A stretch of DNA of 64,000 bases, from the NCBI GenBank assembly GCA_041741375.1, contig JBGSKF010000116.1, forward strand, positions 6,784-70,783, read 5' to 3'. The notes under the pieces are model-generated. The model saw only the letters and a list, made by a program, of their open reading frames with translations. It was not told the origin of the DNA and ran no database searches. Shown here piece by piece: positions 1 through 64,000 of the stretch. The position numbers and the translations under genes are program-made. Origin of the DNA: Gemmatimonadales bacterium. GTDB taxonomy: Bacteria; Gemmatimonadota; Gemmatimonadetes; Gemmatimonadales; GWC2-71-9. Position 1 is the first letter of the stretch, and every line of letters begins with the position of its first letter.

Positions 1-2
1 CC

Positions 3-1775
3 GCCAAACTGTTCACGGGTGCCCTCGGGACCCCCCATGTCGACACCGATGCCCGACTCCGTTCAGCGAGCGCGGAGGCCGGTCTCGCGAGCAGCTTCGG
101 ACTCGACGGGATCCCGGGCTGTTTCGAGGACGTGGACCAGGCCGATGTCTTCATCCTGTGGGATGAGAATCTTGCCGAGACGGCTCCGGTGCTCTTCTCC
201 CGGATGCTGGCGCGGCGGCGTACCCACCCCGGCGTCCGCATCATCGACCTGACCACGCGAACCACACGGACGAGCTACGCCGCGGACCGCTCCTTTCTTC
301 ACGCTCCGCAGTCCCAGCTCGCTCTTGCCAACGCGATCTGTCAGGAGATCGTCGCGCGAGGCGCCGCGAACCGCGCCTTCCTTGATCGCCACGTCGGGTT
401 CCGGACGGGGAAGACCGACATCGGGTGGGGACTGGGAGAGGAGATCCTGGTCGAGGACGATCCCCGCGCCGCCACCTGGAACGACTTCGTCAGCTTCCTC
501 ACGGAGTATGTGCCCGAGCGGGTGCAACCGATCACCGGGCTCTCGCCGGCGGACACCCGGTGGATTGCCTCCCTCTATGCAGACCGGTCCTTGAACGTTC
601 TGTCGGTCTGGGGGGCGGGCGTGAACCGCCAGGTGCGAGGAACGTGGGTCAACAACGCTCTGCACAACATCCACCTGCTGGTCGGCAAGATTGCCGGACC
701 GGGGAATGGTGGCCTCTGTGTGACGGGAGGCACGGGGGCCGCGGGGACACGGGTGCCCTCCGCGCTCCTGCGCGGCCGGAGTCTCGTCGAGATGTTTCGG
801 GCTCTGGAGCGGGGTGAGATCCGATTCCTGTGGATCCAGTCCTCCGATCCGCTGGCGAGTCTGCCGAATCTGAATCGCTATCGGCGCGCCGCGGCGACGG
901 GCGATCGTTTCCTGGTCGTGTCCGATGCGTACCCGACTCCCACGACCGATCGTGCCCACGTGGTGCTGCCGAGCGCCTGGTGGCTGGAGACGGAAACGGT
1001 GCGGGAGAATGCGGGTCGTCGCCTGCAGTATCACCCGTCGCTGGCGTCTCCTCCGGGGGAGGCGATGGATGACGGATGGCAGGTGATGGAGGTCGCGCGG
1101 CGCCTGGGGCATGGGGACAAGATGCCCTGGACTCGCGGAGCGCAGGGCGCCGGCGCATGGGAGGAGTACCGCGGCCTCCGGAACGCCCCTGATGTCGGGC
1201 TTCCCTCTATCGAGATGTTGCGGACCACTCCCGGTCTTCTCTGGCCTCTCGTGGACGGCCAGGAGACGCGCTGGAGGTACAACACTCGTCACGATCCCGC
1301 GGCCGATCCCGCCCGGGGGGCATTCGATTTCTACGGGCATGAGGATCACAGGGCCTGGATCTGGTTGCGTCCCCACGAGGTGGCTCCCGAGGTCCCGGAT
1401 CGAGGGTATCCCTTCACGCTGGTGACGGGGGAGATCCTGGAGCACGGGGGGACCGGTGTCCTGACCCGTCGGATTCCGACCCTGCACCGCGCGGTGCCCC
1501 AGGGGTATGTCGAGCTGAACCTGGAGGATGCCCGTGCCCTCGGCATTCGCGCCAACGACCTCGTGCGCCTGATCAGCCGGCGCGGCGCCCTGGAACTTCC
1601 GGCACGGATCGACCATCGGTCGCAGCCGCCCCGAGGACAGGTGTTCGTTCCGGCCTTTGACGAAGGGCATCCGGTTCATCTCCTGACCCTCGATGCCTGC
1701 TGTCCCCTTTCGGGTGAGCCGTCGTACACCTGTGCGGTGCGGGTGGAGCGGGCCGCGTCCCGGAGCGCGGGATGA
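3..1775 (+). CDS. Molybdopterin (bis-MGD) oxidoreductase catalytic subunit, NapA-like nitrate-reductase clade; 5' end lies outside the window
   Basis: Frame is open from the window edge (AKLFTGALGTPHVDTDARLRSASAEAGLASSFGLDGIPGCFEDVDQADVFILWDEN...), which reads like the conserved core of the NapA/NasA/Fdh family. C-terminal molybdopterin-binding barrel is present (YPFTLVTGEILEHGG...YVELNLEDA...DLVRLISRRG...VFVPAFD). The track start at 132 is an internal GTG. The stop overlaps the next start (ATGA 1772-1775). Substrate is inferred only from the NapB-like partner. Confidence 0.85.
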   Translation, partial: AKLFTGALGTPHVDTDARLRSASAEAGLASSFGLDGIPGCFEDVDQADVFILWDENLAETAPVLFSRMLARRRTHPGVRIIDLTTRTTRTSYAADRSFLHAPQSQLALANAICQEIVARGAANRAFLDRHVGFRTGKTDIGWGLGEEILVEDDPRAATWNDFVSFLTEYVPERVQPITGLSPADTRWIASLYADRSLNVLSVWGAGVNRQVRGTWVNNALHNIHLLVGKIAGPGNGGLCVTGGTGAAGTRVPSALLRGRSLVEMFRALERGEIRFLWIQSSDPLASLPNLNRYRRAAATGDRFLVVSDAYPTPTTDRAHVVLPSAWWLETETVRENAGRRLQYHPSLASPPGEAMDDGWQVMEVARRLGHGDKMPWTRGAQGAGAWEEYRGLRNAPDVGLPSIEMLRTTPGLLWPLVDGQETRWRYNTRHDPAADPARGAFDFYGHEDHRAWIWLRPHEVAPEVPDRGYPFTLVTGEILEHGGTGVLTRRIPTLHRAVPQGYVELNLEDARALGIRANDLVRLISRRGALELPARIDHRSQPPRGQVFVPAFDEGHPVHLLTLDACCPLSGEPSYTCAVRVERAASRSAG

Positions 1776-2620
1776 CCGATCGGCGCGACCAGGCCACCGG
1801 CCCTCTCACCCGGCTTCTTCTCATCGGCCTCGCCATCGCGGCGATGGTCGGGCTCATCGCGGGCCTCGCCCTCTCCACGTTGCCGCACCGGGAGAAGGGG
1901 AGTCCCGTGGAGAGCGTCGTGATCGTGGCAGCCACAGCCCCGATCCCGGCGGAGGCCGACGTCTTCCGGGCAGTGCCGGTCGACGTGCCGGGCGCTACCC
2001 TCGGAAGGGGCGGCGAGCCCCCCCGGCGGGCCACCGCTCGCCCGCGGACCTTGTCGAGATTCCGGGCCAACCGGGCCTACCCCGGCGCGCCGCCTCGCAT
2101 TCCACATGCTCTCACCAACACGGAGTTGCGGACGACAACCTGTCTGGTGTGCCACGAAAGGGGCGGGTACTCCCCGCGCTTTCTGGCCTATGTTCCTCGC
2201 ACTCCCCATCCCGAACTCACCGACTGTCTCCAGTGTCACACGCCCGATGCCCACCTGGCCGGCGTGGCGCTCCCCGCCAACGAGGCCAATGACATCTGTC
2301 GCCAGTGCCATGCCCTGGGAGCCTCCTGGAACCAGCCCGCCACCCACCGGGCCTGGGGTGACGTCGACTGGCGACCCGCCCAGTGGCCTCCGCTGGACCC
2401 GGTACGGGCCTCGGGCACTCCTCCGCCCATTCCGCACGATCTGGCCCTGCGGGGGAACTGCGGAACCTGTCATGTCGGTCAGTCCGCGATCTCGGAAATC
2501 CGCACCGCCCATCCGGAGCGATCCAACTGCCGTCAATGCCACATGACCATCGCCGCCACCGATTCCGTCTACACCCGCACCCCCCGGGCTCCGGCGGACA
2601 CCATGACGGGAATCCCATGA
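1772..2620 (+). CDS. Membrane-anchored pentahaem c-type cytochrome with two NapB-like repeats
   Basis: ATGA-coupled to the upstream gene. N-terminal TM anchor (LTRLLLIGLAIAAMVGLIAGLAL). Five CxxCH motifs (CLVCH, CLQCH, CRQCH, CGTCH, CRQCH). The NapB-type signature occurs twice (PPRIPHAL...CLVCH and PPPIPHDL...CGTCH). Confidence 0.75.
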   Translation: MTDRRDQATGPLTRLLLIGLAIAAMVGLIAGLALSTLPHREKGSPVESVVIVAATAPIPAEADVFRAVPVDVPGATLGRGGEPPRRATARPRTLSRFRANRAYPGAPPRIPHALTNTELRTTTCLVCHERGGYSPRFLAYVPRTPHPELTDCLQCHTPDAHLAGVALPANEANDICRQCHALGASWNQPATHRAWGDVDWRPAQWPPLDPVRASGTPPPIPHDLALRGNCGTCHVGQSAISEIRTAHPERSNCRQCHMTIAATDSVYTRTPRAPADTMTGIP

Positions 2621-3339
2621 TCCGCGCCGCCGCCCTTCTCCTCCTGCTCCTCCTGGTCACCGCCGTGGCCGGTCCCGGCTGTCCTGGGGAGGCACAGCCC
2701 GACGCGGGAGCCTTCCCGGGCGATGCATCACCGCTTCAGGATTCGACGCCAGGGGATTCGCTGGCGCAGCGGGAGCCGGGCGTCCTTTCCTCGGTTGAGG
2801 CGGTGCCGGTGACGGGTCGCACCGGTCCGGGCGGTCGTCCGTTCGAGGTGGGCCGGCGCACACCGGACGCGGTGAACGGACGCATTCGCCGGTTCGGGAC
2901 CCGGCCCCTTCCCGTCCAGTTGCGGCTTCGGTCGCCCGATCTCTCGCGGTATCCGTGCACGTCGTGCCATCAGGGAATCCGACTGGTCATGGCCGACGAG
3001 AGGATACCCGACGCGCACACCGACCTTCAGGTGGTTCATCCCACCGCGACAGGCTCCACCTGCGCCACCTGCCACGCGCCGGAGAACCCCGAACTCCTTG
3101 TGCTCGGAACCCGCGAACGTGCGACCCTGGACCACGCCTACCAGTTGTGTGCGACCTGTCACTTCAGCCAGGTGGAATCCTGGACCGGAGGGGCGCACGG
3201 GAAACGGTTCGACGGCTGGCAGGGTCGGCGTGTGGTCATGGGATGCGCCGACTGTCACGATCCTCACGCCCCCGCCCTGGAGACTCGCATGCCCTTCCGT
3301 CCACCCCGGCTGCATCGTCCCGGGACCCGCACGCCATGA
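2617..3339 (+). CDS. Tetrahaem c-type cytochrome, secreted or lipoprotein-like
   Basis: ATG at 2617 overlaps the previous stop (ATGA). N-terminus MIRAAALLLLLLLVTAVAGPGC. Four CxxCH motifs (CTSCH, CATCH, CATCH, CADCH). The track start at 2383 would overlap the previous gene. Confidence 0.75.
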   Translation: MIRAAALLLLLLLVTAVAGPGCPGEAQPDAGAFPGDASPLQDSTPGDSLAQREPGVLSSVEAVPVTGRTGPGGRPFEVGRRTPDAVNGRIRRFGTRPLPVQLRLRSPDLSRYPCTSCHQGIRLVMADERIPDAHTDLQVVHPTATGSTCATCHAPENPELLVLGTRERATLDHAYQLCATCHFSQVESWTGGAHGKRFDGWQGRRVVMGCADCHDPHAPALETRMPFRPPRLHRPGTRTP

Positions 3340-4295
3340 TCCCGCATCCCGGATCCGTACCCACGACGGGGGCCGCCCCGTCCGCGGGCACCCCGATCAC
3401 GCGGCGCACGGCGTTGACCACCCTGGCCGCCAGCGTGGCGGGGGCGGCCGCCTGCTCCCGTCAGGAGGTGACGGAAGAGACCGCGGAGGCGCGGGGTCTG
3501 GAGTGGCGGGAACAGATCAAACGCAACTACCGCCTCATGACGGAGGAGGAACGGGCGGAGACGATCGCTCGTCTGGAGCGTCTGGCCCTTCTCCGGCGTG
3601 GGGAGGAGGTGTCGATCGCCTCCTCTTCCGCCCAACCGGGTGTGACCTTCGGCTACGCGTTCAACATCTCGAAGTGCAAGGGATTCCGGAGCTGCGTCGA
3701 GGCGTGCATCAACGAGAACAACCTCGATCGTCGCGCGGAAACCCAGTACATCCGGATCTTCGAGATGGAAGAAAGCGGCGGGGTCGACCTGGATCACGCC
3801 ACCGCCACCTTCCAGCACGACGTCCCGGCCGAGGGTCACTTCTACCTCGGCACCCAGTGCTTCCAGTGCGCCAACCCTCCCTGCGTCCAGGTCTGCCCCG
3901 TCGGGGCGACATGGCAGGAGCCGGACGGCATCACGGTGATCGATTACGACTGGTGCATCGGATGCCGTTATTGCATGGCGGCGTGTCCCTACTGGGCGCG
4001 GCGCTTCAACTGGAGTGAACCCGAGGTTCCCGCCGGCGAGGTGAACCCCAATCAGCACTATCTCGGCAACCGGGCGCGCAAGAAGGGGGTGGTGGAAAAA
4101 TGCACCTTCTGCATTCACCGCACGCGGGAGGGGAGGCTGCCGGCCTGCGCCGAGGCGTGCCCGACGGGTGCGCGGGTGTTCGGCAACCTGCTCGATCCGG
4201 ACTCGGAGATCCGCTGGGTGCTCGAGCACAAGAAGGTTTTCCGGTTGAAGGAGGACCTGAACACCGAACCACGGTTCTGGTACTTCACGGACTGA
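3336..4295 (+). CDS. 4x[4Fe-4S] ferredoxin-type subunit, NrfC/HybA/DmsB family, Tat-exported
   Basis: ATGA overlap at 3336-3339. Twin-arginine signal (ITRRTALTTLAASVAGAAAC). Four Cys clusters (CKGFRSCVEAC, CFQCANPPCVQVCP, CIGCRYCMAACP, CTFCIHR...CAEACP). Confidence 0.85.
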   Translation: MIPHPGSVPTTGAAPSAGTPITRRTALTTLAASVAGAAACSRQEVTEETAEARGLEWREQIKRNYRLMTEEERAETIARLERLALLRRGEEVSIASSSAQPGVTFGYAFNISKCKGFRSCVEACINENNLDRRAETQYIRIFEMEESGGVDLDHATATFQHDVPAEGHFYLGTQCFQCANPPCVQVCPVGATWQEPDGITVIDYDWCIGCRYCMAACPYWARRFNWSEPEVPAGEVNPNQHYLGNRARKKGVVEKCTFCIHRTREGRLPACAEACPTGARVFGNLLDPDSEIRWVLEHKKVFRLKEDLNTEPRFWYFTD

Positions 4296-4313
4296 CCACG
4301 GGACGAGGCGACG

Positions 4314-5642
4314 ATGCACCTGAAAGCGTTTCTGCTGGTGGGTCTGGACTCCGCGACGAACGGGGGGCGTCGTTACCACGTGTGGATGGGGGCACTCACC
4401 CTGATCATGCTGATCGGCGGGTACGCCTATGCGGTGCAGCTCCGGGACGGACTCGGGGTCACCGGCATGAGCGATCATGTGAGCTGGGGTTTCTACATCG
4501 CCAATTTCACCTTTCTGGTGGGCCTGGCCGCGGCCGCGATGATGCTGGTCCTGCCGGCGTATGTGCTCAAGGATGTGGACTTCGCCAAGGCCGTTCTGAT
4601 GGCGGAGGCGGTGGCCGTCGCGGCGATCGTGATGTGCCTTCTCTTCGTGGTGGTGGACATCGGCAATCCGCTCGCGAGCTGGCACCTCATGCCGTTCGTC
4701 GGCACCCTCAACTGGCCTCGCTCCCTGCTCGCGTGGGACGTGGTCGTGCTGAACGGCTATCTGGTGCTGAATCTGGGGATTCCATTCTACATCCTGTACA
4801 GCCGGTTCGCCGGTCGCCAGCCCGACAAGCGGAAGTACCTGCCCTGGATCTACCTCGCCGTGGTCTGGGCGGTCAGCATCCACCTGGTCACGGCGTTCCT
4901 GCTGGCCGGATTGCCCGCCCGCCCGTTCTGGAACACCGCCCTGCTCGGGCCCCGCTTTCTCGCATCCGCCTTCACGGCCGGTCCGGCCTTCGTGATCGTG
5001 CTGCTCTGGTTCATTCGGAGCCAGACCGCCTACGAGATCGCCGAGGGGGCGTTCACGAAGCTTGCGCTCATTGTCACGGTGGCGGCGCAGATCAACCTGA
5101 TCATGCTTCTTTCCGAGCTGTTCTACAAGTTCTATGCGCCGACCCACCATGGGATCAATGCACGGTATCTCTTCCTCGGGCTCGACGGCCACAACGCCCT
5201 TGTCCCGTGGATATGGGTCTCCGTGGGTCTCAATGTGCTGGCCACGGTCGCCTTGTCCATCCATCCGGTGCGTCGCAACATCCGGGCGTTGATCCCCCTG
5301 TGTGTGGTGCTGTTCGTGGCCGTCTGGATCGAGAAGGGGATCGGGCTGGTGATTCCGGGATTTGTGCCCTCTCCCCTGGGCGAGATCGTCGAATACGTCC
5401 CGAGCGCGATCGAACTGGCTGTGGCGGCCGGGATCTGGGCCCTGGGGCTCTTTGTTCTCACGGTGCTGGTCCGGGTCGCCCTGCCCATCGAACTGGGGTT
5501 GGTCCGCAGCCCGCATCTCCTCCCGCCGGGGCCGACCCGTGCGGGACGATCCCCGGCGCCCGCCCGCCCGGACGAGCGGGTGATCCGTCCGCGCAGTGCC
5601 CCCGAGAGTGGTCCGCGCGGGAGACCGGTTCGGTATCGCTGA
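4314..5642 (+). CDS. NrfD/PsrC-family polytopic membrane quinol-interacting subunit
   Basis: 442-aa protein made of repeated hydrophobic helices. It lies directly after the FeS subunit, as in NrfCD/PsrBC-type modules. The call rests on architecture and sequence resemblance, not on a search. Confidence 0.8.
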   Translation: MHLKAFLLVGLDSATNGGRRYHVWMGALTLIMLIGGYAYAVQLRDGLGVTGMSDHVSWGFYIANFTFLVGLAAAAMMLVLPAYVLKDVDFAKAVLMAEAVAVAAIVMCLLFVVVDIGNPLASWHLMPFVGTLNWPRSLLAWDVVVLNGYLVLNLGIPFYILYSRFAGRQPDKRKYLPWIYLAVVWAVSIHLVTAFLLAGLPARPFWNTALLGPRFLASAFTAGPAFVIVLLWFIRSQTAYEIAEGAFTKLALIVTVAAQINLIMLLSELFYKFYAPTHHGINARYLFLGLDGHNALVPWIWVSVGLNVLATVALSIHPVRRNIRALIPLCVVLFVAVWIEKGIGLVIPGFVPSPLGEIVEYVPSAIELAVAAGIWALGLFVLTVLVRVALPIELGLVRSPHLLPPGPTRAGRSPAPARPDERVIRPRSAPESGPRGRPVRYR

Positions 5643-5695
5643 CGCACCCTGTCCGTGCCGGCTCCGTGCCGGCCACACCTTGAGGAGGCAGATCC

Positions 5696-6646
5696 ATGTC
5701 CAGACACATGCCAAACGACACACGGTATTCGTTCGCCGCGGTGGTCGCGGGGCTCACCACGGCGATCCTTCTGGGGGCCATCCTGGTTGCCGTGGGGCTG
5801 CCTCTGATCGTGGCGGGGGCGGCGGGCGTGGCGCTTGGGCTCTTTCTCGCCGCGTCCATCAAGTACACCGATCAGTGGGAGCGGGCCGTTCTCCTGCGCT
5901 TGGGGAGATATCGCGGGCTCCGAGGCCCCGGGTACTTCACGGTCGTCCCGATCCTCGATCGAGTCAGCGACCACATTGACCAGCGGATTCGGACCACGGC
6001 CTTCGGGGCCGAATCATGCCTCACGCGGGACACGGTGCCCGTCAACGTCGACGCCATCGCTTTCTGGATCGTGTACGACGCCGAGCGAGCCGCCCTGGAA
6101 GTGCAGGACTACGATGAGGCCGTCATCCTGTCGGCTCAGACGGCGTTGCGGGATGCCATCGGCAAGCATGACCTGGCCGAGTTGATCCAGTCCCGGGTCG
6201 AACTGGGGCACGGACTGCGGGATGCGCTCGAGCGGAAGATGGAGAACTGGGGTATCCGGGTGCAGTCGGTCGAAATTCGCGACGTGATCATTCCCCCCGC
6301 GCTCGAGGACGCGATGTCGCGCCAGGCCCAGGCCGAACGGGAACGGCAGGCCCGCATCATTCTGGGCACGGCGGAAACCGAGATTGCCTCCAAGTTCGTC
6401 GAGGCCGCCAACAGTTATCGGAACAACCCCGTGGCCATGAACCTGCGTGCGATGAACATGCTCTATGAGAGCATCGTGAAGCGCGGATCGCTGATGGTGG
6501 TGCCCTCGGGTCTGGCCGATTCGCTCAACCTCCCCGGCATGGTCGGGATGCTCGGCGCCAAGGGAATGGTGCCCCACGCGGGTGAGTTGGCGGACGGTGA
6601 GAGCGCCAAGGCCGAGGATGGTACAGCTCTGCCCTCACGCGACTGA
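5696..6646 (+). CDS. SPFH/Band-7 (stomatin/prohibitin-like) membrane protein
   Basis: GAGGAGG lies upstream of the ATG. N-terminal TM helices are followed by the SPFH core (RAVLLRLGRYRGLRGPGYFTVVPILD...DTVPVNVDAIAFWIVYD...IRDVIIPPALEDAMSRQAQAERERQARI). Confidence 0.85.
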   Translation: MSRHMPNDTRYSFAAVVAGLTTAILLGAILVAVGLPLIVAGAAGVALGLFLAASIKYTDQWERAVLLRLGRYRGLRGPGYFTVVPILDRVSDHIDQRIRTTAFGAESCLTRDTVPVNVDAIAFWIVYDAERAALEVQDYDEAVILSAQTALRDAIGKHDLAELIQSRVELGHGLRDALERKMENWGIRVQSVEIRDVIIPPALEDAMSRQAQAERERQARIILGTAETEIASKFVEAANSYRNNPVAMNLRAMNMLYESIVKRGSLMVVPSGLADSLNLPGMVGMLGAKGMVPHAGELADGESAKAEDGTALPSRD

Positions 6647-6714
6647 GGACCGGACCGGTCCCACGATGGGTCTGCCGCGGCGAACGGCGGGGGGGGGGCG
6701 CGGCCCCGCGGTCG

Positions 6715-7236
6715 TCAAGCGCGTGAAGGGGTCCCTCCGTTCGCTGTGGCACCGGTTCCGAGGGGCCTGGACATGAGGAGAAAGAGCGCAGGCCGGAGGA
6801 GTTTGCCCGGTTCGGAAAAGGGGGCGGTGCCCGTGATCCGGTAGCCCAGGGCCTCGTAGAACGGGACAAGCTCCGTGCGGAGGTCGACCACGCGGATCTC
6901 CATCGTGGTGCACCCCCGTTCTCGTGCCAGGTCTTCCGCTGCGCCGATGAGCCTCCGTCCGACCCCCTGTCCCTGCCGGTCCGGGGCGGTGGCGAGCAAA
7001 CCAAAATATCCGCGGGTTCCCCGGATCCGGACCACCACCGTCCCCACGAACTCTTCACCCCGCGGGTGGGTGGCCGTGGCGACGAGAATGGTGGTCCCCT
7101 CCTCGGCCAGGTCACGGGCGCACTCCTCCTCGGTGATCCGGGGCCCGGTGACGAAGAACTGCTCGACTCGAAAGGCCACGTTGATCAGGCGAGTGATCGC
7201 GGGCACATCACCGGGCGTGGCAGGGCGAACGATCAT
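6715..7236 (-). CDS. GNAT-family N-acetyltransferase
   Basis: Start chosen at MIVRPATPGDVPAITRLINVAF. Acetyl-CoA motif RQGQGVGRRLIGAAE. The track N-terminal extension (to 7341) runs into a palindromic repeat. Confidence 0.75.
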   Translation of the reverse strand: MIVRPATPGDVPAITRLINVAFRVEQFFVTGPRITEEECARDLAEEGTTILVATATHPRGEEFVGTVVVRIRGTRGYFGLLATAPDRQGQGVGRRLIGAAEDLARERGCTTMEIRVVDLRTELVPFYEALGYRITGTAPFSEPGKLLRPALFLLMSRPLGTGATANGGTPSRA

Positions 7237-7288
7237 GCGCCTTCCCCATTGGCCTGATGAACAATGAATGATGAAAGACAACGGACAC

Positions 7289-7317
7289 ATGGATTCCCGC
7301 TTTCGCGGGAATGACGG
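7289..7317. repeat. Small palindromic element of the 'MDSRFRGND' type
   Basis: atggATTCCCGCtttcGCGGGAATgacgg has an 8-bp stem at 7293-7300 / 7305-7312. Related hairpins (gtcatccc...gggatgac type) occur at 39665-39690, 39866-39891, 59545-59575 and 62240-62267. Confidence 0.7.
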
Positions 7318-7336
7318 CCCCCCGGGGATATGACGC

Positions 7337-7423
7337 CCCATTCGCCATTCCCCTTCTCCCTATTCCCCTACTCCCTATTCCCCTATTCCCCTATTCCCTA
7401 TTCCCTATTCCCTATTCCCTACC
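7337..7423 (-). repeat. Heptad array (GGGAATA/GGGGAATA/GGGAGTA)n, G-rich on the minus strand, abutting the gyrB stop
   Basis: Plus strand reads ccattcccc ttctccc tattcccc tactccc tattcccc tattcccc tattccc tattccc tattccc tattccc tacc. On the minus strand this follows the gyrB TGA (7424-7426) directly. Confidence 0.9.
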
Positions 7424-9691
<2,268 letters not shown>

Positions 9692-9695
<4 letters not shown>

Positions 9696-10837
9696 GGGGG
9701 TCCGGCCGCCGGGAAGACACGTCCGTCCTCCACCCGCATCACAGGCAGATTCAGCCCGGGAGGCAGTTCATCGGCCCGGGGTGCGGTGATGAAGATCTGT
9801 CTCCCGTCGGTCCGCTGTTCCAGCCGCGCGGCCAGCCGGCGCTGCCGCTCCCCGTCCAGCTCGGCGAAGATGTCGTCGAGCAGCAGGGCCGGCGCCTGCT
9901 GGCGATCGTGTGCGAGGGTCTCGAGCTCGCACAGCTTCAGGGCGATCGCCGCCGACCGATGCTGGCCCCGCGATCCGAAATCGCGGAACGACCGCCGGTC
10001 TCCCAGCAGAAGGAGGAGGTCGTCGCGATGGGGCCCCGTCATCGTCGCGCGACGGGCCAGATCCCGGGGGAGCGACCGGGCGAGTGCGGCGGGCCATGCC
10101 TCCCGGTGCGCCAGTTGGTCCGTCCCCCGATATTCCATCGCGACTGACATCGGTTCTCCCAGGGTGCCGCACTCCTCCGCAAATCGGATCCGGATCGACT
10201 CGATCCAGGCCAGGCGCCTGGCCACCAACGGCGCGCCGTTGTCCGCCAGTGCCCCGTCAAAGGCACAGGCCACCTCCCGCTGGCCGGCCCGGAGTGCGGC
10301 GTTCCGCTGGGCCAGCGCCATCCGGTACCGCGCCAGGGTTCGCAGGTACGACGGGTCGGCCAGTGCCAGGACCCGGTCGAGATACTGGCGACGTCCGGCG
10401 GCGGCCCCCTGCACAAGCCCCAGGTCGGCGGGGAGAAACGCGACCGCCAGCCACTCCCCGATGGCGTCGCGCTGCCGCTCGAATGGGACGCCGTCCCTCG
10501 CGATGCGCTTGCGCCGGGCCGCCCGCTGAAACGCCGCGGTGAAGACCGTCTCCCCCCGCCCCCCCGCCTCCCGTTCCGCGACAGGGCGCTCTTCGTTCCC
10601 CACGGTGAGCGAGAGATGGAACCCGTCTCCCGCGCCGCTGTCTCCATTCCACCGGACCAGGTCGGTGTCGGGAGCTCCCCGGAAGGACCGATACAGCACC
10701 GGGTAGTAGAGCGCCTCCAGAAGGTTGGTCTTGCCGTGGCCGTTGGGCCCGAGGAACACCGCCCCCGGACCCGGGAGAGAGAGGTCGAGATCGGCCAGAT
10801 TTCGGAACCCTCGCGCCACGATCCGGATCGCCCGCAT
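9692..10837 (-). CDS. recF: DNA replication/repair protein RecF
   Basis: Start at MRAIRIVARGFRNL. Walker A GPNGHGKTNLLEA. Signature region GPHRDDL...SRGQHRSAAIALKL and Walker B LLLDDIFAELD. The track start at 10894 is a GTG overlapping the upstream gene. Confidence 0.9.
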
Positions 10838-10890
10838 CCCCGGAAAAATAGCCGGATCGGGGGGGGAATGGCAGTCTCGGATGCCGACGG

Positions 10891-11673
10891 TCACACGCCC
10901 CGGAACCGGGCCTTCCGCTTCTCCAGAAAGGCGGTCATTCCCTCCCGCATGTCCTCGGTGGCGGAGAGGAGTCCGAAGAGGTTGGCTTCCTGTCTCAGGG
11001 CGGTCTCCCGGTCCACCTCGGTGCTGGAATCAACCAGTTCGAGGCAGGCGGCCACCGCCAGGGGGCCGTTGGCGAGGATCTCCCGCAGCAGGCGCATGGC
11101 TTCGGGGAGGAGTTGGTCTGCGGGCACCACGCGGTTCACCAATCCGATCCGGAAGGCTTCGGCCGCGTCGATGGGAGCGCCGGTGAGGAGCAACTCCAGG
11201 GCCCGCCCGGTGCCGACCAGCCTCGGGAGGCGAACCGTACCGCCATATCCGGGACCGATGCCGAGCTTCACTTCCGGTTGGCCGAACCGGGCCGATTCGG
11301 AGGCGACGCGCAGGTGGCACGCCATCGCGAGTTCGCATCCGCCCCCGAGGGCAAATCCGTTGACCGCGGCGATGACCGGCTTGCCGGCCTGTTCCCAGCT
11401 CCGGAACACCCTCTGTCCGGCGAGCGACCGGGCCTTTCCTTCCAGGGGGGTCTGACTGGCCAGTTCCTCGATGTCCGCCCCCGCGACGAAGGCCCGGGTA
11501 CCCGCTCCGGTCAGAATCGCACCCTGGATCGCCGGATCGGTGGTGATGCGCTCGGCGGCGAGTCCCAGCTCGCGGATGACCGCCCCGTTGAGGGCGTTGA
11601 GCTTCTCGGGGCGATTGATGGTGACGGTCGCGATGCCGTCGGCGACCTCGAAAAGGATGGTCTCGTAGGACAT
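10891..11673 (-). CDS. Enoyl-CoA hydratase/isomerase (crotonase) family protein
   Basis: Start at MSYETILFEVADGIATVTINRPEKLNAL. Contains GAGTRAFVAGADI and AAVNGFALGGGCELAMACH. The upstream track extension reads through repeat DNA. Confidence 0.85.
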   Translation of the reverse strand: MSYETILFEVADGIATVTINRPEKLNALNGAVIRELGLAAERITTDPAIQGAILTGAGTRAFVAGADIEELASQTPLEGKARSLAGQRVFRSWEQAGKPVIAAVNGFALGGGCELAMACHLRVASESARFGQPEVKLGIGPGYGGTVRLPRLVGTGRALELLLTGAPIDAAEAFRIGLVNRVVPADQLLPEAMRLLREILANGPLAVAACLELVDSSTEVDRETALRQEANLFGLLSATEDMREGMTAFLEKRKARFRGV

Positions 11674-11721
11674 GGGGGGCCAGGTTGGGATGAGGAAGCG
11701 CGAGACGGGAAAGATACACTC

Positions 11722-11835
11722 GGTGTAGGGGGTAGGGAGTCGGGAGTAGGGTGTAGGGAAGAGGAGAGAGGAAAGAGGAGTGAGAAGTGAGATCGATCTC
11801 CTCTCTCTCCTCACTCCTCTCCGCTCACTCCTCCA
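11722..11835 (+). repeat. G-heptad array followed by a purine-tract / pyrimidine-tract imperfect inverted repeat
   Basis: 11722-11760 reads ggtgtaGGGGgtaGGGagtcGGGagtaGGGtgtaGGGaa. 11761-11835 reads gaggagagaggaaagaggagtgagaagtgagatc|gatctcctctctctcctcactcctctccgctcactcctcc, centred on gatcgatc. It lies in the divergent gap between the crotonase and mtnA genes. Confidence 0.8.
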
Positions 11836-11852
11836 GAGATTACCTTGCATGG

Positions 11853-12890
11853 ATGGAATTTCCCGAACCCGTGGCCTGGGCTGCGGACGACGCCATCCGG
11901 ATTCTGGACCAGACCGATCTTCCGGGCCGTGAAACGTATCGCACCCTCGAGACGGTGGCCGATGTGGTGGAGGCCATTCGCCAGCTTCGGGTCCGCGGGG
12001 CGCCGCTCATCGGCGTTGCGGCCGCGATGGGGATGGTCGTGGCTCTCCGGAGTGCCGGCCGGGGAAACGGCCACGCGCAGCTGATCGAGGCGGGGCACCA
12101 GCTCAAGGCCTCCCGCCCCACCGCGGTGAACCTGGCGTGGGCCGTGGACCGGATGCTGGAGGTCGCGGGGTGCGTGCCGTCCGGAGACGCGCTGCGGGAC
12201 GTGGTGCGGCGCGAGGCCGAGCAGATTCTGAAGGAGGAGCGGGAGAGTTGTGACCGGATCGGGGAGGCGGGCCTGTCGCTCATTCCGGAGGGGGCCACGG
12301 TCATGACGATCTGCAACGCGGGGGTGCTGGCCACGGGAGGGATCGGAACGGCCACGGCGCCGATCTATCGCGCCCATGCCGCGGGACGCCGACCCACCGT
12401 GCTGGTGCCGGAGACCCGCCCCCTGCTGCAGGGCGCCCGGCTCACGGCCTGGGAGCTGACCCGGGCCGGGGTGGCGGTGATCCTCCTGCCGGATGGCGCG
12501 ATCGCCTCGCGATTGAGACGGGGGGACGTCGTCGGCATCTTCACCGGGGCGGACCGGATCGCGCGGAACGGCGATGTGGCCAACAAGGTGGGGACGCTGG
12601 GGCTGGCGCTGGCGGCCCGGCATGCCGGCGTCCCCCTCTATGTGGCGGCTCCGGGCTCGACATTCGATCCGCTCTGTGCGGAGGGAACCGCGATTCCGAT
12701 CGAGATGCGGGGACCGGAGGAGGTGCGCGCCGTCGGGGGAGTGGCCACCTCGCCTTCCGGAGTTCCGGTCTGGAATCCCGCCTTCGATGTGACGCCCGCG
12801 GAGTTCGTCACCGGGTACCTCACGCCCTCCGGCCTGCTCCACCGGGATGACCTGGAGTGCTTCTTCGACGCGAGGAGAACCACGACATGA
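11853..12890 (+). CDS. mtnA: Methylthioribose-1-phosphate isomerase (eIF-2B alpha/beta/delta-like family)
   Basis: MEFPEPVAWAADDAIRILDQTDLPGRETYRTL...VRGAPLIGVAAAMG...RPTAVNL...ICNAG.LAT...GADRIA.NGDVANKVGT... This is the typical MtnA layout. Confidence 0.8.
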   Translation: MEFPEPVAWAADDAIRILDQTDLPGRETYRTLETVADVVEAIRQLRVRGAPLIGVAAAMGMVVALRSAGRGNGHAQLIEAGHQLKASRPTAVNLAWAVDRMLEVAGCVPSGDALRDVVRREAEQILKEERESCDRIGEAGLSLIPEGATVMTICNAGVLATGGIGTATAPIYRAHAAGRRPTVLVPETRPLLQGARLTAWELTRAGVAVILLPDGAIASRLRRGDVVGIFTGADRIARNGDVANKVGTLGLALAARHAGVPLYVAAPGSTFDPLCAEGTAIPIEMRGPEEVRAVGGVATSPSGVPVWNPAFDVTPAEFVTGYLTPSGLLHRDDLECFFDARRTTT

Positions 12891-14392
12891 GCTGCATCCT
12901 GGCACTCGACCAGGGAACCACCGGAAGCACCGCCCTGGTGCTGGACCAGGACGGGACGGTGCTGGGCCGGGGGTACCGGGAGGTGCCGCAGTCGTTCCCC
13001 GAGCCGGGGTGGGTCGAACACGATCCCGAGGCGTTGTTCACCACGGTGTGTGAGGCGGCCCGGGACGCCATGACAGCAGCCGGGGCTCGCCCCGCCGCCG
13101 TGGGGATCACGAATCAGCGGGAGACGGTCGTGTTGTGGGAAAGGGATACGCTCCGGCCGGTGGCCCCCGCCATCGTCTGGCAGGATCGCCGCACCGCGGA
13201 GCGCTGCCGGGCGCTGCGGAGCGACGGGAGCGCGGACGGGATCCGGCGCCGGACCGGTCTCATGGTCGATCCCTACTTCAGCGCCACCAAGATCGAGTGG
13301 CTGCTCCGGGGCCCGGGGCTCCTGCGCCGGGCGGCACGAGGGGAACTGGCCGTCGGGACGGTCGATGCCTGGCTCGTGGCGAGATTCACCAACGGCGCCG
13401 TGCACGTGACCGACCACACCAATGCCTCGCGCACGATGCTCTACCGGCTCGACCGGAAGGAGTGGGATCCGGAACTGCTCTCCCTCTTCGGCATTCCGCC
13501 GGAGATTCTCCCCCGGGTGGTCCCCTCCTCCGGCGTGATGGGAGAGGCGGCCTCGGAACACCTGGGGCAGGCGATGCCGATCGCGGGGCTGGTGGGAGAC
13601 CAACAAGGCGCCATGGTGGGGCAGGGGTGTGTCACGAAGGGATCGGCCAAGAACACGTACGGCACCGGGGCGTTTCTGCTGGTCCATGCCGGTGACGCCC
13701 TGCCGCGGCCCGGGGAGGGTCTCCTGGCCACCGTCGTGTGTGATTCGCAAGGCCGGCCTTCGTATGGTCTGGAGGGGAGCCTCTTCATCGCCGGGGCCGC
13801 GGTGCAGTGGCTGCGCGACGGGCTCGGGATCATCCAGACCGCGGCGGAAACCGATGCCCTGGCTCGGAGCGTACCGGATTCAGGAGGGGTGGCCTTCGTC
13901 CCCGCCTTCGTGGGGCTTGGCTCTCCTCACTGGGAACCGGAGGCCCGCGGCACCATCACCGGTCTCACGCGGGGAACCACCCGGGCTCATGTCGCCCGGG
14001 CGACACTCGAGTCGATGGCGTTTGGAAGCCGGGACCTGTTGCACGCGATGACAGGACGGGGGAAGCAGCTTCGGCCCACGGCGTTCCGGGTGGATGGAGG
14101 GGCGTCGGCCAACGACTGGCTGATGCAGTTCCAGGCCGACATCCTCGACCTTGTGGTGGAACGGCCGGCCAACATTGAGACCACGGCGCTGGGAGCGGGG
14201 GTGCTCGCGGGCCTGGCCCTCGGTTTCTGGCCGTCGGTCGAGGATTTTGCCCGGGATGTCCCCCTCGATCGGTTCGAGCCCCGGATGGACCCCGCGGAAC
14301 GGGAGCGCCGGTTGGCCGAGTGGCACCGAGCGGTCGAGACGGCACTGGCGTGGGCTCGAGGAGGTGAGAGGGGCATGACCGAGGCTTCGTGA
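12887..14392 (+). CDS. glpK: Glycerol kinase
   Basis: ATGA overlap with mtnA. Contains ILALDQGTTGSTALV, FPEPGWVEHDP, ITNQRETVVLWER, WQDRRTA, DPYFSATKIEWLL, YGTGAFLL, GAAVQWLRD and RVDGGASANDWLMQFQADI. Confidence 0.9.
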   Translation: MSCILALDQGTTGSTALVLDQDGTVLGRGYREVPQSFPEPGWVEHDPEALFTTVCEAARDAMTAAGARPAAVGITNQRETVVLWERDTLRPVAPAIVWQDRRTAERCRALRSDGSADGIRRRTGLMVDPYFSATKIEWLLRGPGLLRRAARGELAVGTVDAWLVARFTNGAVHVTDHTNASRTMLYRLDRKEWDPELLSLFGIPPEILPRVVPSSGVMGEAASEHLGQAMPIAGLVGDQQGAMVGQGCVTKGSAKNTYGTGAFLLVHAGDALPRPGEGLLATVVCDSQGRPSYGLEGSLFIAGAAVQWLRDGLGIIQTAAETDALARSVPDSGGVAFVPAFVGLGSPHWEPEARGTITGLTRGTTRAHVARATLESMAFGSRDLLHAMTGRGKQLRPTAFRVDGGASANDWLMQFQADILDLVVERPANIETTALGAGVLAGLALGFWPSVEDFARDVPLDRFEPRMDPAERERRLAEWHRAVETALAWARGGERGMTEAS

Positions 14393-14426
14393 CCGTGAAT
14401 GTTTCAACTGTAACCAGGGGCGTCCG

Positions 14427-14759
14427 ATGCGCGCATGCACCATTTCCGCCGCGATCCTGCTGGGCGTGACCGCGTGCTCGACCGGGCGGAACTCGGCCGC
14501 GCGGGCCGCTCCGGAGTGCGCAGGTCCGTGGACAGCCACCGTCACCAACAACAGCGTGCACGACGCCGATGTGTTTGTCCGCCGGGGAGAGTCCTACACC
14601 TTCATCGGGATGGTCACGGGCGGAAACTCGAGGGAGTTCCTGACCGACACGCGTTCGGTTTACGCCTCGCCGTCCAGCATGTCGGATCGCCCCGGCGGCA
14701 TGATTGGAATCAGCGGCAAGAATCTGCGTGTCGAGGTGACCTGCCCTGATACGACCTGA
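14427..14759 (+). CDS. Small hypothetical lipoprotein
   Basis: Lipobox LLGVTAC after a short signal. No recognisable domain. Codon usage is consistent with the neighbours. Confidence 0.45.
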   Translation: MRACTISAAILLGVTACSTGRNSAARAAPECAGPWTATVTNNSVHDADVFVRRGESYTFIGMVTGGNSREFLTDTRSVYASPSSMSDRPGGMIGISGKNLRVEVTCPDTT

Positions 14760-14850
14760 CGGACGCTTCGTGACCGGGTAAGTTTCCGGCTCATCCTCTG
14801 TCTCCGTCGTCTCCTTCGCCGAGGAGTGCCGGGGCCACCAGCGAGTGCCG

Positions 14851-15645
14851 ATGAACGAGATTCCGGGTGCCCGGGGCCAGGAGTGCCCCCAGTGCCACGC
14901 CACGGGGCAGGGCCGCTTCTGTACCTCATGTGGGACAGCTCTCGCGGGGGGGGCGGTGTCCTGTCGAGCGTGTGGGGCGACCATGCCGCCGGGCATGCGT
15001 TTCTGCGGCGTCTGTGGAGTCCCCGCCCAGGGCGGTCCGGGCGCCGCTCCGGCCCTCCCGGCCTCCTCCCGGGGATGGTCTCTCGCCGGTGCCGCGTTGG
15101 TGGTGGTGGCCGTGGCCTTTGTTCTGGTGCTGCGGTCACAGGGAGCCCCGCCACCTCCAGCCGCAGCCCCCGGCGCGACCCCCGCGGCGGCTCCCCCCCC
15201 CCTTCCCGACTTGAGCACGATGACACCCCGGGAGCGCTTCGACCGGCTGTATGAGCGGGTCATGACGGCGTCGCAGACCGGGGACCAGGCCACGGTGACC
15301 ACCTTCACTCCGATGGCGCTCGGGGCCTACGCCCAGTTGGATACCATCGACGCCGACGCCCGGTATCACGTTTCCATGCTGCAGCTCCACCAGGGAGGGG
15401 TGGAGGTGGCCCGGGCCCAGGCCGACACCATCCTCCGGACGGACCCGGGGCACCTCCTGGGCTACGTCGTGGCCGCGGCGGTGGCTCGGTGGACACAGAA
15501 CGACGCGGAACTCGCGCGGATCTACCGGGACTTCCTGTCCCGGTACGACGCGGAGATCGCCGCGGGGCGATCGGGATACGTGGAACATGCGGCCATGCTG
15601 GCGGAGGTGAAACGGACCGCCGAGGAGAACCGCGGCGGTCCGTGA
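14851..15645 (+). CDS. Zinc-ribbon / single-TM / helical-domain protein (paralog of 22390-23181)
   Basis: N-terminal double zinc ribbons (CPQCH..FCTSCG, CRACG..FCGVCG), a TM helix (WSLAGAALVVVAVAFVLVL), then a helical domain (DLSTMTPRERFDRLYERVM...). ATG at 14851 is chosen; a GTG at 14845 is also possible. Confidence 0.7.
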   Translation: MNEIPGARGQECPQCHATGQGRFCTSCGTALAGGAVSCRACGATMPPGMRFCGVCGVPAQGGPGAAPALPASSRGWSLAGAALVVVAVAFVLVLRSQGAPPPPAAAPGATPAAAPPPLPDLSTMTPRERFDRLYERVMTASQTGDQATVTTFTPMALGAYAQLDTIDADARYHVSMLQLHQGGVEVARAQADTILRTDPGHLLGYVVAAAVARWTQNDAELARIYRDFLSRYDAEIAAGRSGYVEHAAMLAEVKRTAEENRGGP

Positions 15646-15684
15646 GGGACGGCGAGGTGTGCGGCGCAGAGTGGCCGCCCTGGT

Positions 15685-17145
15685 TCACCGTCGCGGAATG
15701 TTGGTCCCGTGGCACGCCACGCACATCTCCGGGTTCTTGCGCCGCAGCCGTTCGGGGTCGAAGCCGGGGCCGTGGGGATTGAACCGGCGCCCTCCCACGG
15801 CGGAATGGCAGGTCAGGCAGTCCCGCTCCACATGGCAGCCCACACAGGTCTCCAGCGATTGCCGGGCCGCTTGTCCATGGCCGGCGATGAAGAACCTCTT
15901 CCCGTCATGATAACTGGCCGTCCCGAGTGCTCCGGTGGCCGTCAGGCCCGCCTGGCGGTGGCACGAGGCGCAGAACTGCCCGGTGTTGTGGCAATCGGCG
16001 CAGGTGGATTCCCGCTGATAGGCCTGGATCGGATGCCGCGTCAGATAATCCGACGGGTGGAAGCCGGCCTGCCGGGTGGCGTCGGGACGGTGGCAGGAGA
16101 GACAATCGTTGCGCACATGGCAGGTGAGGCAGGTGGTGGGTGACGCCGTGGCGAGAGGCCCGTGGCCCTCCACCCAGCGGTCGGTGTGCGTCACGGGGGC
16201 GACCCGCCTGGTGGGGGCTCCCTCCGCCCGGCCTGGGCCGGCGCGATGCTGGGACTGAACCGCCGCGACGGCCGGGGGCACATGGCAGGTCAGGCAACTC
16301 TCCTGGGTGTGACAGGTGGCACAGGAGGTAGGAGTCCGTTCCGCATCCCGTCCATGGCGTTCCACCCAGGAGCTCCGGCTGTGGGAGGCCGGGGCCGCCA
16401 GGGTGGCCTCGATGGCCAGCGACCGGGGGTCGGGGGCCAGGGCCTGGATGGTTCTCTGTTCCGGCGCGTCCACATGACAGTTGAGACAGAAGTTCTGCGC
16501 GTGACAGGTGGCGCAGCTGGCGCTCACTCCTCCCTCTGCGCCCGCCCGCGAGGCCAGATCGCCATGACTTCCGGGACCGCGCAGAAGAAACGAGGGCTCC
16601 GCGTGACTGGGGGGGGGGGCGAAGCCGGCGATGCGCGCGGTGGTCAGGGTGGGGGCGTGGGCCAGGGGAAGGTGACAGTTTGCGCAGGCGCTGTCCGGGG
16701 CCGCCAGGTGTTTTCCCGTGATGGTGTGGCAATCGAGGCACTGGGCCGAGATCGTGCGCTGCACGGTCATCGGGACCGAGTCGGTGGGGGTGTGACAGTT
16801 GGTACAGGAGGTCACCGCCACCCGGTTGGCGGGGGGGGCCGCTTGAGCATCGCGGTGAACCGCATGCTCGAACCGGAGGTTGGTTGGAGGAGGTGCCTCG
16901 CGTGGCCTCCAGTCGACCGAATCCCGCACTGTCCCGTCATGGCACGACGCGCACGCCTGGGCCGAGGGCCAGATGGATTGTCCGGTTTCCGCAGCGCCCA
17001 GGTGACACGTGGTGCAGGTGGGGAACAGGCCGGCGTGCTTGCGGTGGTCGAAAGTGTCCCGGAGTCGCACGTTCCATCCCCACGCGGTGCCGACTGCGAG
17101 GACGAGCAGGGGCAGGAGCACCCGGACGATCGATCGGCGGCTCAT
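15685..17145 (-). CDS. Secreted 16-haem c-type cytochrome
   Basis: ATG at 17145 overlaps the upstream stop (ATGA). Sec signal MSRRSIVRVLLPLLVLAVGTAWG. 16 CxxCH motifs, mostly arranged as CxxCH-x4/5-CxxCH pairs (for example CATCHAQNFCLNCH and CVGCHVERDCLTCH). Confidence 0.85.
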   Translation of the reverse strand: MSRRSIVRVLLPLLVLAVGTAWGWNVRLRDTFDHRKHAGLFPTCTTCHLGAAETGQSIWPSAQACASCHDGTVRDSVDWRPREAPPPTNLRFEHAVHRDAQAAPPANRVAVTSCTNCHTPTDSVPMTVQRTISAQCLDCHTITGKHLAAPDSACANCHLPLAHAPTLTTARIAGFAPPPSHAEPSFLLRGPGSHGDLASRAGAEGGVSASCATCHAQNFCLNCHVDAPEQRTIQALAPDPRSLAIEATLAAPASHSRSSWVERHGRDAERTPTSCATCHTQESCLTCHVPPAVAAVQSQHRAGPGRAEGAPTRRVAPVTHTDRWVEGHGPLATASPTTCLTCHVRNDCLSCHRPDATRQAGFHPSDYLTRHPIQAYQRESTCADCHNTGQFCASCHRQAGLTATGALGTASYHDGKRFFIAGHGQAARQSLETCVGCHVERDCLTCHSAVGGRRFNPHGPGFDPERLRRKNPEMCVACHGTNIPRR

Positions 17146-18635
17146 CGGCGGCCACCCCGTCCGATGCGGGGGGGCAACCAGGCCCGGTCGGTCTCGGACC
17201 CGAGCTGCACGCTGATGCGGGCATTGAGCCGAACCTGGTTCCAGTCGAATGCGGCGGCGTCGGGCCGGTCGCGCGACTCGTTGTAGCGCGCCACCTGCAC
17301 GGTGAACCGCCACCGGTCGGCGAGGCGGGCCTCGGCATCGGCCCCGACCCAGTAGACGGTGGCCTCGTCGAAGCGGAACTCCAGGGGACGCTCCAGGCGA
17401 CCCCCCTCGACGGAGAGGTGCATGCCGGATCCGAACCGGCGCGTGGCCCGCGCATCGAATCCCCGGGAGGAGGCGCCGGGGCCGAGTTCGGCGTGGATCC
17501 CTCCGGCCAGGTCCCAATCGGCCGTGGGGGACCAGGTGGCCCGTGCGTTCCAGCGCCAGCCGTCGTCCTGGACATCGGTCAGGCCGGTTTCCGCGTCGGC
17601 GTTCTCGAAGGCGTAGCGCTCGCCCCGGCCGGACAGGGTCACGCCGGGGAGGGGACTCACGGTGAAGTTCGCCGAGTACGCGTGATAGGGAACCGGGCTG
17701 AAGGCGCCCCAGATGGTCCAGAGGTCGAAGAAGGGCCGATAGCGCCGGACCATCGCGGTGACCGTAGCCCAGTCGTGGATCCAGGTGGCGGAGGCCTCCG
17801 CGGAGCCGCTCTGGCCCATGGCGAGGTCATACTCCCCGCCGGCCGTCAGGATCAGGCGGCTGAACGGGCGTGCCGAGGTGCTGAGGGCCACGCGCTCGGA
17901 GACGAAGAAGTCCGTGGCGGGGTCCACCTCCCGGCGGTACTCGCCGCGGACATCCACGAACCCCGGGCGCCAGCCCACTTCGGCACCGGCCACGATCTGT
18001 CGGTCGCGGGGCTGGAAATCGTCGAGCGGATTGAGGGCGTCGCTGGTGACGGGTAGGGCGGTGGCGCGGGCGAGGCCCCAGCCGCCGTAGATCGCCGCGT
18101 CGAGCCCCGTGCCCGGTATCCGGACCACGGCCCATCCCCCGTCGAATCCATAGGATCCGAGCCGGCCGTCGATCACCTGGCGGCCTCCGCGGACGGTGAG
18201 GGGACCCCGGACATATTCGGCGAGCCCCTCGATGAGCTGCAGCTCGGGAGTGACGGCGGGCCAGACGTCGTTGGACGCGAGGTCGGTGGCATGCCGGACA
18301 CTGGCTCGAACCGTGAGGCCGGGAATCCCGAGGCCCCACCCCAGGAGGTCGACTCGGGTGACGAGGGGACCTCCGCGTTGAATGGGTCCTGGCCGGAAGA
18401 ACCGGCAGATCTCGCTGAGGCAGGTCACGGCAATGCCATCGGGTGTCACGAGACCCCCGGTCGGGCCGGCCAGCGCCTGCGAGGGGAGAATGCTGTCGGG
18501 TGTCACCCCGCGGAACGCGGCGGACTGGACCCGGGTCTCGATCCGGATCCGGTATCCCTGGGCGGTCGCGGCGTCCGGGAGCAGGAGGAGCGCGCCGCAG
18601 GCGAGCCCGAGGGTGGCCCATCGCACCGGTCTCAT
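17142..18635 (-). CDS. Putative outer-membrane beta-barrel (porin-like) protein of the cytochrome operon
   Basis: ATG at 18635 overlaps the upstream stop. Signal MRPVRWATLGLACGALLLLPDAATA/QG. About 470 aa of alternating amphipathic strands follow (YRIRIETRVQSAAF, LTVRASVRHA, AGAEVGWRPGFVDVRGEYRREV, WRWNARATWSPTADWDLAGGIHAEL, WRFTVQVARYNES). No CxxCH motif. The barrel is inferred, not computed. Confidence 0.65.
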   Translation of the reverse strand: MRPVRWATLGLACGALLLLPDAATAQGYRIRIETRVQSAAFRGVTPDSILPSQALAGPTGGLVTPDGIAVTCLSEICRFFRPGPIQRGGPLVTRVDLLGWGLGIPGLTVRASVRHATDLASNDVWPAVTPELQLIEGLAEYVRGPLTVRGGRQVIDGRLGSYGFDGGWAVVRIPGTGLDAAIYGGWGLARATALPVTSDALNPLDDFQPRDRQIVAGAEVGWRPGFVDVRGEYRREVDPATDFFVSERVALSTSARPFSRLILTAGGEYDLAMGQSGSAEASATWIHDWATVTAMVRRYRPFFDLWTIWGAFSPVPYHAYSANFTVSPLPGVTLSGRGERYAFENADAETGLTDVQDDGWRWNARATWSPTADWDLAGGIHAELGPGASSRGFDARATRRFGSGMHLSVEGGRLERPLEFRFDEATVYWVGADAEARLADRWRFTVQVARYNESRDRPDAAAFDWNQVRLNARISVQLGSETDRAWLPPRIGRGGRR

Positions 18636-20578
18636 CCCGTCTTTCTCCGCAAATGGCTCCGGTAGGACTCGGGCGAGGTCAGGAAGTGGCAGGTGGCACA
18701 CTCCTTCGCCGGGTAGTGCTCCCGGGCCTTGTCCTGGTGACAGGTGGCGCAGAGCGGTCGCGTGGGAACGAGACGGGCCACCGTCGCCGGGGTGTGGCAG
18801 GCGTCGCACTCCACGTGCGACGTCTCGGGAGGGCGGTGGGCATCGGTCAGGACGGCGATCGGGACCGCGTGACAGATCGCACAGTTGGGCCCGTCGGCGT
18901 GGTGGTCCTCGTGACAGGCCGCGCACTGGAGCACCTCGTCTCGGGGGGCCAGGGACACCGGTGTGGTGTGGCAGACGGTGCACTCCTTGGCGGTGTGGAC
19001 CTCGTGACGGAACACCGCCTCCCGGGGTCGAGGGGCGTGGTCACGCGTGGTGACCGAGACGGTCCTGGGAAGGGCCTGGGGTACCGTGCCGTCGGCGTGG
19101 CAGGCCGAGCAGTCGCGCGTCGCGGGTTGCTGGTGATGGCAGATCTGACAGCCGCGGGGGCGTTCAAACGTGAGACCTCCATGCCGTTCGGAGGCAACAT
19201 GACAGGTCAGGCAGGCAAGGGATGTGTGACGGGGATGGGGAAAGGTGTCCTGGGGGGTCGCCGGGTCCACCCGAGGCCAGGGTACCGGGGGAGGGCGCCC
19301 CTCGTCGTCGCTCGCATCTCCCTTGCCCGCGGGCGAGGATACCGGGGACTCGGGCCGGGAAGGAGGAGGGACGGCCCTGAGGGCCGCGGTGGTATCGAAG
19401 GGCAACGGGGGCCGGCGGGCCGTACGAACTCGAATCGACTCGTGGCACCCGGTACAGTCGCTGGCATCCACCTTGGCCCGATGCGGGATGTGACAGGTCG
19501 TGCACTCCTGCCGGACCGATCGGTGATCCCGGCCGGTATGGAACGGCTCGGTCTCGGTGTTGTCGTGGCACCCGGCGCTGGTGCAGGTGGCCTTGGCATC
19601 GGAGGGTTGCTCCTGGGTGTGCGGATTGTGGCACATTCCGCAGGTGCCCTGATGCGGGTCCAACTCCGGGACGAAATCGGCCAGGACCTCCCTCATCTCA
19701 TGGCAGCCGAGGCACTGAGTGTTGTTGGGTCGCAGGGTTCCGGCGGCGCTGTCCCGGGTGGCCAGGGCGGGAACGTCGAGGGTGAACTCGTGGCAGGTGG
19801 CGCAGTGGAGCGACGTCTGGTCGGCCATGCCTCCAAGCTTGATCTCGGTGTTCTCGTGGCAGCCCGATTGCCCGCAGGTCTTGTCGACCGGCACGAACTT
19901 GTGCACCTCCAGCCCGTGGCAGGTCACGCACATGACGTCCTTGAGGTCGGTGGAGTCGGACTCGAGGTGGGTCCGGTGGCCGGCCGTGCTGGCGATCCGC
20001 TGCCACTTCTCCGGATCACCCGTGACATGGCACCCGGCGCAGATGGCTGTGGGGACGGGACTGTGGGCTTGGATTTCCACCGGGCGCTCCGCCACCCAGA
20101 GGTAGAGCTCCCTCATGCTGGCAAAGATCGACTGCTGGTGACAATCATGGCAGGAGAGGGAGTCGTGCTTGCCCGCCCCCTCCTGGAAGCGACTGAAGGG
20201 GGACTCCATGATGTGGCACCCGGTACAGAACGAATTGTCGTGCTGCATGTAGTTCCAGCTCACCCGCCCGAAGCCGGCTCCCACGAGAACGACGAGGAGG
20301 GCCCCTCCGGCCAACGAGGCCTGCACCCCACGAGGCCTGGTGATCAGCCACGTCTGGATCTCCACGCGGCGGCGCCACAGCAGCACCAGGGCGACGACGC
20401 CCAGGAGTGCCCCCGCGACGGCGCCGGCAATCTGGGCCCACTGGGGAAAGTTGAAAAGGAACCGGACGACCTCGGCTATTCCCCCCGGCAGGGGGGAGGG
20501 CGGCACGAGGACCGTGTCAGCTGTGGCAGCGGCCCCGAGTTGGGTCGGGGCCGCGGCCTGGAAGGGAAGGGGAAGCAC
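18632..20578 (-). CDS. Membrane-anchored multihaem cytochrome with a NapC/NirT/NrfH-like N-terminal head (about 20 haem motifs)
   Basis: GTG start 12 nt after the upstream stop. Two TM helices, then NSFCTGCHIMESPF...LSCHDCH. 18 CxxCH motifs plus two CxxxxCH (CGQSGCH, CTSAGCH). Confidence 0.8.
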   Translation of the reverse strand: MLPLPFQAAAPTQLGAAATADTVLVPPSPLPGGIAEVVRFLFNFPQWAQIAGAVAGALLGVVALVLLWRRRVEIQTWLITRPRGVQASLAGGALLVVLVGAGFGRVSWNYMQHDNSFCTGCHIMESPFSRFQEGAGKHDSLSCHDCHQQSIFASMRELYLWVAERPVEIQAHSPVPTAICAGCHVTGDPEKWQRIASTAGHRTHLESDSTDLKDVMCVTCHGLEVHKFVPVDKTCGQSGCHENTEIKLGGMADQTSLHCATCHEFTLDVPALATRDSAAGTLRPNNTQCLGCHEMREVLADFVPELDPHQGTCGMCHNPHTQEQPSDAKATCTSAGCHDNTETEPFHTGRDHRSVRQECTTCHIPHRAKVDASDCTGCHESIRVRTARRPPLPFDTTAALRAVPPPSRPESPVSSPAGKGDASDDEGRPPPVPWPRVDPATPQDTFPHPRHTSLACLTCHVASERHGGLTFERPRGCQICHHQQPATRDCSACHADGTVPQALPRTVSVTTRDHAPRPREAVFRHEVHTAKECTVCHTTPVSLAPRDEVLQCAACHEDHHADGPNCAICHAVPIAVLTDAHRPPETSHVECDACHTPATVARLVPTRPLCATCHQDKAREHYPAKECATCHFLTSPESYRSHLRRKTG

Positions 20579-20590
20579 CGTGGTCCGAAC

Positions 20591-22132
20591 TTACTTCGTA
20601 CCCTGGGCTGCCGCCACTGGTTGCCGTGCCTGGACCGCCGCCAGCGAGGCGTCGATCAACTGCAGCACCTGAGCCGGAGGTGCCGGCAGGTTGTAGAACG
20701 TCCTCACTTCATTGATGCTCGCACTGACCAGGGCCCGGAGCAGGAAGGGATTGTGAACCCCCTTCGAGTTGTCCGAGTTGCTCTGGTTCCGCTCTCCGCC
20801 GAGCCGGGCGTTGAACTCCGCGCCCCTGGCGGGGGTGATCGAGGTGGAGGTGAACTCACCGGGGAGCATCGCCTTCACGGTGGGGAGCATCCCCTGGTCG
20901 GTGGGCGCGGCGTCAATCGATCCGTTCTTGTTGACGTCGATCCAGAGCGTCCCCACCAGGGTCTCCATCTCGGCGCGGATCTGCGTGAAGCGCTGCGCCG
21001 CGATGGCCTCCGAGGCGTGGCATCCCGAGGCGGTGCAGGTCTTGAACGAGCGCGCGGCTTCCGTGAACGCGCAGGTCTTGTCCCCGGTCGGCTTGCCCTG
21101 GGCGTCGAGGCAGGGTACGGGACGGAAGAGGTGGCCGGTGGCCTGGAACAGGAACCCACCGGTGGCAGGATCGGTGACTTCAAACCGGCCGACATGGCAG
21201 CCGGCACAGAGCTTGGGGTTCCGGTCCGAGCCATGGGAGGTCAGGATCGCAGTGGAATCGAACAGGAAGTTCTGCGGCCGGTATCCGGCCGTGCCGAGGA
21301 GGACGGCGCCCTGCGGGGCATGGGGCGAACTGCTGCCGGACTGCGTGTCGGCGCGCCGCAGGTGGCACTTCATGCAGAGATTCACCTCGGGGTCCGGGGA
21401 ATCAATGGGGAATCGGAGTTGCTTCGAGTTGGGCGACCCGTGGGGGTCGTGGCAGACCGTGCAGGTGACCGGGAAGAAGCCCGCGTCACCCTTTTCCACA
21501 TAATTCGCCTGCTCACCCCACGCCACCAAGGTTGCCTTCCCGTTGTGACAGGACTCACAATCGGCCCTCCCTGCGGCAAACGTCACGACGCCGGCATGTC
21601 CCGACTGGGCCCACTCCTCGGCGAAGGGATGGTGAGCACCGCTGTGGCACTCGGCGCAGGACAGTGAGGCGCCTGCCCCGATGCTCGCGCGTGCCAAGGG
21701 GACGTTGGACCTGTTGTCGGGCTCGACCACGTGGTTGAGCCCGGGGCCGTGGCAGCTTTCGCACTGCACGTCATGGTAGACCGAGTCCTGAACCGCGTCC
21801 CACCCGGCAGGACCGGACACGTCGTTCCCCTTGGCGGTCACGGTATGGCAGCTGAAGCAGAAGGGTTGCGCATTCGACCCGAGGTCGGCCAGCGTCTGAA
21901 AGGCGTTGGCGTGTCGGGTCTGCTTCCAGTCCCGCTGGGTCCCGACGTGACAGTTGCCGCAGGTGGTGGTCCGGGTCCCCACATTGAAGTAGCCGAGGAA
22001 GCCCAACGCCGCGTCCTGGGGTGGGTTGAAGGGTTCCCGGTCGCGGAATACGATCTCGGTATCCGTGCAGGAGATCGCGAACGTGAGGAGGGGGAGGAGC
22101 GAGAGGAGTCGGAGGATCCGTGAGCGCAGCAT
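20591..22132 (-). CDS. Multihaem c-type cytochrome, probable lipoprotein (8 CxxCH + 1 CxxxxCH)
   Basis: GGGAG lies 6 nt upstream of the ATG. N-terminus MLRSRILRLLSLLPLLTFAISC. Haem motifs CGNCH, CFSCH, CESCH (CHGPGLNH), CAECH, CESCH, CTVCH, CMKCH, CAGCH and CTASGCH. Confidence 0.85.
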   Translation of the reverse strand: MLRSRILRLLSLLPLLTFAISCTDTEIVFRDREPFNPPQDAALGFLGYFNVGTRTTTCGNCHVGTQRDWKQTRHANAFQTLADLGSNAQPFCFSCHTVTAKGNDVSGPAGWDAVQDSVYHDVQCESCHGPGLNHVVEPDNRSNVPLARASIGAGASLSCAECHSGAHHPFAEEWAQSGHAGVVTFAAGRADCESCHNGKATLVAWGEQANYVEKGDAGFFPVTCTVCHDPHGSPNSKQLRFPIDSPDPEVNLCMKCHLRRADTQSGSSSPHAPQGAVLLGTAGYRPQNFLFDSTAILTSHGSDRNPKLCAGCHVGRFEVTDPATGGFLFQATGHLFRPVPCLDAQGKPTGDKTCAFTEAARSFKTCTASGCHASEAIAAQRFTQIRAEMETLVGTLWIDVNKNGSIDAAPTDQGMLPTVKAMLPGEFTSTSITPARGAEFNARLGGERNQSNSDNSKGVHNPFLLRALVSASINEVRTFYNLPAPPAQVLQLIDASLAAVQARQPVAAAQGTK

Positions 22133-22194
22133 CGGGAGCTCCCTGCAACGTACGGTGGTGAGTCCAGAGTGACCGTCTCGCGGCTCTTCGGCCG

Positions 22195-22213
22195 CTACGG
22201 TAGTACTACGGTA
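22195..22213. promoter_or_regulatory. Candidate operator: 8-mer direct repeat with embedded 10-bp palindrome in a divergent promoter gap
   Basis: CTACGGTA at 22195-22202 and again at 22206-22213 (11-bp register). The perfect palindrome GTAGTACTAC lies at 22200-22209. It sits in the lowest-GC part of the 257-bp gap between the cytochrome operon and 22390-23181. Confidence 0.25.
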
Positions 22214-22389
22214 AAATCCTTCTTGAAGACGAGCAAGGGGGTTTGTCTAACATGAAGGAGGTTTCACTCTCGTCTCATACTGGCCTTGTCTTGGCGTGGC
22301 TGATTACGGTGGGTACATTGGAGCCAAATGAGGGCACGACGGGAAGTTCCGGATTCGTGCCCCCGACTTCGTGAAGGAGCGCCGGTACC

Positions 22390-23181
22390 ATGAAGGACCC
22401 AGGTCGTTTCTGCCCCTCGTGCGGCGCTGCTGCGCCGGGCGCGTTCTGCACCTCCTGCGGAACCTCGGTGGGGACCAGGCCCTGTTCACAGTGCGGCGCG
22501 CCGGTGGTTCCGGGCGACCGGTTCTGCGGTTCCTGCGGGGGAGCAATGGCCCCCGGGGGTGGACGGCCCCCCCGGACCGAGGGGACCGCTCCCCGCAGGC
22601 CGTCGGCCATTCCCCTTCCCTGGATCGTGGCGGGGGTGGCGGGATTCGTCACCCTTGTCCTCCTCCTCGTGCTGCTGCGTCGTCCCGCCATGCCTCCCGC
22701 GGCGGCGTCGCTTGGAACTGCGGCCGTATCGGGAGGAGCGCCACCCGACCTCTCGACCATGACCCCCCTGGAGCAGTTTGACCGGCTCTTCGACCGGGTG
22801 ATGCGGGCATCGGAGCAGGGGGATACGACCACGGTGGCCTCCTTCATGCCGATGGCACTCCAGGCCTACCAGCAACTGGGCACGGCCGACGCCGATGCAC
22901 GCTACCATGCCGGGCTGCTCCAACTCCGGGCAGGGAACGAGGCGGGGGCACTGGCTCTGGCCGACACGATCCTGGCGAGTGCTCCCAACCACCTTTTCGC
23001 GCTCGCTCTCCGGGTCGCGGTGGAGGATGGCCGCGGAGGCGCCGGGGCCCCCTCCGCCCTGGCGGCTTTCGCGGAGGCCTACACCAGGGAGATGGTCTCG
23101 CCGAAGCCGGAGTACGCCGGTCACCAGACCTTGCTGGACGAGATGAAGGACCGAGCCGCCAGCCTGCCGAAGGGCCGGTGA
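22390..23181 (+). CDS. Zinc-ribbon / single-TM / helical-domain protein (paralog of 14851-15645)
   Basis: GAAGGAG RBS. Zinc ribbons FCPSCG..FCTSCG and CSQCG..FCGSCG. TM helix PWIVAGVAGFVTLVLLLVLL. The helical domain is near-identical in parts to the paralog (PPDLSTMTPLEQFDRLFDRVM...DADARYH). Confidence 0.7.
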   Translation: MKDPGRFCPSCGAAAPGAFCTSCGTSVGTRPCSQCGAPVVPGDRFCGSCGGAMAPGGGRPPRTEGTAPRRPSAIPLPWIVAGVAGFVTLVLLLVLLRRPAMPPAAASLGTAAVSGGAPPDLSTMTPLEQFDRLFDRVMRASEQGDTTTVASFMPMALQAYQQLGTADADARYHAGLLQLRAGNEAGALALADTILASAPNHLFALALRVAVEDGRGGAGAPSALAAFAEAYTREMVSPKPEYAGHQTLLDEMKDRAASLPKGR

Positions 23182-23207
23182 CACGGGTTCACGGCATGCG
23201 CTATAAT
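23178..23207 (+). promoter_or_regulatory. Candidate sigma-70-type promoter for the ccm operon
   Basis: GTGACA (23178-23183), an 18-nt spacer, then a perfect TATAAT (23202-23207). This is about 60 nt upstream of the ccmE ATG, which has GGAGG 5 nt upstream. Sequence match only. Confidence 0.35.
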
Positions 23208-23269
23208 GCAGTACACAGGATCCCCGGCTGGCTGTCGCCGGTGGACGACCGATCTGACCGGAGGACATC

Positions 23270-23689
23270 ATGAAGGCTGGGCACAAGTTCTTTCTCGGGG
23301 CCACCGTCATCGTCGTGGGTGTGGGGCTTCTGATCACCGAAGGGGTCCGCTCCACCGGGGTGTACTTCTTCACGCCCACAGAGCTGGTGGCCCGGACGAC
23401 TCAGGATCCCTCCTTCCACGATGTCGGGCTGAAGGTGGGGGCCAAGGTGGTTCCCGGAACGATCCGGCGGGACGACGAGACGATGCAGATCGACTTCGAG
23501 ATGAGCGACGGGGTCACCGGGGTGCCGGTGCGGTATCGCGGTCTCGTCCCCGACACCTTCACCGATGCCAATGACATCGAGGTCATCGTGGAGGGGAAGC
23601 TTGGCCGCGATGGCATCTTCCACGCCACCGAGGTCCTGGCCAAGTGCGGATCGCGGTATGAGTCGGAACTGGCCGAGGCGAAGGCCTGA
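23270..23689 (+). CDS. ccmE: Cytochrome c maturation haem chaperone CcmE, Cys-type variant
   Basis: N-terminal TM anchor and an OB-fold-like body (GLKVGAKVVPGTI...DIEVIVEGKL...IFHATEVLAKCGSRY). The haem-binding position reads CGSRY, where E. coli has HDENY. Confidence 0.85.
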   Translation: MKAGHKFFLGATVIVVGVGLLITEGVRSTGVYFFTPTELVARTTQDPSFHDVGLKVGAKVVPGTIRRDDETMQIDFEMSDGVTGVPVRYRGLVPDTFTDANDIEVIVEGKLGRDGIFHATEVLAKCGSRYESELAEAKA

Positions 23690-23692
23690 TCC

Positions 23693-25726
23693 ATGACTCT
23701 GCTCGGAGAGTTCGCCCTCTGGATGGCGCTGCTGGCTGGCCTCTGGGGGGCGGTGATCGGGTTTTCCGGAGCGTGGCGCCGCCGTCCCGAACTCGGGACC
23801 ACGACGATCCGCTCCGCCTACGCGGTGTGCGCTGCGATGATCGTGGCCTCGATCGCCCTCTGGAAGGGGATCCTGACCCACGACTTCAACATCGAGTACG
23901 TGGCGAGCTACACCTCCCGGAATCTTCCGGACTCCTATCTCATCACGGCGTTCTGGGCGGGCCAGAAGGGGAGCCTCCTCTTCTGGGGCACGGTGCTGGG
24001 CATCTTTGGTGCCTTGGCCCAGGCGCTCACCTCCCGGCGGTATCGGGACCTGATGCCCACGGTCGCCGCCGTGACCGGAACGGTCGTGGTCTTCTTCGTG
24101 GCCACCATGCTCTTCTCGGCCAACCCGTTCGAGCGTCTCTCCTTCACGCCGGCCGATGGGAACGGTCTCAATCCCCAGCTCCAGAATCCCGGCATGGTGA
24201 TCCATCCCCCGATGCTCTATCTGGGGTACATCAGCATCACCATCCCGTTCGCCTTCGCCATCGCCGCGCTGCTGTCCCGGCGCCTCGACAGCGGGTGGAT
24301 CATCGCGATCCGCAAGTGGACCCTCCTCTCCTGGTTCTTCCTGTCGATCGGGATCACCCTCGGAATGTGGTGGGCGTACGTGGAACTCGGGTGGGGAGGA
24401 TACTGGGCCTGGGACCCCGTGGAGAACGCGAGCCTGCTTCCGTGGCTCACCATGACGGCCTTCCTCCACTCCGTCATGATCCAGGAAAAGCGGGGGATGC
24501 TGAAGCGATGGAATCTCGGGCTCATCATCGCCACGTTCATGCTGAGCATCTTCGGGACTTTCATCACCCGGTCCGGCGTGATCGCCAGCGTCCACAGCTT
24601 TGCCCAGTCGAATGTGGGGTACTTCTTCCTCTTCTTCCTGGTGCTGATCGGTGTGGTCTCCTTCACGCTGCTCTACACCCGCTGGCCCGATCTCGAGCCG
24701 GAGGCAAAACTCGAGTCCGTCGCCAGCCGGGAGGCCGCCTTCCTCTTCAACAACCTGGTGCTGGTCGGGATCGCCTTCTCGGTGCTGTGGGGGACGCTCT
24801 TTCCCATCCTCTCCGAAGCGGTCCGCGGAGTCAAGATCACGGTGGGGCCCCCCTTCTTCAACCGGGTCAATGTTCCCCTCGGCATTCTGCTCCTCGCGCT
24901 CACCGGCATCGGTCCGCTGATCGCCTGGCGGAAGAGTTCCCTCGCCAACCTCAAGCGCCAGTTCATCTGGCCGGTGGCGACCGGCGTGGCGACGGCGACC
25001 ACTCTTCTCGTTCTGGGCATGCGGGATGGCATGGCTCTCCTGGCGCTCGGTCTGGTCGGGTTCGTGGCGGGGACGATCTGGCAGGAGTTCCATCGGGGCG
25101 TGCGGGCCCGCATGCGGATGCACGGGGAGGCGATCCCGATGGCTCTGGTCTATCTGGTGGGTCGGAACCGGCGGCGCTACGGGGGATACATCGTGCACGC
25201 CGGCATTCTCATCTACTTCGCCGCGTTCGCCGGCTCGGCCTTCAAGGTGACCCGGGAGGCGACACTGGCCCCGGGTGAAACCGCCGAGATCCGGAGCCCC
25301 TTTGGTCACGTGTACCGACTGACGCATCTGGGAGTGTCCCAGTATCAGGCGTTGAACCGGTTCGTCTCGGCGGCCACCCTGCAGGTGGAGATCGATGGCC
25401 GACCCGCCGGCGTGATCTCCTCCGAGAAGCGCCAGCATGTCGACAGCTTCGGCCGGAAGACCTTCGAGCCCTCCACCGAGGTGGGCATCCGGAGCAGCCT
25501 GCGGGAGGATCTCTATGTGGTCTACGCCGGATCGATCGGGGGCACCGAACGCGCCAATTTCGCGATCAGCGTGAACCCCCTCATCTGGTGGCTCTGGTTC
25601 GGGGGCGGGGTGCTCGTGGTCGGGGGACTCATCACCATGTGGCCCGGTGGGGGACGCACCGCCACCCGGACCATCCGGGAACCGGTGCGGATCCCGCAGC
25701 CGGCCGAGGAGGCGGTACCCGCATGA
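23693..25726 (+). CDS. ccmF: Cytochrome c-type biogenesis protein CcmF (haem lyase component)
   Basis: 677-aa polytopic protein with the W-rich motif WGGYWAWDPVENASLLPWL and conserved His-containing loops. It lies immediately after ccmE. Confidence 0.9.
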   Translation: MTLLGEFALWMALLAGLWGAVIGFSGAWRRRPELGTTTIRSAYAVCAAMIVASIALWKGILTHDFNIEYVASYTSRNLPDSYLITAFWAGQKGSLLFWGTVLGIFGALAQALTSRRYRDLMPTVAAVTGTVVVFFVATMLFSANPFERLSFTPADGNGLNPQLQNPGMVIHPPMLYLGYISITIPFAFAIAALLSRRLDSGWIIAIRKWTLLSWFFLSIGITLGMWWAYVELGWGGYWAWDPVENASLLPWLTMTAFLHSVMIQEKRGMLKRWNLGLIIATFMLSIFGTFITRSGVIASVHSFAQSNVGYFFLFFLVLIGVVSFTLLYTRWPDLEPEAKLESVASREAAFLFNNLVLVGIAFSVLWGTLFPILSEAVRGVKITVGPPFFNRVNVPLGILLLALTGIGPLIAWRKSSLANLKRQFIWPVATGVATATTLLVLGMRDGMALLALGLVGFVAGTIWQEFHRGVRARMRMHGEAIPMALVYLVGRNRRRYGGYIVHAGILIYFAAFAGSAFKVTREATLAPGETAEIRSPFGHVYRLTHLGVSQYQALNRFVSAATLQVEIDGRPAGVISSEKRQHVDSFGRKTFEPSTEVGIRSSLREDLYVVYAGSIGGTERANFAISVNPLIWWLWFGGGVLVVGGLITMWPGGGRTATRTIREPVRIPQPAEEAVPA

Positions 25727-26298
25727 TTTCACGACGGACATTTCTGACCGTGGCCGGGAGCGCCGTGCTCGCCCGGACCGTGGCCCAGGCCCAGGAGCCG
25801 TCCGAGGCCCCGGCCGACCGGCTGCAGTTCCAGGGCATCGTGCAGCCCCGCGCAGTGGTGACTGCGGCCGACAACGACCGGGTTATCCAGGCGCTGGAGC
25901 GGCGTCTCAAATGCACCTGCGGGTGCAATCTGGATGTCTTCACCTGTCGCACCACTGACTTCACCTGCACCACCTCCCCGGCGATGCACCGGGAAGTCAT
26001 GACGCTGTACGATGCGGGGAAGACGCCGGAGGAGATCATCGCCGTGTTCGTCGAGGAGAACGGGGAGTCGATCCTGATGGCACCCCCGCCCCAGGGGTTC
26101 AACCTGGCCGGGTACCTGGTTCCGGGATTGGCCATCGCGGCGGCAGGCACGCTCCTGGCGGCGATACTGGTGCGTCGCCAGCGGTTGGAGCCCGCTCCGG
26201 TCGTGGGGCAGGGGGCCCGCACCGCTCCTTCGGTTCCGGGTGCCTCGGCGGACGAACTGGCGGCGCTCGATCGAGCCCTTTCCGATGTGGCGGACTGA
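25723..26298 (+). CDS. ccmH: CcmH/NrfF-family cytochrome c biogenesis protein with a non-canonical Cys motif
   Basis: ATGA overlap with ccmF. Tat/Sec-like signal MISRRTFLTVAGSAVLARTVAQA. CcmH body MHREVMTLYDAGKTPEEIIAVFVEENGESILMAPP followed by a TM helix. The Cys motif reads LKCTCGCNLDVFTC instead of LRCxxCQ. Confidence 0.75.
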   Translation: MISRRTFLTVAGSAVLARTVAQAQEPSEAPADRLQFQGIVQPRAVVTAADNDRVIQALERRLKCTCGCNLDVFTCRTTDFTCTTSPAMHREVMTLYDAGKTPEEIIAVFVEENGESILMAPPPQGFNLAGYLVPGLAIAAAGTLLAAILVRRQRLEPAPVVGQGARTAPSVPGASADELAALDRALSDVAD

Positions 26299-26301
26299 TC
26301 C

Positions 26302-26865
26302 ATGCTCGCCGAGGCCCTCGCGTCCGTCCTGGTGGCCCTCGCCATTCTCTGGCTTCTGTTCGCTCCGCTCCTGGGGGCGGCGTCCCCGGAACCGGCGTGG
26401 GAGGAGCCCGAGGACCCCGATGAGACACCTCGAGGGGTCGCGTTGATCGCCCTCAAGGATCTCGAACTCGATCGCGCCACCGGGAAACTCTCGGATGAGG
26501 ACTACGTGATGTTGAAGGGTCGGTACGCCGCGGAGGCTATCACGGCGCTCCGCGAGGAGGAGGCCCGCCCGGCCGCACGCAGGGGCGGAGTGGTGGATGT
26601 GGAGGCGCTGGTCGTCGGCCGGCGCCGTGCGGTGGCGAATGCGGAGGGGGGGGCACAGGGGAAGGCACTCTCATGCCCCCGCTGTGGTCCGCGCCCCGAG
26701 CCCGATGCACGGTGCTGTTCCGGTTGCGGGGCGACCCTGGTGATCGAGGGTGATTGCGGAATGTGCGGCGCCGTGGTGGAGGCGGCCCAACGGTTCTGCG
26801 GGTCCTGTGGGCGTACTCTCGCCACGCGGGGTGAGGAATCCGAGCCGGTCGCCGCCCACGCCTGA
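26302..26865 (+). CDS. CcmI-N-terminal-like membrane protein fused to a C-terminal double zinc ribbon
   Basis: TM helix (LASVLVALAILWLLFAPLL). The segment ALKDLELDRATGKLSDEDY resembles the CcmI/CycH N-terminal module. C-terminus CPRCG...CCSGCG...CGMCG...FCGSCG. Confidence 0.55.
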   Translation: MLAEALASVLVALAILWLLFAPLLGAASPEPAWEEPEDPDETPRGVALIALKDLELDRATGKLSDEDYVMLKGRYAAEAITALREEEARPAARRGGVVDVEALVVGRRRAVANAEGGAQGKALSCPRCGPRPEPDARCCSGCGATLVIEGDCGMCGAVVEAAQRFCGSCGRTLATRGEESEPVAAHA

Positions 26866-26870
26866 GGGAC

Positions 26871-26909
26871 GTGCGAAGTGTGAAGTGTGAAGTCTGACGT
26901 TTGAAGTTT
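26871..26909 (+). repeat. Heptad array (GTGAAGT-type) just after the stop of 26302-26865
   Basis: gcgaagt gtgaagt gtgaagt ctgacgt ttgaagt. TGA recurs with 7-nt spacing. Confidence 0.8.
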
Positions 26910-27377
26910 CCTCCGCCGACAGAGCCGGAACCCAACTGGGTGTCTTCAGGCTTGGCATGGGTTCATTTTCAGCTGGAGCGCCTCTCCTACTCCCCGACAG
27001 CCAGCCACAAGAAGCACAAAAGGCACAAGACCACCACCCCGAGCGCCCATGCCCACCGCGCCCCCGGACGCAGACCGCAGGTGACACAGATGACCCAGAG
27101 GAGTCCTCCCCAGACCGGTCCCGCGTCGAGTCGGCGGGGGGGGGGGAGGCTCGGTGTCATCTGCGTCATCGGAGGGTTCCGCCCCTTTCGCGACGGCGAG
27201 ACCCCCTCCGGGTGTCGCCAGAGGCCCCGTTCGGCCACGGCGCTCCGCGACTCGAAAACACCAGATACCTCAAAGTTGGATGCCTTCCCAAACGCCGTCA
27301 CACACGCTGCCCGTAAGGGTTTCCGGGCGTCGCCCAAAATATTGGTGCTTTTTGTGTTCAAACTTGTCCGTAAGAGA

Positions 27378-28082
27378 CTACCATGTCATGGACCCTGTCA
27401 TGGGTTGGTACCTCTCCAGCCCGTCCCGCAGCAACCGGTAACCCACCAGGGCCACCCCCGTGCTCACGAGAACAAGCCCCGTTTCGACCAGAATCGCCGC
27501 TTCCGGGCGGGAAAGGAACTCTGCGACGCGGGTCTGGTGCGGAAGGAAGGGGGTGACCAGGGGGTCGAGAACAAACAGGAGCCCGAGAAAGACCAGGAAG
27601 GGAATGGCACTGATCTGATCGAGCCGGAACCGCACCAGAAGGGAGGAGAGCAGGATGGAGAGGGCCGTCATGGCACTCCACGACACGACCGCCACTCCCA
27701 CCAACCCGGGCCGGGTGAGTCCCGGCGGGAAGAGAGCCGGGGTAGCAAGGGACCAGGCCACGACGGGGAAGAGCGCCCCGGGGACCATGACGATGCCGGT
27801 GGCGATGCACCGGGCCAAGGCAAGTGTGGAGCGGTCCACAGGCAGGGCCAGGAGGAAGGACATGCTGCCGTCGAGCTTGTCCCGCAGTTGGTTCGGAGGG
27901 AGCAACAGGACGAACGCCAGGCCCATTCCCATCAGGATGATGACCGCGATCTCGCCGGTGGCGCGACCGGTGAGGGCCAGCACGCCGAAGATCACGGCCA
28001 GCATGAGCACGCTGCGCCCGAGTTGGGGGCGCACTCTCCGGAGATCAAGCAGGGTCAGTCGGCGCAATGGGGACGATGTCAT
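27378..28082 (-). CDS. ABC-2-type transporter permease-like membrane protein
   Basis: 234 aa with about 6 hydrophobic helices, downstream of an ABC ATPase. The ATG at 28082 overlaps the ATPase 3' end by 38 nt; an alternative start at 28004 (MLAVIFG) would avoid the overlap. Confidence 0.6.
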   Translation of the reverse strand: MTSSPLRRLTLLDLRRVRPQLGRSVLMLAVIFGVLALTGRATGEIAVIILMGMGLAFVLLLPPNQLRDKLDGSMSFLLALPVDRSTLALARCIATGIVMVPGALFPVVAWSLATPALFPPGLTRPGLVGVAVVSWSAMTALSILLSSLLVRFRLDQISAIPFLVFLGLLFVLDPLVTPFLPHQTRVAEFLSRPEAAILVETGLVLVSTGVALVGYRLLRDGLERYQPMTGSMTW

Positions 28083-28800
28083 GGTCCTCCAGCAGGGAGC
28101 GGATGGCGGCGATCCCGGTCAGGCCGGGATACCGTGCGGCGAGAGCGTGACGTGACACATCGTGGACCAGGCGGCCTCCGTGGAGGACAAGGATCCGGGT
28201 GGCGAGGAGGTCGACATCCTCGACCAGGTGGGTGGAATACACCAGGAGACGGTTTCCCTCGGCGGGGCAGACCGTCTCCAACAAGCGAACCAGTTCGCCC
28301 CGGACCACCGGGTCGAGTCCGGTGGTCGGTTCGTCGAGGAGGAGAATCGGAGGACGGAACGCCTCCGTGCAACAGAACCCGAGCTTGACCCTCATCCCCC
28401 GGGAAAGGGCGGCGAGCGGCGTGTCCCAGGGGAGGGCCATCCGGGTGCGAAGCTGATCCATCCATTGAGGGTCCCAGGTGGGATAGAATCCCGCCAGGAA
28501 CTCGCTGTGCTCCCGGACCGTCATCCACCCGAACCCGGGCATCTGGTCCGGGAGAAATCCCACACCGTGCCGGTCGGACCGGGCGATGGTGCCCACCGGG
28601 CGACCGCTCCAGTTCACCTCACCCTGATTCTGGGGGAGATGCCCCGCCATTCCCAGCAACATCGTGCTCTTGCCGGCCCCATTGGCGCCGAGCAACGCGA
28701 CACGCTCCCCCGGGGCGAACGCGAGTGTCACGGGGCCCAGGGTGAAGGCCCCGCGGGTGACGGTGAACTGATCGAGGGCGAGAAGGGGGGTGTGTGTCAT
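28045..28800 (-). CDS. ABC transporter ATP-binding protein
   Basis: Start at MTHTPLLALDQF (ATGA overlap with the upstream gene). Walker A GANGAGKST, signature LSRGMRVKL, Walker [14 protein letters not shown]-loop STH. Confidence 0.85.
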   Translation of the reverse strand: MTHTPLLALDQFTVTRGAFTLGPVTLAFAPGERVALLGANGAGKSTMLLGMAGHLPQNQGEVNWSGRPVGTIARSDRHGVGFLPDQMPGFGWMTVREHSEFLAGFYPTWDPQWMDQLRTRMALPWDTPLAALSRGMRVKLGFCCTEAFRPPILLLDEPTTGLDPVVRGELVRLLETVCPAEGNRLLVYSTHLVEDVDLLATRILVLHGGRLVHDVSRHALAARYPGLTGIAAIRSLLEDHDIVPIAPTDPA

Positions 28801-29465
28801 GTGCCAGCCAGGCTCCGAAGAAGACCGACGCCGAGGGAGAGAATCCAGAGCAGGAGGGCCACCGCCACCCCCGCCCGCCGGGACGTATGCGTCACGATGG
28901 GGATCCCCGCACTCAGGAGAAGAAACCACCCCAGATGGAAAAGCGAAAGGTGGGAGACCAACGTCTGCATGAGGGGACCGTCCGGTGTGATCAGGAGATC
29001 GAGTCCCGTCGGGATCAGGAGATCCCGCGGGGAGTGCAGTCGGCCGGGCCCCAGGATCCGGGCCGTCACCGCGATCACCGCCCCCTGGAGGGCCAGGATG
29101 ATCTCACCATAGAGCAGCAGGGAGAAGACGCCCCGGGTTCTCACCGGATGGCCGCCGAGGGTCAGGACACTCCAGACCACCCCGGTGGCCACCCCGGCTC
29201 GGAGGAGGGCCAGGATCGGGGAGAGAAGGCCCAGAATCAGAAACCAGGTGCGCAGGCCGGCCACCACCGCCGGGGGACTCTCCCGGAAGGCGTACGGAAT
29301 GAGAGTTCCGGTGAGGAGGGCGGCGCTGGTGAGCAGAAACGCAACCAGGAGGAGGGGCAGCCCCACGGGCCGGATGGTTCCGATCTCCTCCAGCGTCGGG
29401 GCGCAGAGTTGCGCCTGGCGGCGCCACCAGCCTGGAGGGGGGGGAGGACGATGGACCTCGGTCAT
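28797..29465 (-). CDS. Polytopic membrane protein (Yip1-like, about 5 TM helices)
   Basis: Start at MTEVHRPPPPPGWW (ATGA overlap with the thioredoxin gene). Five hydrophobic helices. The family call is tentative. Confidence 0.55.
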   Translation of the reverse strand: MTEVHRPPPPPGWWRRQAQLCAPTLEEIGTIRPVGLPLLLVAFLLTSAALLTGTLIPYAFRESPPAVVAGLRTWFLILGLLSPILALLRAGVATGVVWSVLTLGGHPVRTRGVFSLLLYGEIILALQGAVIAVTARILGPGRLHSPRDLLIPTGLDLLITPDGPLMQTLVSHLSLFHLGWFLLLSAGIPIVTHTSRRAGVAVALLLWILSLGVGLLRSLAGT

Positions 29466-30055
29466 CGAAGGGCTCCTTCGGGTATGGGTGAGATGGAGGG
29501 GAGAGGTGAGGGATCGTCGAGGAGATGGAGCAGGGAATCGAGTCGGTCCCTCCCCGACACGCCGTAGAACAGATGGGTGACTCCACGAGGGGTCATCACG
29601 GCGATCGCGGGGACGCCTTGCAATCCGAGGTTCCGGGCGATCGCTCCGGTCCGGTCGTGAACGAGGACGCGGGCCAACCGGGGCTGGACAAACCCGGGAT
29701 CCGATCGCCGGGACACCACCACCACCGGAGCACGCTCTGGTGCCCGGCTCACCAGTTCCGTCCAGGTGCGGAGTTCCGCCTTGCACCAGGAACACTGTTC
29801 ATCCACGTAGAGCAGGAGGGTGGGTTGGCGCAGATCCTCGGCGCGCCACATTCCCCCCGAGGCCAGAACCCCGGTGAGGGAATCCGCCGGTAGGGGGACG
29901 GGGAGCTCGGGATCACCAGGGCGCGGTGATCTCCGCGTGAGTGTCCACGCCCCTCCCGCGAGCATGAGACCCAGCACTCCCAGGGCCAGGACCCGGCGAA
30001 GGGTGGAGGGGGCAGGGCCCCCTCCACCGCGTGAGACCAGGGCGTCAGAACGCAC
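29462..30055 (-). CDS. Membrane-anchored thioredoxin-fold thiol:disulfide oxidoreductase (TlpA/ResA-like)
   Basis: GTG start overlaps the 3' end of the small-peptide gene by 11 nt. TM anchor VLALGVLGLMLAGGAW. Active site LLLYVDEQCSWCKAEL. cis-Pro region LQGVPAIAVMTPRG. Confidence 0.7.
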   Translation of the reverse strand: MRSDALVSRGGGGPAPSTLRRVLALGVLGLMLAGGAWTLTRRSPRPGDPELPVPLPADSLTGVLASGGMWRAEDLRQPTLLLYVDEQCSWCKAELRTWTELVSRAPERAPVVVVSRRSDPGFVQPRLARVLVHDRTGAIARNLGLQGVPAIAVMTPRGVTHLFYGVSGRDRLDSLLHLLDDPSPLPSISPIPEGALR

Positions 30056-30329
30056 CGAGGCAGATTCCTCCGCATGCGAACGCGAGCTCGGGGTTGAACA
30101 GCGCGGTCACAACCACGGCGGCGACCGAGGTTCCTCCGCTCAGAAGGAAGCCCAGGCAGAAGAGGCAGACGGCCTTGGCGAAGGGTCCCGCTCCCACGGT
30201 CTCGGGAGCATGCTCCCGTGCGATACCCGGTCTCTCCACGGCTTGGACCGGGGCTGCTGGTCGGGCCGGGGGAGAGGACATTCCGAGAATGAGGGCGAGC
30301 ATCCCGGCCTGCACAACAGTGTGAAGCAT
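30045..30329 (-). CDS. Small hydrophobic Cys-containing peptide B (94 aa), candidate exported peptide precursor
   Basis: GGAGG lies 6 nt upstream of the ATG at 30329. Sequence: MLHTVVQAGMLALILGMSSPPARPAAPVQAVERPGIAREHAPETVGAGPFAKAVCLFCLGFLLSGGTSVAAVVVTALFNPELAFACGGICLGAF. It lies inside the longer track ORF 30045-30536. Confidence 0.55.
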   Translation of the reverse strand: MLHTVVQAGMLALILGMSSPPARPAAPVQAVERPGIAREHAPETVGAGPFAKAVCLFCLGFLLSGGTSVAAVVVTALFNPELAFACGGICLGAF

Positions 30330-30381
30330 GATGAACCTCCTGGATGGAGTGAAGTTATGGTTGGTGGACAAAAGGTGGTAA

Positions 30382-30648
30382 TCATGTGATCGCAGCCCAG
30401 CACATTCCAACGCATCCGGCCACCACCAGGGCGGAGCCTTCGGTGAATGCGGCTGCCAGGACTGCCCCCCATCCTCGCAACCCGAGGATGATCCCTCCGC
30501 CGACGCAACCCAGGCAGCCGAGAACTTCAGGACCACTGCCCTCCACCGATTCCACGGCGGGCGGAGAGGAGGTGGTGTCCTTGGCGGGGAGAGTGGCCAC
30601 GTAGACGGCCAGCGCGAGTGCTATGGCAATGGCCCAGTAGTTCAACAT
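30382..30648 (-). CDS. Small hydrophobic Cys-containing peptide A (88 aa), paralogous in layout to peptide B
   Basis: GGAGG lies 5 nt upstream of the ATG. Sequence: MLNYWAIAIALALAVYVATLPAKDTTSSPPAVESVEGSGPEVLGCLGCVGGGIILGLRGWGAVLAAAFTEGSALVVAGCVGMCWAAIT. Confidence 0.55.
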   Translation of the reverse strand: MLNYWAIAIALALAVYVATLPAKDTTSSPPAVESVEGSGPEVLGCLGCVGGGIILGLRGWGAVLAAAFTEGSALVVAGCVGMCWAAIT

Positions 30649-30659
30649 GTGATCCTCCG

Positions 30660-30782
30660 TCAGCGAGGGGTGGTGGATGTGACCGCAGCGGGCTCATGGA
30701 GAAAGTCCGTGGACCCATCCGGGAGAGTGAGGGCGAGGATGGCCAGATACAGGGCCACCGCGAGTCGCACGAGATCGAACAT
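30660..30782 (-). CDS. 40-aa hydrophobic peptide (below the ORF-track size cut-off)
   Basis: My own translation of the reverse complement: GGAGGttcccATG, then MFDLVRLAVALYLAILALTLPDGSTDFLHEPAAVTSTTPR and a stop. It lies 12 nt after the C39 stop and 11 nt before the RBS/start of peptide A. Confidence 0.4.
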   Translation of the reverse strand: MFDLVRLAVALYLAILALTLPDGSTDFLHEPAAVTSTTPR

Positions 30783-30794
30783 GGGAACCTCCTT

Positions 30795-31496
30795 TCAACG
30801 GGTGAGATCCTCTCCCGGAATGGGAGAGGAGGAGATGCACCCGCGGCATCCTGCGTCGGCGGGGTGCATGACAACGCCGTTCCAACGGCGGGAAAAAAGT
30901 GACCAGGGAAGGAGCTGGCGGCCGCGCAGGGGATCGAGCACATCCACCGAGTCGCCGGGGGTGAGAGCCGCCACCGTGACGAAGTGCCCGGGCCGCATCC
31001 AGACGATGAGTGGAGGGCGATACCGGGCCAGAGCCCGGGGCCCAGCGGCCGGGTTCAGAGCCTTCAGGCCGACCGGTGCGTGGAGTGTGGCAGCCGCCTC
31101 CGCGAGGCGCCCGAGCCGGGTTCCCCGGGGGCCAAGACCGGTCAGGCGGGACAGGCTGTCGAGGGATGGGGAGACCTGTCCGGACAATCGGAGCCAGTTG
31201 GCGAGCGCCGCGGGACCACAGTCAGTCCACCCCTGCTGCCAGATCATGCCGTCCGAGGGAAGGGGGCGGGCGCCGGCCGCGAGGTCGGTGGTGCGGAGGC
31301 TGGATCGCGCACGGGCGAGGATCCGGTCCGGGTGGAGCAGGGGGATGGCCGCTCCAAGCGTGCAGGTTCCGGCCAGGAGCGCCGCTCCCGCGAGTCGCTG
31401 CCACGGGCGAATCGGGGTGCCGAGCGGGGCGGAAGGGGTGCCGTGCTGAGGATCTGAACGAGACAACGTGCCCTCCGGGTGGGCGGCGCAACGCAC
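30795..31496 (-). CDS. Standalone membrane-anchored peptidase C39-like (bacteriocin-processing type) protein
   Basis: Catalytic context IWQQGWTDCGPAALANWLRLSG (Gln/Cys), then RPGHFVTVAAL...VDVLDP (His/Asp). N-terminal hydrophobic segment AGAALLAGTCTLGAAIPLL. The start is uncertain (GTG at 31496; no early ATG). Confidence 0.7.
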   Translation of the reverse strand: MRCAAHPEGTLSRSDPQHGTPSAPLGTPIRPWQRLAGAALLAGTCTLGAAIPLLHPDRILARARSSLRTTDLAAGARPLPSDGMIWQQGWTDCGPAALANWLRLSGQVSPSLDSLSRLTGLGPRGTRLGRLAEAAATLHAPVGLKALNPAAGPRALARYRPPLIVWMRPGHFVTVAALTPGDSVDVLDPLRGRQLLPWSLFSRRWNGVVMHPADAGCRGCISSSPIPGEDLTR

Positions 31497-31612
31497 CGCG
31501 TCAACTCGGGGGCAATGTCACAAAAGAGAGGATGGGGAGCGGGATCCGGGAAACGCGGGGCAGGGCTCTTTCTATGCGGGCCCCCCGGCGGACCAGTCCG
31601 GGGGGCGTCCGG

Positions 31613-33355
31613 TCAGGCTTCCAGGGATTCGAGGCGGCGGAGTCCGAGGCGGAGGGGAATGAGGGTGGCGAGGGCGCAGACCGCGGTGACCAGGAGCAGG
31701 GCGATTCCGATCTCGCCGGTCAGGCCCGGATCCTGGCCGGCCTGGCGGGCCCGGAGCCAGGAGGAGAGGGGAGCGGCCTCGATCACGATGATCGCCGCGA
31801 GCACGCTGATCGCGGTCATCATGAACATCAACCCCCCGAAACTGGTGGGAATCTGGGCCGCATTCTCGGTGTCAAACTGAGGGTAGAGCACGCCGAAACC
31901 CACCGCCATCGCTCCGAGGGCAATCGTGAACGCGATCGTGGTGAACAGGCTGAGACCCAGCATGAACGGGCTGGCACGCAGGAGGATGTTGGTCACCCCG
32001 GTGATCAGGACCGCCAGGACGAGGAGGGGGAGGGTGCCGATCCAGTACTTGCTCCAGAGCATCCCGCGCATGTCCAGAGGGCTGGAGCGCAGGAGCCAGA
32101 GCTGCCGTCCCTCGAGTGAGATCGACGGAAACACAAACCGGGCGGCGATGGCCGCGAGCACGAACCCCGAGAGCCCCAGGTTGAGGAAGGACACCAGCGT
32201 GATCAGGGCGAACGGCACCCGCTCGCCGGTGAACAGGGGAAGGGCCCGGATGTTGAAGATGTAGACGATGAGAAGGACCGCCAACAGAATGAGCTGACTC
32301 CACTGCGTGGTGTCCCGGAAGAAGAGCCGGAGGTCCTTGAGCAGGAACTCCCGCCGGGTGGGCGGGAGCCAGGCGAGGAGTCGCCCGACGATGCGGGACA
32401 TGGTCCGCCCCCGCACGAAGTTCTCCGCCCCCTCCTGCGCCTTGGAAAATCCGGTGAGGTAGAGACGGCGATGCAGGGTGGCACCCATGACCACGAAGGC
32501 CGCCGCGGTGCTCCACAGCACGGCGAGCGGGAGGGGATCGGCCACGCGGAGCAGCCAGTTCATGATGGCCTGGCTGGCCCATTCACTGGGGAGAAATGGA
32601 TTGGTCGGAGCCCGGAGAACCACCAGGAAGTCCACCAGATTGCTGAATCCTTCCGGCCTCACCAGTTGCTCGGGCCGGGCGATCCGGAGGAGGAGAACGA
32701 TGCCACCCACCGCCCCGAGAGCCACCAGGCTCAAAAGATCCCGGGTTCGGCGGGCGGGAAACACGTTGACGAGCACCAGGGTGATCGCCGATCCGACCAC
32801 CGTGGGAAGGATGAGAAAGGGAGCCAGCGAGGCGAAGGCCACGAAGGGAAAGAGCCATCCTCCCCCGTACACGACCCCATACGCGGTCAGGATCGGAAGG
32901 ACGAGCAGGGCCACCATCCACGAGCTGTGCACCAGCGTCTCGGCGAGCTTGGCCAGGTAGACCCGGAGCCAGTCCACCGGGGCCGCGACGAGGGTGTCGA
33001 GGTCCTTGGCCAGAAAGAAGGTGGAGAGGGCGGTCACCAGGTTGGACAGCAGGAGGACGCCGCTGAACGCCAGCAGGATCAGGCCGAGCACCTTCCCCGC
33101 CAGGAGACTTCCGATCTCCTCCACGGTCCGGAAGTAGTGGACCACCCGCCAGGACACGCCGAAAACGGCCGCCCAGAACACGAGGCAGATGAGACCCAGA
33201 ACCACCACGCGGAGGAGGCTTCGATCCTGCCGACCCCGGGCGAGCATGCTCTGCCACTTGGGCACCAGAATGGTCCACAGGTGGGGTTGCTTCGGCGGAG
33301 CAGGTGTCGCGGGCGGAGCCACCGCGTCCGGGAGGGGCACTGTCACGTCAGTCAC
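31613..33355 (-). CDS. Large polytopic permease of the 'putative ABC exporter' type
   Basis: About 580 aa with 10 or more helices, directly downstream of an ABC ATPase. A GTG at 33355 (8-nt overlap with the ATPase stop) is preferred over the track start at 33433. Confidence 0.65.
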   Translation of the reverse strand: MTDVTVPLPDAVAPPATPAPPKQPHLWTILVPKWQSMLARGRQDRSLLRVVVLGLICLVFWAAVFGVSWRVVHYFRTVEEIGSLLAGKVLGLILLAFSGVLLLSNLVTALSTFFLAKDLDTLVAAPVDWLRVYLAKLAETLVHSSWMVALLVLPILTAYGVVYGGGWLFPFVAFASLAPFLILPTVVGSAITLVLVNVFPARRTRDLLSLVALGAVGGIVLLLRIARPEQLVRPEGFSNLVDFLVVLRAPTNPFLPSEWASQAIMNWLLRVADPLPLAVLWSTAAAFVVMGATLHRRLYLTGFSKAQEGAENFVRGRTMSRIVGRLLAWLPPTRREFLLKDLRLFFRDTTQWSQLILLAVLLIVYIFNIRALPLFTGERVPFALITLVSFLNLGLSGFVLAAIAARFVFPSISLEGRQLWLLRSSPLDMRGMLWSKYWIGTLPLLVLAVLITGVTNILLRASPFMLGLSLFTTIAFTIALGAMAVGFGVLYPQFDTENAAQIPTSFGGLMFMMTAISVLAAIIVIEAAPLSSWLRARQAGQDPGLTGEIGIALLLVTAVCALATLIPLRLGLRRLESLEA

Positions 33356-34103
33356 CCAGAATCGCTCCCAGCTCCCGCTCGGTGACCCCGCCGGTGAGCT
33401 TGAGGAAGAGCTGCTCCAGCGAGCCCGTCGCATCGTGCTCCCGGCGAAGCTCCTCCATCGTCCCCTCCGCGATGATGTGCCCGTTCCGGATGATGCCGAT
33501 CCGGTCGCACATCGCCTCGGCGATCTCCAGGGTGTGCGTGCTCATCAGCACGGTACCCCCCAGGCTCGTGAAGTGCCGGAAGATGTCCTTCAGCAGGCGA
33601 CCACTCTTCGGATCAAGTCCCACCATCGGTTCATCCACCACGATCACCTCGGGCTGGTGGACCAGCGCGCTGGAGATGATGAGCTTCTGCCGCATGCCAT
33701 GGCTGTAGGATTCGGTGAGCTCATCCTTCCACCGCGTGAGCTCGAAGAGATCGAGGAGCTCGTCGATCCGGCGCTCCAGCGCCTCCCCCTCCTGGCCGTA
33801 CAGGGCCGCGACGAACCGCATGAACTCGGCCCCGGTCAGCTTGTCATACACGTAGGGCCGGTCCGGGATGAACCCCAGCTTGGCCTTGGCCGCCATCGGG
33901 AACCGCGTGATGTCGAGACCCGCCACCTCGATGCGTCCGCTGGTGGGCTGCAGGATCCCGGCGATCATGCGCATCGTCGTGGTCTTGCCGGCTCCATTGG
34001 GGCCGAGAAAGCCGAAGAGCTGCCCTGCGGGGATGGCGAGATCGATGTGGTCCACCGCGGTGAACGACCCATACTTCTTGGTGAGGTCCGTGATCTGAAT
34101 CAT
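33348..34103 (-). CDS. ABC transporter ATP-binding protein
   Basis: Walker A GPNGAGKTTT, Q-loop, signature YSHGMRQKL, Walker B VIVVDEPMVGLD, H-loop STH. ATGA overlap with the upstream gene. Confidence 0.9.
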   Translation of the reverse strand: MIQITDLTKKYGSFTAVDHIDLAIPAGQLFGFLGPNGAGKTTTMRMIAGILQPTSGRIEVAGLDITRFPMAAKAKLGFIPDRPYVYDKLTGAEFMRFVAALYGQEGEALERRIDELLDLFELTRWKDELTESYSHGMRQKLIISSALVHQPEVIVVDEPMVGLDPKSGRLLKDIFRHFTSLGGTVLMSTHTLEIAEAMCDRIGIIRNGHIIAEGTMEELRREHDATGSLEQLFLKLTGGVTERELGAILGD

Positions 34104-35641
34104 GGAGTGGTCCGGAGAGGGACGATCTCGTGACCCAGCGCGCCCAGGAGGGGAACGAGGTCGGCGGGGCGGCTCCGGCCCCCTTCACGAAACCGGAGCA
34201 GGGCGGGGCTGGCGGGAACGACGCCCGTGGCCGGATCGGCGGCGACCCATCCATCGATCCAGACCTCGGTCCAGGCATGACCCAGGAGTCCGGCGGAGGT
34301 CACCGCCACGCCGGTCACCACCCGCGCCGGAATGTCCAGATGCCGTGCGAGGGTCATGAGCAGCCGGGCCTTTCCATCCGCCCCGGCACGGCCGGCCGAG
34401 AGGACACGCTCCGCCTCCAACGGGGCCTCGAAGGAGGTGTCGGTGGCGATCGCGGTGGAGACATGACGGGCCAAAGCCCGGACCTGTGCCAGGCGGTCCC
34501 GGGTTTGGCCCACCACGCCGAGGGCCAGGGCCCGGAGAGCCGAATCCCCCGCCGCGCCCGGCGAGGGGTAGTGGACCGAATAGCCCACGGGGGACTCCTC
34601 CGCATCGCCGGGTGGGGTGGTGCGCGTGATGTGAAGGACACCCCTTACAAGGCGTTGACGCCCTCCCTCCAGGGACCGGGTGAGGGAGGGGAACATCGGC
34701 ACCAGGGAGCGTCCCCAGGTGATCCCGAGGAGGACCGCCACGGTGTCCCCCGGGGCGAGGGAAGCGCCGGAGCCGAGCCAGGAGCGGCTTCCCGCCGGGT
34801 CGTGGACCACGGGACCGGTCTCCGCAATGTCGCGCTGGTAGTTGTTGCGCGCGATCTCGAACGCCGTGCGCTCCCACGACATCCCGAAGCCGTGCTGGAT
34901 GGCCAGCGGATTGCCCCGATCATCCACCCAGGTTGTCATCGGGAGCCCGTGGGCCGCGTGATCAAGACGCCAGCCACGAATGGTCACTCGGGTGGCGGGG
35001 ATCCAGGTGCCCTGTGGGTCCCGGTCCGCGCTGTCCACCACCACGAACGAGGACTCCGCCGCCACCGTCACCCGGTCGAGGCGGAAGCTCCGGTCCGCGG
35101 GGTCGAACACGAGGCGGGACATCGAGCGTCCGGAGGAGAGTCGGTCGGTGAGCACCATCTGATGAGGTAGGGCGGAGGCGGGAGTAAACGGTTCGGGAGA
35201 GGTGAGGGTCACCGGGGGGCCGGCGGGGGCGTCCATCGGAGCGGCCACCGTGACCACCAGCTCCGAACCGACGGAATCCGTGGTGGCAAAATACCGGGCT
35301 GACTGACCCGCCTGACTCTGCGTGGCCTCCACCGTCTGGACCACCAGGGTACGGCTGAATCCGCTCGACCCCCGGTAGCCCAGACGGATCGGTGTGCCGG
35401 CCACGCGCAGATCGAGGGACAGGGTTTCGTTGAGATGCCAGGTGTGCTCCGTCGTGTCCGCCGAGAGTGACCCGATCCCGGCCTGTCGGGACCCCAGCAT
35501 CACCGTGTAGAACCCGCTGAACGGGGCCAGTCGTTGCCCGGCTGCCTCGAGGTTCTGACGGGAGTTCATGCTGCGCACTCCGAGCCACCCCAGGGAAGCG
35601 GCCCAGGCCAGCAGGATCACGGCTCCGGCGACCTGCCTCAT
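34100..35641 (-). CDS. Membrane-anchored transglutaminase-like domain protein, apparently lacking the catalytic Cys
   Basis: N-terminal TM helix (GAVILLAWAASLGWLGV). C-terminal core GADGKARLLMTLARHLDIPARVVTGVAV...GHAWTEVWIDGWVAADPATG. His and Asp are retained, but the position about 17 residues before IPAR, where Cys is expected, reads G/D. Confidence 0.65.
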   Translation of the reverse strand: MRQVAGAVILLAWAASLGWLGVRSMNSRQNLEAAGQRLAPFSGFYTVMLGSRQAGIGSLSADTTEHTWHLNETLSLDLRVAGTPIRLGYRGSSGFSRTLVVQTVEATQSQAGQSARYFATTDSVGSELVVTVAAPMDAPAGPPVTLTSPEPFTPASALPHQMVLTDRLSSGRSMSRLVFDPADRSFRLDRVTVAAESSFVVVDSADRDPQGTWIPATRVTIRGWRLDHAAHGLPMTTWVDDRGNPLAIQHGFGMSWERTAFEIARNNYQRDIAETGPVVHDPAGSRSWLGSGASLAPGDTVAVLLGITWGRSLVPMFPSLTRSLEGGRQRLVRGVLHITRTTPPGDAEESPVGYSVHYPSPGAAGDSALRALALGVVGQTRDRLAQVRALARHVSTAIATDTSFEAPLEAERVLSAGRAGADGKARLLMTLARHLDIPARVVTGVAVTSAGLLGHAWTEVWIDGWVAADPATGVVPASPALLRFREGGRSRPADLVPLLGALGHEIVPLRTTP

Positions 35642-36426
35642 GGCAGCGACACCTCACGGGCCTTCCGGTACATCGCCATCGCATCCTCCGTCCGTCCGAG
35701 TCGGTCGAGCAAACGGCCCATCTGTTGCCAGATCCGTGCCTCGAGGGGCGAAAGGACCGACGCCCGATGGAACGCCTGCAGGGCCTCGGTGTGCTGCTCG
35801 GCCCGGACCAAGGCCTCCCCCAGGTGGAAATGAACCTCCCCGCGATCGGGCATGAGTTCCGCGGCCCGCCGCAAATGGTCTACCGCCTCGGATCCCCGAC
35901 CACGCCGCAGGGCCGCAATCCCCATCCGAAGCCGGGCCTCCGGGTGATCGGGATGGCGTGCCAGGACCACGCGAAGGTCCGCCTCGGCCATCTCCGGCCG
36001 ACTATCCGCAATGTGCAATGTCGCGCGGGCAATCCGCGCTTCCCCGTGGTCCGGTTCCCGCGCCACGATCCGGTCCAGCTCATCCAGCGCCTCGCGGCGG
36101 TCGCCGTTCGCCTCGAGGCAGGCGGCAAGCCGAAGGCGGCAGAGCTGGTCGTCCGGATCGTCGGCGAGCGTCGTCCGAAGGACATGCAGGGCGTCGAGCC
36201 GGCGGCCCAGACGCATCAACTCCTCGGCGCGCTCCAGGGGGCCCGCATCGGCCGTGGGAGTGGTGGACAGATGGGCCACCGGGACGTTGCTCGCCCCGGG
36301 GTGCAGCGCCCATCCCTCGTCTCCAGACACCTCCAGCAGGTCGCCCTGGAGCGGGAGCGGCATGGAGCCATCGAGGTCCGCAGCCGGGCCGAGCCGGGGC
36401 GCGCGGTCGTTGTGGAGGAAACGCAT
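35638..36426 (-). CDS. TPR-repeat protein
   Basis: Successive 34-residue-type helical repeats (ALHVLRTTLADDPDD, REALDELDRIVAREPDHGEA, AEADLRVVLARHPDHPEA, EAVDHLRRAAELMPDRGEV, EALQAFHRASVLSPLEA). ATGA overlap with the downstream gene. Confidence 0.75.
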   Translation of the reverse strand: MRFLHNDRAPRLGPAADLDGSMPLPLQGDLLEVSGDEGWALHPGASNVPVAHLSTTPTADAGPLERAEELMRLGRRLDALHVLRTTLADDPDDQLCRLRLAACLEANGDRREALDELDRIVAREPDHGEARIARATLHIADSRPEMAEADLRVVLARHPDHPEARLRMGIAALRRGRGSEAVDHLRRAAELMPDRGEVHFHLGEALVRAEQHTEALQAFHRASVLSPLEARIWQQMGRLLDRLGRTEDAMAMYRKAREVSLP

Positions 36427-36503
36427 GAGCCGGAAGATAACGCGGCTCCCCCGTGGGGGCCGCCTTGTTTCCCGGACCGGAATGCCCCTAGCTTTCCAGA
36501 CTT

Positions 36504-39350
<2,847 letters not shown>

Positions 39351-39368
39351 GGGTACCACGGAGCGTCA

Positions 39369-39930
39369 CCCCGGCGGACGCCGAGGTCCATGGGAGGTGT
39401 GAGGTGTGACGTAGGGGCGAAATACCTTTCGCCCGTGAGGGCGAATGAATCACGCGAAGACGCGAAGACGCGAAGACAAAAAGGACGTCGGGGCACGGAG
39501 CCCACCTCGGAGCGTCACCCCGGCGCACGCCGGGGTCCATTGGATGTGTGATGTGTGACGTAAGGGCGAAAGACCTTTCGCCCGTGATGGTGAATGGATC
39601 ACACGAAGACACGAAGACACGAAGGAGAGCGAGATCTCGATCGTTCCCCGGAGCGTCATCCCGAGCGGAAGCGAGGGATCTGAGGACGTCGTAGGTGTAC
39701 TTCCCGTCGTCCGGACGACGATGCTGGAGGGCGCCGAGGTCGGTCACGGTGTGGGGTGTGACGTGGGGAGGCCTTGCGCTGTGATGGTGAATGGATCACA
39801 CGAAGGCACGAAGACACGAAGACACGAAGGAGAGCGAGATCTCGATCGTTCCCCGGAGCGTCATCCCGAACGGAAGCGAGGGATCTGAGAACGTCGTAGG
39901 TGTACTTCCCATCGTCCGGGCTCGTTGCTT
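39369..39930. repeat. Mosaic tandem repeat block built from several small palindromic units and 7/8-mer arrays
   Basis: Two A units (39369-39490 and 39518-39633, period about 149 nt): cggagcgtcaCCCCGGCGnaCGCCGgGGtcc..(gtgtga)2cgtaGGGCGAAAnaCCTTTCGCCCgtga..(acgMgaag)3. Two B units (39634-39735 and 39839-39930): agagcgagatctcgatcgttccccggagcgtcatcccgaRcggaagcgagggatctgag..gtaggtgtacttccc. A partial A unit lies between them. Confidence 0.85.
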
Positions 39931-40305
39931 CCAAGGAATCTCTGATCACACCCCCTGTCCGCGAAAGCGAGGCGTGTTGGAGGTGTGGAGGAGGAGGTCC
40001 CCCTGTGTCAGGATAGTTGTCGCGTCACCCCCCCCCCACTTTGTGAAATATTTCACAAGCGACCTTCCCAAGCCCCTGTTTGATCGTCGTCCCCGCGTGC
40101 GTGGGAAACAGGAGCCAAGTCCGGGGGCACCTGCCCATGGCTCTTGGGCGCTACCGCAAGTGCATGCCGTACAGTGTGTTAAGAGATAGTTCAAGGTCCG
40201 ATCCCATCTTTCTGTCGTGCCACTCCGGAGAGGTGATGCTGTCAGAGCCTCCGGGGGACGGCGGACGCGCAAGTCCAGGATGAACCGATCCGGAGAGGGA
40301 GAATC

Positions 40306-40710
40306 ATGCCCGCATGCTGGGATCAGGTGGTACAGGCGGTTCAAAACCTGTGGCCAATGTTCGCGGAGTGCCGGTTGGGGTTCTCGCGAGCGGCGGCAGC
40401 CCGGATCCTGGGGTGTGCCTCGGGTCAGGCGCTCGATCGTGACTTCAGGCAGCGCCGTCTGCCGCCGTTCCGGGTTCTGCGGGACTGGATCTACTTGGTG
40501 CTCCTGCTGGAGCAGGATGCGACGGGAATCTCCTTGTCAGGGTGGGTGAAGAAGCAGAATGGAAATCCGGCGACGTATTATCGGTTTGTGCTCCAGCTGA
40601 CAGGACTCACCTGGGGTGAGGTCAAGAAGCACGGTGTGGCGTGGGCCCGGGCGGAAGCATGCCGTCACTGGGGCCCATATCTTGCCCCTCCCTCCCTCCC
40701 TCCCTCCTGA
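40306..40710 (+). CDS. Hypothetical protein, possibly with a helix-turn-helix
   Basis: GGAGAGGGAG lies upstream of the ATG. First gene of the lower-GC island. The segment NPATYYRFVLQLTGLTWGEVKK vaguely resembles an AraC-type HTH. Weak evidence. Confidence 0.4.
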   Translation: MPACWDQVVQAVQNLWPMFAECRLGFSRAAAARILGCASGQALDRDFRQRRLPPFRVLRDWIYLVLLLEQDATGISLSGWVKKQNGNPATYYRFVLQLTGLTWGEVKKHGVAWARAEACRHWGPYLAPPSLPPS

Positions 40711-40850
40711 TCATCCGGGAGAACCGGGAGAATATGACTCCACCAAGTGATAACACCTCTGCGGGCAATTACCGCATCTTTGGAATGCGTTCATGGGGCA
40801 GCCGGGGAGGGGAACGGAGAACTACACTTTCTTGCAAACGGAGGGTCAGT

Positions 40851-41108
40851 ATGACGAACATCACTACTAGTCGTAGGGTCTACCTCGCGGCCTTGGTGGC
40901 GGCGAACCTCTTCCTCGCGTGGACCATGCTGAGTTCTGGGCGCGAGGCCACTGCGCAGCCTATTCTCGATGCCTGCACCGGGTCAGGCTGCAACTGTGCC
41001 AATGAAGGCACGCGCGGGGGGTGGTGTGCCACCATCGGGTCTGGCAGTACGTGTGGCTTCAGCGGGTCGGAATCAAGCGACTGTACCAAGCCGCGCTTGG
41101 TTGAGTGA
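40851..41108 (+). CDS. Small secreted Cys-rich peptide (85 aa, 6 Cys in the mature part)
   Basis: GGAGG lies 6 nt upstream of the ATG at 40851, inside track ORF 40641-41108. Signal RRVYLAALVAANLFLAWTMLSSGREATAQ, then PILDACTGSGCNCANEGTRGGWCATIGSGSTCGFSGSESSDCTKPRLVE. The stop overlaps the next start (GTGA). Confidence 0.55.
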   Translation: MTNITTSRRVYLAALVAANLFLAWTMLSSGREATAQPILDACTGSGCNCANEGTRGGWCATIGSGSTCGFSGSESSDCTKPRLVE

Positions 41109-41659
41109 AGGGCGACTCCCTCCGCGCGACCGTCGGGTTGTTATCTATTCTGGTGGTCGCACAGGTGGGCCTATGGGGGTGGCAGAGGTGGCATCGGCCT
41201 CTGTCGCTCCTTGGGCCACTGATCGGCAAGCCTCTTCCGGACGTGGGAATCAGGATGTTCAAGGGCGGAACTGCCATTCGCCTCACGGACATCCAGAAAC
41301 AACATCCGATGACCTGCGCGCTTGTGGTCGTAGCCAGTGCCGGCTGTGCCACGTGTCGCAGAATGCGCTATTCCTGGGGAGAGCGATTCCGCATCTGGAG
41401 AGATTCTGTCGGGACTGAGATTGGCGCGACATGGATTACAGCAGGCGACTCGGTTCAGGTCGCGGAGTTCTATGGCGGTTTCACGCTTGGCGATGCAACA
41501 CTGGGTTATGTGCTTCCTCACATGTCGTTAGAGTCCTTGGGCGTGGTGGGAACCCCGATGACATACCTGCTGGATGTCAGGGGAACCTTCCGTGGAGCGT
41601 ATTTGGGGGACCACTTCCCGTCTCTGGACTCTGGTCGAACCGCATGCCAAGACACCTGA
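41105..41659 (+). CDS. Membrane-anchored thioredoxin-fold protein (TlpA-like), CATC active site
   Basis: TM anchor VGLLSILVVAQVGLWGW. VVVASAGCATCRRM (CxxC). cis-Pro-type region LGVVGTPMTYLLDVRG. Confidence 0.7.
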   Translation: MKGDSLRATVGLLSILVVAQVGLWGWQRWHRPLSLLGPLIGKPLPDVGIRMFKGGTAIRLTDIQKQHPMTCALVVVASAGCATCRRMRYSWGERFRIWRDSVGTEIGATWITAGDSVQVAEFYGGFTLGDATLGYVLPHMSLESLGVVGTPMTYLLDVRGTFRGAYLGDHFPSLDSGRTACQDT

Positions 41660-42918
41660 TGCCAGTTGGAGCCCACCGCGCCTCCGTCCGATCAGTTGCG
41701 CTGGTCCTGCTTGGTATGGGATGTCTTGATGCAGGAGAAACGTCCATAGATCCATCGACGCTCCCTGAGCTTCATGTGACCGGCCAGGTGACTGGTAACC
41801 AGAGGTTTAGGATATCGAGCGCAACCGCGACAGACTCGTGTGGAATCGTGGTTGTTGGGCGCGATTGGGGTACTGCAGTTAGCGTTATGCCCGAGAATCC
41901 GAACGGTGGCGCGGGCACCGTGACTCGTCTACCAGGTTACCCCGAGGGGGCGAATGTAGCGAGAAGCGGGAACCATGAGGTGGTCTACTGGTACGAGGAG
42001 CCGGAAGGGTGGGGGATGGTCTTGGGAGGGGACGATGCACGACCGTTTAGCCCGCCTGAGCATCCTTGGGGAGGCCTGGCTATTGGCCCAGTGGTGCCCC
42101 TCTCGGCCGGTCGTTTCGCCATGGCGATATTCGGCGGCACCAAGGGTCGGCGAATGCCCGAGAAGTCGTCACACACGCCACTGGTCTTGATCGTGGATTC
42201 GAGTGGTGAAAGCATTGGACGCGTGGGTGAGCTGAAAAGCGGCAGGGGGCACTATCGGCCGTCATTGATGGCAAAGTCAATCGTGGGAGCTGTCGGAGAC
42301 ACTGTTCTGGTACTGACCTTCCAGGACGCAACCCTCACCGCCTATGATGTCACAGCAGGCGGTACCGCCGACAGGGCCTTATGGTCGGAGGAGCTGCCGC
42401 GATACATCAGCACGAGTGACCCCCGTGAGGAAGTCATGGACGCACCGTGGGTCGTCAACGCTCCGTGGTCGGTCGTGTCTCTTCCGCAGGTGACTGTGGC
42501 CGCCTTTGATCGGTTCGGCAATGTTTACGCGATCCGTCCTACGTCAAGACGGAGGACCATCGGTGGCGGGGGTGGGTTCGAGATTAAGCGCCAGTGGGTC
42601 GGGGCGAACCACATCCTGGAGATGTTCGACCTAAGAGGGCGGGTGAAAGGTAGATATCGGCTGCCGAGTGGCCTTCTGGGGTGGTTGAATGTCGCTCCCA
42701 ATGGACGGATCTTCCTCCTGACCGCGACCGACTCTTTGACTGCGACCAATTCTCTACTTCTCGTTGACAACCCCCTGCTGCCTGATCAATGCTCTGGAGT
42801 TCCCGAGACGGTGCACATCCTGTCGCACGACACTCCTCCGGCCGAAGGCTACAATTCCTCCGCGTTCCGTGACCGGGAGACACGCCTCACTCGGTCGTTG
42901 GTTCCGGTACCGCGATGA
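41644..42918 (+). CDS. Lipoprotein, divergent beta-propeller-like (same operon as 42915-44189)
   Basis: Lipobox VALVLLGMGC. ATG at 41644, with an alternative at 41659 forming TGATG with the upstream stop. Repetitive beta-rich body. Only weak similarity to the next gene. Confidence 0.55.
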   Translation: MPRHLMPVGAHRASVRSVALVLLGMGCLDAGETSIDPSTLPELHVTGQVTGNQRFRISSATATDSCGIVVVGRDWGTAVSVMPENPNGGAGTVTRLPGYPEGANVARSGNHEVVYWYEEPEGWGMVLGGDDARPFSPPEHPWGGLAIGPVVPLSAGRFAMAIFGGTKGRRMPEKSSHTPLVLIVDSSGESIGRVGELKSGRGHYRPSLMAKSIVGAVGDTVLVLTFQDATLTAYDVTAGGTADRALWSEELPRYISTSDPREEVMDAPWVVNAPWSVVSLPQVTVAAFDRFGNVYAIRPTSRRRTIGGGGGFEIKRQWVGANHILEMFDLRGRVKGRYRLPSGLLGWLNVAPNGRIFLLTATDSLTATNSLLLVDNPLLPDQCSGVPETVHILSHDTPPAEGYNSSAFRDRETRLTRSLVPVPR

Positions 42919-44189
42919 AACGCCGACAGTCAGTTCCCTTCCGTTCAAACCAGAGCAATTGCGGAGTCGCTCTTGTGACACTGGTCCTCATTGCCTGTGG
43001 CCCGGATGGCGCGAGGCACGAGGACCGCTCCAGTCCGCGTTCCCAGTTTGATAGCGAGATGGGGACTCTTGTGATCGAGAATTCAGCGCCTCTCTGGCGG
43101 CTTGGAGAGGAATGGCAGGTCGACACGGTTCCCACGGTGGCGATCGGGGCGGTGAGTGGCGGCCACGGCCCGGATCTCATGCGGGTGGGAGACATTGTCC
43201 CTCTGAGTGACGGCAGGATCGTTGTCCAGAACAGCGGGACCAGCGAGCTTCTCCTTTACGACTCCAGCGGCATGTTTCTTCAGGCGGTCGGCCGCCCCGG
43301 CCGAGGTCCCGGGGAACTGTCCGGCATGCTGCGCCTGTTCCGATGTGGTGGCGATACTTTGCTGGTAACAGAAGCGAACGCTATCAGTGTCTTCAGCCCA
43401 TCAGGGCACTTCGTTCGGAGCCATCGCGTTTCGTGGTCCCCAGGGTACGATCGTCACGAGATTGGAGGCGTCGCCGCGGACTGTTCCATAGGGCTCACCG
43501 TTTACCGGGAGCCGAGGGCTCCCGGCACGAGCGTGTACTACCACAGATACGTTTTCTCCCGGGAGTCGGGAACGCGCGCCAAATCGAATATCGGCTCGTT
43601 CGCCGGCCCGGATCTGGTCCCGCTCTCGGGGCCTTGGGCCATCAATCCTGTCCCCCAGCCCTTCGGCCGGGAGGATCTCTGGACGGTGACAGGGGATCAG
43701 ATGGTGATCGTGCCGAGCGACACGGCGGAACTGCGCACCTGGGGTGACGCCGGCAAACTCACTCGGGTCGTCCGATGGAATGCTCGTCCAGAGCCGGTGG
43801 GCGAGGCGGATCGCGAGCGATTCGCCAGAGAGAGTGAAGAGTTCCTCCGCCTGAATCCCGAGGAGGCTCCTCTTTTCCCTCCGCTGGAACAACTCTCGCC
43901 GCCGACCCACAAGCCCCTGTTTTCTCGTGTACTGGCGGATGACGAACAGACCCTCTGGATCCGCGAGTATCCGGTGTCCGCAGCGGGCCGCCCGTGGCTG
44001 CGCCGGCCCCGGGAGGGCGATCCCCCGGAGGAGTGGACCGTGATCGATTCGACGGGCCGCTGGCTCGGCGTGGTCCGGATTCCGGGCGGCGTGGAAGTCA
44101 AGGCGATCCAAGCGAGGCGCATCCTCGGAATCGCCCGCGATGCCGACGATGTGGAAGAGGTGAGGGTCTACCGGATAATCAGGGAATAG
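42915..44189 (+). CDS. Lipoprotein of the 6-bladed beta-propeller (TolB-like, GxGPGE motif) type
   Basis: ATGA overlap with the previous gene. Lipobox LVTLVLIAC. Motif GRPGRGPGELSGM. It is a paralog of 46731-47981 and shares its last 60 nt almost exactly. The stop TAG sits inside the heptad array. Confidence 0.7.
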   Translation: MKRRQSVPFRSNQSNCGVALVTLVLIACGPDGARHEDRSSPRSQFDSEMGTLVIENSAPLWRLGEEWQVDTVPTVAIGAVSGGHGPDLMRVGDIVPLSDGRIVVQNSGTSELLLYDSSGMFLQAVGRPGRGPGELSGMLRLFRCGGDTLLVTEANAISVFSPSGHFVRSHRVSWSPGYDRHEIGGVAADCSIGLTVYREPRAPGTSVYYHRYVFSRESGTRAKSNIGSFAGPDLVPLSGPWAINPVPQPFGREDLWTVTGDQMVIVPSDTAELRTWGDAGKLTRVVRWNARPEPVGEADRERFARESEEFLRLNPEEAPLFPPLEQLSPPTHKPLFSRVLADDEQTLWIREYPVSAAGRPWLRRPREGDPPEEWTVIDSTGRWLGVVRIPGGVEVKAIQARRILGIARDADDVEEVRVYRIIRE

Positions 44190-44231
44190 GGAGTAGGGAA
44201 TAGGTGGTAGGGGCCGTTCGCGAACGGCCCC
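44182..44231 (+). repeat. Composite element: G-heptads (GGGAATA GGGAGTA GGGAATA GGTGGTA) plus the perfect palindrome GGGGCCGTTCGCGAACGGCCCC
   Basis: Heptads run from 44182. The 22-nt palindrome lies at 44210-44231. Confidence 0.9.
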
Positions 44232-44344
44232 TGGCACCTATCCCAAAAACCCAACACCCGAAACACAGCACCTGACATCCGATACCGGCCGCCGCGAGGA
44301 CGACCACCTTCCGCGTACTCGTCCCCCCGATGTCAGATCGGCTG

Positions 44345-44922
44345 TCAGATCGGCCGGAACAGGTTCTCCAGATCGATCACCAGGGCCTCGCCCGCCCCGG
44401 AGGGATGCCAGCGGACCGCCGTGCGCTCGATGGCGGGCGTGACGACCTCCGGAGTCCAGACCTCCACCGCCTTGGCCTCGGCGTCCACCAGCCAGTAAAG
44501 CGGGACGGCCCACCTGCGCGAGCCGCCTTGGGTACTCGTCGGCGCCGTTGCACGGGCCGTTCGCGAACGGCCCGTACAGTCTCCTGACATCCGATCCAGC
44601 CGCTGCGCGGGGGGCTCTGCGCGTTGCCCCTGACCCCGCCTCAGATCGGCCGGAACAGGTTCTCCAGATCGATCACCAGGGCCTCGCCCGCTCCGGAGGG
44701 ATGCCAACGGACCGCCGTGCGCTCGATGCTCGGGGTGACAGTCTCCGGAGTCCAGACCTCCACCACCTTCCGGTCGGCGTCGACCAGCCAGTAGAGCAGG
44801 ACGGCCCACCTGCGCGAGCCGCCTTGGGTACGCGTCGGCGCCGTTGCACGGGCCGTTCGCGAACGGCCCGTACAGCCTCCTGACATCCGATCCAGCCGCT
44901 GCGCGGGGAGTCCCTGACCCCC
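44345..44922 (-). pseudogene. Two tandem truncated copies of the Uma2 endonuclease 3' end, each with a hairpin-containing spacer
   Basis: Units at 44345-44640 and 44641-44922 each start with tcagatcggccggaacaggttctccagatcgatcaccagggcctcgcccg..., which is about 160 nt nearly identical to the 3' end of 44923-45465. They encode ...LYWLVDA..VEVWTPE.VTP.IERTAVRWHPSGAGEALVIDLENLFRPI. About 125 nt of spacer then follows, carrying ACGGGCCGTTCGCGAACGGCCCGT (44552-44575 and 44848-44871). Confidence 0.8.
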
Positions 44923-45465
44923 TCAGATCGGCCGGAACAGCTTCTCCAGATCGATCACCAGGGCCTCGCCCGCTCCGGAGGGATGCCAACGGACCGCCGT
45001 GCGCTCGATGCTCGGGGTGACAGTCTCCGGAGTCCAGACCTCCACCACCTTCCGGTCGGCGTCGACCAGCCAGTAGAGCGGGACGCCCACCTCCCGGTAG
45101 AGCCGCCGCTTGGTGACACGTTCCTGGCGGGCGCTGGAGGGACTCACCACCTCGACCACCAGGAGAAGAGTCTTGATACTGTCCCACGACAGCGCACGGG
45201 CTTCGGTCCGATCCGCCACGAGCAGGTCGGGAATCACCAGCGTGTCGTCCGACCAGGAGATGTCGCCCCCCGTAGCCCCGACTCCCACCGGAAACCGTTC
45301 GAGATAACCGGCGATGGCGTGGGTCAGCCGGAAGAGTACGAACTGGTGCCAGGCCCGCGGCGCAGGAGTCACCAGAAGCTCCCCGTGCACGGTCTCGTAC
45401 CTGTTGCCGTCCTCCGGCAGGTCCAGGACCATGGCCGCGGTGAAGTACGAGAGAGACATGCCCAT
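44923..45465 (-). CDS. Uma2-family (DUF820) putative endonuclease
   Basis: MGMSLSYFTAAMVLDLPEDGNRYETVHGELLVTPAP...PDLLVAD...LLVVEVVSPSSARQERVTKRRLYREVGVPLYWLVD. The PD-(D/E)xK-like core is typical of Uma2. Confidence 0.8.
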   Translation of the reverse strand: MGMSLSYFTAAMVLDLPEDGNRYETVHGELLVTPAPRAWHQFVLFRLTHAIAGYLERFPVGVGATGGDISWSDDTLVIPDLLVADRTEARALSWDSIKTLLLVVEVVSPSSARQERVTKRRLYREVGVPLYWLVDADRKVVEVWTPETVTPSIERTAVRWHPSGAGEALVIDLEKLFRPI

Positions 45466-45844
45466 AGTATCGGCTCGGCGAAGGGGGGTTGGCAAGACAT
45501 CTCCCCACGATGCCGAAGGCGCCATCCACAGCGGTAACCCGATTCACGCAGAGCAGGGCATTTCGATGCGGATCGCCACCCCATCGGAACCACAGGGCCG
45601 GGCCAACCGATCCTTTGGCGTGAGGGCCGTTTGCGAGCGGCCCCTACAGCCTATCGCCAACCGCCAACCGGCTGTTCCAAAACCGAACACCCAAAACCCA
45701 CTACCTGATGTCCGATGCCAGCCGCCGCGGCCACAGGTGAGTGCCGTGCGGAGCAGTAGGATTCAGGCTCGCCGCGAAGACGGGGCGCGGGGTATCGATC
45801 TGGGGAGCCAGATGTTGTACCGCCTACGCTCGAGTGGAGTGTCG

Positions 45845-46405
45845 TCAGACTGGGGAGAACAGCATCTCCATCTCCAACGCAAACGAGGTTCGGGCACCTG
45901 CGGGATGCCAGCGGAGGACGTCCTCAACCTCCACCGGTTTCCTGGCACCGGGTGTCCAGCTCTCCCCTGTGTGCGCCATCGGGTCGATCACCCAATAGAG
46001 CGGAACCCCCGCCTCCTGATACAACCGTCGCTTGGCTCCCCGGTCTCCCCGGTGACTCCCGGGCGAGAGGACCTCCGCCACCAGCAGGAGGGTCTGCACC
46101 CGCCGCCAGTCGAGCGTCTTGATCTCGTCCCACGGCGCCACGAAGACGTCGGGTTGTACCAGGGAGTCCGGCCCCCAGGAGATGTCGGCGGGGAGTGCGA
46201 AGGCCATGTCCACCGGTTCTGTGGCGAGATACCGCTTGAGTGCATCCGCCAGCCGGTCCACCACGATCTGATGCCAGAGCGAGGGCGCCGGAGTCACGAC
46301 GAGTTCCCCGTGGGCCGTTTCGTACCGGCACCCATCCGGGGGGAGACCAAGGACCATCTCTGCGGTCCAGAACTCGGGGAGCGGGGACAAGGCAGGCATG
46401 CCCAT
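45845..46405 (-). CDS. Uma2-family (DUF820) putative endonuclease, second paralog
   Basis: MGMPALSPLPEFWTAEMVLGLPPDGCRYETAHGELVVTPAP...QPDVFVAP...LLVAEVLSPGSHRGDRGAKRRLYQEAGVPLYWVID. Confidence 0.8.
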   Translation of the reverse strand: MGMPALSPLPEFWTAEMVLGLPPDGCRYETAHGELVVTPAPSLWHQIVVDRLADALKRYLATEPVDMAFALPADISWGPDSLVQPDVFVAPWDEIKTLDWRRVQTLLLVAEVLSPGSHRGDRGAKRRLYQEAGVPLYWVIDPMAHTGESWTPGARKPVEVEDVLRWHPAGARTSFALEMEMLFSPV

Positions 46406-46730
46406 ACGTTCGTCTCGGCGGTGGAGGTTGTGCAAGGGGGGTGGGGTGGGTGTTGGGTGTCGGGTGTTGGGGGTTGGTGAGCAGGATGGCGGGGCCATTC
46501 TCAAGAATCGCCCGGGATCGTCCGGATCCGATCACCGTTTCGGCTCACCGATGACCCGGAAAACGCGGTGTCCCCCGGCCTCGATTGGTGCTCCCCGGGG
46601 CTGATGCCCCTTGCTGGCGCCTGCTACCTTCCGTCGTACGGCCACCGAGTTCGGGATCCAAAGGTCGGACCTCCGGCGTTCCCTGGGAGCGGGCGGTTGG
46701 TCCACTTCGACTCAGAGAGAACAGAAACCG

Positions 46731-47981
46731 ATGCCGACGATCAGAATGATTCCATGCGAGCCCGGGCCCATCCTCCCGGCCCTCGCGGTGCTGGTGGCCT
46801 CGGCGTGCGGGGCACCGGAGGGAGGAGTCGGCACGCTAACCATCCTCGACAGTGCGGGGGTCACGATCGTGGACAACCGGACGCCCGAGTGGGCAGAGGG
46901 GGGCGGGTGGATTGTCGATTCGGTTCCCGATGTCGTGATCGGGGCGGCCGGACCCAAGGGGGAGCGGGACCTCCTGTACGTGCGTGATATCGTACGGATG
47001 ACGAACGGGGACCTGGTGGTGGCCAACGCAGGTCTGTCGGGGCTCGACCTGTTCGACTCCACCGGCCGGTTCCTGCGAACGATCGGCCGGGAGGGCCGAG
47101 GTCCCGGCGAGTTCAACTGGATGCTCAGGATGGTCAGGTGTGCGGAGGACACTGTGATGATCAACCAGGGGTACTACATCAGTGTCTTCGATTCGCGGGG
47201 CGCCTTCGTCGACGATCGGCGACCGTCCACTCCACCCGGCTCGAGCGCGAATCAGGTGTTCGGAAGCACCGCGGACTGTCGCGCGGCACTCATGGTGGCG
47301 TACGTACCCCAGTCACCACACCCGCCGGGCACAACCTACCAGCCCATGGTGTTGCTCTTCTGGGCGGGACTTGGAACCGGCGTGTGGGACACCGTGGCCG
47401 TGACCCCCGGTGCCCAACTTGTCTCCCTCGCGGCGCTGGGAGCGGTGTTCGGGATCGCGGTCCCGTTCGGGAGCTTGAGCATCTGGACCACCGACGGGGA
47501 TCACGTGTTTGTGGGGGTCACCGACCGTCCCGAAATCCGGATCCACGACCGGGATCGGGTGCTCGGGAAAGTTGTCCGCTGGCGTGCCGACGCGAGGCCG
47601 CTCGGCTCCGCCGATCGACAGGCCTACGACACCTGGAGGAAGGATTTCCTGGAACGAAACCCGGAGGAGCCCCCGGATCTGATCCCCCCCAGCGCCGACC
47701 TTCCCTGGCCGGACGCAAGACCGCTCTTCGCCGAGTTGCAGGTGGATGACGACGGGAACATCTGGGTCCGGAGCTTTCCCAATGCCCCTTCGGGCCGGGC
47801 TCGCCCGCATGTTCCCGGCCCGGAGAATCCCGCCGAGTCGTGGTGGGTCATTGATACGACGGGGCGGTGGCTCGGATCGGTGACCATGCCGCGCGGGCTG
47901 CAGGTCAAAAGCATTCAGGCGAGGCGCATCCTCGGCATTGCCCGCGATGCCGACGGGGTGGAAGAGGTGAGGGTCTACTGA
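46731..47981 (+). CDS. Lipoprotein of the 6-bladed beta-propeller type (high-GC paralog of 42915-44189)
   Basis: Lipobox ALAVLVASAC. Motif GREGRGPGEFNWM. The C-terminal IQARRILGIARDADGVEEVRVY is shared with the island paralog. Confidence 0.7.
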   Translation: MPTIRMIPCEPGPILPALAVLVASACGAPEGGVGTLTILDSAGVTIVDNRTPEWAEGGGWIVDSVPDVVIGAAGPKGERDLLYVRDIVRMTNGDLVVANAGLSGLDLFDSTGRFLRTIGREGRGPGEFNWMLRMVRCAEDTVMINQGYYISVFDSRGAFVDDRRPSTPPGSSANQVFGSTADCRAALMVAYVPQSPHPPGTTYQPMVLLFWAGLGTGVWDTVAVTPGAQLVSLAALGAVFGIAVPFGSLSIWTTDGDHVFVGVTDRPEIRIHDRDRVLGKVVRWRADARPLGSADRQAYDTWRKDFLERNPEEPPDLIPPSADLPWPDARPLFAELQVDDDGNIWVRSFPNAPSGRARPHVPGPENPAESWWVIDTTGRWLGSVTMPRGLQVKSIQARRILGIARDADGVEEVRVY

Positions 47982-47985
47982 ATGC

Positions 47986-48125
47986 TAGGGAGCAGGGAAT
48001 AGGGAGTAGGCGGTAGGGAATAGGGGCGACGCACTGCGTCGCCCGAGGCCTGGATGGTGGTCGTACGGGCCGTTCGCGAACGGCCCGTACAGCTTGCCTA
48101 CCTCCAATACCAGCCGCTGTGCGGG
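47986..48125 (+). repeat. Composite intergenic element: G-heptads, hairpin GGCGACGCA-c-TGCGTCGCC, and the 28-nt perfect palindrome GTACGGGCCGTTCGCGAACGGCCCGTAC
   Basis: Heptads at 47986-48026, first hairpin at 48024-48042, second palindrome at 48063-48090, tail ...ccagccgctgtgcgg. The same part order is seen at 44182-44300 and 59289-59440. Confidence 0.85.
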
Positions 48126-48247
48126 CTTGAGGTCCTCGTTGACGCGAAACTCGGCGGCCCGTACCGGCACCGCCGAGTTCCCGTTTCCTCATCTCGGGGC
48201 CGCATTCGCGACCCCTGCTCTCTACACCCTGCTTCCTCCTACACCAT

Positions 48248-48319
48248 GGGCGAACGCCGTTCGCCCCTACTCCCTACTCCCTACTCCCTACTCCCTACTC
48301 CCTACCGCCTACCGCCTAC
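48248..48319 (-). repeat. Composite element in minus orientation: G-heptads on the minus strand plus hairpin GGGCGAACG-c-CGTTCGCCC
   Basis: Plus strand reads gggcgaacgccgttcgccc (48248-48266), then (ctactcc)5 ctaccgc ctaccgc ctac (48267-48319). The minus-strand TAG stop of 48316-48936 lies inside the array. Confidence 0.85.
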
Positions 48320-48936
48320 TGACCCTGTCCCGGTGCGCCCGGCGACGCGAAGATCACCAGCCCTTGATTCTGGCATCCCGGCCCCGGATTTCTCTTGCAC
48401 GATGCGGCGAGGGTGCTGGTCTGAGCGGCCAGGAGGATTGGATCGGTCTCCGCCGGTCCGTGGCTCCGGAAGATGAAATGGACCTCCGCCTGAAACGGAT
48501 TGTCGATCCCGGACCGACCGGCGCCGCGAAGGGTTTCGCGGGAGTCATCGTGGCGCGCCAGACGGACCTCGAACGTTCCATTGGCGTTGGCCACGAATCC
48601 ACCGAAGTTTGACTGGGCACCCTCCACCAGGGGAAGATCAAGGTCATCCGCGTTGCATCCATCCACGCAGGCTCCCGGGTTCTCGAAGATGGCTGACCAG
48701 AGCGTGTATGCGTGACCCTCCACGAAATCGTCAGACTGGCCGGAGAGCGAGAGTCCCTCGGCGTGTCGAACCAGGGTGGCGGTCCCGGAGAAGAGACCCG
48801 TGAACCCCGGAGCCAGCCCGATGTTGGCGCTTTGGGTTACCTCCGCGCCACCCGGGTCTGCGAGCGACGATCCGTCGCAGGCGGCCAGCGGCAGGCCGAG
48901 GGCGATCAGAAAGAGTGTGGACGAAGTGCGAGACAT
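48316..48936 (-). CDS. Hypothetical lipoprotein
   Basis: Start at MSRTSSTLFLIALGLPLAAC (lipobox). No recognised domain. Confidence 0.5.
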   Translation of the reverse strand: MSRTSSTLFLIALGLPLAACDGSSLADPGGAEVTQSANIGLAPGFTGLFSGTATLVRHAEGLSLSGQSDDFVEGHAYTLWSAIFENPGACVDGCNADDLDLPLVEGAQSNFGGFVANANGTFEVRLARHDDSRETLRGAGRSGIDNPFQAEVHFIFRSHGPAETDPILLAAQTSTLAASCKRNPGPGCQNQGLVIFASPGAPGQGQ

Positions 48937-49148
48937 GCGAACCTCCCCTGGGTTGGGTTTCTGAGCGCAGGTACCCTTGCCGGACCGGGGCATTCCCGGT
49001 ACGATCCCGTATTGGCGAAATCTCAGTGCCGTTTAAGCGGGCGTGGCATTTCCCCTGCGCCCGCGTGGTGGGGGGCCCGTTGCCGTCCCCCTCTCAGAGA
49101 CGCGCACCCGGGGTTGGAACAACGCCATCCCTGGTCAGAGGAGGGGAG

Positions 49149-49763
49149 ATGACCGGACAGGCACCCCGCCCAGAGGACATCACCGGCGTGCTCGGGAGGG
49201 TCCGGAAGGGCGACCCCGAGGCGATGGGAGTTCTCATGCCCCGCGTCTACGACGAGCTTCGCCAGATCGCCCATCGTCACCTGCGTTCGGAGAGAGCCGG
49301 TCACACCCTCTCCACCACTGGTCTCGTCCATGAGGCCTACCTGCGGCTGGTGGATCAGCAACGGGTCGAATGGGTGGACCGCGCCCATTTCTTCGCCGTG
49401 GCCGCACGCATGATGCGTCGGATCCTGATCGACTACGCGCGCCGCCATCGTGCCCTGCGCCGGGGCGGGCCCCACCACCAGGTGATTTCTCTCGATGCCG
49501 CTGAGGTGCAGAATTCCGCCCTAGCCGAGAACGACCCGGAGATCGTTGCACGGGCGGAGTGGCTGCTTTCGCTGGATGAGGCGCTCGACCGGCTCAAGGA
49601 CGCGAATGAGCGCCAGGCCCGGATCGTCGAGTGTCGGTTTTTCGGCGGGCTGACCGAGCACGAAACGGCCGCGGCGCTCGGGGTGTCCCAGCGCACGGTG
49701 TCGCGCGAGTGGAGCCTGGCGCGGGGATGGCTTTATCGGGAGTTGCGGCGTGACGTCGCCTGA
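49149..49763 (+). CDS. ECF-type RNA polymerase sigma factor (the subfamily usually paired with Ser/Thr kinases)
   Basis: DITGVLGRVRKGDPEAMGVLMPRVYDELRQIAHRHLRSERAGHTLSTTGLVHEAYLRLV...WVDRAHFFAVAARMMRRILIDYAR, plus a sigma-4 HTH (LTEHETAAALGVSQRTVSREW). Confidence 0.85.
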   Translation: MTGQAPRPEDITGVLGRVRKGDPEAMGVLMPRVYDELRQIAHRHLRSERAGHTLSTTGLVHEAYLRLVDQQRVEWVDRAHFFAVAARMMRRILIDYARRHRALRRGGPHHQVISLDAAEVQNSALAENDPEIVARAEWLLSLDEALDRLKDANERQARIVECRFFGGLTEHETAAALGVSQRTVSREWSLARGWLYRELRRDVA

Positions 49764-52440
49764 CCGTCCTGGCTCCGAGCAGGGAGCCCTGGTGCAACGG
49801 CTGGTCGCGCGGGCGCTCGACCTCCCGGTCGAGGAGCGCGGGGCCTACCTCGCCGAGGCCTGCGCGGGAGACAGCCCACTGCGGAACGAGGTCGACACCT
49901 GGGTGCGGGCCTGTACGGCGAGCGGGGAGGAGGGGTTTCTCGACGGATGCGCGGCGGAACACGCGGCCCCCCTGCTCGAGCAGGTGGAGCGGTGGGAGAC
50001 GGGGGACGGAGATCGGCAGATTGCCCTGGCCACCCTCACGTCCCTCCTGTCCGACCGGTATGAGATCGATCGCGAGGTGGGACGGGGAGGCTCGGCGACG
50101 GTATTCCTGGCGCACGACCGCCGGCACGATCGTGCGGTGGCGATCAAGGTTCTGGATCCCCGCCTCGCCGCATCGGCCTCGGCCAGCCGGTTTCTGCGGG
50201 AAATCAGGCTCGCGGCCCGAATGACTCACCCGAACATCCTTCCGCTCCACGATTCCGGCGATGCGGGAGGCCTCCTCTACTACGTGATGCCGTACGTCGA
50301 GGGGGAATCCCTCCGCGCACGGCTGACCCGGCAGGGTCCGTTCCCCGTGCCCGAGGCCCTGGGCCTGCTCCGGGAAGTGATCGGCGCGCTCGCCCATGCC
50401 CATCGGCAGGGGATCGTGCACCGAGACGTCAAGCCGGAGAACATCCTCCTGCTGGATGGCCATGCGGTCGTGGCCGACTTCGGGATCGCCCAGGCCCTGG
50501 ACACCGCGCTCGGGCAGGAAGGGGAGGTCGAGGGCCCGGAGTTGGGACGGGTCGCGACGGAGACCCGGGAGAGCACCGTGATCGGAACTCCCGCCTACAT
50601 GGCGCCGGAGCGGATGACACCCGGGTGGACCACGGATGTCCGTGCCGATCTCTATTCTCTCGGCGTGGTGGCCTACGAAATGCTCGGCGGAACCAACCCG
50701 TTCACGGCCGAGACGCAGGAAGCGACCGCGTCTGCCCAGCGGGAGAGGGTCCCTGCTCCCCTGCGCGCCGCTCGTCCCGATCTTCCCCCGGACATCGAGA
50801 ACCTGGTGATGGCCCTGCTCGCCAAGGATCCGGCGGACCGACCGCCGAGCGCCGAGGCGGTGCTGGAACGCCTGGAACGGGGGATGGCTCGGGCTGCTCT
50901 GTCCGGGGGGGTGGCGCGGAGCCGCCGGTGGCCGTCCCTGGTGGGCATGGGGGCATTGGCTGTGCTGGCCGGAGGCGTCCTGACCGTCGTGCTGTTCCCG
51001 CGCGCCGTGGCCCCGGTGTCGGATCGCAGGATCGCCGTCCGGGTGTGTGAGAACAGGGGGACCGGAGGAGACCTGGCCCTGGCCCAGGCGCTGACCCAGG
51101 AAATCACCGGGAAACTGCGTGGGATCGCCGGACTCAGGGTGATCGGGCAGGAGAGCATGCGGCGCTACGAGGGGAGGGCCACGCCGGCCACGACCATCGG
51201 GGGGGACCTGGGCGTCGACTATGTGCTCGGCTGCACCGTGGAGTGGACCCGGCGCGAGGACGGGGAGGCCCTGGTGCGGGTCCGGTCGGAGCTTCAGCGG
51301 GCCGGCGACAACACGGTGCTCTGGACCCTGGCGCCCGATCCCCAGCCGGTCGGGGACATCATCGCCTTGCAGGCCACCGTGGCCGACCGGGTGCTCGACG
51401 AACTTCGGATAGGGTCGACGGAGGCGCAACGTCAGGCGCGAAGGCGTTCTCCGACAGTGAGCCTGGCAGCGTATCAACACTACCTGACCGGACTCGCACG
51501 AGTGGCCCTCACCACCCAGGCGGCTCGGGAGGAGGGGCTCCGGTCGTTCGAGCGTGCGATCGCGCTGGATTCCTCCTTCGCACTCGCCTGGGCCGGTCTG
51601 GGGCTTGCCTGGCTTCACCTCCCCCCCTTCTGGGACCGTCACGACTCGACCGGGAACCTCGCGCCGAACAGCCTCGAAGCCTATCGGCGGGCGGAGGAGG
51701 CAGCAGGTCAGGCGCTGCGACTCGACCCCACGCTGGTGGAGGCCCGTGTCGTGCTGGAGTCGGCCCGATTCTATATCTCGTGGGACTACCGTGCTGCCGT
51801 CGCGTCGCTGGACAGGTTGACCCTTCAAGCCCCGGATGACCTTTACGCCCAGCAGCGTTACCGGATGGCCCTGGTCGCGGCGGGCCGGTTTCCTGAAGCC
51901 CTCGCCGTGTCGCGCCGGGCGATCGATCTCGACCCTCTGCACCCGGTCACGAATACTTTTCTGGCTGTTGACCTCGCCCGGATGGGAGAGACCGAAGAGG
52001 CGATCGCGATTCTCCGGCGGGTGGTGGGATGGAACCCCGATTTTGCCCAGGCGTTCATGGTGCTGGGAACCCTGCAACTCCAGGCCGGGGCGCGCGGCGC
52101 GGGCGCCGACACCGCCACCCGGTTCCTGACGCTGCGCGGCTACCCCGCGTCGGCCACCGACAAGGTCCGGCGCGCCCTGGCGGGTACCGGCCCGGTGTCG
52201 GAGGCCATCGAGGTGCTCGACGACCTGCAACGCGGTATCTGGGAACCCGAGGGTCGTCTTGCCGGGTATTACGCCCTGCTCGGGGAGCGGGGCCGAGCGC
52301 TGGCGCTCCTGGAGCGAGCCAAACGGCAGCACGTGGGCGAACTTCTCTTTCACCGATCGATGCCGTTCTTCGTGTCCCTGAGAGGAGATCCGCGGTTCGA
52401 GGCGACCTGGGAGGAGCCTCTGCCCGGGAGTGGGGAGTAG
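49750..52440 (+). CDS. Ser/Thr protein kinase with a TM helix and C-terminal TPR-rich extracytoplasmic region
   Basis: GTG start overlaps the sigma gene by 14 nt. Kinase motifs VAIKVL, HRDVKPENILL, DFGIA and GTPAYMAPE. TM helix WPSLVGMGALAVLAGGVLTVVLF, followed by TPR-like repeats. Confidence 0.85.
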   Translation: MTSPDRPGSEQGALVQRLVARALDLPVEERGAYLAEACAGDSPLRNEVDTWVRACTASGEEGFLDGCAAEHAAPLLEQVERWETGDGDRQIALATLTSLLSDRYEIDREVGRGGSATVFLAHDRRHDRAVAIKVLDPRLAASASASRFLREIRLAARMTHPNILPLHDSGDAGGLLYYVMPYVEGESLRARLTRQGPFPVPEALGLLREVIGALAHAHRQGIVHRDVKPENILLLDGHAVVADFGIAQALDTALGQEGEVEGPELGRVATETRESTVIGTPAYMAPERMTPGWTTDVRADLYSLGVVAYEMLGGTNPFTAETQEATASAQRERVPAPLRAARPDLPPDIENLVMALLAKDPADRPPSAEAVLERLERGMARAALSGGVARSRRWPSLVGMGALAVLAGGVLTVVLFPRAVAPVSDRRIAVRVCENRGTGGDLALAQALTQEITGKLRGIAGLRVIGQESMRRYEGRATPATTIGGDLGVDYVLGCTVEWTRREDGEALVRVRSELQRAGDNTVLWTLAPDPQPVGDIIALQATVADRVLDELRIGSTEAQRQARRRSPTVSLAAYQHYLTGLARVALTTQAAREEGLRSFERAIALDSSFALAWAGLGLAWLHLPPFWDRHDSTGNLAPNSLEAYRRAEEAAGQALRLDPTLVEARVVLESARFYISWDYRAAVASLDRLTLQAPDDLYAQQRYRMALVAAGRFPEALAVSRRAIDLDPLHPVTNTFLAVDLARMGETEEAIAILRRVVGWNPDFAQAFMVLGTLQLQAGARGAGADTATRFLTLRGYPASATDKVRRALAGTGPVSEAIEVLDDLQRGIWEPEGRLAGYYALLGERGRALALLERAKRQHVGELLFHRSMPFFVSLRGDPRFEATWEEPLPGSGE

Positions 52441-52579
52441 GAGGAGGGAGACGGCGGACCGCGTCGACCTCCGCTTGACAACCGACCCGCAGCGGTGCCC
52501 TTTACTGTTTCCGTAAGCAAGAGTCCTGTCCGGGAATCGCCCCGCGATCCCGGGTCCGCCATTCGACCCGAGCCGCTTC

Positions 52580-53962
52580 GTGACCGCTCCGCTGCCCGCA
52601 GCTGTGGGCCTCTGGGAATCCGAACTGTGGGACGAGTTGCTCGCCAACCTCGACGAGCGGCGCGTCATCCCCATTGTGGGTCCGGATCTCCTCGAGGTGG
52701 AGACGCCGACCGGTCCTGCCCGCCTGGAAACGTGGTTGGCCGCACAGTTGGCGGAGCGGGTCGGACTGCACGATCTGCCCGCCCCACGCACGCTCAATGA
52801 GGTGGTCTGCGCCCACCTGCGCCGGGGACAGCGCCGGGAGGCGCTCTACCCCCGTCTCAAGACGATCTTCCAGGAGGCGGCCATCACCCCGCCGCCGGTC
52901 CTGCGAAAGCTCGCCGAGATCGCCCATTTCGACCTGTTCGTCACCACCACGTTCGACCCCCTGCTCGAGGAGGCCCTGAATGCCGTCCGATTCAGCGGGG
53001 AACAGCGAACGGAGACCATGGCCTACTCCACACGCGAGGCGCACGACCTGGCGGTGCCGAAGCGCGACCTCCGGGCCCCGCTGGTCTACCACCTCTTCGG
53101 CCGACTCTCGGCGTCTCCCTCCTATGTCCTGTCCGAGGAGGACCTGCTCGAATTCATCTTCGCCCTGCAATCCCCGGCCCGGGCGCCGGAGCGACTGTTC
53201 GATGAACTGGAGCGCAACCACCTGCTGCTTCTCGGGGTGAATTTCGCTGACTGGTTTGCCCGGATGTTTCTCCGCACCGCGAAGGGACACCGCCTGTCGG
53301 AGGCCCGCGAGGTGCTGGAGATCCTGGCCGACTCCCGCACGCCGGGCGAGCAGGGGCTGGTCACCTTCCTGGCGCATTTCAGCAGCCGCACACGGGTGTT
53401 CCAGGGGACCGCCGTCCAGTTCGTGGACGAACTCCACCGCCGGTACCGGGAACTCCACCCCGCGGAGGAGACCGGTCCCGGGCTCGCGTACCACGACGAG
53501 ATGCGCCCGGGGTCGGTCTTCCTGAGTTATGCCAGCGAGGACCGGCGGGCGGTGGAGCGCCTCAAGGCGGGGCTCGAGGCGAGCGGGATTCCAGTCTGGT
53601 TCGACCGGGATCAGCTCAAGGCCGGTGATCACTGGCGTGATCTGCTGCGGCACAACATCGATCAGTGCAGTCTTTTCATCCCCGTGCTCTCCGCCACCAC
53701 CGAGCGCAAGATCGAGGGCGAGTTCCGTCGCGAGTGGCGCTGGGCTCTCGATCGCGAGCAGCGGATGGCCGGAGGGCGGGTGTTCATTCTCCCCGTCGTG
53801 ATCGACGAGACCGAGACCTTCACAACCGCCGAGCGACGTTTTCTCGAACTTCACATCGCCCGGGTACCCGGAGGGGAGGTCTCCCCGGATTTCGGCGACC
53901 GGGTCCGGCACATTCTGGAGCGGGTCGCACCGGCGGCGGAGGGGAGGAGGGGGGCGCCATGA
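52580..53962 (+). CDS. Fusion protein: degenerate SIR2-like (SIR2_2-type) N-terminal domain plus C-terminal TIR domain
   Basis: SIR2_2-like motif order: VIPIVGPDLL; LFVTTTFDPLLEEAL; VYHLFGR...YVLSEEDLLEF; HLLLLGVNFADW. TIR motifs: VFLSYASEDRRAVERLKAGLEASGIPVWFDRDQLKAGDHW...CSLFIPVLS...EGEFRREW. GTG start. The stop overlaps the next start (ATGA). Confidence 0.75.
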   Translation: MTAPLPAAVGLWESELWDELLANLDERRVIPIVGPDLLEVETPTGPARLETWLAAQLAERVGLHDLPAPRTLNEVVCAHLRRGQRREALYPRLKTIFQEAAITPPPVLRKLAEIAHFDLFVTTTFDPLLEEALNAVRFSGEQRTETMAYSTREAHDLAVPKRDLRAPLVYHLFGRLSASPSYVLSEEDLLEFIFALQSPARAPERLFDELERNHLLLLGVNFADWFARMFLRTAKGHRLSEAREVLEILADSRTPGEQGLVTFLAHFSSRTRVFQGTAVQFVDELHRRYRELHPAEETGPGLAYHDEMRPGSVFLSYASEDRRAVERLKAGLEASGIPVWFDRDQLKAGDHWRDLLRHNIDQCSLFIPVLSATTERKIEGEFRREWRWALDREQRMAGGRVFILPVVIDETETFTTAERRFLELHIARVPGGEVSPDFGDRVRHILERVAPAAEGRRGAP

Positions 53963-56900
53963 CCCCGCGAGCGTCCCCCGTCCCGGCGGGGCGGGAAGAT
54001 CCCGTCGACACCGCCAATCCCTGGCCGGGGCTGGCCGCATTCCGTGAGGGAGCCCACGCCTTCTTCCACGGGCGCGCGGCCGAGATCGAGGATCTCGAAC
54101 GCCGGGTGCGCCGGAAACCCCTCACCGTCCTTTATGGCCAATCGGGACTGGGCAAGACCTCCCTGCTGCAGGCGGGGCTCTTTCCCCGGCTCCGCGCCGA
54201 GGGGTTCCTTCCGGTTCCCCTGCGGCTGGATTATGCCGCGGCCGCAGAGGATCCGGCCGCCCAGATCAGGCACGCCCTGGCGGAGGCGTTTCGGTCCGCC
54301 GGCCTCGATGCGGGCAACCGGTTTGTCGAGGGCTCGGTCTGGGAATGCTTCCACCGCCTCGAGGAGGAGGGAGAGGGGGAGACGTCCGCGCGCCCGGTCC
54401 CGGTGCTGGTGTTCGACCAGTTCGAGGAACTGTTCACCGTGGGCCGGGGCCCGAGCGAGTCGCAATCCCGGGGCGATCTCGTGGTCGAGGAGCTTGCCTC
54501 TCTCATCGAGAACCGTCCTCCCCGTGCCCTCGAGGCCCGCTTCGAGAGCCACCCCGGCCTGGTGGAGCGGTTCGACTTCGAGCGACAGGACTACCGGGTT
54601 CTCCTGAGCCTGCGGGAGGATTATCTCCCCCATCTGCACGACCTCCGGGGGAAGATCCCCTCCATCACCCTGAACAGCATGCGGCTCGGCCGGATGGATG
54701 GGGAGCGGGCTCTCCAGGCCGTTCTGCGGCCCGGGGCGGACCTGGTGGCGCTGCCCGTGGCCCAGGCCCTCGTCCGGTTCGTGGCGGGGACCCCGGAAGC
54801 TCGGAGGACCGGTCATGCGGCCTCCAGCGCGGGGGCCGAATTCCGCGCCCTGGAGGTGGAGCCGGCCCTGCTCAGTCTCTTCTGCCGCGAACTCAACCAG
54901 AAGAGAATCGCCCGGGGCGACGCCGAGATCTCCCTCGACCTGGTGCGGGGTAGCCGGGAGGCGATTCTCCAGGAGTTCTACGAGGGGTGTTTTGCCGACC
55001 AGCCTCCGGCGGTCCGCGCCTTCGTGGAGGAGGAGCTCCTCACCGAGTCGGGGTTTAGGGAGAGTCTCACCCGGGAGCGGGCCGAGCAGGAACTGTCCCG
55101 CCGCGGCGCCCGGCCCGGGGCTCTCGATGTGCTCATCAACCGGCGTCTCCTGCAGGTGGAGGAACGGCTCCGGGTGCAGCGTGTGGAGCTCACCCACGAC
55201 GTCCTGGCGGAGGTGGCGCGCCAGAGCCGGGTCGGCCGCCGGCATCAGGAGGCCCTGGAGGAGGCGGAGCGTCAGGCGGGCCAGGCGCGAGAACTGAGCC
55301 GCCGGGCCCGCCGCCGCTCCCTGCTGATCGGAGCGACCGCCCTCGGCATCGGGGGACTGCTGGCCCTGGGTGGTCTGGTTGCGATCCGGCAGAGTCGACT
55401 TGCCCGGGAGGCAAGCGTGAAGGCGCAGGTGGCGGAGAGTCTGGCTGTGCAGCGGGCCGAGGATGTGACACGGTTGAACCGTGGCCTCGTGGACAGCGCA
55501 GCGATTCTGTCCAACCAGAGGGACGAACTGGGCCGTCAGGCGGCGGCCGTGGCTGCGGCGCTTCGCCAGCAGGAGATGCTTCGGCGTGATGCCGAATCGA
55601 ATGCCGCCCAGGCCCGGGATCTCGGTGCGGCTGCCGCGCGGCGGCTGGAACAGATCTGTGACTACAGCCTGGCCCTCGCCTCCGCGCTCTCGGCGGAAGT
55701 CAACTCCCAGCAGCTTCCCGATTCGCGCAGTGGCGAGGACGGCGGAGGAGGGGCGGCCGCCTCCGAGGTGTTCCAGGAGTATCTGCAAACCACGAACCGG
55801 CATTTCGACAGCCTCTATGTCCAGGACTCCTCCGCCGCCTGTGTCCGCCAGATGCGGGCCCGGATCAAGGTCATTGCGGCCGGCGCGGCCCAGGAACGGA
55901 ACCGACGGCAGGAGATCCTGCGGTGGAGCCGGGAGGGGCTCGGAGCGGTGCAGGCGCTGCGCGACCTGGATGACGCGGGGTCACGGCATCTGGCCCAGAT
56001 CCTCTACACCGACCTGGCCTACTACCTCTGGCTCGTGGACGACACGACCAATGCGCAATCCGCCGCCGTGGAGGGCATCACCGTTTCCCGGGTTCTGGAT
56101 GCCCGAGACAATCGCAACACGCTTTTCCGTCACGCACGGCTCCACCAGATGTACGGCAACGTCTGGATCGACCGGAAGGAGTATGCCCGCGCCCGTGAGG
56201 AAGTCCTGGCCGGGCTTCGAATCGCCGACAGCGGCCTCCGCCGCGCCGATCAGGATTCCCTTTCTCTCCTCCTTGCCCGGAGCCAGCTGTCCCTCCGGCT
56301 CGGAGCGTTGGATACCCTGGCCGGTGCCCATGAAACCGCCGCCCAGCATTACGCCGAGGCGGTGGCGAGTGCCGAAGCGCGTGTGTCCCACCGTCGAACG
56401 CGGGCCACGGTGGAGTGGTTGGGCCGAACCCAGGAATGGCTTGGAAACCTTTCCCGGAGCCTCGGCCGGTACGACGCGGCTCGGACGGCGTGGGCGAATG
56501 CGGCCCGCACGCTGCAGGACACGATTCTCCCGGTCGCCACAGCCCTTCCGCACCTGGAGCGCATCCAGCGATCGGCCATCCGCCTGGAACTGGCGGCGGC
56601 GGACACGGGACGGGCGCTGGAGCAACTGAGGCTCCGGCTCCGCCTGGACTCGGCTCGCGTACGCCAGACCCGCGGCCTCCCGGCGGCCCTGGATACCCTC
56701 GCCAACGCGCTCACCCTGATGGGCAGTGTGGCCCAGGCATCCCGCCGGTTCGATCTGGCCATCCGGGCCCGCGCGGAGCTGATCGGTGTTCGCCGTGATC
56801 TTCTCCGCTTCGAGGGTCGCACGGCTCGGTCCAATCTCGCCATCGCACTGGGGAACTCCGCCTGGAGCAGGCTCTTCGGCAGGGAGGGGGAAGAGGCTGT

Positions 56901-57207
56901 GAAGGAGGCGATCGAGGGCCTGGTCGTGGATTCATCCCAGACCTACATCTACACCAACCTGGCCCACGGACTCCTCCAGAGCGGCCGGGCGCGTGAAGCC
57001 GAGCAGGTGTACCGGGGGTGCAGTGCGGTGCGGTATGGGAATCCGCCGTCTCACTTCGCTGAGGTGGCGCGTCAGGATCTGCGCGAACTCCTGGCCGCCG
57101 GGGCGGTGGACCAGCACCAGGTGGATCGAGCCGAGGACTGGCTCGCCGGCCCGCGGGGAGAATGCGCGGTGCCGGAAGCCCTCACCATGACCGCTCGGAC
57201 CCGGTGA
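53959..57207 (+). CDS. STAND-class P-loop NTPase with a mid-protein TM helix and a C-terminal helical/TPR-like region
   Basis: NPWPGLAAFREGAHAFFHGRAAEIEDLERRV, then Walker A GQSGLGKTS and Walker B VLVFDQFEELF. The helical/winged-helix end is VELTHDVLAEV. A basic stretch precedes TM helix SLLIGATALGIGGLLALGGLVAI, followed by coiled coil and about 450 aa of helical repeats. Confidence 0.75.
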   Translation: MTPRASPVPAGREDPVDTANPWPGLAAFREGAHAFFHGRAAEIEDLERRVRRKPLTVLYGQSGLGKTSLLQAGLFPRLRAEGFLPVPLRLDYAAAAEDPAAQIRHALAEAFRSAGLDAGNRFVEGSVWECFHRLEEEGEGETSARPVPVLVFDQFEELFTVGRGPSESQSRGDLVVEELASLIENRPPRALEARFESHPGLVERFDFERQDYRVLLSLREDYLPHLHDLRGKIPSITLNSMRLGRMDGERALQAVLRPGADLVALPVAQALVRFVAGTPEARRTGHAASSAGAEFRALEVEPALLSLFCRELNQKRIARGDAEISLDLVRGSREAILQEFYEGCFADQPPAVRAFVEEELLTESGFRESLTRERAEQELSRRGARPGALDVLINRRLLQVEERLRVQRVELTHDVLAEVARQSRVGRRHQEALEEAERQAGQARELSRRARRRSLLIGATALGIGGLLALGGLVAIRQSRLAREASVKAQVAESLAVQRAEDVTRLNRGLVDSAAILSNQRDELGRQAAAVAAALRQQEMLRRDAESNAAQARDLGAAAARRLEQICDYSLALASALSAEVNSQQLPDSRSGEDGGGGAAASEVFQEYLQTTNRHFDSLYVQDSSAACVRQMRARIKVIAAGAAQERNRRQEILRWSREGLGAVQALRDLDDAGSRHLAQILYTDLAYYLWLVDDTTNAQSAAVEGITVSRVLDARDNRNTLFRHARLHQMYGNVWIDRKEYARAREEVLAGLRIADSGLRRADQDSLSLLLARSQLSLRLGALDTLAGAHETAAQHYAEAVASAEARVSHRRTRATVEWLGRTQEWLGNLSRSLGRYDAARTAWANAARTLQDTILPVATALPHLERIQRSAIRLELAAADTGRALEQLRLRLRLDSARVRQTRGLPAALDTLANALTLMGSVAQASRRFDLAIRARAELIGVRRDLLRFEGRTARSNLAIALGNSAWSRLFGREGEEAVKEAIEGLVVDSSQTYIYTNLAHGLLQSGRAREAEQVYRGCSAVRYGNPPSHFAEVARQDLRELLAAGAVDQHQVDRAEDWLAGPRGECAVPEALTMTARTR

Positions 57208-57566
57208 GTCTCGCACGGTCGCGCCTGCCGACCGAATTCAGGACGATCTGGTTGTGCCGGCCCGTGAGCAGGACACCTGGCACCGGTGCTGTTTCCACAA
57301 CTCCGGAGAATCGCCTCGGGCTGGTTCCCATACGTTCTGGTCCTGGCGGGGGGGCAGGGGAGGAGGAGTGGGCTCGGTGCCACCACAGGCAACGGTCAAG
57401 CCCGCATTGTAGCACGAATCAACGGTAGGAGAAAGTCGCGATGGCCACCTCCGGCCTCGGGGGGATATCGTGAAGAGTTGGCGCCATTCATGGGGCACCG
57501 CGCCGCGCCCGGGCTTCAATCCGGGCGAACAAGACGTTGCGACACTCAGGCTCCAGATTGGTGCAG

Positions 57567-58126
57567 TCAGACCGGGGCGAACAAGGTCTCAAGGTCCAAA
57601 GTAAACGCGGTTCGGGCACCTGCGGGGTGCCACCGGAGTGCATCGTGAACGACCACCGGTTTCGTGGCACCGGCTGTCCAGCACTCCACTCGATGGGCAA
57701 TGGGGTCGACCACCCAGTAGAGCGGAACCCCTGCCTCCTGATACAACCGTCGCTTGGCTCCCCGGTCTCCCCGGTGACTCCCGGGCGAGAGAACCTCCGC
57801 CACCAGCAGGAGAGTCTGCACCCGCCGCCAGTCGAGCGTCCTGATCTCGTCCCACGGTGCCACGAAGACGTCGGGTTGCACCAAGGAGTCCGGCCCCCAG
57901 GAGATGTCGCCGGGGACGCGAGCACCATGCCCACCGGTGCGGTGGTGAGATACCGTGTGAGCGCATCCGCTAGTCGGACCACCACGATCTGATGCCAGAG
58001 CGAGGGCGCCGGGGTCACGACCAGCTCCCCGTGGGCTGTTTCGTACCGGGACCCGTCCGGAGGCAGGCCGAGGACCATCTCGGCGGTCCAGAACTCGCGG
58101 CGTGGGGACAAGGCAGGCATGCCCAT
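57567..58126 (-). pseudogene. Uma2-family endonuclease gene disrupted by a 1-nt deletion (frameshift)
   Basis: The N-terminal half (MGMPALSPRREFWTAEMVLGLPPDGSRYETAHGELVVTPAP...) is in the frame of track ORF 57488-58294. The C-terminal half (DISWGPDSLVQPDVFVAP...LYWVVDP...) is in the frame of ORF 57567-58190. My manual alignment to 45845-46405 gives 91 versus 92 nt across 57901-57991. Confidence 0.7.
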
Positions 58127-58629
58127 ACGTTCGTCTCGGCGGTGGAGGTTGCGCAAGGGGGGGGGAGAAAAAGTGGTGGCGCATACCCAAGAATCACCGG
58201 TATCGGCGGGATCGGGGCACCGTTTCGGCTCAGCGGTGACCCGGAAAATGCGTGGCGGTATCAGAGAGTGGGGAATCGGTGAGGGCGGCGCCAACGGCAG
58301 CGAGTCCGTGGGGGCGACCTCTGTGTGTTCTCGGGGTCACCGAGAAAGCACCTGCTCACGCGGAGACGCGGAGACGCGGAGGGGAGTGCGTGGCCGCGAT
58401 TCTGGGAAACTCCGGTGCATGAGAAATGGGTGGCCCCACCCCCCACCAGTGATACTCGCCACTGCTCCCGGTTCCAGGAAGCGGTATTCCACCTCCGCGG
58501 CTCCGCGTGGGAACATTCCGGATCCCGGCCCGGTGCGATTGCCACAGGGCGGACGCGTGAGGACAGCTTGACCAACTTGACCAACAGGGCCGCCCCGCGG
58601 TACCTTCTCAGGCAATCGGAGGTGCCATC

Positions 58630-58887
58630 ATGAAGAAGCACGCGGTACGGGAATCAGTGAACCTCTACGAAGCCAAGACTCACCTCAGCGCCCTGGTCGA
58701 ACGGGCCGCGGCAGGAGAGGAAATCGTCATCGCCAAGGCGGGACGGCCCAAGGCGCTGCTGGTGCCACTCGCGGACCCTGGAGTGCGCCGAGTGTCGGGT
58801 CGGGGCCGGGGGCGGTGGCGGGTGGCGCGGGACTTCGACGCGCCGTTGCCCCCGGACATTCTTGATCGCTTCGAGGGACGGGAGTGA
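58630..58887 (+). CDS. Type II antitoxin, Phd/YefM family
   Basis: VNLYEAKTHLSALVERAAAGEEIVIAKAGRPKALLVPL. GTGA overlap with the PIN toxin gene. Confidence 0.75.
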   Translation: MKKHAVRESVNLYEAKTHLSALVERAAAGEEIVIAKAGRPKALLVPLADPGVRRVSGRGRGRWRVARDFDAPLPPDILDRFEGRE

Positions 58888-59255
58888 ACCTCCTCCTGGA
58901 TACCCATGTGCTCATCTGGTGGGACGAGGGAACTCGGCTCTCCCGGGACGCCCGGTCCGCGATCCGTGGTGCGGACCAGGTGTTCGTGAGCGCCGTCTCC
59001 GCCTGGGAGGTCGCGATCAAGACGGCGCTCGGCAAGCTCCGGCCCAGCCGCACGGTGGCCGAAGCCGTGGAGGAGTCGGGGTTCGAGGAACTCCCCGTGT
59101 CGTTTACCCATGCGGCCCTCCTCGCCACGCTTCCGCCGAACCATCGGGATCCATTCGATCGGATGCTGGTTGCCCAGGCCCGATGCGAAGGTCTCGTCCT
59201 GGTGACGCGGGATCCCGTCTTCCACTGCTACGACCTTCCGGTGCTGAAGGCCTGA
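58884..59255 (+). CDS. vapC: Type II toxin, PIN-domain ribonuclease VapC
   Basis: LLLDTHVLIWW, SAVSAWEVAIK, HRDPFDRMLVAQA and LVTRD: the acidic PIN quartet context. Confidence 0.85.
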   Translation: MNLLLDTHVLIWWDEGTRLSRDARSAIRGADQVFVSAVSAWEVAIKTALGKLRPSRTVAEAVEESGFEELPVSFTHAALLATLPPNHRDPFDRMLVAQARCEGLVLVTRDPVFHCYDLPVLKA

Positions 59256-59264
59256 CGGCAGGGC

Positions 59265-59440
59265 GATGTAGAAAAGGTGAGGGTCTACCGGGTGAAGGGA
59301 GTAGGGGGTAGGGAGTAGGGAATAGGGGCGGGGCGCAGCGTCGCCCGAGGCCAGGATGTTCCCGGTACGGTAGGGAATAGGCGATAGGGACCAGGGGGTA
59401 GGGGATCGGGGCTGCTCGCGAACGGCCCCTACCGCCTGTC
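59265..59440 (+). repeat. Orphan copy of the propeller-gene 3' module plus G-heptads and degenerate hairpins
   Basis: gatgtagaaaaggtgagggtctac (59265-59288) matches the last codons of 42915-44189 at 22 of 24 nt. Then heptads at 59296-59330, ...gcgcagcgtcgcccgaggccaggatg, heptads at 59369-59408, and ggggctgctcgcgaacggcccc (59409-59430). Confidence 0.8.
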
Positions 59441-59544
59441 TATGCCCGCCTGCACCCTGCCGTCCGGACGCCAGGTCGGTCGTCGAACGGGGAGTGGAGG
59501 ACGCAGCCGACGGGAAGTGCACCGACCCGTCTCCATAGATCCCT

Positions 59545-59643
59545 CGCTTTGCGCGCGGGATGACGATCAACCAGGTATTCCCAGGTCCCTACTCCCTACT
59601 CCCTACTCCCTACTCCCTACTCCCTGTCGTCCGCCTACCGCCC
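59545..59643 (-). repeat. Minus-oriented palindromic unit plus G-heptad array upstream of the DPP-IV gene
   Basis: Plus strand reads gatccctcgctttgcgcgcgggatgacg, followed by (ccctact)5-like cctactccctactccctactccctactccctactccctgtcgtccgcctaccgcc. Confidence 0.8.
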
Positions 59644-59706
59644 GCCGCCTTCCCACCATACAATTCCAAGGTACCCGTGCCGGTTCACCCTCAACCCGGT
59701 TTCCTC

Positions 59707-61974
59707 ATGCGTCTCCCGCACCGCCCGATCCCGTTTCTCCTTGTCCTGCTTGGTGTTGTCCTGCCGGTCCAGGCCCAGCAACCCGATCCCTCCCTCCTCA
59801 CCGTGGAGCGGATCTTCGGTTCGGCCGACTTCCGGGGCGAGTTCTTCGGACCGGCCCGCTGGCTCGATGGGGGGGTGGCCTACACCACCCTGGAACGGGC
59901 CGGGGACGGGCGGGGCCGGGATCTGGTTCGCTACGAGACCGAGCGGGGAACCCGGACCATCCTGGTGGCGGCGAGTGCGCTCGTTCCCCCGGGTGCGGAC
60001 GCTCCCCTCGCCATCGAGGACTACGCCTGGTCTCCCGCGGGAGACAAGCTTCTGGTCTATACCAACAGCGAACAGGTCTGGCGCGCCAACACGCGCGGCG
60101 ACTACTGGGTGCTCGACCGCACGAGCGGTGCCCTCCGAAAACTGGGTGGGCCCGAAGCCGCTCCTTCCACCCTGATGTTCGCCAAGTTCTCGCCGGACGG
60201 AAACCGGGTCGGATACGTGCGCGAGCACGACCTGTACGTCGAAGATCTGGCGGCCGGGACCATCACCCGTCTCACGACGAATGGCTCCCGCACTCTGATC
60301 AACGGCACCTTCGACTGGGTGTACGAGGAGGAGTTCGGCCTGCGGGACGGATGGCGCTGGAGCCCCGACGGCCGGACCATCGCCTTCTGGCAGCTCGACG
60401 CCACCGGGGTGCGCGACTTCCACATGATCCGCACCACTGATTCGCTCTACTCCACCGTGGTTCCGGTGCAGTACCCCAAGGCGGGGGAGGCCAACTCCGC
60501 CGCCCGGGTGGGGGTCATCCCGGCCACGGGAGGAGAGATCCGCTGGTTCGCTCTCCCCGGCGATCCCCGCAACACCTACCCGGCCCGGATGGAGTGGGCC
60601 GCCACCTCGGAGGAGGTGGTGATCCAGTACCTCAACCGCCTCCAGAACCGTCTCCAGCTCCTGCTCGGCGACGCCCGCAGCGGGGCGGTCCGGCCCATCC
60701 TGGTGGAGGAGGACAGCGCCTGGGTCGACGTGGTGGACGACATGGTCTGGATGGAGGACGGGAAGGCCTTTACCTGGGTCAGTGAACGGGATGGATGGAA
60801 CCACCTCTACCTGGTGAGCCGCGACGGAAAGTCGGTGCGGCTCCTCACCCCGGGTGACTACGACGTTCTCAACGTGTTGTCGATCGACACGCGCGGGGGA
60901 CATGTCTACTACATCGCCTCTCCCGAGCAGCCGGCCCAACGGTACCTCTATCGGGCCCGCCTCGACGGGAAGGGGAGCGCCGAGCGGCTTTCCCCCGCGG
61001 GAGCGTCGGGAAGCCACGGTTACACCATCTCCCCCGATGCCCGGTGGGCATTCCACACCATGTCGGCCTTCGGGCTTCCTCCGGCCATCGACCTGGTCCG
61101 GTTGCCCGACCACCGGCCCGTGCGGGTCCTTGCCGCCAACACGGCGCTTCGGCAGAGGATGGAGGGACTCCGGCGCGGTCCCGTCTCCTTTGAGACCATC
61201 GAGGCGGAGAATGGGGAACGGCTCCAGGCCTGGGTCATGAAACCGGCGGACTTCGACTCCACACGGCGGTATCCTGTCCTGTTCTATGTCTATGGCGGCC
61301 CGGGAAGTCAGACCGTGCTCGACAGCTGGGGCGGGAGCCGATACCTGTGGCACCTGATGCTCACCCAGAAGGGGTACGTGGTCGCCAGCATCGACAACCG
61401 CGGCACCGGCGCCCGCGGGAGCGCCTTCCGGAAGATCACCTATGGCCGACTCGGTGTGGTGGAAACGGAGGATCAGATCGCCGCGGCCCGGGCCTTTGCC
61501 CGGCGGCCCTGGGTGGATCCCGCGCGGATGGGGATCTGGGGATGGAGCTACGGCGGGTTCATGACCCTCAACAGTCTCTTCCAGGGGAACGATGTGTATC
61601 GGATGGGGATCGCCGTGGCGCCGGTCACCCACTGGCAGTACTACGACAACATCTACACCGAGCGTTACAACGGTTTGCCGCAGCAGAATCGCGCGGGGTA
61701 CGACACCGGGTCGCCCTTGTCGCACGTCGCGGGACTCACCGGCGATCTCCTGCTCGTGCATGGCACCGGAGACGACAACGTCCACTATCAGAACTCCGAG
61801 GCGCTCATCAATGCGCTGGTGGCGGCCAACAAACCGTTTGATTTCATGAGCTATCCCAACCGGAACCACAGCATCTCCGGAGGCACCACGTCGGTGCATC
61901 TCTTCTCGACCCTGACCCGTTATCTGGATGAGCATCTGCTCCGACCTGTTCGGGAGGCATCGTTGACCCCGTGA
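59707..61974 (+). CDS. Dipeptidyl-peptidase IV / S9B prolyl oligopeptidase family serine peptidase
   Basis: Signal MRLPHRPIPFLLVLLGVVLPVQA. DPP-IV N-terminal propeller (FSPDG..VGYVRE.DLYV, DWVYEEEF). Catalytic GIWGWSYGGFMT, then VHGTGDDNVH. The track start at 59560 reads through repeats. Confidence 0.9.
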   Translation: MRLPHRPIPFLLVLLGVVLPVQAQQPDPSLLTVERIFGSADFRGEFFGPARWLDGGVAYTTLERAGDGRGRDLVRYETERGTRTILVAASALVPPGADAPLAIEDYAWSPAGDKLLVYTNSEQVWRANTRGDYWVLDRTSGALRKLGGPEAAPSTLMFAKFSPDGNRVGYVREHDLYVEDLAAGTITRLTTNGSRTLINGTFDWVYEEEFGLRDGWRWSPDGRTIAFWQLDATGVRDFHMIRTTDSLYSTVVPVQYPKAGEANSAARVGVIPATGGEIRWFALPGDPRNTYPARMEWAATSEEVVIQYLNRLQNRLQLLLGDARSGAVRPILVEEDSAWVDVVDDMVWMEDGKAFTWVSERDGWNHLYLVSRDGKSVRLLTPGDYDVLNVLSIDTRGGHVYYIASPEQPAQRYLYRARLDGKGSAERLSPAGASGSHGYTISPDARWAFHTMSAFGLPPAIDLVRLPDHRPVRVLAANTALRQRMEGLRRGPVSFETIEAENGERLQAWVMKPADFDSTRRYPVLFYVYGGPGSQTVLDSWGGSRYLWHLMLTQKGYVVASIDNRGTGARGSAFRKITYGRLGVVETEDQIAAARAFARRPWVDPARMGIWGWSYGGFMTLNSLFQGNDVYRMGIAVAPVTHWQYYDNIYTERYNGLPQQNRAGYDTGSPLSHVAGLTGDLLLVHGTGDDNVHYQNSEALINALVAANKPFDFMSYPNRNHSISGGTTSVHLFSTLTRYLDEHLLRPVREASLTP

Positions 61975-62007
61975 GGTCGGGATCCACCTCAACCCGGGAG
62001 GCACACC

Positions 62008-62223
62008 ATGCAGTACGAAGCGATTGTGGAACTGCTCGACTGGGCGGGAGGGCATGAGCATGCGGTGCGGATCACCACGTCCGACCATAACACGGTCCAC
62101 GGAATTCCCACCAGCGTCGACACCCATGTGGCGGCGCACGAGGTCTACATCCGCCCCCTGGGCATCGAGGATACCGAGATCGCCATCTCCCTCGGGGCGA
62201 TCGAGTCGGTGGAACTGGCCTAG
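62008..62223 (+). CDS. Small hypothetical protein (71 aa)
   Basis: GGGAGG lies 7 nt upstream of the ATG. No recognisable motif. Confidence 0.35.
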   Translation: MQYEAIVELLDWAGGHEHAVRITTSDHNTVHGIPTSVDTHVAAHEVYIRPLGIEDTEIAISLGAIESVELA

Positions 62224-62239
62224 GGAGTCTCTGATCAAT

Positions 62240-62267
62240 CGTCATCCCCGCGAACGCGGAGATGACG
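62240..62267. repeat. Palindromic element CGTCATCcCCGCGaaCGCGGaGATGACG
   Basis: An outer 7-bp stem and an inner 5-bp stem. It belongs to the same family as the gtcatccc...gggatgac units elsewhere in the window. Confidence 0.75.
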
Positions 62268-62382
62268 GGCATGGACGTCCGGTCACATTGATCGGCGCCT
62301 TCCTGGGGTTGCGCAAAACGTTGCGAGCTGAAACATTTCACCGGCCCGCTCCGTACCGGCTGAGGTAACCTGGAGGGTGCCC

Positions 62383-62649
62383 GTGGACAGACAGACGCTG
62401 GCGGTGATGATCCCGGTTCTTGCGGTGTTTTTCGCGGGGCTCGTGGCGCTGTCGCGCACCGCCATCGGGAAGGCGCTGGCCCGGCGGATCGGGGGCGAGA
62501 CCGGCGCCCACCTCGATGAGCATCGGCTGGCGGTCCTGGAGGATGACATGGAGCGGCTCCGGCAGGAGTTGATGGAGACCCAGGAGCGGCTCGACTTTGC
62601 CGAACGGCTCCTGGCGGCGCCGGCACGAGGAGGGAGTGGAGAGGAGTGA
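62383..62649 (+). CDS. Small TM + coiled-coil protein, member 1 of five tandem paralogs (ERLDFAERLL motif)
   Basis: GGAGG lies 6 nt upstream of the GTG at 62383. TM helix LAVMIPVLAVFFAGLVAL. Contains IGKALARRIGG and ends ...LRQELMETQERLDFAERLLAA. The stop TGA is inside a gagtgagaag-type repeat. Confidence 0.55.
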   Translation: MDRQTLAVMIPVLAVFFAGLVALSRTAIGKALARRIGGETGAHLDEHRLAVLEDDMERLRQELMETQERLDFAERLLAAPARGGSGEE

Positions 62650-62688
62650 GAAGCGAGAGAATGCGCGACGCCGGGGAGGGCGTTCGAG

Positions 62689-62964
62689 ATGGGTGAGCTG
62701 GTGCCGATCTTCGGGATGCTGACGGGGATAATCGTGATGACGGTCCTCGGCATCACCATCGTGAAGGTGATGAACGGGCCGGTGGGAAAGGCGCTCGCCA
62801 GGCGCATGGGGCACGGCGCTGACGGCGACCAACCCTTCCCGGAGATCGAGGCGCTGCTGGAGCGCGTCGAGGCGCTGGAACACCGACTCGTGGAGACGGA
62901 AGAGCGACTGGAGTTCACCGAGCGGTTGTTGAGCGACCCGACGCGCCGCATCGGAGGGGCCTAG
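62689..62964 (+). CDS. Small TM + coiled-coil protein, member 2
   Basis: TM helix IFGMLTGIIVMTVLGITIV. Contains VGKALARRMGHG and ends ...LEHRLVETEERLEFTERLLSD. Confidence 0.55.
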   Translation: MGELVPIFGMLTGIIVMTVLGITIVKVMNGPVGKALARRMGHGADGDQPFPEIEALLERVEALEHRLVETEERLEFTERLLSDPTRRIGGA

Positions 62965-62967
62965 CCG

Positions 62968-63207
62968 ATGGAGGATATCCTTGCCATCACCTTCCTGTTT
63001 GGGGGTGGCACGCTGGCGGCACTCTCGTTCAGCCCGATCGGCCGTGCCATCGCGGACCGCATCCGGGGGAGAAAGGGTCCGGAAGGGCCGGACCAGGCGC
63101 TCCTGGACGAGGTGGAACAGCTGAGAGTGGAATTGACCGAGGTTCAGGAGCGTCTGGACTTTGCCGAGCGGCTGCTGGCGCCGAGAGGAGTGAGTGAAGA
63201 GAAGTGA
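62968..63207 (+). CDS. Small TM + coiled-coil protein, member 3
   Basis: Begins 3 nt after the stop of member 2. ILAITFLFGGGTLAALSFSPIGRAIADRIRG...LRVELTEVQERLDFAERLLAP. The stop is inside a gtgagaa heptad repeat. Confidence 0.55.
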   Translation: MEDILAITFLFGGGTLAALSFSPIGRAIADRIRGRKGPEGPDQALLDEVEQLRVELTEVQERLDFAERLLAPRGVSEEK

Positions 63208-63276
63208 GAAGTGAGATGGCACGAGACGTTCGCCGTGCGTGGAATCGCTCCCTAACCGGAACCAAGGCGGCTGGTC

Positions 63277-63525
63277 ATGGAAGGCGTGCTCGCAATCATC
63301 TTCATCTTCGGCGGCGGAACGCTGTTCCTGCTGTCGGTGAGCCCTGTCGGGAAGGCCTTTGCTGAACGGTTGCGGGGGCATCCCTCCGCGACCCAAGACC
63401 CCGAGGTTCTCGACGAACTGCATCAGCTCCGCCAGGACGTGGTTGAGCTGCAGGAGCGGGTGGATTTCGCGGAGCGGTTGCTCTCCGATGGACGGCGAGA
63501 AGCGGGGGCGGGGAATAGGGAGTAG
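63277..63525 (+). CDS. Small TM + coiled-coil protein, member 4
   Basis: VLAIIFIFGGGTLFLLSVSPVGKAFAERLRG...LRQDVVELQERVDFAERLLSD. The stop TAG (63523-63525) lies inside a GGGAATAGGGAGTAGGGAG array. Confidence 0.55.
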   Translation: MEGVLAIIFIFGGGTLFLLSVSPVGKAFAERLRGHPSATQDPEVLDELHQLRQDVVELQERVDFAERLLSDGRREAGAGNRE

Positions 63526-63594
63526 GGAGCGGGGAATAGGGGGTTGGCGGTTGGGACCGCAGACGGAACGTCACCCCGGCGAACGCCGGGGTCC
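63508..63594 (+). repeat. G-heptads plus the cgtcaCCCCGGCGaaCGCCGGGGtcc palindromic unit
   Basis: gcggggaatagggagtagggagcggggaatagggggttggcggttggg, then acgtcaccccggcgaacgccggggtcc (63568-63594). The latter unit also heads the A units at 39369 and 39518. Confidence 0.8.
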
Positions 63595-63644
63595 AGCGGT
63601 GGAGAGCGCACTGGCGGACACACATCCCGGGAGGACACACCACG

Positions 63645-64000
63645 ATGCCACCAATGGAACAGGCCGCAGGGATGCTGATCCAGGTTCCAGCTCCTCCGCT
63701 GCCGCCGGAGGTGGTGGTCCTCCCCGGTGGCCCCCCCGAGGAAGTGATCCTGTTCGTGAGCCTGGCCGTTTTGGCCGCGGGATTTTTTCTTCTGCGACCG
63801 CTCTTCCGCGCCTGGGCTCGGCGCATCGAGGGCGGGGCGACCTCCCCGGAACTGGCCGCGGATGTTGAGCAGATGCGGGAGCGCCTGCAGGACGTGGAGA
63901 TGCTGCATCAACGGATCGGGGAATTGGAGGAACGCGTGGACTTCGCGGAACGATTGCTCGCGGAGGGGAAACGGCAGGAAGTGATGGGTAGGGGCGGCTC
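63645..64000 (+). CDS. Small TM + coiled-coil protein, member 5 (longer N-terminus; 3' end beyond the window)
   Basis: My own translation; it is absent from the track because there is no stop within the window. MPPMEQAAGMLIQVPAPPLPPEVVVLPGGPPEEVILFVSLAVLAAGFFLLRPLFRAWARRIEGG...MLHQRIGELEERVDFAERLLAEGKRQEVMGRGG. GGGAGG lies 10 nt upstream of the ATG. Confidence 0.5.
   Translation, partial: MPPMEQAAGMLIQVPAPPLPPEVVVLPGGPPEEVILFVSLAVLAAGFFLLRPLFRAWARRIEGGATSPELAADVEQMRERLQDVEMLHQRIGELEERVDFAERLLAEGKRQEVMGRGG

Follow-up and report, generated by a model that had tools for sequence, protein, structure and literature searches.

Polar heptanucleotide repeat arrays at open reading frame boundaries in a Gemmatimonadales lineage

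Results

Heptad arrays adjoin genes across the window

The window analysed here, a stretch of 64,000 nt from a Gemmatimonadales contig (JBGSKF010000116.1) with a G+C content of 67%, carries tandem heptanucleotide arrays beside gyrB, a divergent enoyl-CoA hydratase (ECH)/IF-2B-family gene pair, a zinc-ribbon gene, beta-propeller genes, Uma2-family and DPP-IV genes and three small genes (Table 1); these flanking genes were assigned from codon-usage gene calls, Pfam matches and the gene calls of related contigs. By its GyrB and UvrA homologues, the DNA belongs to a metagenome-assembled genome of a soil bacterium of the Gemmatimonadales. Tandem Repeats Finder and a separate period scan gave agreeing sets of arrays, and 7 was the commonest tandem period in the window (11-12 arrays covering 388 bp), as no other period had more than 7 arrays. 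One locus, 59295-59411, is made of two arrays with a hairpin between them.

We scanned the window for three consecutive TAGGGAR units with up to three mismatches, taking the expectation from shuffled sequence. This returned 29 matches against 0.01 expected, all confined to the eight loci at which a first-pass annotation of this DNA had placed TAGGGA[AG] arrays, and this part of that annotation is borne out. It had also recognized a second family, GTGARxx, which did not hold together as one: the pattern was weak (two matches at one mismatch, mainly of 2-3 units) and the set is a mix of purine-rich units (GTGTGAA, GAGAAGT, GAGGTGT and AAGAGGA). The arrays at 46445-46477 (GTTGGGT) and 11797-11833 (minus strand) were absent from its list. 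Lone TAGGGAR words outside the arrays were not enriched in the window (4 vs ~11 expected) and the phenomenon is therefore one of tandem arrays, not of a dispersed motif.

Table 1. Heptad arrays and the hairpins that follow them in the window, with their gene context.
Positions	Strand	Unit or feature	Context
7337-7423	-	(TAGGGAA/TAGGGGAA)n, ~11 units	begins 2 nt past gyrB TGA (7424-7426); G-rich strand is gyrB sense
11722-11760	+	TAGGGRG-type units, then purine-only AAGAGGA/GAGAAGT units to 11795	divergent spacer; 5' end 52 nt from enoyl-CoA hydratase start (11673, minus strand), antisense to that gene
11797-11833	-	inverted purine-rich heptads (GGAGGAGTGAG...)	5' end ~20 nt from IF-2B-family start (11853)
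26868-26909	+	(GTGTGAA)5	5 nt past TGA of zinc-ribbon gene 26302-26865
44180-44214	+	TAGGGAR array	at end of beta-propeller gene 42915-44189
44210-44231		GC palindrome hairpin GGGGCCGTTCGCGAACGGCCCC	directly after the 44180 array
46445-46477	+	(GTTGGGT)4-5	40 nt upstream of Uma2-family start (46405, minus strand), antisense
47986-48026	+	TAGGGAR array	4 nt past TGA of paralogous beta-propeller gene (..47981)
48023-48044		similar hairpin	after array
48067-48086		similar hairpin	after array
48248-48267		similar hairpin	after array
48263-48319	-	(TAGGCGG)2(TAGGGAG)5	first TAG is stop of gene 48316-48936 (-)
59295-59335	+	TAGGGRG array	after degenerate beta-propeller 3'-end copy; 40 nt past PIN gene stop (59255)
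59368-59411	+	second, degenerate TAGGGAN array	followed by hairpin 59408-59429
59408-59429		similar hairpin	after array
59578-59643	-	(TAGGGAG)5 plus TAGGCGG-like units	5' end 64 nt upstream of DPP-IV start (59707), antisense
62629-62662	+	purine-rich heptads GGAGGGA GTGGAGA GGAGTGA GAAGCGA	small gene 62377-62649
63188-63218	+	(GAGAAGT)n heptads	small gene 62968-63207
63504-63545	+	GGGGAAT/TAGGGAG array	small gene 63277-63525
63570-63593		REP-like hairpin	after the 63504 array

The G-rich strand reads away from the adjoining gene

The window has about 14 heptad arrays, and in all of them the G/purine-rich strand has its 5' end within 0-64 nt of an ORF boundary. At every array this strand reads away from the adjoining ORF, as had been proposed when the arrays were called polar. 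Stops are adjoined by arrays whose G-rich strand is sense to the gene (gyrB, the zinc-ribbon gene, the beta-propeller genes, 48316-48936 and the three small genes), starts by arrays whose G-rich strand is antisense to it (the enoyl-CoA hydratase, IF-2B-family, Uma2 and DPP-IV genes). The earlier view of the arrays as 3'-end modules is thus right at stops but too narrow, since arrays also adjoin start codons in the opposite orientation (11722, 11797, 46445, 59578 and, in the relative L122, 12198-12251). Because the G-rich strand leaves the ORF at both ends, many intergenic regions have inverted arrays at their two ends. The 47986 and 48263 arrays form an inverted pair with a predicted long RNA stem (z = -8.6); the hairpin predicted at 11720-11840 was no better than shuffles (z = -0.4).

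The first-pass annotation had counted the G-rich strand as sense in six of the eight TAGGGAR loci. The orientation stands, but the count shrinks to about four independent cases because three of the arrays (44180, 47986 and 59295) are paralogues that were copied in one piece with the 3' end of the gene and the hairpin. The 59295 copy, which is part of a segmental duplication, comes after the remnant of a pseudogene. Beta-propellers of this family typically end in ..VRVYRIxR/K.., and by this comparison the gene ending at 44189 retains the ancestral tail and the paralogue ending at 47981 is slightly truncated by its own TGA. An origin of the 44189 copy by stop-loss read-through was rejected, because the family C-termini show its tail to be ancestral. 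We also considered that the genes ending in EEVRVY were of the TnpB/IS605 type, with the array at a transposon end; Pfam places them in a six-bladed beta-propeller family and this was discarded.

When the ORF-leaving strands of the arrays were pooled, C made up 4.8% and G 53.8% of the nucleotides, against 32% and 35% in the genome. This extreme strand bias is the sole property common to all unit families here and suggests a composition-dependent, polar effect on transcripts; the polarity is not accounted for by neutral slippage alone. Local composition as the seed of the polarity was ruled out, as the purine fraction was 0.49 both upstream and downstream of ORFs and no purine or G bias was found beside ORF ends in array-free relatives. 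An explanation through Shine-Dalgarno sequences is weak (SD-like motifs before 17 of 35 starts vs a 29% background).

One way to read the bias is as a polar transcription insulator, in which transcripts entering an ORF would carry a C-rich, G-poor, unstructured Rho-loading tract and be terminated, and those leaving it would not. The composition holds in every unit family, G4-less and stop-free ones included, and the symmetry at the two ORF ends matches a rule of entering versus leaving. Against it, a C-rich array in L122 adjoins the GTG start of an acetyltransferase gene, whose leader would then itself contain a Rho site. This reading also meets the cyanobacterial arrays described below, and we hold it to be very unlikely.

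Arrays lie on stop codons and after them

The frame arithmetic advanced for these arrays was confirmed on the sequence: the G-rich strand of TAGGGAR is closed by stops in all three frames and the C-rich strand, which has none, is open. The stop coordinates given with it were likewise all correct. TAG stops at 44187-44189, 63523-63525 and 48316-48318 (the last being the first TAG of its array, on the minus strand) are array-internal, TGA stops at 62647-62649 and 63205-63207 lie inside purine-rich heptads, the gyrB TGA adjoins its array with 2 nt to the first TAGGGAA unit, and the stops at 47981 and 26865 are indeed 4 and 5 nt upstream of theirs. In four or five genes, the array supplies the stop.

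The first array unit makes up the final two codons and the TAG of gene 42915-44189. The three small genes encode small ERLDFAERLL proteins in one operon, and in each of them the array contributes the final 3-7 codons as well as the stop. Their orthologues in the array-free relative L130 have unrelated tails that are 3-6 residues longer, with spacers of 2-20 nt compared to 39-185 nt in the window. Judged from these orthologues, the arrays have overrun non-conserved C-terminal tails in the three small genes and now provide the stop. GyrB, in contrast, has the same last residue (..LDV) with and without an array. The arrays therefore both land on stops (small genes) and after them (gyrB). The claim that arrays end ORFs is true for the three small genes and 42915-44189, but a selected role as stop modules is not supported, given the unchanged GyrB end, an outcome that the first-pass annotation itself had named as one that would count against it; the supply of stops looks like a side effect and not a purpose.

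All-frame stops every 7 codons could nevertheless serve as a selected translational backstop that caps read-through, frameshifted and stop-loss translation. The correct frame arithmetic and the array-borne stops agree with this, as does the median distance of only 7 nt between G-strand stops and arrays among the cyanobacterial matches listed (see below). However, apart from GyrB, arrays are present or absent among near-identical relatives and also lie at start codons, where a backstop is meaningless. In addition, the G-rich heptamers GGGAATC and GGGGAYT are equally polar (Rehm et al., 2015; PMC4692102) and by our own reading carry no stop triplet on either strand, and a purine-rich unit with a T has about a one-third chance of containing a stop. 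We therefore find selection for such a backstop decidedly improbable.

The array adjoining the L122 acetyltransferase gene illustrates the opposite face of the frame arithmetic: its annotated ORF is wrongly extended over the open C-rich strand (..PTPYSLLPIPYSLFPT..) and the real start is the GTG that adjoins the array. Gene callers are thus misled into prolonging ORFs through the C-rich strand, which gives PYSLLPT-type N-termini.

Arrays turn over at orthologous sites

Among genomes with at least 97% GyrB identity, four allelic states were found directly downstream of the gyrB stop: TGAGG(TAGGGAA)n in the window, TGAGG(TAGGCGG)13 in L121 (98% GyrB identity), TGAGG(GAGGGAG, TAGGGAG/A)n in L122 (97%) and no array in L127, L131 and L132 (97%). 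The L127/L131 allele is the L121 allele minus one clean gap of ~74 nt, located between the stop and a conserved hairpin (GGGGCGGCCCGTGGGCCGCC). The array allele shows no flanking duplication and no common flanks at this site. L122 (NCBI) and L123 (ENA) are identical and, as these assemblies are independent, the arrays are not assembly artefacts. The arrays do break short-read assemblies, with contigs L128, L131 and L132 ending in them.

Other sites vary in the same manner. The IF-2B/ECH divergent spacer holds different arrays in each relative (GAAGTTY at one start, CCCTACY or CCGCCTA at the other) and is 33 bp long and array-free in L124 (85% GyrB identity); the 26868 array has five units in the window vs three in L129, and the 59578 array is not found at the orthologous site in L130. 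Period 7 is dominant in the window, L121, L122, L127 and L129, and heptad arrays are absent from 52 kb of L124, L130 and L126 (82-85% GyrB or UvrA identity), which indicates a recent, lineage-specific bloom. Altogether, these sites identify the arrays as hypervariable simple-sequence repeats (SSRs) that expand, contract and change unit in place. The nSTAND ATPase gene elsewhere in the window (53959-57207) belongs to the accessory genes and has few orthologues.

The first-pass annotation had suggested that the arrays could be mobile. A MITE- or REP-like 3'-end module that inserts array and hairpin together at gene ends would account for the similar GC hairpin that follows the array at several loci and for the recurrence of one unit at many loci. 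The gyrB site speaks against it, with in-place expansion between stop and hairpin: the hairpin is there without an array in L127 and L131, and the L121 array sits between the stop and that hairpin. Common flanks are confined to places where entire gene segments have been duplicated, orthologous sites carry different units, and neither terminal inverted repeats nor target-site duplications were found. In REP and MITE elements ends are conserved, and here only the length of the array differs while the hairpin stays; insertion of a mobile module is extremely unlikely.

G-quadruplex potential is frequent but not conserved

TAGGGAR and GTTGGGT arrays are head-to-tail heptamers with a G3+ tract in each unit. 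The GGG-N4 spacing had been said to fit the canonical quadruplex motif (G3N1-7)4, and it does at six of the eight TAGGGAR loci, to which the GTTGGGT array (46445) can be added, but not at 44180 or 47986 nor in any of the GTGAR arrays. Folding with ViennaRNA and G4 energies predicted quadruplexes of -8 to -25 kcal/mol, compared to ~0 for ordinary folding.

These predictions raise the possibility that an RNA or non-template-DNA G4 past the stop makes RNA polymerase pause or terminate, or keeps back 3'-to-5' exonucleases, and that G-rich arrays are kept out of 5' leaders, where a G4 would block initiation. The polarity here is the same as that of heptamers that fold by CD in vitro (PMC4692102), and canonical intrinsic terminators are not above chance (see below). 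Yet the gyrB array of L121, (TAGGCGG)13, has no G3 run and L127 has no array at all; TAGGCGG, GAAGTTY and GAGAAGT arrays lack a G3+ tract per unit, and arrays of GAAGTTY, GAGAAGT, GTGTGAA and AAGAGGA follow the polarity without a G4 motif. With two TAGGGAR loci also devoid of the canonical motif, and inverted array pairs expected to form a competing long duplex, the G4 loses its claim to be a conserved feature: on the alleles compared, G4 potential is not conserved across orthologous arrays, and a G4 function seems rather unlikely.

GC-rich hairpins without a T run follow arrays at stops

A GC-rich hairpin comes after most of the arrays at stops; it lacks a T run, which sets these hairpins apart from intrinsic terminators. 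In the 40 kb scanned, canonical hairpin-plus-U terminators occurred at chance level (8 vs 8.1 and 8 vs 6.7) and no terminator-like site was at an array, and an Rfam search of the window gave no known RNA family. The regular order in which stop, array and GC hairpin follow one another would, in a genome devoid of canonical terminators, also fit a 3'-end role.

The order could in this case reflect a selected, orientation-dependent gene-boundary element composed of the stop, a C-free G-rich array and a U-less GC hairpin, an interpretation that we judge unlikely. The same holds for what such an element would do, namely terminate transcription in a non-canonical way or stabilise 3' ends, and at the same time cap ORFs in all frames. 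If true, it would be found in lineages without canonical intrinsic terminators and with weak Shine-Dalgarno use, and turnover of the unit would be tolerated, as only period, strand composition and position would matter.

TAGGGAR arrays are polar in cyanobacteria

We searched one genome per species for exact TAGGGAR repeats; at least three exact units were needed, so the copy-number distribution is biased. At least 120 loci were found. Among the matches listed, most are from filamentous cyanobacteria, with the repeat abundant in Nostoc, Okeania, Trichodesmium, Rivularia, Moorena and further genera of this kind, and some are from Planctomycetota, Acidobacteriota, Gemmatimonadota and further phyla. 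The presence of TAGGGAR at about six independent loci here and in several phyla exceeds random seeding and hints at a sequence-specific bias or function.

Polarity in cyanobacteria was tested on low-GC loci whose arrays are flanked on each side by an ORF of 120 codons or more. Among the matches listed, the ORF on the 5' side of the G-rich strand was nearer in 51 of 66 arrays (p = 1e-5), at a median distance of 28 nt vs 164.5 nt on the 3' side. Stops on the sense strand lay at a median of 7 nt from the array, and when ORFs of 150 codons or longer were counted, 25 stops on the G strand and 7 on the C strand fell 0-50 nt upstream of the array (both again among the matches listed). TAGGGAR arrays are thus equally polar in cyanobacteria, which a published survey of Rho distribution reportedly found to lack Rho. 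A general version of the Rho-based insulator is unlikely because cyanobacteria share the polarity.

Heptads also form a general background. Period 7 was again the dominant non-triplet period in unrelated high-GC metagenome contigs (578 kb), with many different units (32 arrays vs 0, 9, 3 and 6 for periods 5, 8, 10 and 11); these contigs were picked with a hairpin 20-mer that is not clade-specific, so this is a general period-7 background.

Discussion

The arrays belong to a known class of heptamer repeats, for which the phylum Gemmatimonadota and the TAGGGAR unit are new. Heptanucleotides termed STRR (short tandemly repeated repetitive) were reportedly described by Mazel and colleagues in 1990 as dispersed in non-coding cyanobacterial DNA. 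Dispersed tandem heptanucleotide arrays in non-coding DNA are also what we see, but the classical STRR units are other sequences and our lineage is not cyanobacterial and has 67% GC. In the passage of Rehm et al. that refers to them, STRR are cited as heptanucleotides of Calothrix (PMC4692102). Long SSRs (LSSR; Mrazek et al., 2007), as summarised in PMC4692102 and PMC4679880, show an excess of heptamers for which polymerase slippage was proposed. Over-representation of period 7 among non-triplet periods is common to both studies; the survey, as far as these summaries present it, is general and does not feature the TAGGGAR unit, a Gemmatimonadales lineage or ORF-end polarity. A literature search for exact TAGGGAG/TAGGGAA arrays found no paper.

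The closest likeness is to the G-rich heptamers GGGAATC of Xanthomonas and GGGGA(C/T)T of Nostoc (Rehm et al., 2015, PLoS One; PMC4692102). These lie preferentially on the coding strand no more than 50 nt past a stop, overlap with the stop included, or before a start on the non-coding strand, and of the two flanking ORFs the closer one is that at the 5' side of the G-rich strand, whichever way it is oriented. They differ in length and sequence between close relatives at one locus, occur as inverted pairs and fold as G4 in vitro (CD), and no function was assigned to them (PMC4692102). Our arrays have in common with them the head-to-tail, dispersed and intergenic arrangement, one G3-4 tract per unit (in the TAGGGAR arrays), the ORF-end position rule, the variation between close relatives and the inverted pairs. 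Here, however, TAGGGAR carries a stop triplet and can end ORFs, the host is a member of the Gemmatimonadales with the sister units TAGGCGG, GAAGTTY and GAGAAGT, and some of the orthologous arrays have lost their G4 capacity.

A second relative is the TAACTGA heptamer of Beggiatoaceae, cyanobacteria and Bacteroidetes (MacGregor, 2015; PMC4679880), also intergenic, with stops in three frames on one strand and an open reverse strand, so that it can overlap only the end of a coding sequence; 13 stop overlaps were listed. In the orange Guaymas "Maribeggiatoa" (BOGUAY), most TAACTGA arrays point to a downstream start a few nucleotides away (PMC4679880), whereas the stop-bearing strand of our arrays points away from starts and is antisense to the gene (11722, 11797, 46445, 59578 and L122). 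The TAACTGA unit is A/T-rich without a G4 motif and forms short arrays (2-6 copies).

We conclude that the arrays are probably heptanucleotide SSRs of the STRR/G-rich heptamer class that turn over in place, persist in one orientation and whose capping of ORFs is tolerated. A bloom of such repeats would have occurred in one genus-level Gemmatimonadales lineage, with arrays arising, expanding, contracting and changing unit in place, most likely by slipped-strand mispairing. The sites would be short unconstrained spacers beside ORFs, typically between the stop and a downstream GC-rich hairpin. Arrays persist in only one orientation, with the G/purine-rich, C-poor strand reading away from the ORF, and this polarity would stem from purifying selection. 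The C-poor strand happens to carry T-purine-purine stop triplets, and an array that grows into or adjoins a non-conserved C-terminal tail would cap the ORF within 7 codons. Arrays may be found on and against stops because such capping is tolerated, and the scheme would need no locus-specific function.

These results extend G-rich heptamer SSRs with strict ORF-end polarity to the Gemmatimonadota and to TAGGGAR, a unit common in filamentous cyanobacteria as well. The gyrB-stop series amounts to a natural experiment, in which G4 potential is lost in one allele, the stop triplet is kept and the C-poor bias is always kept. As the series separates these three properties, the cause of the polarity becomes more directly testable.

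Repeat arrays and composite modules downstream of gyrB and uvrA

Three relatives with ~97% GyrB identity (L127, L131 and L132) carry TAGGGG hexamer arrays 3' of gyrB, at the place where other alleles have heptads. The hexamer array has 3-4 copies, a number that differs between two metagenome contigs, and both of these short contigs terminate within the repeats. Downstream of uvrA, each composite module contains two hairpins, GAGGTGT heptads (2-3 of them, after the first hairpin) and three octamers, ACGCGAAG or ACACGAAG. Modules of this type are also present in L129, a related contig, with a copy structure different from that of the window; 20 kb of L129 contain 8 octamer arrays.

Coordinates of repeats, duplications and gene clusters (window positions unless a contig is named)
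Feature	Position	Remarks
REP-like GC palindrome GGGCCGTTCGCGAACGGCCC	44210-44231, 44554-44573, 44850-44869, 45624-45644, 48067-48086, 59408-59429	intergenic
Variants of GGGCCGTTCGCGAACGGCCC	48023-48044, 48248-48267	intergenic
Second hairpin family, GTCAYYCCGGCG-N3-GCCGGGGTCCAT (or GTCATTCCCGCGAAAGCGGGAATCCAT)	39365-39388, 39514-39537, 63570-63593	
Second hairpin family, further copies	about 7283-7310(-), about 59541-59565(-); about 12010-12045 in L122 (related locus)	
Composite tandem modules	39355-39920	149-205 bp each; downstream of uvrA
Octamer array ACGCGGAG	58358-58381	
Tandem repeat, 296 bp	44345-45092	2.6 copies, 92% matches
Segmental duplication	45802-48068 and 57524-59370	76-87% identity
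PhdYefM antitoxin and PIN toxin pair	58657-59255	directly upstream of the 59295 array (TAGGGRG heptads)
Defence-like island	49149-57207	
Tandem operon, at least five paralogous small proteins	62377-63998; 19060-21148 in L130	

Duplicated segments, defence-like island and small-protein operon

The segmental duplication comprises a Uma2-family endonuclease gene together with the 3' end of the beta-propeller gene, its array and a hairpin; in the second copy, only a remnant of the beta-propeller gene is left. The 296-bp tandem repeat overlaps a 400-aa minus-strand ORF that had no Pfam match. Products of the defence-like island include an ECF sigma factor, a SIR2-TIR protein, an nSTAND1 ATPase of 1082 aa and a TPR-containing Ser/Thr kinase. 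Arrays flank the island, and L128, a Logan contig of identical sequence, begins within the TAGGCGG/TAGGGAG array at 48263.

The paralogues of the small-protein operon all have a TM helix at the N-terminus, a coiled coil and the conserved motif ERLDFAERLL, and their tails vary; these proteins had no Pfam match. In the more distant relative L130, there are seven or eight copies, and a CesT-like gene and PspA come after them.

Translation starts

Shine-Dalgarno usage looks weak in the window, an SD-like 4-mer lying upstream of 17 of 35 confident starts vs a background of 29%. The leaders of many first genes are rich in pyrimidines, among them those of gyrB, uvrA and the gene for enoyl-CoA hydratase.

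Palindromes and hairpins

Copies of the REP-like palindrome usually lie immediately 3' of a heptad array. Hairpins of the second family are likewise found 3' of arrays and genes; when translated, they yield an SFPRKRES-type peptide, a familiar spurious product. The palindrome 20-mer matched at least 120 JGI metagenome contigs ranging from 48 to 75% GC, and the element is therefore widespread far outside the Gemmatimonadales lineage considered here.

Follow-up and report, generated by a model that had tools for sequence, protein, structure and literature searches.

Organization of the gene cluster

On the minus strand of the window, that is, the whole 64-kb stretch of Gemmatimonadales DNA analysed here, lies a cluster encoding a C39 peptidase, three small proteins, a thiol-disulfide oxidoreductase, a five-transmembrane-segment (5-TM) protein and an ABC transporter. 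The features are as follows:

31472–31476, minus strand: GGAGG ribosome-binding site of the C39 gene, 5 nt before the TTG start
30795–31466, minus strand: C39 peptidase gene (PF03412; longest ORF 30795–31496)
30660–30782, minus strand: 40-aa ORF (GGAGG at 30788–30792)
30382–30648, minus strand: type-1 precursor, 88 aa (GGAGG at 30654–30658)
30535–30648, minus strand: type-1 leader; hydrophobic N-terminal helix and Pro/Ser/Thr linker, ending ...AVESVEGS
30382–30534, minus strand: predicted type-1 core, 50 aa plus stop, GPEVLGCLGC...CVGMCWAAIT
30045–30329, minus strand: type-2 precursor, 94 aa (GGAGG at 30336–30340)
30189–30329, minus strand: type-2 leader, ending ...APETVGA
30045–30188, minus strand: predicted type-2 core, 47 aa plus stop, GPFAKAVCLFC...CGGICLGAF
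29462–30055, minus strand: thiol-disulfide oxidoreductase with a CSWC motif and a thioredoxin fold, membrane-anchored (TlpA/ResA/DsbE/DsbF type)
28797–29465, minus strand: 5-TM membrane protein, distant YknW/Yip1-like relative (NF052650)
28045–28800, minus strand: ABC transporter ATPase, DrrA/PmtA/LanF-like subfamily (PF00005)
27378–28082, minus strand: 6-TM ABC-2 type permease (PF13346, just below the cut-off)

The gene set, coordinates, strand, gaps, GGAGG spacing and peptide motifs given in the original prediction were all confirmed. The gaps separating the C39 gene and the 40-, 88- and 94-aa ORFs are 12, 11 and 52 nt, and GGAGG lies 5, 5 and 6 nt ahead of the respective ATG codons of the three small ORFs; given a total of 470 GGAGG sites in the 64 kb, both strands included (about 0.4% of positions), its correct spacing at all three is not expected by chance. 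The oxidoreductase gene overlaps the 94-aa ORF by 11 nt, ATGA overlaps link it to the 5-TM protein gene and the latter to the ATPase gene, and the permease gene overlaps the ATPase gene by 38 nt. The genome has a G+C content of 67% and contains many spurious long ORFs.

A stand-alone, membrane-anchored C39 peptidase

The C39 ORF matched PF03412 (E = 1.4e-9, 38.3 bits vs. a cut-off of 22). Its longest frame, opening at GTG 31496, is as given originally, but translation more likely begins at TTG 31466, which is preceded by GGAGG at 31476–31472 with a 5-nt spacer and corresponds to orthologues beginning with MSRSDPQ or MTRSDPQ. The resulting protein of 223 aa consists of a single N-terminal TM helix, its one hydrophobic segment, followed by an amphipathic helix and the C39 domain, in which Q87, C93, H171 and D188 are invariant among 18 homologues. 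The family profile matched PCAT1 (4RY2) at an E value of 1.5e-16, its catalytic residues lining up with those of PCAT1, and Foldseek comparison of the AF2 model (pLDDT 83) yielded TM scores of 0.81 to LahT150 (6MPZ) and 0.85 to ComA, a predicted fold like that of the double-glycine proteases LahT150, ComA and PCAT1 (TM 0.8–0.85). Judging from sequence and model, the protein is a genuine C39 peptidase that retains the complete Gln/Cys/His/Asp catalytic set, as originally proposed.

A family of cysteine-containing precursor peptides

The 88-aa ORF carries the motifs VEGSGP and CLGC...CVGMC, and the 94-aa ORF carries TVGAGP and CLFC...CGGIC. The layout originally described as common to the two was upheld as that of a real, conserved peptide family: BLASTP detected no significant match between them, yet the type-1 and type-2 profiles were aligned by hhalign with a probability of 96.7%, and the four Cys, together with the Gly of V-x-G, are invariant across an independent alignment of 56 diverse family members. 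HMMs built exclusively from Longimicrobiales type-1 or type-2 peptides recognized the 88- and 94-aa peptides of the window at E values of 3e-18 and 8e-13, respectively, and a search of the whole library recovered 70 peptide representatives, nearly all of 82–104 aa. The family is absent from Pfam and NCBIfam, and the peptides matched neither bacteriocin families nor solved folds.

The 82 precursors, which were aligned on the P2 Gly, have as their hallmark V/I(P4)-x-G(P2)-[G or x](P1), with Q or G at P1'; P4 is V or I in 76, and P1 is G in 37, being R, S, A, T or Q otherwise. C39 enzymes cleave after GG, GA or GS, with a hydrophobic residue at position -4 (PMC10885120). The P2–P1 pairs in the window are GS (type 1) and GA (type 2), P4 of the type-1 leader is V, and textbook double-glycine sites, IVGG↓Q and VVGG↓Q, occur in sister peptides of the same clusters. 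The G-[SA]-G-P motif pointed out originally is thus present in the window, but as a local version of the wider V-x-G-(G/x) rather than the general form. Many type-1 peptides have R, Q, T or N at P1, which is unusual for C39 enzymes, so that cleavage could instead take place behind the second Gly.

The hydrophobic core that follows the site spans 37–53 aa and contains C-x2-C...C-x3-C in 68 of the 82 precursors; the 88- and 94-aa ORFs and their Cys pattern, the conservation of which had been proposed as a check, are kept in relatives, although 13 precursors have C-x20-C instead. AF2 models the type-1 core as helical (residues 40–57, 60–67 and 72–87; pLDDT about 75–80), with each Cys pair on a helix of its own. 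The masses calculated with two disulfides are about 4745 Da for the type-1 core and about 4620 Da for the type-2 core. Each locus encodes 2–5 precursors, and accessory peptides differ between loci in number and type; in locus L016, three tandem paralogues have leaders that are 88%–93% identical and cores that are just 35%–48% identical.

The 40-aa ORF, consisting of one hydrophobic helix and an acidic/Thr-rich tail, had been listed originally alongside the other two small hydrophobic peptides. We reject it as a third precursor of their kind because it has neither Cys nor the Gly motif; nor did it show significant similarity to the precursors. ORFs of 39–40 aa with TLPDGST[DE]FLH are kept in six distinct close relatives, in the public records of which they are called by gene callers, and no counterpart was found in the Longimicrobiales loci. 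The pooled dN/dS is about 0.57, compared to 0.27–0.41 for the neighbouring genes. From its sequence, the ORF may encode a lineage-specific small membrane protein or be a leader-only remnant.

Oxidoreductase, 5-TM protein and ABC transporter

The gene originally labelled as a CSWC thioredoxin does encode a thioredoxin-like protein, with a single N-terminal TM and a CxxC motif and fold core that are invariant in 13 homologues. Its matches against Pfam were all sub-threshold, so that a family profile was needed for placement; this profile matched extracytoplasmic thiol-disulfide oxidoreductases only (2M72, E = 4e-7; DsbF, 5e-6; ResA, 3e-5; StoA, 7e-5; CcmG, 1e-3), which makes the protein TlpA/ResA-like. 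The 5-TM protein, with five hydrophobic segments and an invariant LLYGE-IL--QG motif, matched NCBIfam NF052650 (YknW_fam) over positions 29–212 of 213 at an E value of 1.8e-10, scoring 40.7 bits where the cut-off is 110; the same family was matched by four of six homologues (best E = 3.9e-12). The ATPase matched PF00005 (E = 4e-23) and, among NCBIfam families, most closely PmtA, GldA and DrrA, all under the equivalog cut-offs; PmtA, which ranks first among these, is the exporter of leaderless hydrophobic PSM peptides. The permease has six hydrophobic segments, adjoins the ATPase in all loci and matched PF13346 at an E value of 2.6e-5 (24.3 bits vs. a cut-off of 25). Neither an adaptor nor an outer-membrane component through which a diderm cell could release the products is encoded in the cluster.

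Conservation and chromosomal context

The relatives of the cluster all come from Gemmatimonadota MAGs. The seven-part order, namely C39, 2–5 precursors, TlpA/ResA-like oxidoreductase, 5-TM YknW/Yip1-like protein, ABC ATPase and 6-TM ABC-2 permease, is kept in every full-context locus recovered, comprising six close relatives, all retaining the three small ORFs, and 21 distant loci, where it persists at 26%–40% protein identity. Every complete locus, in either of the two orders represented, has type 1 followed by type 2. The identity of this pair is about 40%, compared to 26%–38% for the enzymes, so that the two peptides show no faster evolution than the enzymes. The cluster is vertically inherited. 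In Longimicrobiales, the cluster occupies a fixed chromosomal position between AsnB/AhpC-Sec and an M28 peptidase, always adjoining a secreted selenocysteine redoxin: the M28 peptidase was found in 21 of 21 loci, AhpC-Sec in all except L019 and AsnB in 17 of 21, with no AsnB match in L008/L020, L016, L019 and L024. The window cluster neighbours cytochrome c maturation (ccm) genes, an adjacency not kept in Longimicrobiales.

Topology and proposed maturation pathway

The closest tested analogue of the cluster is the bacteroidetocin locus, where toxin activity depended on each of the encoded components, namely the 4-Cys GG peptide, thiol oxidoreductase, 5-TM protein and C39-ABC protein (PMC6671954). 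The original view of a bacteriocin-like locus with its own oxidoreductase and exporter is consistent with this parallel in gene content. The leaders, however, are pre-pro sequences resembling signal peptides rather than classical double-glycine leaders, and casting the 5-TM protein as a candidate immunity protein is unsafe, because its bacteroidetocin counterpart is required for activity and conferred no immunity. The YknW-containing YknWXYZ system, for its part, protects against the disulfide peptide SDP (PMC4887032).

Topology was assessed from simple charge and hydrophobic-segment counts. Unusually, the leaders are long (38–82 aa) and look like Sec signal peptides followed by an acidic pro-region: a K/R-containing n-region precedes the h-region in 80 of 85 precursors, the n-regions total 215 K/R vs. 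6 D/E, the median KD of the h-region is 2.3, many leaders have A-x-A c-region sites of the AQA↓A type, and the pro-regions total 284 D/E vs. 80 K/R. A second unusual feature is that C39 and oxidoreductase have N-terminal anchors of one kind; across 24 C39 sequences, the anchor is flanked by 115 K/R on the N side vs. 74 on the C side, with an N-side excess in 18, often as RRRR abutting the helix. Such signal-peptide-like leaders, the shared anchor and the exclusively extracytoplasmic matches of the oxidoreductase profile favour cleavage outside the cytoplasm, for which FapD, a periplasmic stand-alone C39, provides a precedent (PMC5557850). In the window lineage, the leader n-regions have no K/R and the C39 anchor is preceded by 2 K/R and followed by 4, so that the argument derives mainly from the Longimicrobiales relatives.

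We lean, by a modest measure, towards a module devoted to maturing and transporting small hydrophobic peptides that are stapled by disulfides and cleaved by a periplasm-facing C39. The 88- and 94-aa genes would encode pre-pro-peptides with a signal-peptide-like N-terminus, a linker or pro-region and a double-glycine-type site. The N-terminus would insert the precursor into the inner membrane or take it across, probably via Sec, whereupon the anchored C39 would cut after G-x (the predicted window sites being V-x-G-S↓G and T-V-G-A↓G), releasing cores of about 47–50 aa. The co-anchored TlpA/DsbE-like oxidoreductase would then form two disulfides that staple the C-x2-C of helix 1 to the C-x3-C of the last helix, and the YknW-like protein and ABC-2 transporter might extract or expel the membrane-active products for export, self-protection or both.

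The cleavage could instead be cytoplasmic, with the C39 tethered beside the ABC-2 transporter and removing the whole leader, including the hydrophobic N-terminus, which would merely bring the precursor to the membrane; the cores would be exported by the ABC-2 transporter with the aid of the 5-TM protein and oxidised outside by the oxidoreductase. All PF03412 peptidases characterised in bacteriocin systems indeed act at the cytoplasmic side of an ABC exporter (PMC10885120, PMC5557850), the C39 is never found here without an ABC ATPase and permease, and the charge distribution in the window lineage and the PmtA-like ATPase fit this arrangement. We nonetheless consider it unlikely, since the N-side charge excess in most C39 homologues and the Sec signature of most precursors, which has no known role in PCAT leaders, argue against it, and the permease is a small 6-TM ABC-2 protein, unlike the PCAT type. 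A different question is whether the products are toxins at all. The same chemistry could mature a conserved membrane-peptide pair acting in the producer's own envelope as lineage-specific housekeeping of Gemmatimonadota, for instance, a hetero-oligomeric membrane component, an ABC transporter regulator or a thiol/metal-handling element. The fixed position and the conservation of the pair, together with vertical inheritance, are more reminiscent of a conserved physiological system than of a toxin island; the invariant type order, purifying selection (dN/dS 0.33–0.41), the lack of an outer-membrane export component or separate immunity gene, and the neighbouring selenocysteine redoxin or ccm genes point the same way. 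However, accessory peptides vary among loci, recent paralogues hold the leader and diversify the core, as secreted bioactive peptides do, 2-Cys members could not form a four-Cys metal site, ordinary membrane subunits need no leader-removing protease, and the ccm adjacency is absent in Longimicrobiales. This possibility, too, is thus a minor one, and the originally entertained thiol-redox relay subunits are likewise weakened by the C-x20-C members and the L016 paralogues. As for the small ORFs being random frames amid unrelated C39, thioredoxin and ABC genes, the abundance of spurious ORFs at such G+C content and the negative BLASTP comparison would allow it, but the conservation of ORFs, order, Shine-Dalgarno sites and Cys/Gly motifs across divergent loci, recognition by window-free HMMs and the 70 library-wide representatives of similar length refute this reading, which we reject as having practically no chance of being correct.

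Collectively, a maturation module with a periplasm-facing C39 remains our preferred reading of a cluster that is real and conserved in the little-studied phylum Gemmatimonadota. It resembles known bacteriocin systems but differs in construction, its C39 being free-standing and membrane-anchored; its products are most likely bacteriocin-like peptides with membranes as their target, type 1 and type 2 possibly working as a pair.

Gene organization of the cluster

The cluster comprises eight genes, all encoded by the window's minus strand:

30795-31496, minus strand, C39 peptidase (longest open reading frame, with a GTG start at 31496)
30660-30782, minus strand, 40-aa ORF
30382-30648, minus strand, 88-aa ORF
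30045-30329, minus strand, 94-aa ORF
29462-30055, minus strand, CSWC thioredoxin-like protein
28797-29465, minus strand, 222-aa membrane protein with five hydrophobic segments
28045-28800, minus strand, ABC ATPase (PF00005, E 4e-23)
27378-28082, minus strand, 234-aa permease with six hydrophobic segments

The gaps of 12, 11 and 52 nt preceding the small ORFs, the GGAGG found 5-6 nt upstream of each of their ATG codons and the overlaps between the downstream genes were all confirmed. GGAGG occurs 470 times on the two strands of the 64 kb (67% G+C), that is, at only ~0.4% of positions, so its presence at the correct spacing in front of all three small ORFs cannot be put down to chance. A fourth GGAGG, at 31476-31472, is separated by a 5-nt spacer from a TTG codon at 31466, and the N-termini of the C39 orthologues read MSRSDPQ or MTRSDPQ. 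Given this upstream GGAGG and the match to the orthologues, the peptidase probably starts at TTG 31466 (223 aa), and the GTG at 31496, which opens the longest reading frame and had been taken as the start, probably lies 30 nt ahead of the true one. Promoter and terminator scans performed no better than on shuffled sequences, and Rfam detected no RNA family between 26 and 36 kb of the window.

Immediately upstream of the peptidase gene and co-oriented with it (31613-35641, minus strand), the window has genes for a PF16949 (ABC_tran_2) membrane protein of 606 aa, for an ABC ATPase and for a transglutaminase-core protein of 513 aa; in the relatives, a 262-aa protein of no assigned family is also encoded there. 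The transglutaminase/ABC/PF16949 adjacency is kept in the three close-relative loci (L001, L004 and L033) and is absent from Longimicrobiales. On the other side, ~480 nt located 3′ of the permease (26900-27377) contain no convincing gene, apart from which there is a C tract (ccccccccccc) near 27140; beyond them lie a zinc-ribbon protein gene and the cytochrome c maturation genes ccmH and ccmF on the opposite strand. A functional link of the cluster to either the upstream genes or the ccm genes was rejected, since Longimicrobiales retain neither of these adjacencies; the PF16949/ABC/transglutaminase set is probably a separate operon.

In Longimicrobiales, the gene directly upstream of C39, in the same orientation, encodes an AhpC/TSA-Redoxin protein of ~206 aa with a signal peptide (e.g. 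L007:6185-6805). It occupies the same position in 21 other records of the L008-L031 series, not all of which are independent (L011 equals L009, and L020 equals L008), was not detected in L019 and is missing from the window. The motif FYRGHW-TGA-P[YWHF]-C is present in 22/22 of the locus records carrying this gene, which gene callers split into two ORFs. The in-frame TGA at the position of the first Cys of the CxxC makes a selenocysteine (U-x-x-C) redoxin very probable. A conserved CAGCTC-gtg-GAGCTG hairpin after the TGA folds no better than shuffled sequences (z 0.33).

Distribution and conservation

Eight close homologues of the 88-aa peptide lie on contigs that share the cluster, 40-aa ORF included. 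Homologues of the peptidase at ~40% identity lead to more distant loci with the same order, namely C39, three to four small ORFs, a CxxC protein, a 226-aa membrane protein, an ABC ATPase and a permease. When a single genome from each species was scanned with an alignment of the membrane protein and two narrow peptide patterns, 22 loci emerged, all of them in MAGs from two orders of Gemmatimonadota, Gemmatimonadales and Longimicrobiales; the narrowness of the patterns makes this taxonomic range a lower bound. The few named peptide homologues also come from Gemmatimonadaceae, and all relatives are metagenome-assembled. As judged with our own HMMs, the order is complete in every locus with full context. 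The small ORFs are conserved: the 88- and 94-aa types are found in every complete locus and the 40-aa ORF in six close relatives.

The C39 peptidase

The peptidase in the window is a true C39 enzyme and not a PCAT, in which the C39 domain is fused to an ABC exporter. It scores 38.3 bits with PF03412 (cut-off 22; E 1.4e-9), well above threshold, and the Gln/Cys/His/Asp context recognized in the original prediction proved invariant when 18 homologues were aligned (Gln87, Cys93, His171 and Asp188). A single-sequence search of PDB sequences gave no match, and a family profile was needed to reach the PCAT1 peptidase domain (E 1.5e-16), with the catalytic residues in register with QxxxxDCG, HFV and DP. 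The AlphaFold (AF2) model (pLDDT 83) adopts the C39 fold, with Foldseek TM scores of 0.81 to LahT150 (6MPZ) and 0.85 to ComA (5XE8), and an rmsd of 1.8-2.7 to PCAT1. With 223-233 aa, a single N-terminal TM helix and neither an NBD nor a transporter domain, the protein is indeed unfused, and 24/24 homologues likewise stand alone (199-250 aa). Cleavage after a double-glycine-type site is suggested by the conserved V-x-G-(G or x) motif of the neighbouring ORFs.

The C39 proteins of the window lineage bear an additional C-terminal tail (30795-30860) with a CxxC of its own (AGCRGC; GCDGC in relatives), which is missing from the Longimicrobiales homologues and could form a second redox or metal site or be a target of the adjacent oxidoreductase. 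In one Longimicrobiales locus (L007:7575-7946), the frame of the type-1 peptide overlaps a 3′-extended C39 ORF (250 aa vs 199 aa in L008), and the peptide is callable only as a 44-aa GTG-started remnant, probably reflecting an assembly frameshift or a decaying copy.

A family of cysteine-containing peptides

A profile search against 1.84 billion representatives returned 70 peptide matches at E <= 1e-3, nearly all of 82-104 aa. As to the HMM check proposed for the two larger peptides, the Gly of V-x-G and the four Cys are invariant in 56 diverse members. Pfam and NCBIfam have no family for the window's peptides, for these 56 members or for 10 sister peptides (further precursors encoded in related clusters). 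HMMs built for the two peptide types from Longimicrobiales sequences only, with the window's peptides excluded, assign the 88-aa ORF to type 1 (E 3e-18) and the 94-aa ORF to type 2 (E 8e-13); compared with each other, the profiles of the two types give an alignment probability of 96.7%. Every complete locus encodes type 1 followed by type 2, often together with further accessory types; accessory peptides vary in number and type from locus to locus.

The 22 loci encode 85 precursors, two to five per locus, of which 82 were aligned on the Gly motif. Position P2, counted from the putative cleavage site, is Gly in all 82. Acidic residues occupy P5 and P6, P7 and P12 vary (A/T/S/V), and P1′ is taken by Q or G. 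At P1, 37 precursors have G, 20 have S or A and 25 have R, T, Q or N, in a register that could be off by one. Textbook sites of the form IVGG↓Q or VVGG↓Q are present in many sister peptides. Known C39 peptidases cut after GG, GA or GS and favour hydrophobic residues at −4, −7 and −12 (PMC10885120). In the GG/GA/GS register, the sites in the window read V-E-G-S↓G (88 aa) and T-V-G-A↓G (94 aa), which would release cores of 50 and 47 aa, with predicted masses of about 4745 and 4620 Da when carrying two disulfides. The site agrees in part with that of double-glycine precursors, with GS or GA at P2-P1 in the window and V or I at P4 in 76/82 precursors, and the leaders do not: double-glycine leaders are short (about 15-30 aa) and free of a hydrophobic, signal-like segment, and those found here are long (38-82 aa, median 52) and contain one. 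The four-Cys pattern (C-x2-C...C-x3-C) holds for 68 of the 82 precursors and fails for 13, in which the cores, 37-53 aa long across the set, have C-x20-C instead. A metal site formed by the four Cys was considered and rejected because sister peptides possess only two.

AlphaFold predicts for the 88-aa peptide a leader helix (residues 4-18), a disordered linker and a helical core (helices 40-57, 60-67 and 72-87; pLDDT ~75-80) with the Cys pairs on different helices, and a Foldseek search of this model against the PDB gave nothing meaningful (best E 5). In another Longimicrobiales locus (L016:5595-6595), three tandem precursor paralogues have leaders that are 88-93% identical and cores that are only 35-48% identical; a similar array is found in L019.

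The 40-aa ORF does not qualify as a third precursor: it lacks Cys as well as the Gly motif, and shows no significant similarity to the precursors. Its resemblance to a leader paralogue is an impression only, since BLASTP comparisons among the three small ORFs were not significant. In six distinct close relatives it is 39-40 aa long with a conserved TLPDGST[DE]FLH centre, it is under weaker constraint than its neighbours (pooled dN/dS ~0.57 vs 0.27-0.41) and it has no counterpart in the Longimicrobiales loci. It is probably a real lineage-specific small membrane protein or a leader-only remnant.

Oxidoreductase, five-TM protein and transporter

As a single sequence, the CSWC protein has only below-threshold matches in Pfam. 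A profile of 13 homologues, in which the CxxC is invariant, matches 2M72 (thioredoxin-like), DsbF, ResA, StoA and CcmG/DsbE (E 4e-7 to 1e-3), and by predicted fold and sequence the protein is classified as an extracytoplasmic thiol-disulfide oxidoreductase of the TlpA/ResA/DsbE type. The 222-aa membrane protein aligns over nearly the whole NF052650 (YknW/Yip1) profile with E 1.8e-10, at 40.7 bits against a cut-off of 110, and four of six homologues match the same model; it is a distant relative of YknW rather than an equivalog, and a profile of this five-TM family had no match in the PDB. The permease, with its six hydrophobic segments, falls just below the cut-off of PF13346 (24.3 vs 25 bits), and the transporter as predicted consists of a separate ABC ATPase and a 6-TM ABC-2 permease. 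Neither a membrane-fusion-protein gene nor a MacB-type permease is encoded in the cluster.

Side of processing and possible role of the products

In the precursor set, the n-regions of the leaders are rich in K/R (215 K/R vs 6 D/E), the h-region has a median KD of 2.3, and in many leaders an A-x-A-like site is followed by an acidic pro-region of ~31 aa, an architecture that by these features is that of a predicted Sec signal peptide followed by a pro-peptide. The membrane anchor of C39 is biased in the same sense (115 K/R on the N side vs 74 on the C side in 24 sequences, often with an RRRR block), as is the single N-terminal hydrophobic segment of the oxidoreductase (88 vs 51 in 25 sequences). 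The charge bias of the C39 anchor, the similarly anchored, extracytoplasmic oxidoreductase family and the precedent of FapD place processing outside the cytoplasm, where the peptidase probably acts. The precursors would be exported or inserted via Sec, the outward-facing C39 would cleave them once exported, the neighbouring oxidoreductase would oxidize the freed cores, and the YknW-like protein together with the ABC-2 transporter would handle the hydrophobic products. We consider it an even call whether the cluster indeed releases the cores of Sec-exported pre-pro-peptides by a periplasm-facing, anchored C39 beside a stapling oxidoreductase, with a peptide pair conserved anciently across Gemmatimonadota; the corollary that double-glycine-type maturation is here uncoupled from ABC export is put at the same, finely balanced level. 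The cleavage bond, the disulfide pairing, the topology and the role of the transporter are all inferred.

The principal topological rival is a split PCAT with C39 on the cytoplasmic face. The window lineage itself speaks for it, since its leaders lack charges in the n-region and its C39 anchor has two K/R on the N side vs four on the C side; moreover, the periplasmic model has weak points in that P1 is often R, Q or T and that no outer-membrane component is encoded in the cluster. Set against the biases seen across the family as a whole, we nevertheless regard the cytoplasmic arrangement as improbable, and a periplasm-facing peptidase is retained as the working model. As to function, the products are candidate secreted bioactive, bacteriocin-like peptides, a role suggested by the variable accessory peptides, the conserved leaders and divergent cores of L016, the gene content shared with bacteroidetocin loci and the parallel with YknW and SDP. 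A conserved physiological role instead of a toxin role would be in keeping with the fixed chromosomal position of the cluster in Longimicrobiales with a type-1/type-2 pair that is ancient and evolves no faster than its enzymes, and with dN/dS of 0.33-0.41; we see this as having perhaps a minor chance of being correct, and the bacteriocin-like role as the leading candidate. That types 1 and 2 act as a pair is a guess from their constant co-occurrence.

Comparison with known systems

The closest parallel is provided by the bacteroidetocins, class IIf bacteriocins of Bacteroidota (PMC6671954), which, like Gemmatimonadota, belong to the Gram-negative FCB group. These, too, are four-Cys peptides with a glycine site (mature form ~42 aa vs ~47-50 aa here), and, when compared by described gene content, both kinds of cluster combine a thiol oxidoreductase, a 5-TM protein, C39 and ABC components. 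In bacteroidetocin loci, the oxidoreductase, the 5-TM protein and the peptide are each required for activity, and the 5-TM protein conferred no immunity (PMC6671954). However, their C39 is fused to the ABC exporter and their leaders measure 15 aa, whereas the cluster described here has a free-standing anchored C39, leaders of 38-82 aa, a separate ATPase and 6-TM ABC-2 permease, and two to five tandem precursors of several types. The PCAT1, ComA and LahT systems (PMC10885120; 4RY2, 3K8U, 6MPZ) share the peptidase family, fold and catalytic residues, and PCAT/AMS class II bacteriocins, microcins and double-glycine RiPPs share the P2 Gly, the hydrophobic P4 and Gly/Ala-rich hydrophobic products. 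Unlike in those systems, the C39 in the window is unfused and probably acts outside the cytoplasm, the leaders contain a hydrophobic signal-like segment, and P1 is often not G, A or S.

A precedent for the location of the peptidase is FapD of the Pseudomonas Fap amyloid system, a stand-alone periplasmic C39 protein with Sec-exported substrates that needs its catalytic Cys, although which substrate it cleaves is unknown (PMC5557850). The likeness is one of description: FapD is a soluble protein made with a cleavable signal peptide and encoded in an amyloid secretion operon that includes an outer-membrane pore, whereas the C39 in the window is membrane-anchored and lies beside substrates with the Gly motif. 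For the handling of the products, the cannibalism toxin SDP of Bacillus subtilis offers a parallel; its precursor SdpC is exported by Sec and then trimmed. The ABC transporter YknWXYZ, which needs the Yip1-family protein YknW, counters this hydrophobic peptide of ~42 aa, whose disulfide is intramolecular (PMC4887032). Yet YknYZ is of the MacB type and works with the fusion protein YknX, which is absent from the ABC-2-based cluster of the window, SDP is matured by SdpAB and not by C39, and the match of the 5-TM protein to YknW is far below the family cut-off. Pediocin PedC and sublancin BdbA/BdbB are locus-encoded thioredoxin-fold proteins that secure bacteriocin disulfides, and the two-peptide class IIb bacteriocins consist of two distinct Gly-rich helical peptides whose genes are adjacent and always inherited together; all of these come from Gram-positive bacteria and have short leaders and PCAT exporters. 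They parallel, respectively, the oxidoreductase and the type-1/type-2 pair of the window. Taken by analogy, the cluster would work in the manner of bacteroidetocin or other class II bacteriocin loci with four departures, namely the free-standing anchored protease, the signal-like pre-pro leaders, the ABC-2 transporter and the conserved two-type peptide core. In the literature searched, neither this cluster nor any C39 system of Gemmatimonadota is described.

Implications

The peptides form a family of 70 or more sequence clusters for which neither Pfam nor NCBIfam has an entry. The analysis defines this family and the gene cluster that processes it, in a phylum whose natural products and secretion biology are almost uncharacterized. 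The peptides are natural and obvious candidate substrates for a free-standing, probably periplasmic C39 peptidase, a class with a single studied member, FapD; should the Sec/periplasmic reading be true, the cluster would be a substrate-defined example of that class. If the topology is true, removal of leaders by C39 need not be coupled to an ABC exporter, and genome mining based on PCATs misses such clusters. For leader removal, a soluble C39 domain tolerant of different P1 residues could be a useful tool, and the cores of ~4.6-4.7 kDa with two disulfides are candidate membrane-active peptides.

Follow-up and report, generated by a model that had tools for sequence, protein, structure and literature searches.

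The locus and its two coupled genes

The window analysed here is a 64,000-nucleotide stretch from a Gemmatimonadales bacterium (GCA_041741375.1 JBGSKF010000116.1:6784-70783), in which two genes overlap, one for a protein with fused SIR2-like and TIR domains and the other for a STAND NTPase with a single membrane helix. Their features are as follows.

52580..53962, plus strand: gene 1, a 460-aa cytoplasmic protein, SIR2-like domain fused to TIR (open reading frame, Pfam)
52619..53473, plus strand: SIR2-like (pseudo-enzyme) domain, aa 14-298 (AlphaFold2 model, Foldseek)
53504..53926, plus strand: TIR domain, aa 309-449 (TIR_2 profile, PDB sequence matches, AlphaFold2 model)
53732-53734, plus strand: E385, candidate catalytic Glu (conservation)
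53744-53746, plus strand: A389, invariant Ala (conservation)
53945..53962, plus strand: coupling junction, with AGGAGG Shine-Dalgarno sequence at 53945-53950, 8-nt spacer and ATGA stop/start overlap at 53959-53962
53959..57207, plus strand: gene 2, a 1082-aa single-pass membrane STAND NTPase (open reading frame, Pfam nSTAND1)
54007..55212, plus strand: nSTAND1 NTPase module, aa 17-418 (Pfam, 17-sequence alignment, AlphaFold2 secondary structure)
54136-54162, plus strand: Walker A, GQSGLGKTS (sequence)
54403-54429, plus strand: Walker B, VLVFDQFEE (sequence)
55300..55386, plus strand: RRARRRS basic stretch, then the single transmembrane helix, aa 455-476 (hydropathy, charge)
55414..55713, plus strand: continuous helix of about 100 residues, aa 486-585, a stalk or coiled coil predicted to lie outside the cytoplasm (AlphaFold2 model)
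55744..57144, plus strand: TPR-like superhelix, aa 596-1062, predicted extracytoplasmic sensor (AlphaFold2, Foldseek)

Gene 1 begins with GTG and gene 2 with ATG, and both starts are those of independent gene calls on identical public contigs. The ATGA overlap claimed in the original prediction is real, and the AGGAGG motif lies 8 nt before the ATG. Hydropathy analysis found no hydrophobic segment in gene 1, and scanning 52300-57700 for promoters and terminators gave nothing informative.

An NTPase gene lies directly downstream of the gene 1 homologue in all 74 testable loci, which span Betaproteobacteria, Lysobacter, Opitutus, Gemmatimonadales and deltaproteobacterial MAGs. A -4 overlap (ATGA or GTGA) is kept in 46 of 67 homologous junctions, and the pairwise divergence of the SIR2-like domain follows that of the NTPase (r=0.95); the two genes are thus strictly co-conserved and translationally coupled. 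Viewed from gene 2, a SIR2-TIR gene sits directly upstream in six of the seven relatives examined, including FGE- and WD40-tailed ones, and one close relative, P0227, is without a SIR2-TIR partner. The genes that flank the pair vary from locus to locus. The gene 1 family comprises at least 900 cluster representatives at 50% identity (E<=1e-30), and a scan of genome contigs with the single protein yielded 8 loci. By sequence comparison, the pair is a conserved module that is widespread in soil bacteria.

Fusions among the relatives bring the same domains together. P0314 is a Rosetta-stone protein that carries nSTAND1, SIR2_2 and TIR_2 in one chain. A second candidate, P0138 (SIR2_2 and nSTAND1), was rejected, since its order NTPase-SIR2-TIR-NTPase looks like the product of a chimeric or frameshifted gene call, leaving P0314 as the credible fusion. 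Relatives of the SIR2-TIR cassette are also fused to a vWA-like domain, to an extra TIR or, in P0300, to bDLD3, a Death-like adaptor of known STAND conflict systems.

The SIR2-like and TIR domains of gene 1

The Pfam SIR2_2 profile (PF13289) matches gene 1 above its curated threshold (49.4 bits, cut-off 24.5, E 6.5e-13), and a Foldseek search with the AlphaFold model identified the domain as a SIR2 fold, with matches to the SIR2 domains of ThsA, Avs5, KomC, DSR2 and SPARSA at a target-normalised TM of about 0.6 for isolated SIR2 chains. By sequence, this half of the protein has zero matches in the PDB even at E<=10, and its link to ThsA, DSR2 and Avs5 comes through the fold search only. In the model, strands lie at aa 29-33, 119-122 and 168-171. 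The substituted signatures that had been reported are all present: GPDLL (aa 34-38) for GAGxS, TTTFD (122-126) for TTNYD, and HLFG (171-174), as part of YHLFG where xLHG is expected.

The catalytic Asn of TTNYD and His of xLHG are needed for the NADase activity of ThsA and DSR2. Position 124, which corresponds to the Asn, is Thr in the window protein and Asn in 5 of 142 representatives, and position 173, which corresponds to the His, is F, L or M in 142 of 142 and never His. In the Gly-rich NAD-binding loop (IVGPDLL), G34 is invariant and the second Gly and the Ser are missing family-wide. The SIR2-like domain changes no faster than the TIR and the NTPase, median pairwise identities being 70%, 69% and 70%, respectively. 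Strong constraint on a catalytically dead domain fits an adaptor, scaffold or regulatory role. Of the proposal that a dead SIR2 fold was kept as an adaptor or oligomerisation module, the family-wide loss of catalytic residues and the strong constraint hold; the role itself we infer.

The second half of the protein is a TIR domain by profile (TIR_2, PF13676; 73.9 bits, cut-off 28, E 2e-20) and by PDB sequence matches to the AbTIR, PdTIR, BtpA, SPARTA and SARM1 TIRs. The beta-alpha pattern is predicted at 313-449, with helix alphaC at 381-395 in the AlphaFold2 model. The quoted motifs are where they should be (VFLSYASEDR 313-322, WFD 340-342, FIPVLS 366-371 and EGEFRREW 379-386), and the N-terminal half (F-I-S-Y-A-x-E-D, WFD, GD loop) closely resembles NADase-active bacterial TIRs.

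A catalytic Glu on TIR helix alphaC (W-x-x-x-E) is required for NAD+ cleavage. On family conservation and the structural model, E385 is the candidate for this residue: it is present in 139 of 142 representatives (W386 in 136 and A389 in 138) and lies at the start of alphaC, flanked at -4 by an aromatic residue and at +4 by Ala. Alignments by HMM to the closest solved TIRs, AbTIR and PdTIR, instead set FRREW on FKK[ED]W and the invariant A389 on the catalytic Glu. The register was sought with phmmer and hmmsearch against PDB TIRs and with hhalign against the SARM1 TIR and the extra N-terminal TIR of P0345; these alignments end before alphaC or anchor on the 'EW' dipeptide, and so do not fix the residue. 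The domain had been called apparently intact; its TIR fold is certain, but its intactness is not, as the catalytic Glu would fall at E385 by conservation and the model but at A389 by the HMM alignments. D391 was ruled out for the catalytic role, many members having R, K or A there.

The choice of register matters for an alternative in which gene 1 would be a pure scaffold or adaptor with both enzyme-like domains inactive, like animal TIR adaptors, and would link the membrane STAND protein to unlinked partners. The missing SIR2 residues and the alignments that set Ala389 on the TIR catalytic Glu are consistent with such a protein, and same-clade TIR-TM-TPR proteins are candidate partners: three loci (L007, L033 and L051) have one to four additional genes in which a TIR of this subclade (FR[RL]EW..A) is joined to a membrane helix and TPRs. 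Most loci, however, are without an extra TIR gene nearby, E385 is near-invariant where the canonical Glu is expected, and the N-terminal half is close to active enzymes, which makes an inactive gene 1 improbable in our judgement.

The NTPase, membrane helix and predicted outer domain of gene 2

Gene 2 had been assigned to the STAND NTPases, and the nSTAND1 profile (PF20703; 110.8 bits, cut-off 27.1, aa 21-418) and intact Walker motifs bear this out. The module contains, in order, an N-terminal PWPGLxxF box (NPWPGLAAF, 20-28), the hhGRExE-type FFHGRAAEIE (FFHGR at 35-39), Walker A (GQSGLGKTS, 60-68), Walker B (VLVFDQFEE, 149-157) and a winged-helix end, so each motif first quoted is present. 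A 17-sequence alignment shows no variation in GQSGLGKTS, VLVFDQFEE or FFHGRAAEIE.

Beyond the NTPase lie the expected basic stretch (RRARRRS, 448-454) and transmembrane helix (hydrophobic 455-476, Kyte-Doolittle 2.0). A single membrane helix occurs at aa 430-525 in 116 of the 120 closest gene 2 homologues. Its N-side flank carries a charge of +3 to +6 in most sequences and its C-side flank 0 to +3 (one at -3); in 35 of 38 the N-side exceeds the C-side in positive charge. The ATPase must be cytoplasmic, and in a protein that crosses the membrane once the NTPase and the TPR domain would lie on opposite sides. Judged from hydropathy and charge bias, the repeat domain is most likely extracytoplasmic, so that gene 2 would be a transmembrane receptor and its helix more than an anchor. 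The term 'membrane-anchored' understates this topology, in that the positive-inside pattern would put all of the variable repeats on the far side of the membrane.

Both the coiled coil and the helical repeats (about 450 aa) described in the original prediction appear in the AlphaFold2 model as the helix at 486-585 and an alpha-solenoid at 596-1062, the latter with pLDDT mostly above 90. Foldseek matched the solenoid to the TPRs of LGN, OGT and SPY and to the STAND-TPR protein 6mfv. The region after the membrane helix has a median pairwise identity of 25%, versus about 70% for the SIR2-like, TIR and NTPase domains, and relatives carry WD40 or FGE (lectin-fold) domains or longer TPR arrays in its place. 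Together, the rate contrast and the domain swapping suggest a sensor-like outer domain. Disulfides in this domain, suggested by conserved cysteines, were dropped from consideration because most relatives have no cysteines there.

The topology also bears on whether the pair might be a classical cytosolic Avs-like sensor of phage proteins that is tethered to the membrane with its TPR facing the cytoplasm. Here the single helix sets a necessarily cytoplasmic ATPase opposite the TPR, and the positive-inside bias in 35 of 38 sequences is consistent with an outside TPR. Furthermore, the Avs models in PADLOC gave no match for either protein, and defence neighbours are absent at other loci. Such an arrangement would share the effector-STAND-TPR logic of Avs and bacterial NLR-like proteins and a SIR2 fold like that of Avs5, and toxin-antitoxin and Uma2 genes do adjoin the pair in the window. 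We nonetheless regard it as very unlikely.

Gene neighbourhood, known systems and proposed function

The following genes lie next to the pair in the window.

49750-52440: Pkinase-TM-TPR gene (PknB-type), just upstream of the pair
57567-58190, minus strand: Uma2 gene, the one copy confirmed
58630-59255: Phd/YefM antitoxin and PIN toxin

The neighbourhood had been described as accessory-like, with Uma2 copies and remnants, VapBC and dense repeats. One Uma2 gene, a Phd/YefM-PIN pair and heptamer-array repeats are indeed there, but only one Uma2 copy was confirmed, and the Uma2, Phd-PIN and kinase neighbours are not conserved with the pair at other loci. In 18 loci with 107 neighbour ORFs and in 8 Pfam-annotated loci, the pair is flanked by genes for housekeeping or for signalling, among them kinases, response regulators and cyclases. 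PADLOC matched only generic Ser/Thr kinases among the 107 neighbour ORFs of the 18 loci, with zero defence islands, and a search of viral contigs found no copy of the pair. With non-defence neighbours and zero viral copies, the genomic context lends no support to an immune role or to the 'defence' label.

At about 22 loci a gene for a TPR-S and class III cyclase protein sits beside the pair, in one of three arrangements; among fully flanked loci the share is 9 of 30. The middle domain of this protein had no PDB or Pfam match. Additionally, a Crp-type regulator adjoins the pair in L105. These neighbours, the kinases, response regulators and housekeeping genes elsewhere, and the lack of defence islands and viral copies all favour a non-immune transmembrane signalling role, in which the pair would be an environmental sensor: its periplasmic TPR domain would respond to a small molecule, a peptide or a cue from the envelope, and a regulated TIR would make an NAD-derived second messenger while the cell survives; some lineages may feed the TPR-S-cyclase and cNMP/Crp. 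The bitopic architecture, which resembles that of PknB-type receptor kinases such as the one encoded just upstream, is in keeping with this role. However, an outer domain that diverges to an extreme degree and is swapped wholesale, against a frozen cytoplasmic core, would be less typical of a metabolite sensor than of a receptor in a conflict or arms race. Like conflict systems, the cassette is also found joined to a Death-like adaptor and to a vWA-like domain, and a conserved downstream receiver is absent from the window and from about 70% of loci. We consider a non-immune role possible but rather unlikely.

Searches of both proteins with PADLOC and NCBIfam gave TIR domain-level matches and no system-level match, and the pair is not described in the literature found on SIR2-TIR fusions, TPR-S or periplasmic STAND-TIR systems, which agrees with the first impression that it is no named system. 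Avs/AVAST systems, especially Avs5 (SIR2-STAND), and bacterial NLR-like proteins share the logic of effector, STAND switch and repeat sensor, and the Avs5 SIR2 is like the SIR2_2-type fold of gene 1 (Foldseek E about 1e-8). An Avs protein is one cytosolic chain that includes an active effector and senses phage proteins inside the cell; in contrast, the pair has a separate effector protein, a dead SIR2, an added TIR and a sensor predicted to lie across the membrane.

SIR2 and TIR folds also co-occur in type I Thoeris (ThsA, SIR2-SLOG; ThsB, TIR), and full-length gene 1 aligns structurally with ThsA in Foldseek because the ThsA SIR2 also precedes a Rossmann-like domain. In Thoeris, a TIR on its own protein is the sensor and signal generator, and the SIR2 is an active NADase gated by SLOG. 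The pair differs in having both folds in one chain, a SIR2 without the Asn and His, and an obligatory STAND NTPase. No SLOG or Macro domain was found in the pair; in PADLOC the ThsA model had no match and the ThsB models matched weakly (E 0.0017-0.05), and the NCBIfam Thoeris model gave E 0.17.

Two further comparisons are analogies only. Plant TNL resistosomes, in which STAND oligomerisation activates TIR NADases, couple a STAND switch to TIR but are cytosolic single chains, and animal Toll-like receptors connect a repeat sensor outside the cytoplasm, through one membrane helix, to cytoplasmic TIR signalling but have no NTPase; we found no evidence for homology of the whole architecture to either. 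PknB-type receptor kinases, for instance that at 49750-52440, are alike in their cytoplasmic enzyme, one membrane helix and periplasmic TPR, but the output of the pair is a STAND NTPase with a TIR partner and no kinase.

Kaur, Burroughs, Iyer and Aravind described computationally predicted STAND NTPase (nSTAND1/NACHT/MNS)-FGS and EAD/Death-like-coupled conflict systems (eLife 2020, PMC7159879; eLife 2021, PMC8195603). Their systems share with the pair the nSTAND1 clade (PF20703), TIR among the effectors, a purely computational status and a variable C-terminal sensor that includes FGE/lectin-fold domains (here in L019); bDLD3 in one gene 1 relative (P0300) is a further likeness. In those systems, effectors are fused to the NTPase or recruited via paired EAD/Death-like domains (PMC7159879; PMC8195603), whereas here a constant pseudo-SIR2-TIR partner comes from an overlapping gene. 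Pfam found no EAD or bDLD in either window protein, and just 20 residues precede the NTPase. The accessible text of PMC7159879 and PMC8195603 describes neither a SIR2-TIR partner nor a single-helix outside-sensor topology; its EACC1 systems have TM helices and then an extracellular PBP domain (Kaur 2020, PMC7159879).

By analogy, the SIR2-TIR cassette appears effector-like, given its fusions to conflict-type domains and its folds like those of ThsA, Avs5, DSR2, KomC and the SPARTA TIR. The reading we prefer, at a probability of about 0.55, is that the pair is a two-protein outside-in signalling or conflict module in which the STAND receptor activates its TIR partner. Gene 2 would be a bitopic inner-membrane STAND NTPase with a cytoplasmic ATPase switch and, in the periplasm, a long helical stalk and a hypervariable TPR superhelix. 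Binding of a ligand by the outer domain would be relayed through the stalk and membrane helix to release the NTPase, which would swap nucleotide and oligomerise like other STANDs. The gene 1 product, supplied at a fixed ratio by translational coupling, would dock on the NTPase, probably through its conserved, catalytically dead SIR2-like domain, and the NTPase oligomers would gather the TIR domains into active sites, presumably using E385. Cleavage of NAD+ could then lead to depletion and growth arrest or to an ADPR-derived signal. The linkage and STAND identity of the sensor and effector pair first proposed are retained in this scheme.

More tentatively, the pair may represent a very large family of single-pass STAND receptors that survey the periplasm or exterior through hypervariable TPR, WD40 or lectin-fold domains and signal inward through a dedicated pseudo-SIR2-TIR protein, a TLR-like pathway built on an NLR-type switch, with some lineages wired to the TPR-S-cyclase and coupling NAD-derived to cyclic-nucleotide signalling. 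To our knowledge, characterised bacterial STAND and NLR-like immune sensors detect their targets inside the cell. If the sensor lies across the membrane, the STAND paradigm would be extended to surveillance of the envelope or exterior. Such a sensor might respond to phages as they adsorb or inject, to bacteriocins, to neighbouring cells or to damage of the envelope. The clade is large (at least 900 gene 1 clusters at 50% identity; helix in 116 of the 120 closest gene 2 relatives) and would give a bacterial counterpart to the Toll-like logic of extracellular repeat sensor, membrane helix and TIR. Its obligatory pseudo-SIR2-TIR cassette offers a clean case of a dead enzyme under strong selection and could reveal how TIR domains are gated.

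A distant homologous pair is present at about 378-381 kb of NZ_CP012748.1 in the cultured strain Paraburkholderia caribensis MBA4, and with a system as compact as two genes these hypotheses are therefore directly testable.

Conservation of the gene pair

Both open reading frames were found at exactly the coordinates of the original prediction, with the same models called on identical public contigs, and every motif quoted for the two proteins was present with the residues stated. The claimed overlap of the gene 1 stop with the gene 2 start (ATGA) was borne out as well, and AGGAGG lies 8 nt 5' of the ATG.

The gene pair in the window
52580-53962, + strand: gene 1, SIR2-like and TIR domains, GTG start, 460 aa
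53959-57207, + strand: gene 2, membrane nSTAND1 NTPase, ATG start, 1082 aa

In agreement with the predicted domains, Pfam models matched gene 1 (SIR2_2, aa 119-240, 49.4 bits; TIR_2, aa 313-412, 73.9 bits) and gene 2 (nSTAND1, aa 21-418, 110.8 bits) well over their curated cut-offs. PADLOC and NCBIfam searches on both proteins returned TIR-domain-level matches only and passed no system-specific threshold, consistent with the view that this combination is not a recognised named system.

Gene 1 belongs to a large set of ~460-aa SIR2_2+TIR_2 proteins, with at least 900 matches at E<=1e-30 when all cluster representatives at 50% identity were searched. An nSTAND1 NTPase was encoded directly 3' of the gene 1 homologue in 74/74 genomic and metagenomic loci, a count that takes in loci with at least 400 bp downstream. 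The 4-base overlap recurred at 46 of 67 homologous junctions, most others having a gap of a few bases. In the reverse test, a SIR2-TIR gene immediately preceded six of the seven gene 2 relatives examined, including proteins with FGE/lectin-fold, WD40 propeller or 1200-aa TPR array tails; the seventh, P0227, had none immediately upstream. The genes flanking the pair vary between loci, and pairwise divergence of the SIR2-like domain correlates with that of the NTPase (r=0.95). The pair is thus a genuine module of two genes, abundant and conserved as a strict unit. The SIR2-like+TIR cassette also occurs in fusions, in one of which a single chain carries nSTAND1, SIR2_2 and TIR_2.

Cluster representatives with a fused cassette
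P0314: cassette after an nSTAND1 NTPase
P0300: bacterial Death-like domain 3 (bDLD3) between SIR2 and TIR
P0349: vWA-like N-terminal region
P0345, P0309: additional N-terminal TIR

Named relatives come from Casimicrobiaceae and other Betaproteobacteria, Lysobacter, Opitutus, Gemmatimonadales and one deltaproteobacterium. The cultured Paraburkholderia caribensis MBA4 has a distant pair (31% and 36% identity for genes 1 and 2) on a 2.55-Mb replicon (NZ_CP012748.1, about 378058-381000; L101:8001-11344 in our locus set). Its SIR2 domain is degenerate too (GSQL, TMTCD, YMFG), and its NTPase-TM protein has a C-terminal domain that is unrelated and short, about 170 aa. The PLSDB table gives no annotation for the region. 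An apparent NTPase frameshift in a long-read MAG locus (L010:7404-8595) and a chimeric-looking gene call (P0138, NTPase-SIR2-TIR-NTPase) probably reflect errors of assembly or gene calling, or a tandem duplication.

The SIR2-like and TIR domains of gene 1

In the AlphaFold2 model of gene 1 (pLDDT 79.5), a TIR fold comes after a Rossmann domain of SIR2 type, as had been proposed. Foldseek aligned the full model with ThsA; next came SIR2 domains from Avs5, KomC, DSR2 and SPARSA, and also the SPARTA TIR; by sequence, solved structures matched the TIR half only.

The substituted SIR2 signatures first noted in this one protein are family-wide. The Gly-rich loop reads IP(I/V)xGPxL, Thr replaces the catalytic Asn (Asn in just 5/142 representatives), and the catalytic His position holds F, L or M in 142/142; the nearby H171 is not invariant. 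Median pairwise identity is nevertheless 70% for the SIR2-like domain, against 69% for TIR and 70% for the NTPase, and the SIR2-like and TIR domains stay together in the vWA-like, bDLD3 and extra-TIR fusions. Given this slow evolution and retention despite degeneracy, the reasonable reading is that the SIR2-like domain is a pseudo-enzyme. The proposed adaptor or oligomerisation module agrees with the constraint, and docking, oligomerisation or ligand sensing would all fit.

"Apparently intact", the original description, is too strong for the TIR domain. Its N-terminal half resembles NADase-active bacterial TIRs, but HMM alignments to AbTIR and PdTIR set FRREW on FKK[ED]W and place the invariant Ala389 on the catalytic Glu. 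A main rival reading is that gene 1 is a fully non-catalytic scaffold. On the other side, E385 is kept in 139/142 representatives, with an aromatic residue at -4 in 123/142 and Ala at +4, and helix alphaC starts at residue 381 of the model; together these give the canonical aromatic-x-x-x-Glu-hydrophobic arrangement. hhalign comparisons fixed neither register. We consider the TIR domain somewhat more likely to be active than not, with E385 as the candidate Glu. D391 was ruled out as the catalytic residue, being too variable.

Predicted topology and outer domain of gene 2

Segments of the gene 2 AlphaFold2 model (pLDDT 75)
to about aa 411: NTPase and winged helix
aa 414-460: long helix, running into hydrophobic segment 455-476
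aa 486-585: continuous 100-residue helix
aa 596-1062: alpha-solenoid, very confident

Foldseek matched the solenoid to TPR superhelices (LGN, OGT, SPY) and one STAND-TPR protein. In 116/120 of the closest gene 2 homologues, regardless of C-terminal domain, a single strongly hydrophobic helix comes after the NTPase; 42/46 complete partners of gene 1 homologues have it too. The cytoplasm-side flank has a net charge of +3 to +6 in most, the far side 0 to +3 (one -3), and in 35/38 sequences the N-side flank exceeds the far one in positive charge. An ATPase must be cytoplasmic. On these grounds the stalk and repeat domain are predicted to be extracytoplasmic, the layout of PknB-type receptor kinases.

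Median pairwise identity of the outer domain is 25%, and 45% even in pairs whose SIR2-like domains are >80% identical; in relatives it is swapped for other repeat or lectin-fold modules. This low identity and module swapping are the mark of a diversifying sensor on a frozen signalling core.

Genomic context and proposed function

An ECF sigma factor gene and a kinase-TPR gene precede the pair; after it come a convergent Uma2 gene and then a Phd-PIN toxin-antitoxin. Two similarly oriented elements of about 370 bp, each of inverted heptamer arrays, (AGGGAGT)n, about 240 bp, (ACTCCCT)n, bracket an 11.3-kb segment holding all of these genes.

Features around the pair in the window
48915-49763: ECF sigma factor gene, overlapping the start of the next gene
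49750-52440: Ser/Thr kinase-TM-TPR gene directly before the pair, giving the locus a second bitopic TPR receptor
47958-48330 and 59268-59650: paired heptamer elements
7389-7423, 11724-11758, 44178-44212, 63514-63541: single heptamer arrays

The array has 27 matches across the window against 0 expected; the elements may be mobile-segment borders or a genome-wide intergenic repeat.

The neighbourhood had been called accessory-like, which holds for Uma2 and Phd-PIN in the window; none of the sigma/kinase, Uma2 or Phd-PIN neighbours is conserved with the pair elsewhere. At 18 further loci (107 ORFs) PADLOC found generic kinases only, the neighbours being housekeeping and signalling genes by Pfam, and IMG/VR viral contigs gave no relatives of the pair. 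Thus a defence role is not supported by guilt-by-association, with the caveat that defence catalogues cover soil lineages poorly.

The other main rival reading is a non-lethal signalling role for the pair. The pair belongs to a known kind, the conflict or immune systems that combine STAND and TIR. Kaur et al. 2021 (PMC8195603) named nSTAND1 among the NTPases of the STAND-FGS and EAD/Death-like-coupled conflict systems that they predicted, in which TIR is one of the effectors; a DGR study predicted periplasmic sensor domains for a few STAND targets. The pair stands out by a separate, constant effector whose SIR2 is dead, its predicted transmembrane topology and the lack of a defence-island context. 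Literature searches on SIR2-TIR fusions, TPR-S and periplasmic STAND-TIR systems turned up no account of the pseudo-SIR2-TIR partner or its obligatory pairing in an operon with a single-helix nSTAND1, and no experiment on either. We regard outside-in activation as the likeliest function (confidence in the whole mechanism about 0.55): the membrane STAND switch, gene 2, would activate its TIR partner, gene 1.

In about 22 loci, though not in the window, a 610-700-aa protein directly adjoins the pair. Its domains are TPR-S (PF20308), a middle one that lacks annotation but whose motif SAACGADLILIEAAL looks SLOG-like, and a class III cyclase. The gene was present in 9/30 loci with flanks on both sides of the pair, in three arrangements (downstream same strand, upstream divergent, upstream same strand), and at L105 a Crp/cNMP-binding regulator is adjacent. 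The protein may be an optional third component linking TIR output to cNMP signalling.

TPR-S-cyclase genes at other loci
L008:12682-14538
L014:3871-5700(-)
L102:450-2543
L105:607-2517(-)

In Opitutus-like and other genomes, further genes clustered around the pair fuse the gene 1 TIR subclade (F-R-[RL]-E-W-x-x-A) to a membrane helix and to TPR regions of periplasmic type with the motif IAVLPFxNxS.

Extra TIR-TM-TPR genes at other loci
L007:3158-5539, 5543-7864, 15551-17404
L033: four matches
L051:4922-5215

The architecture of these proteins recalls Toll-like receptors.
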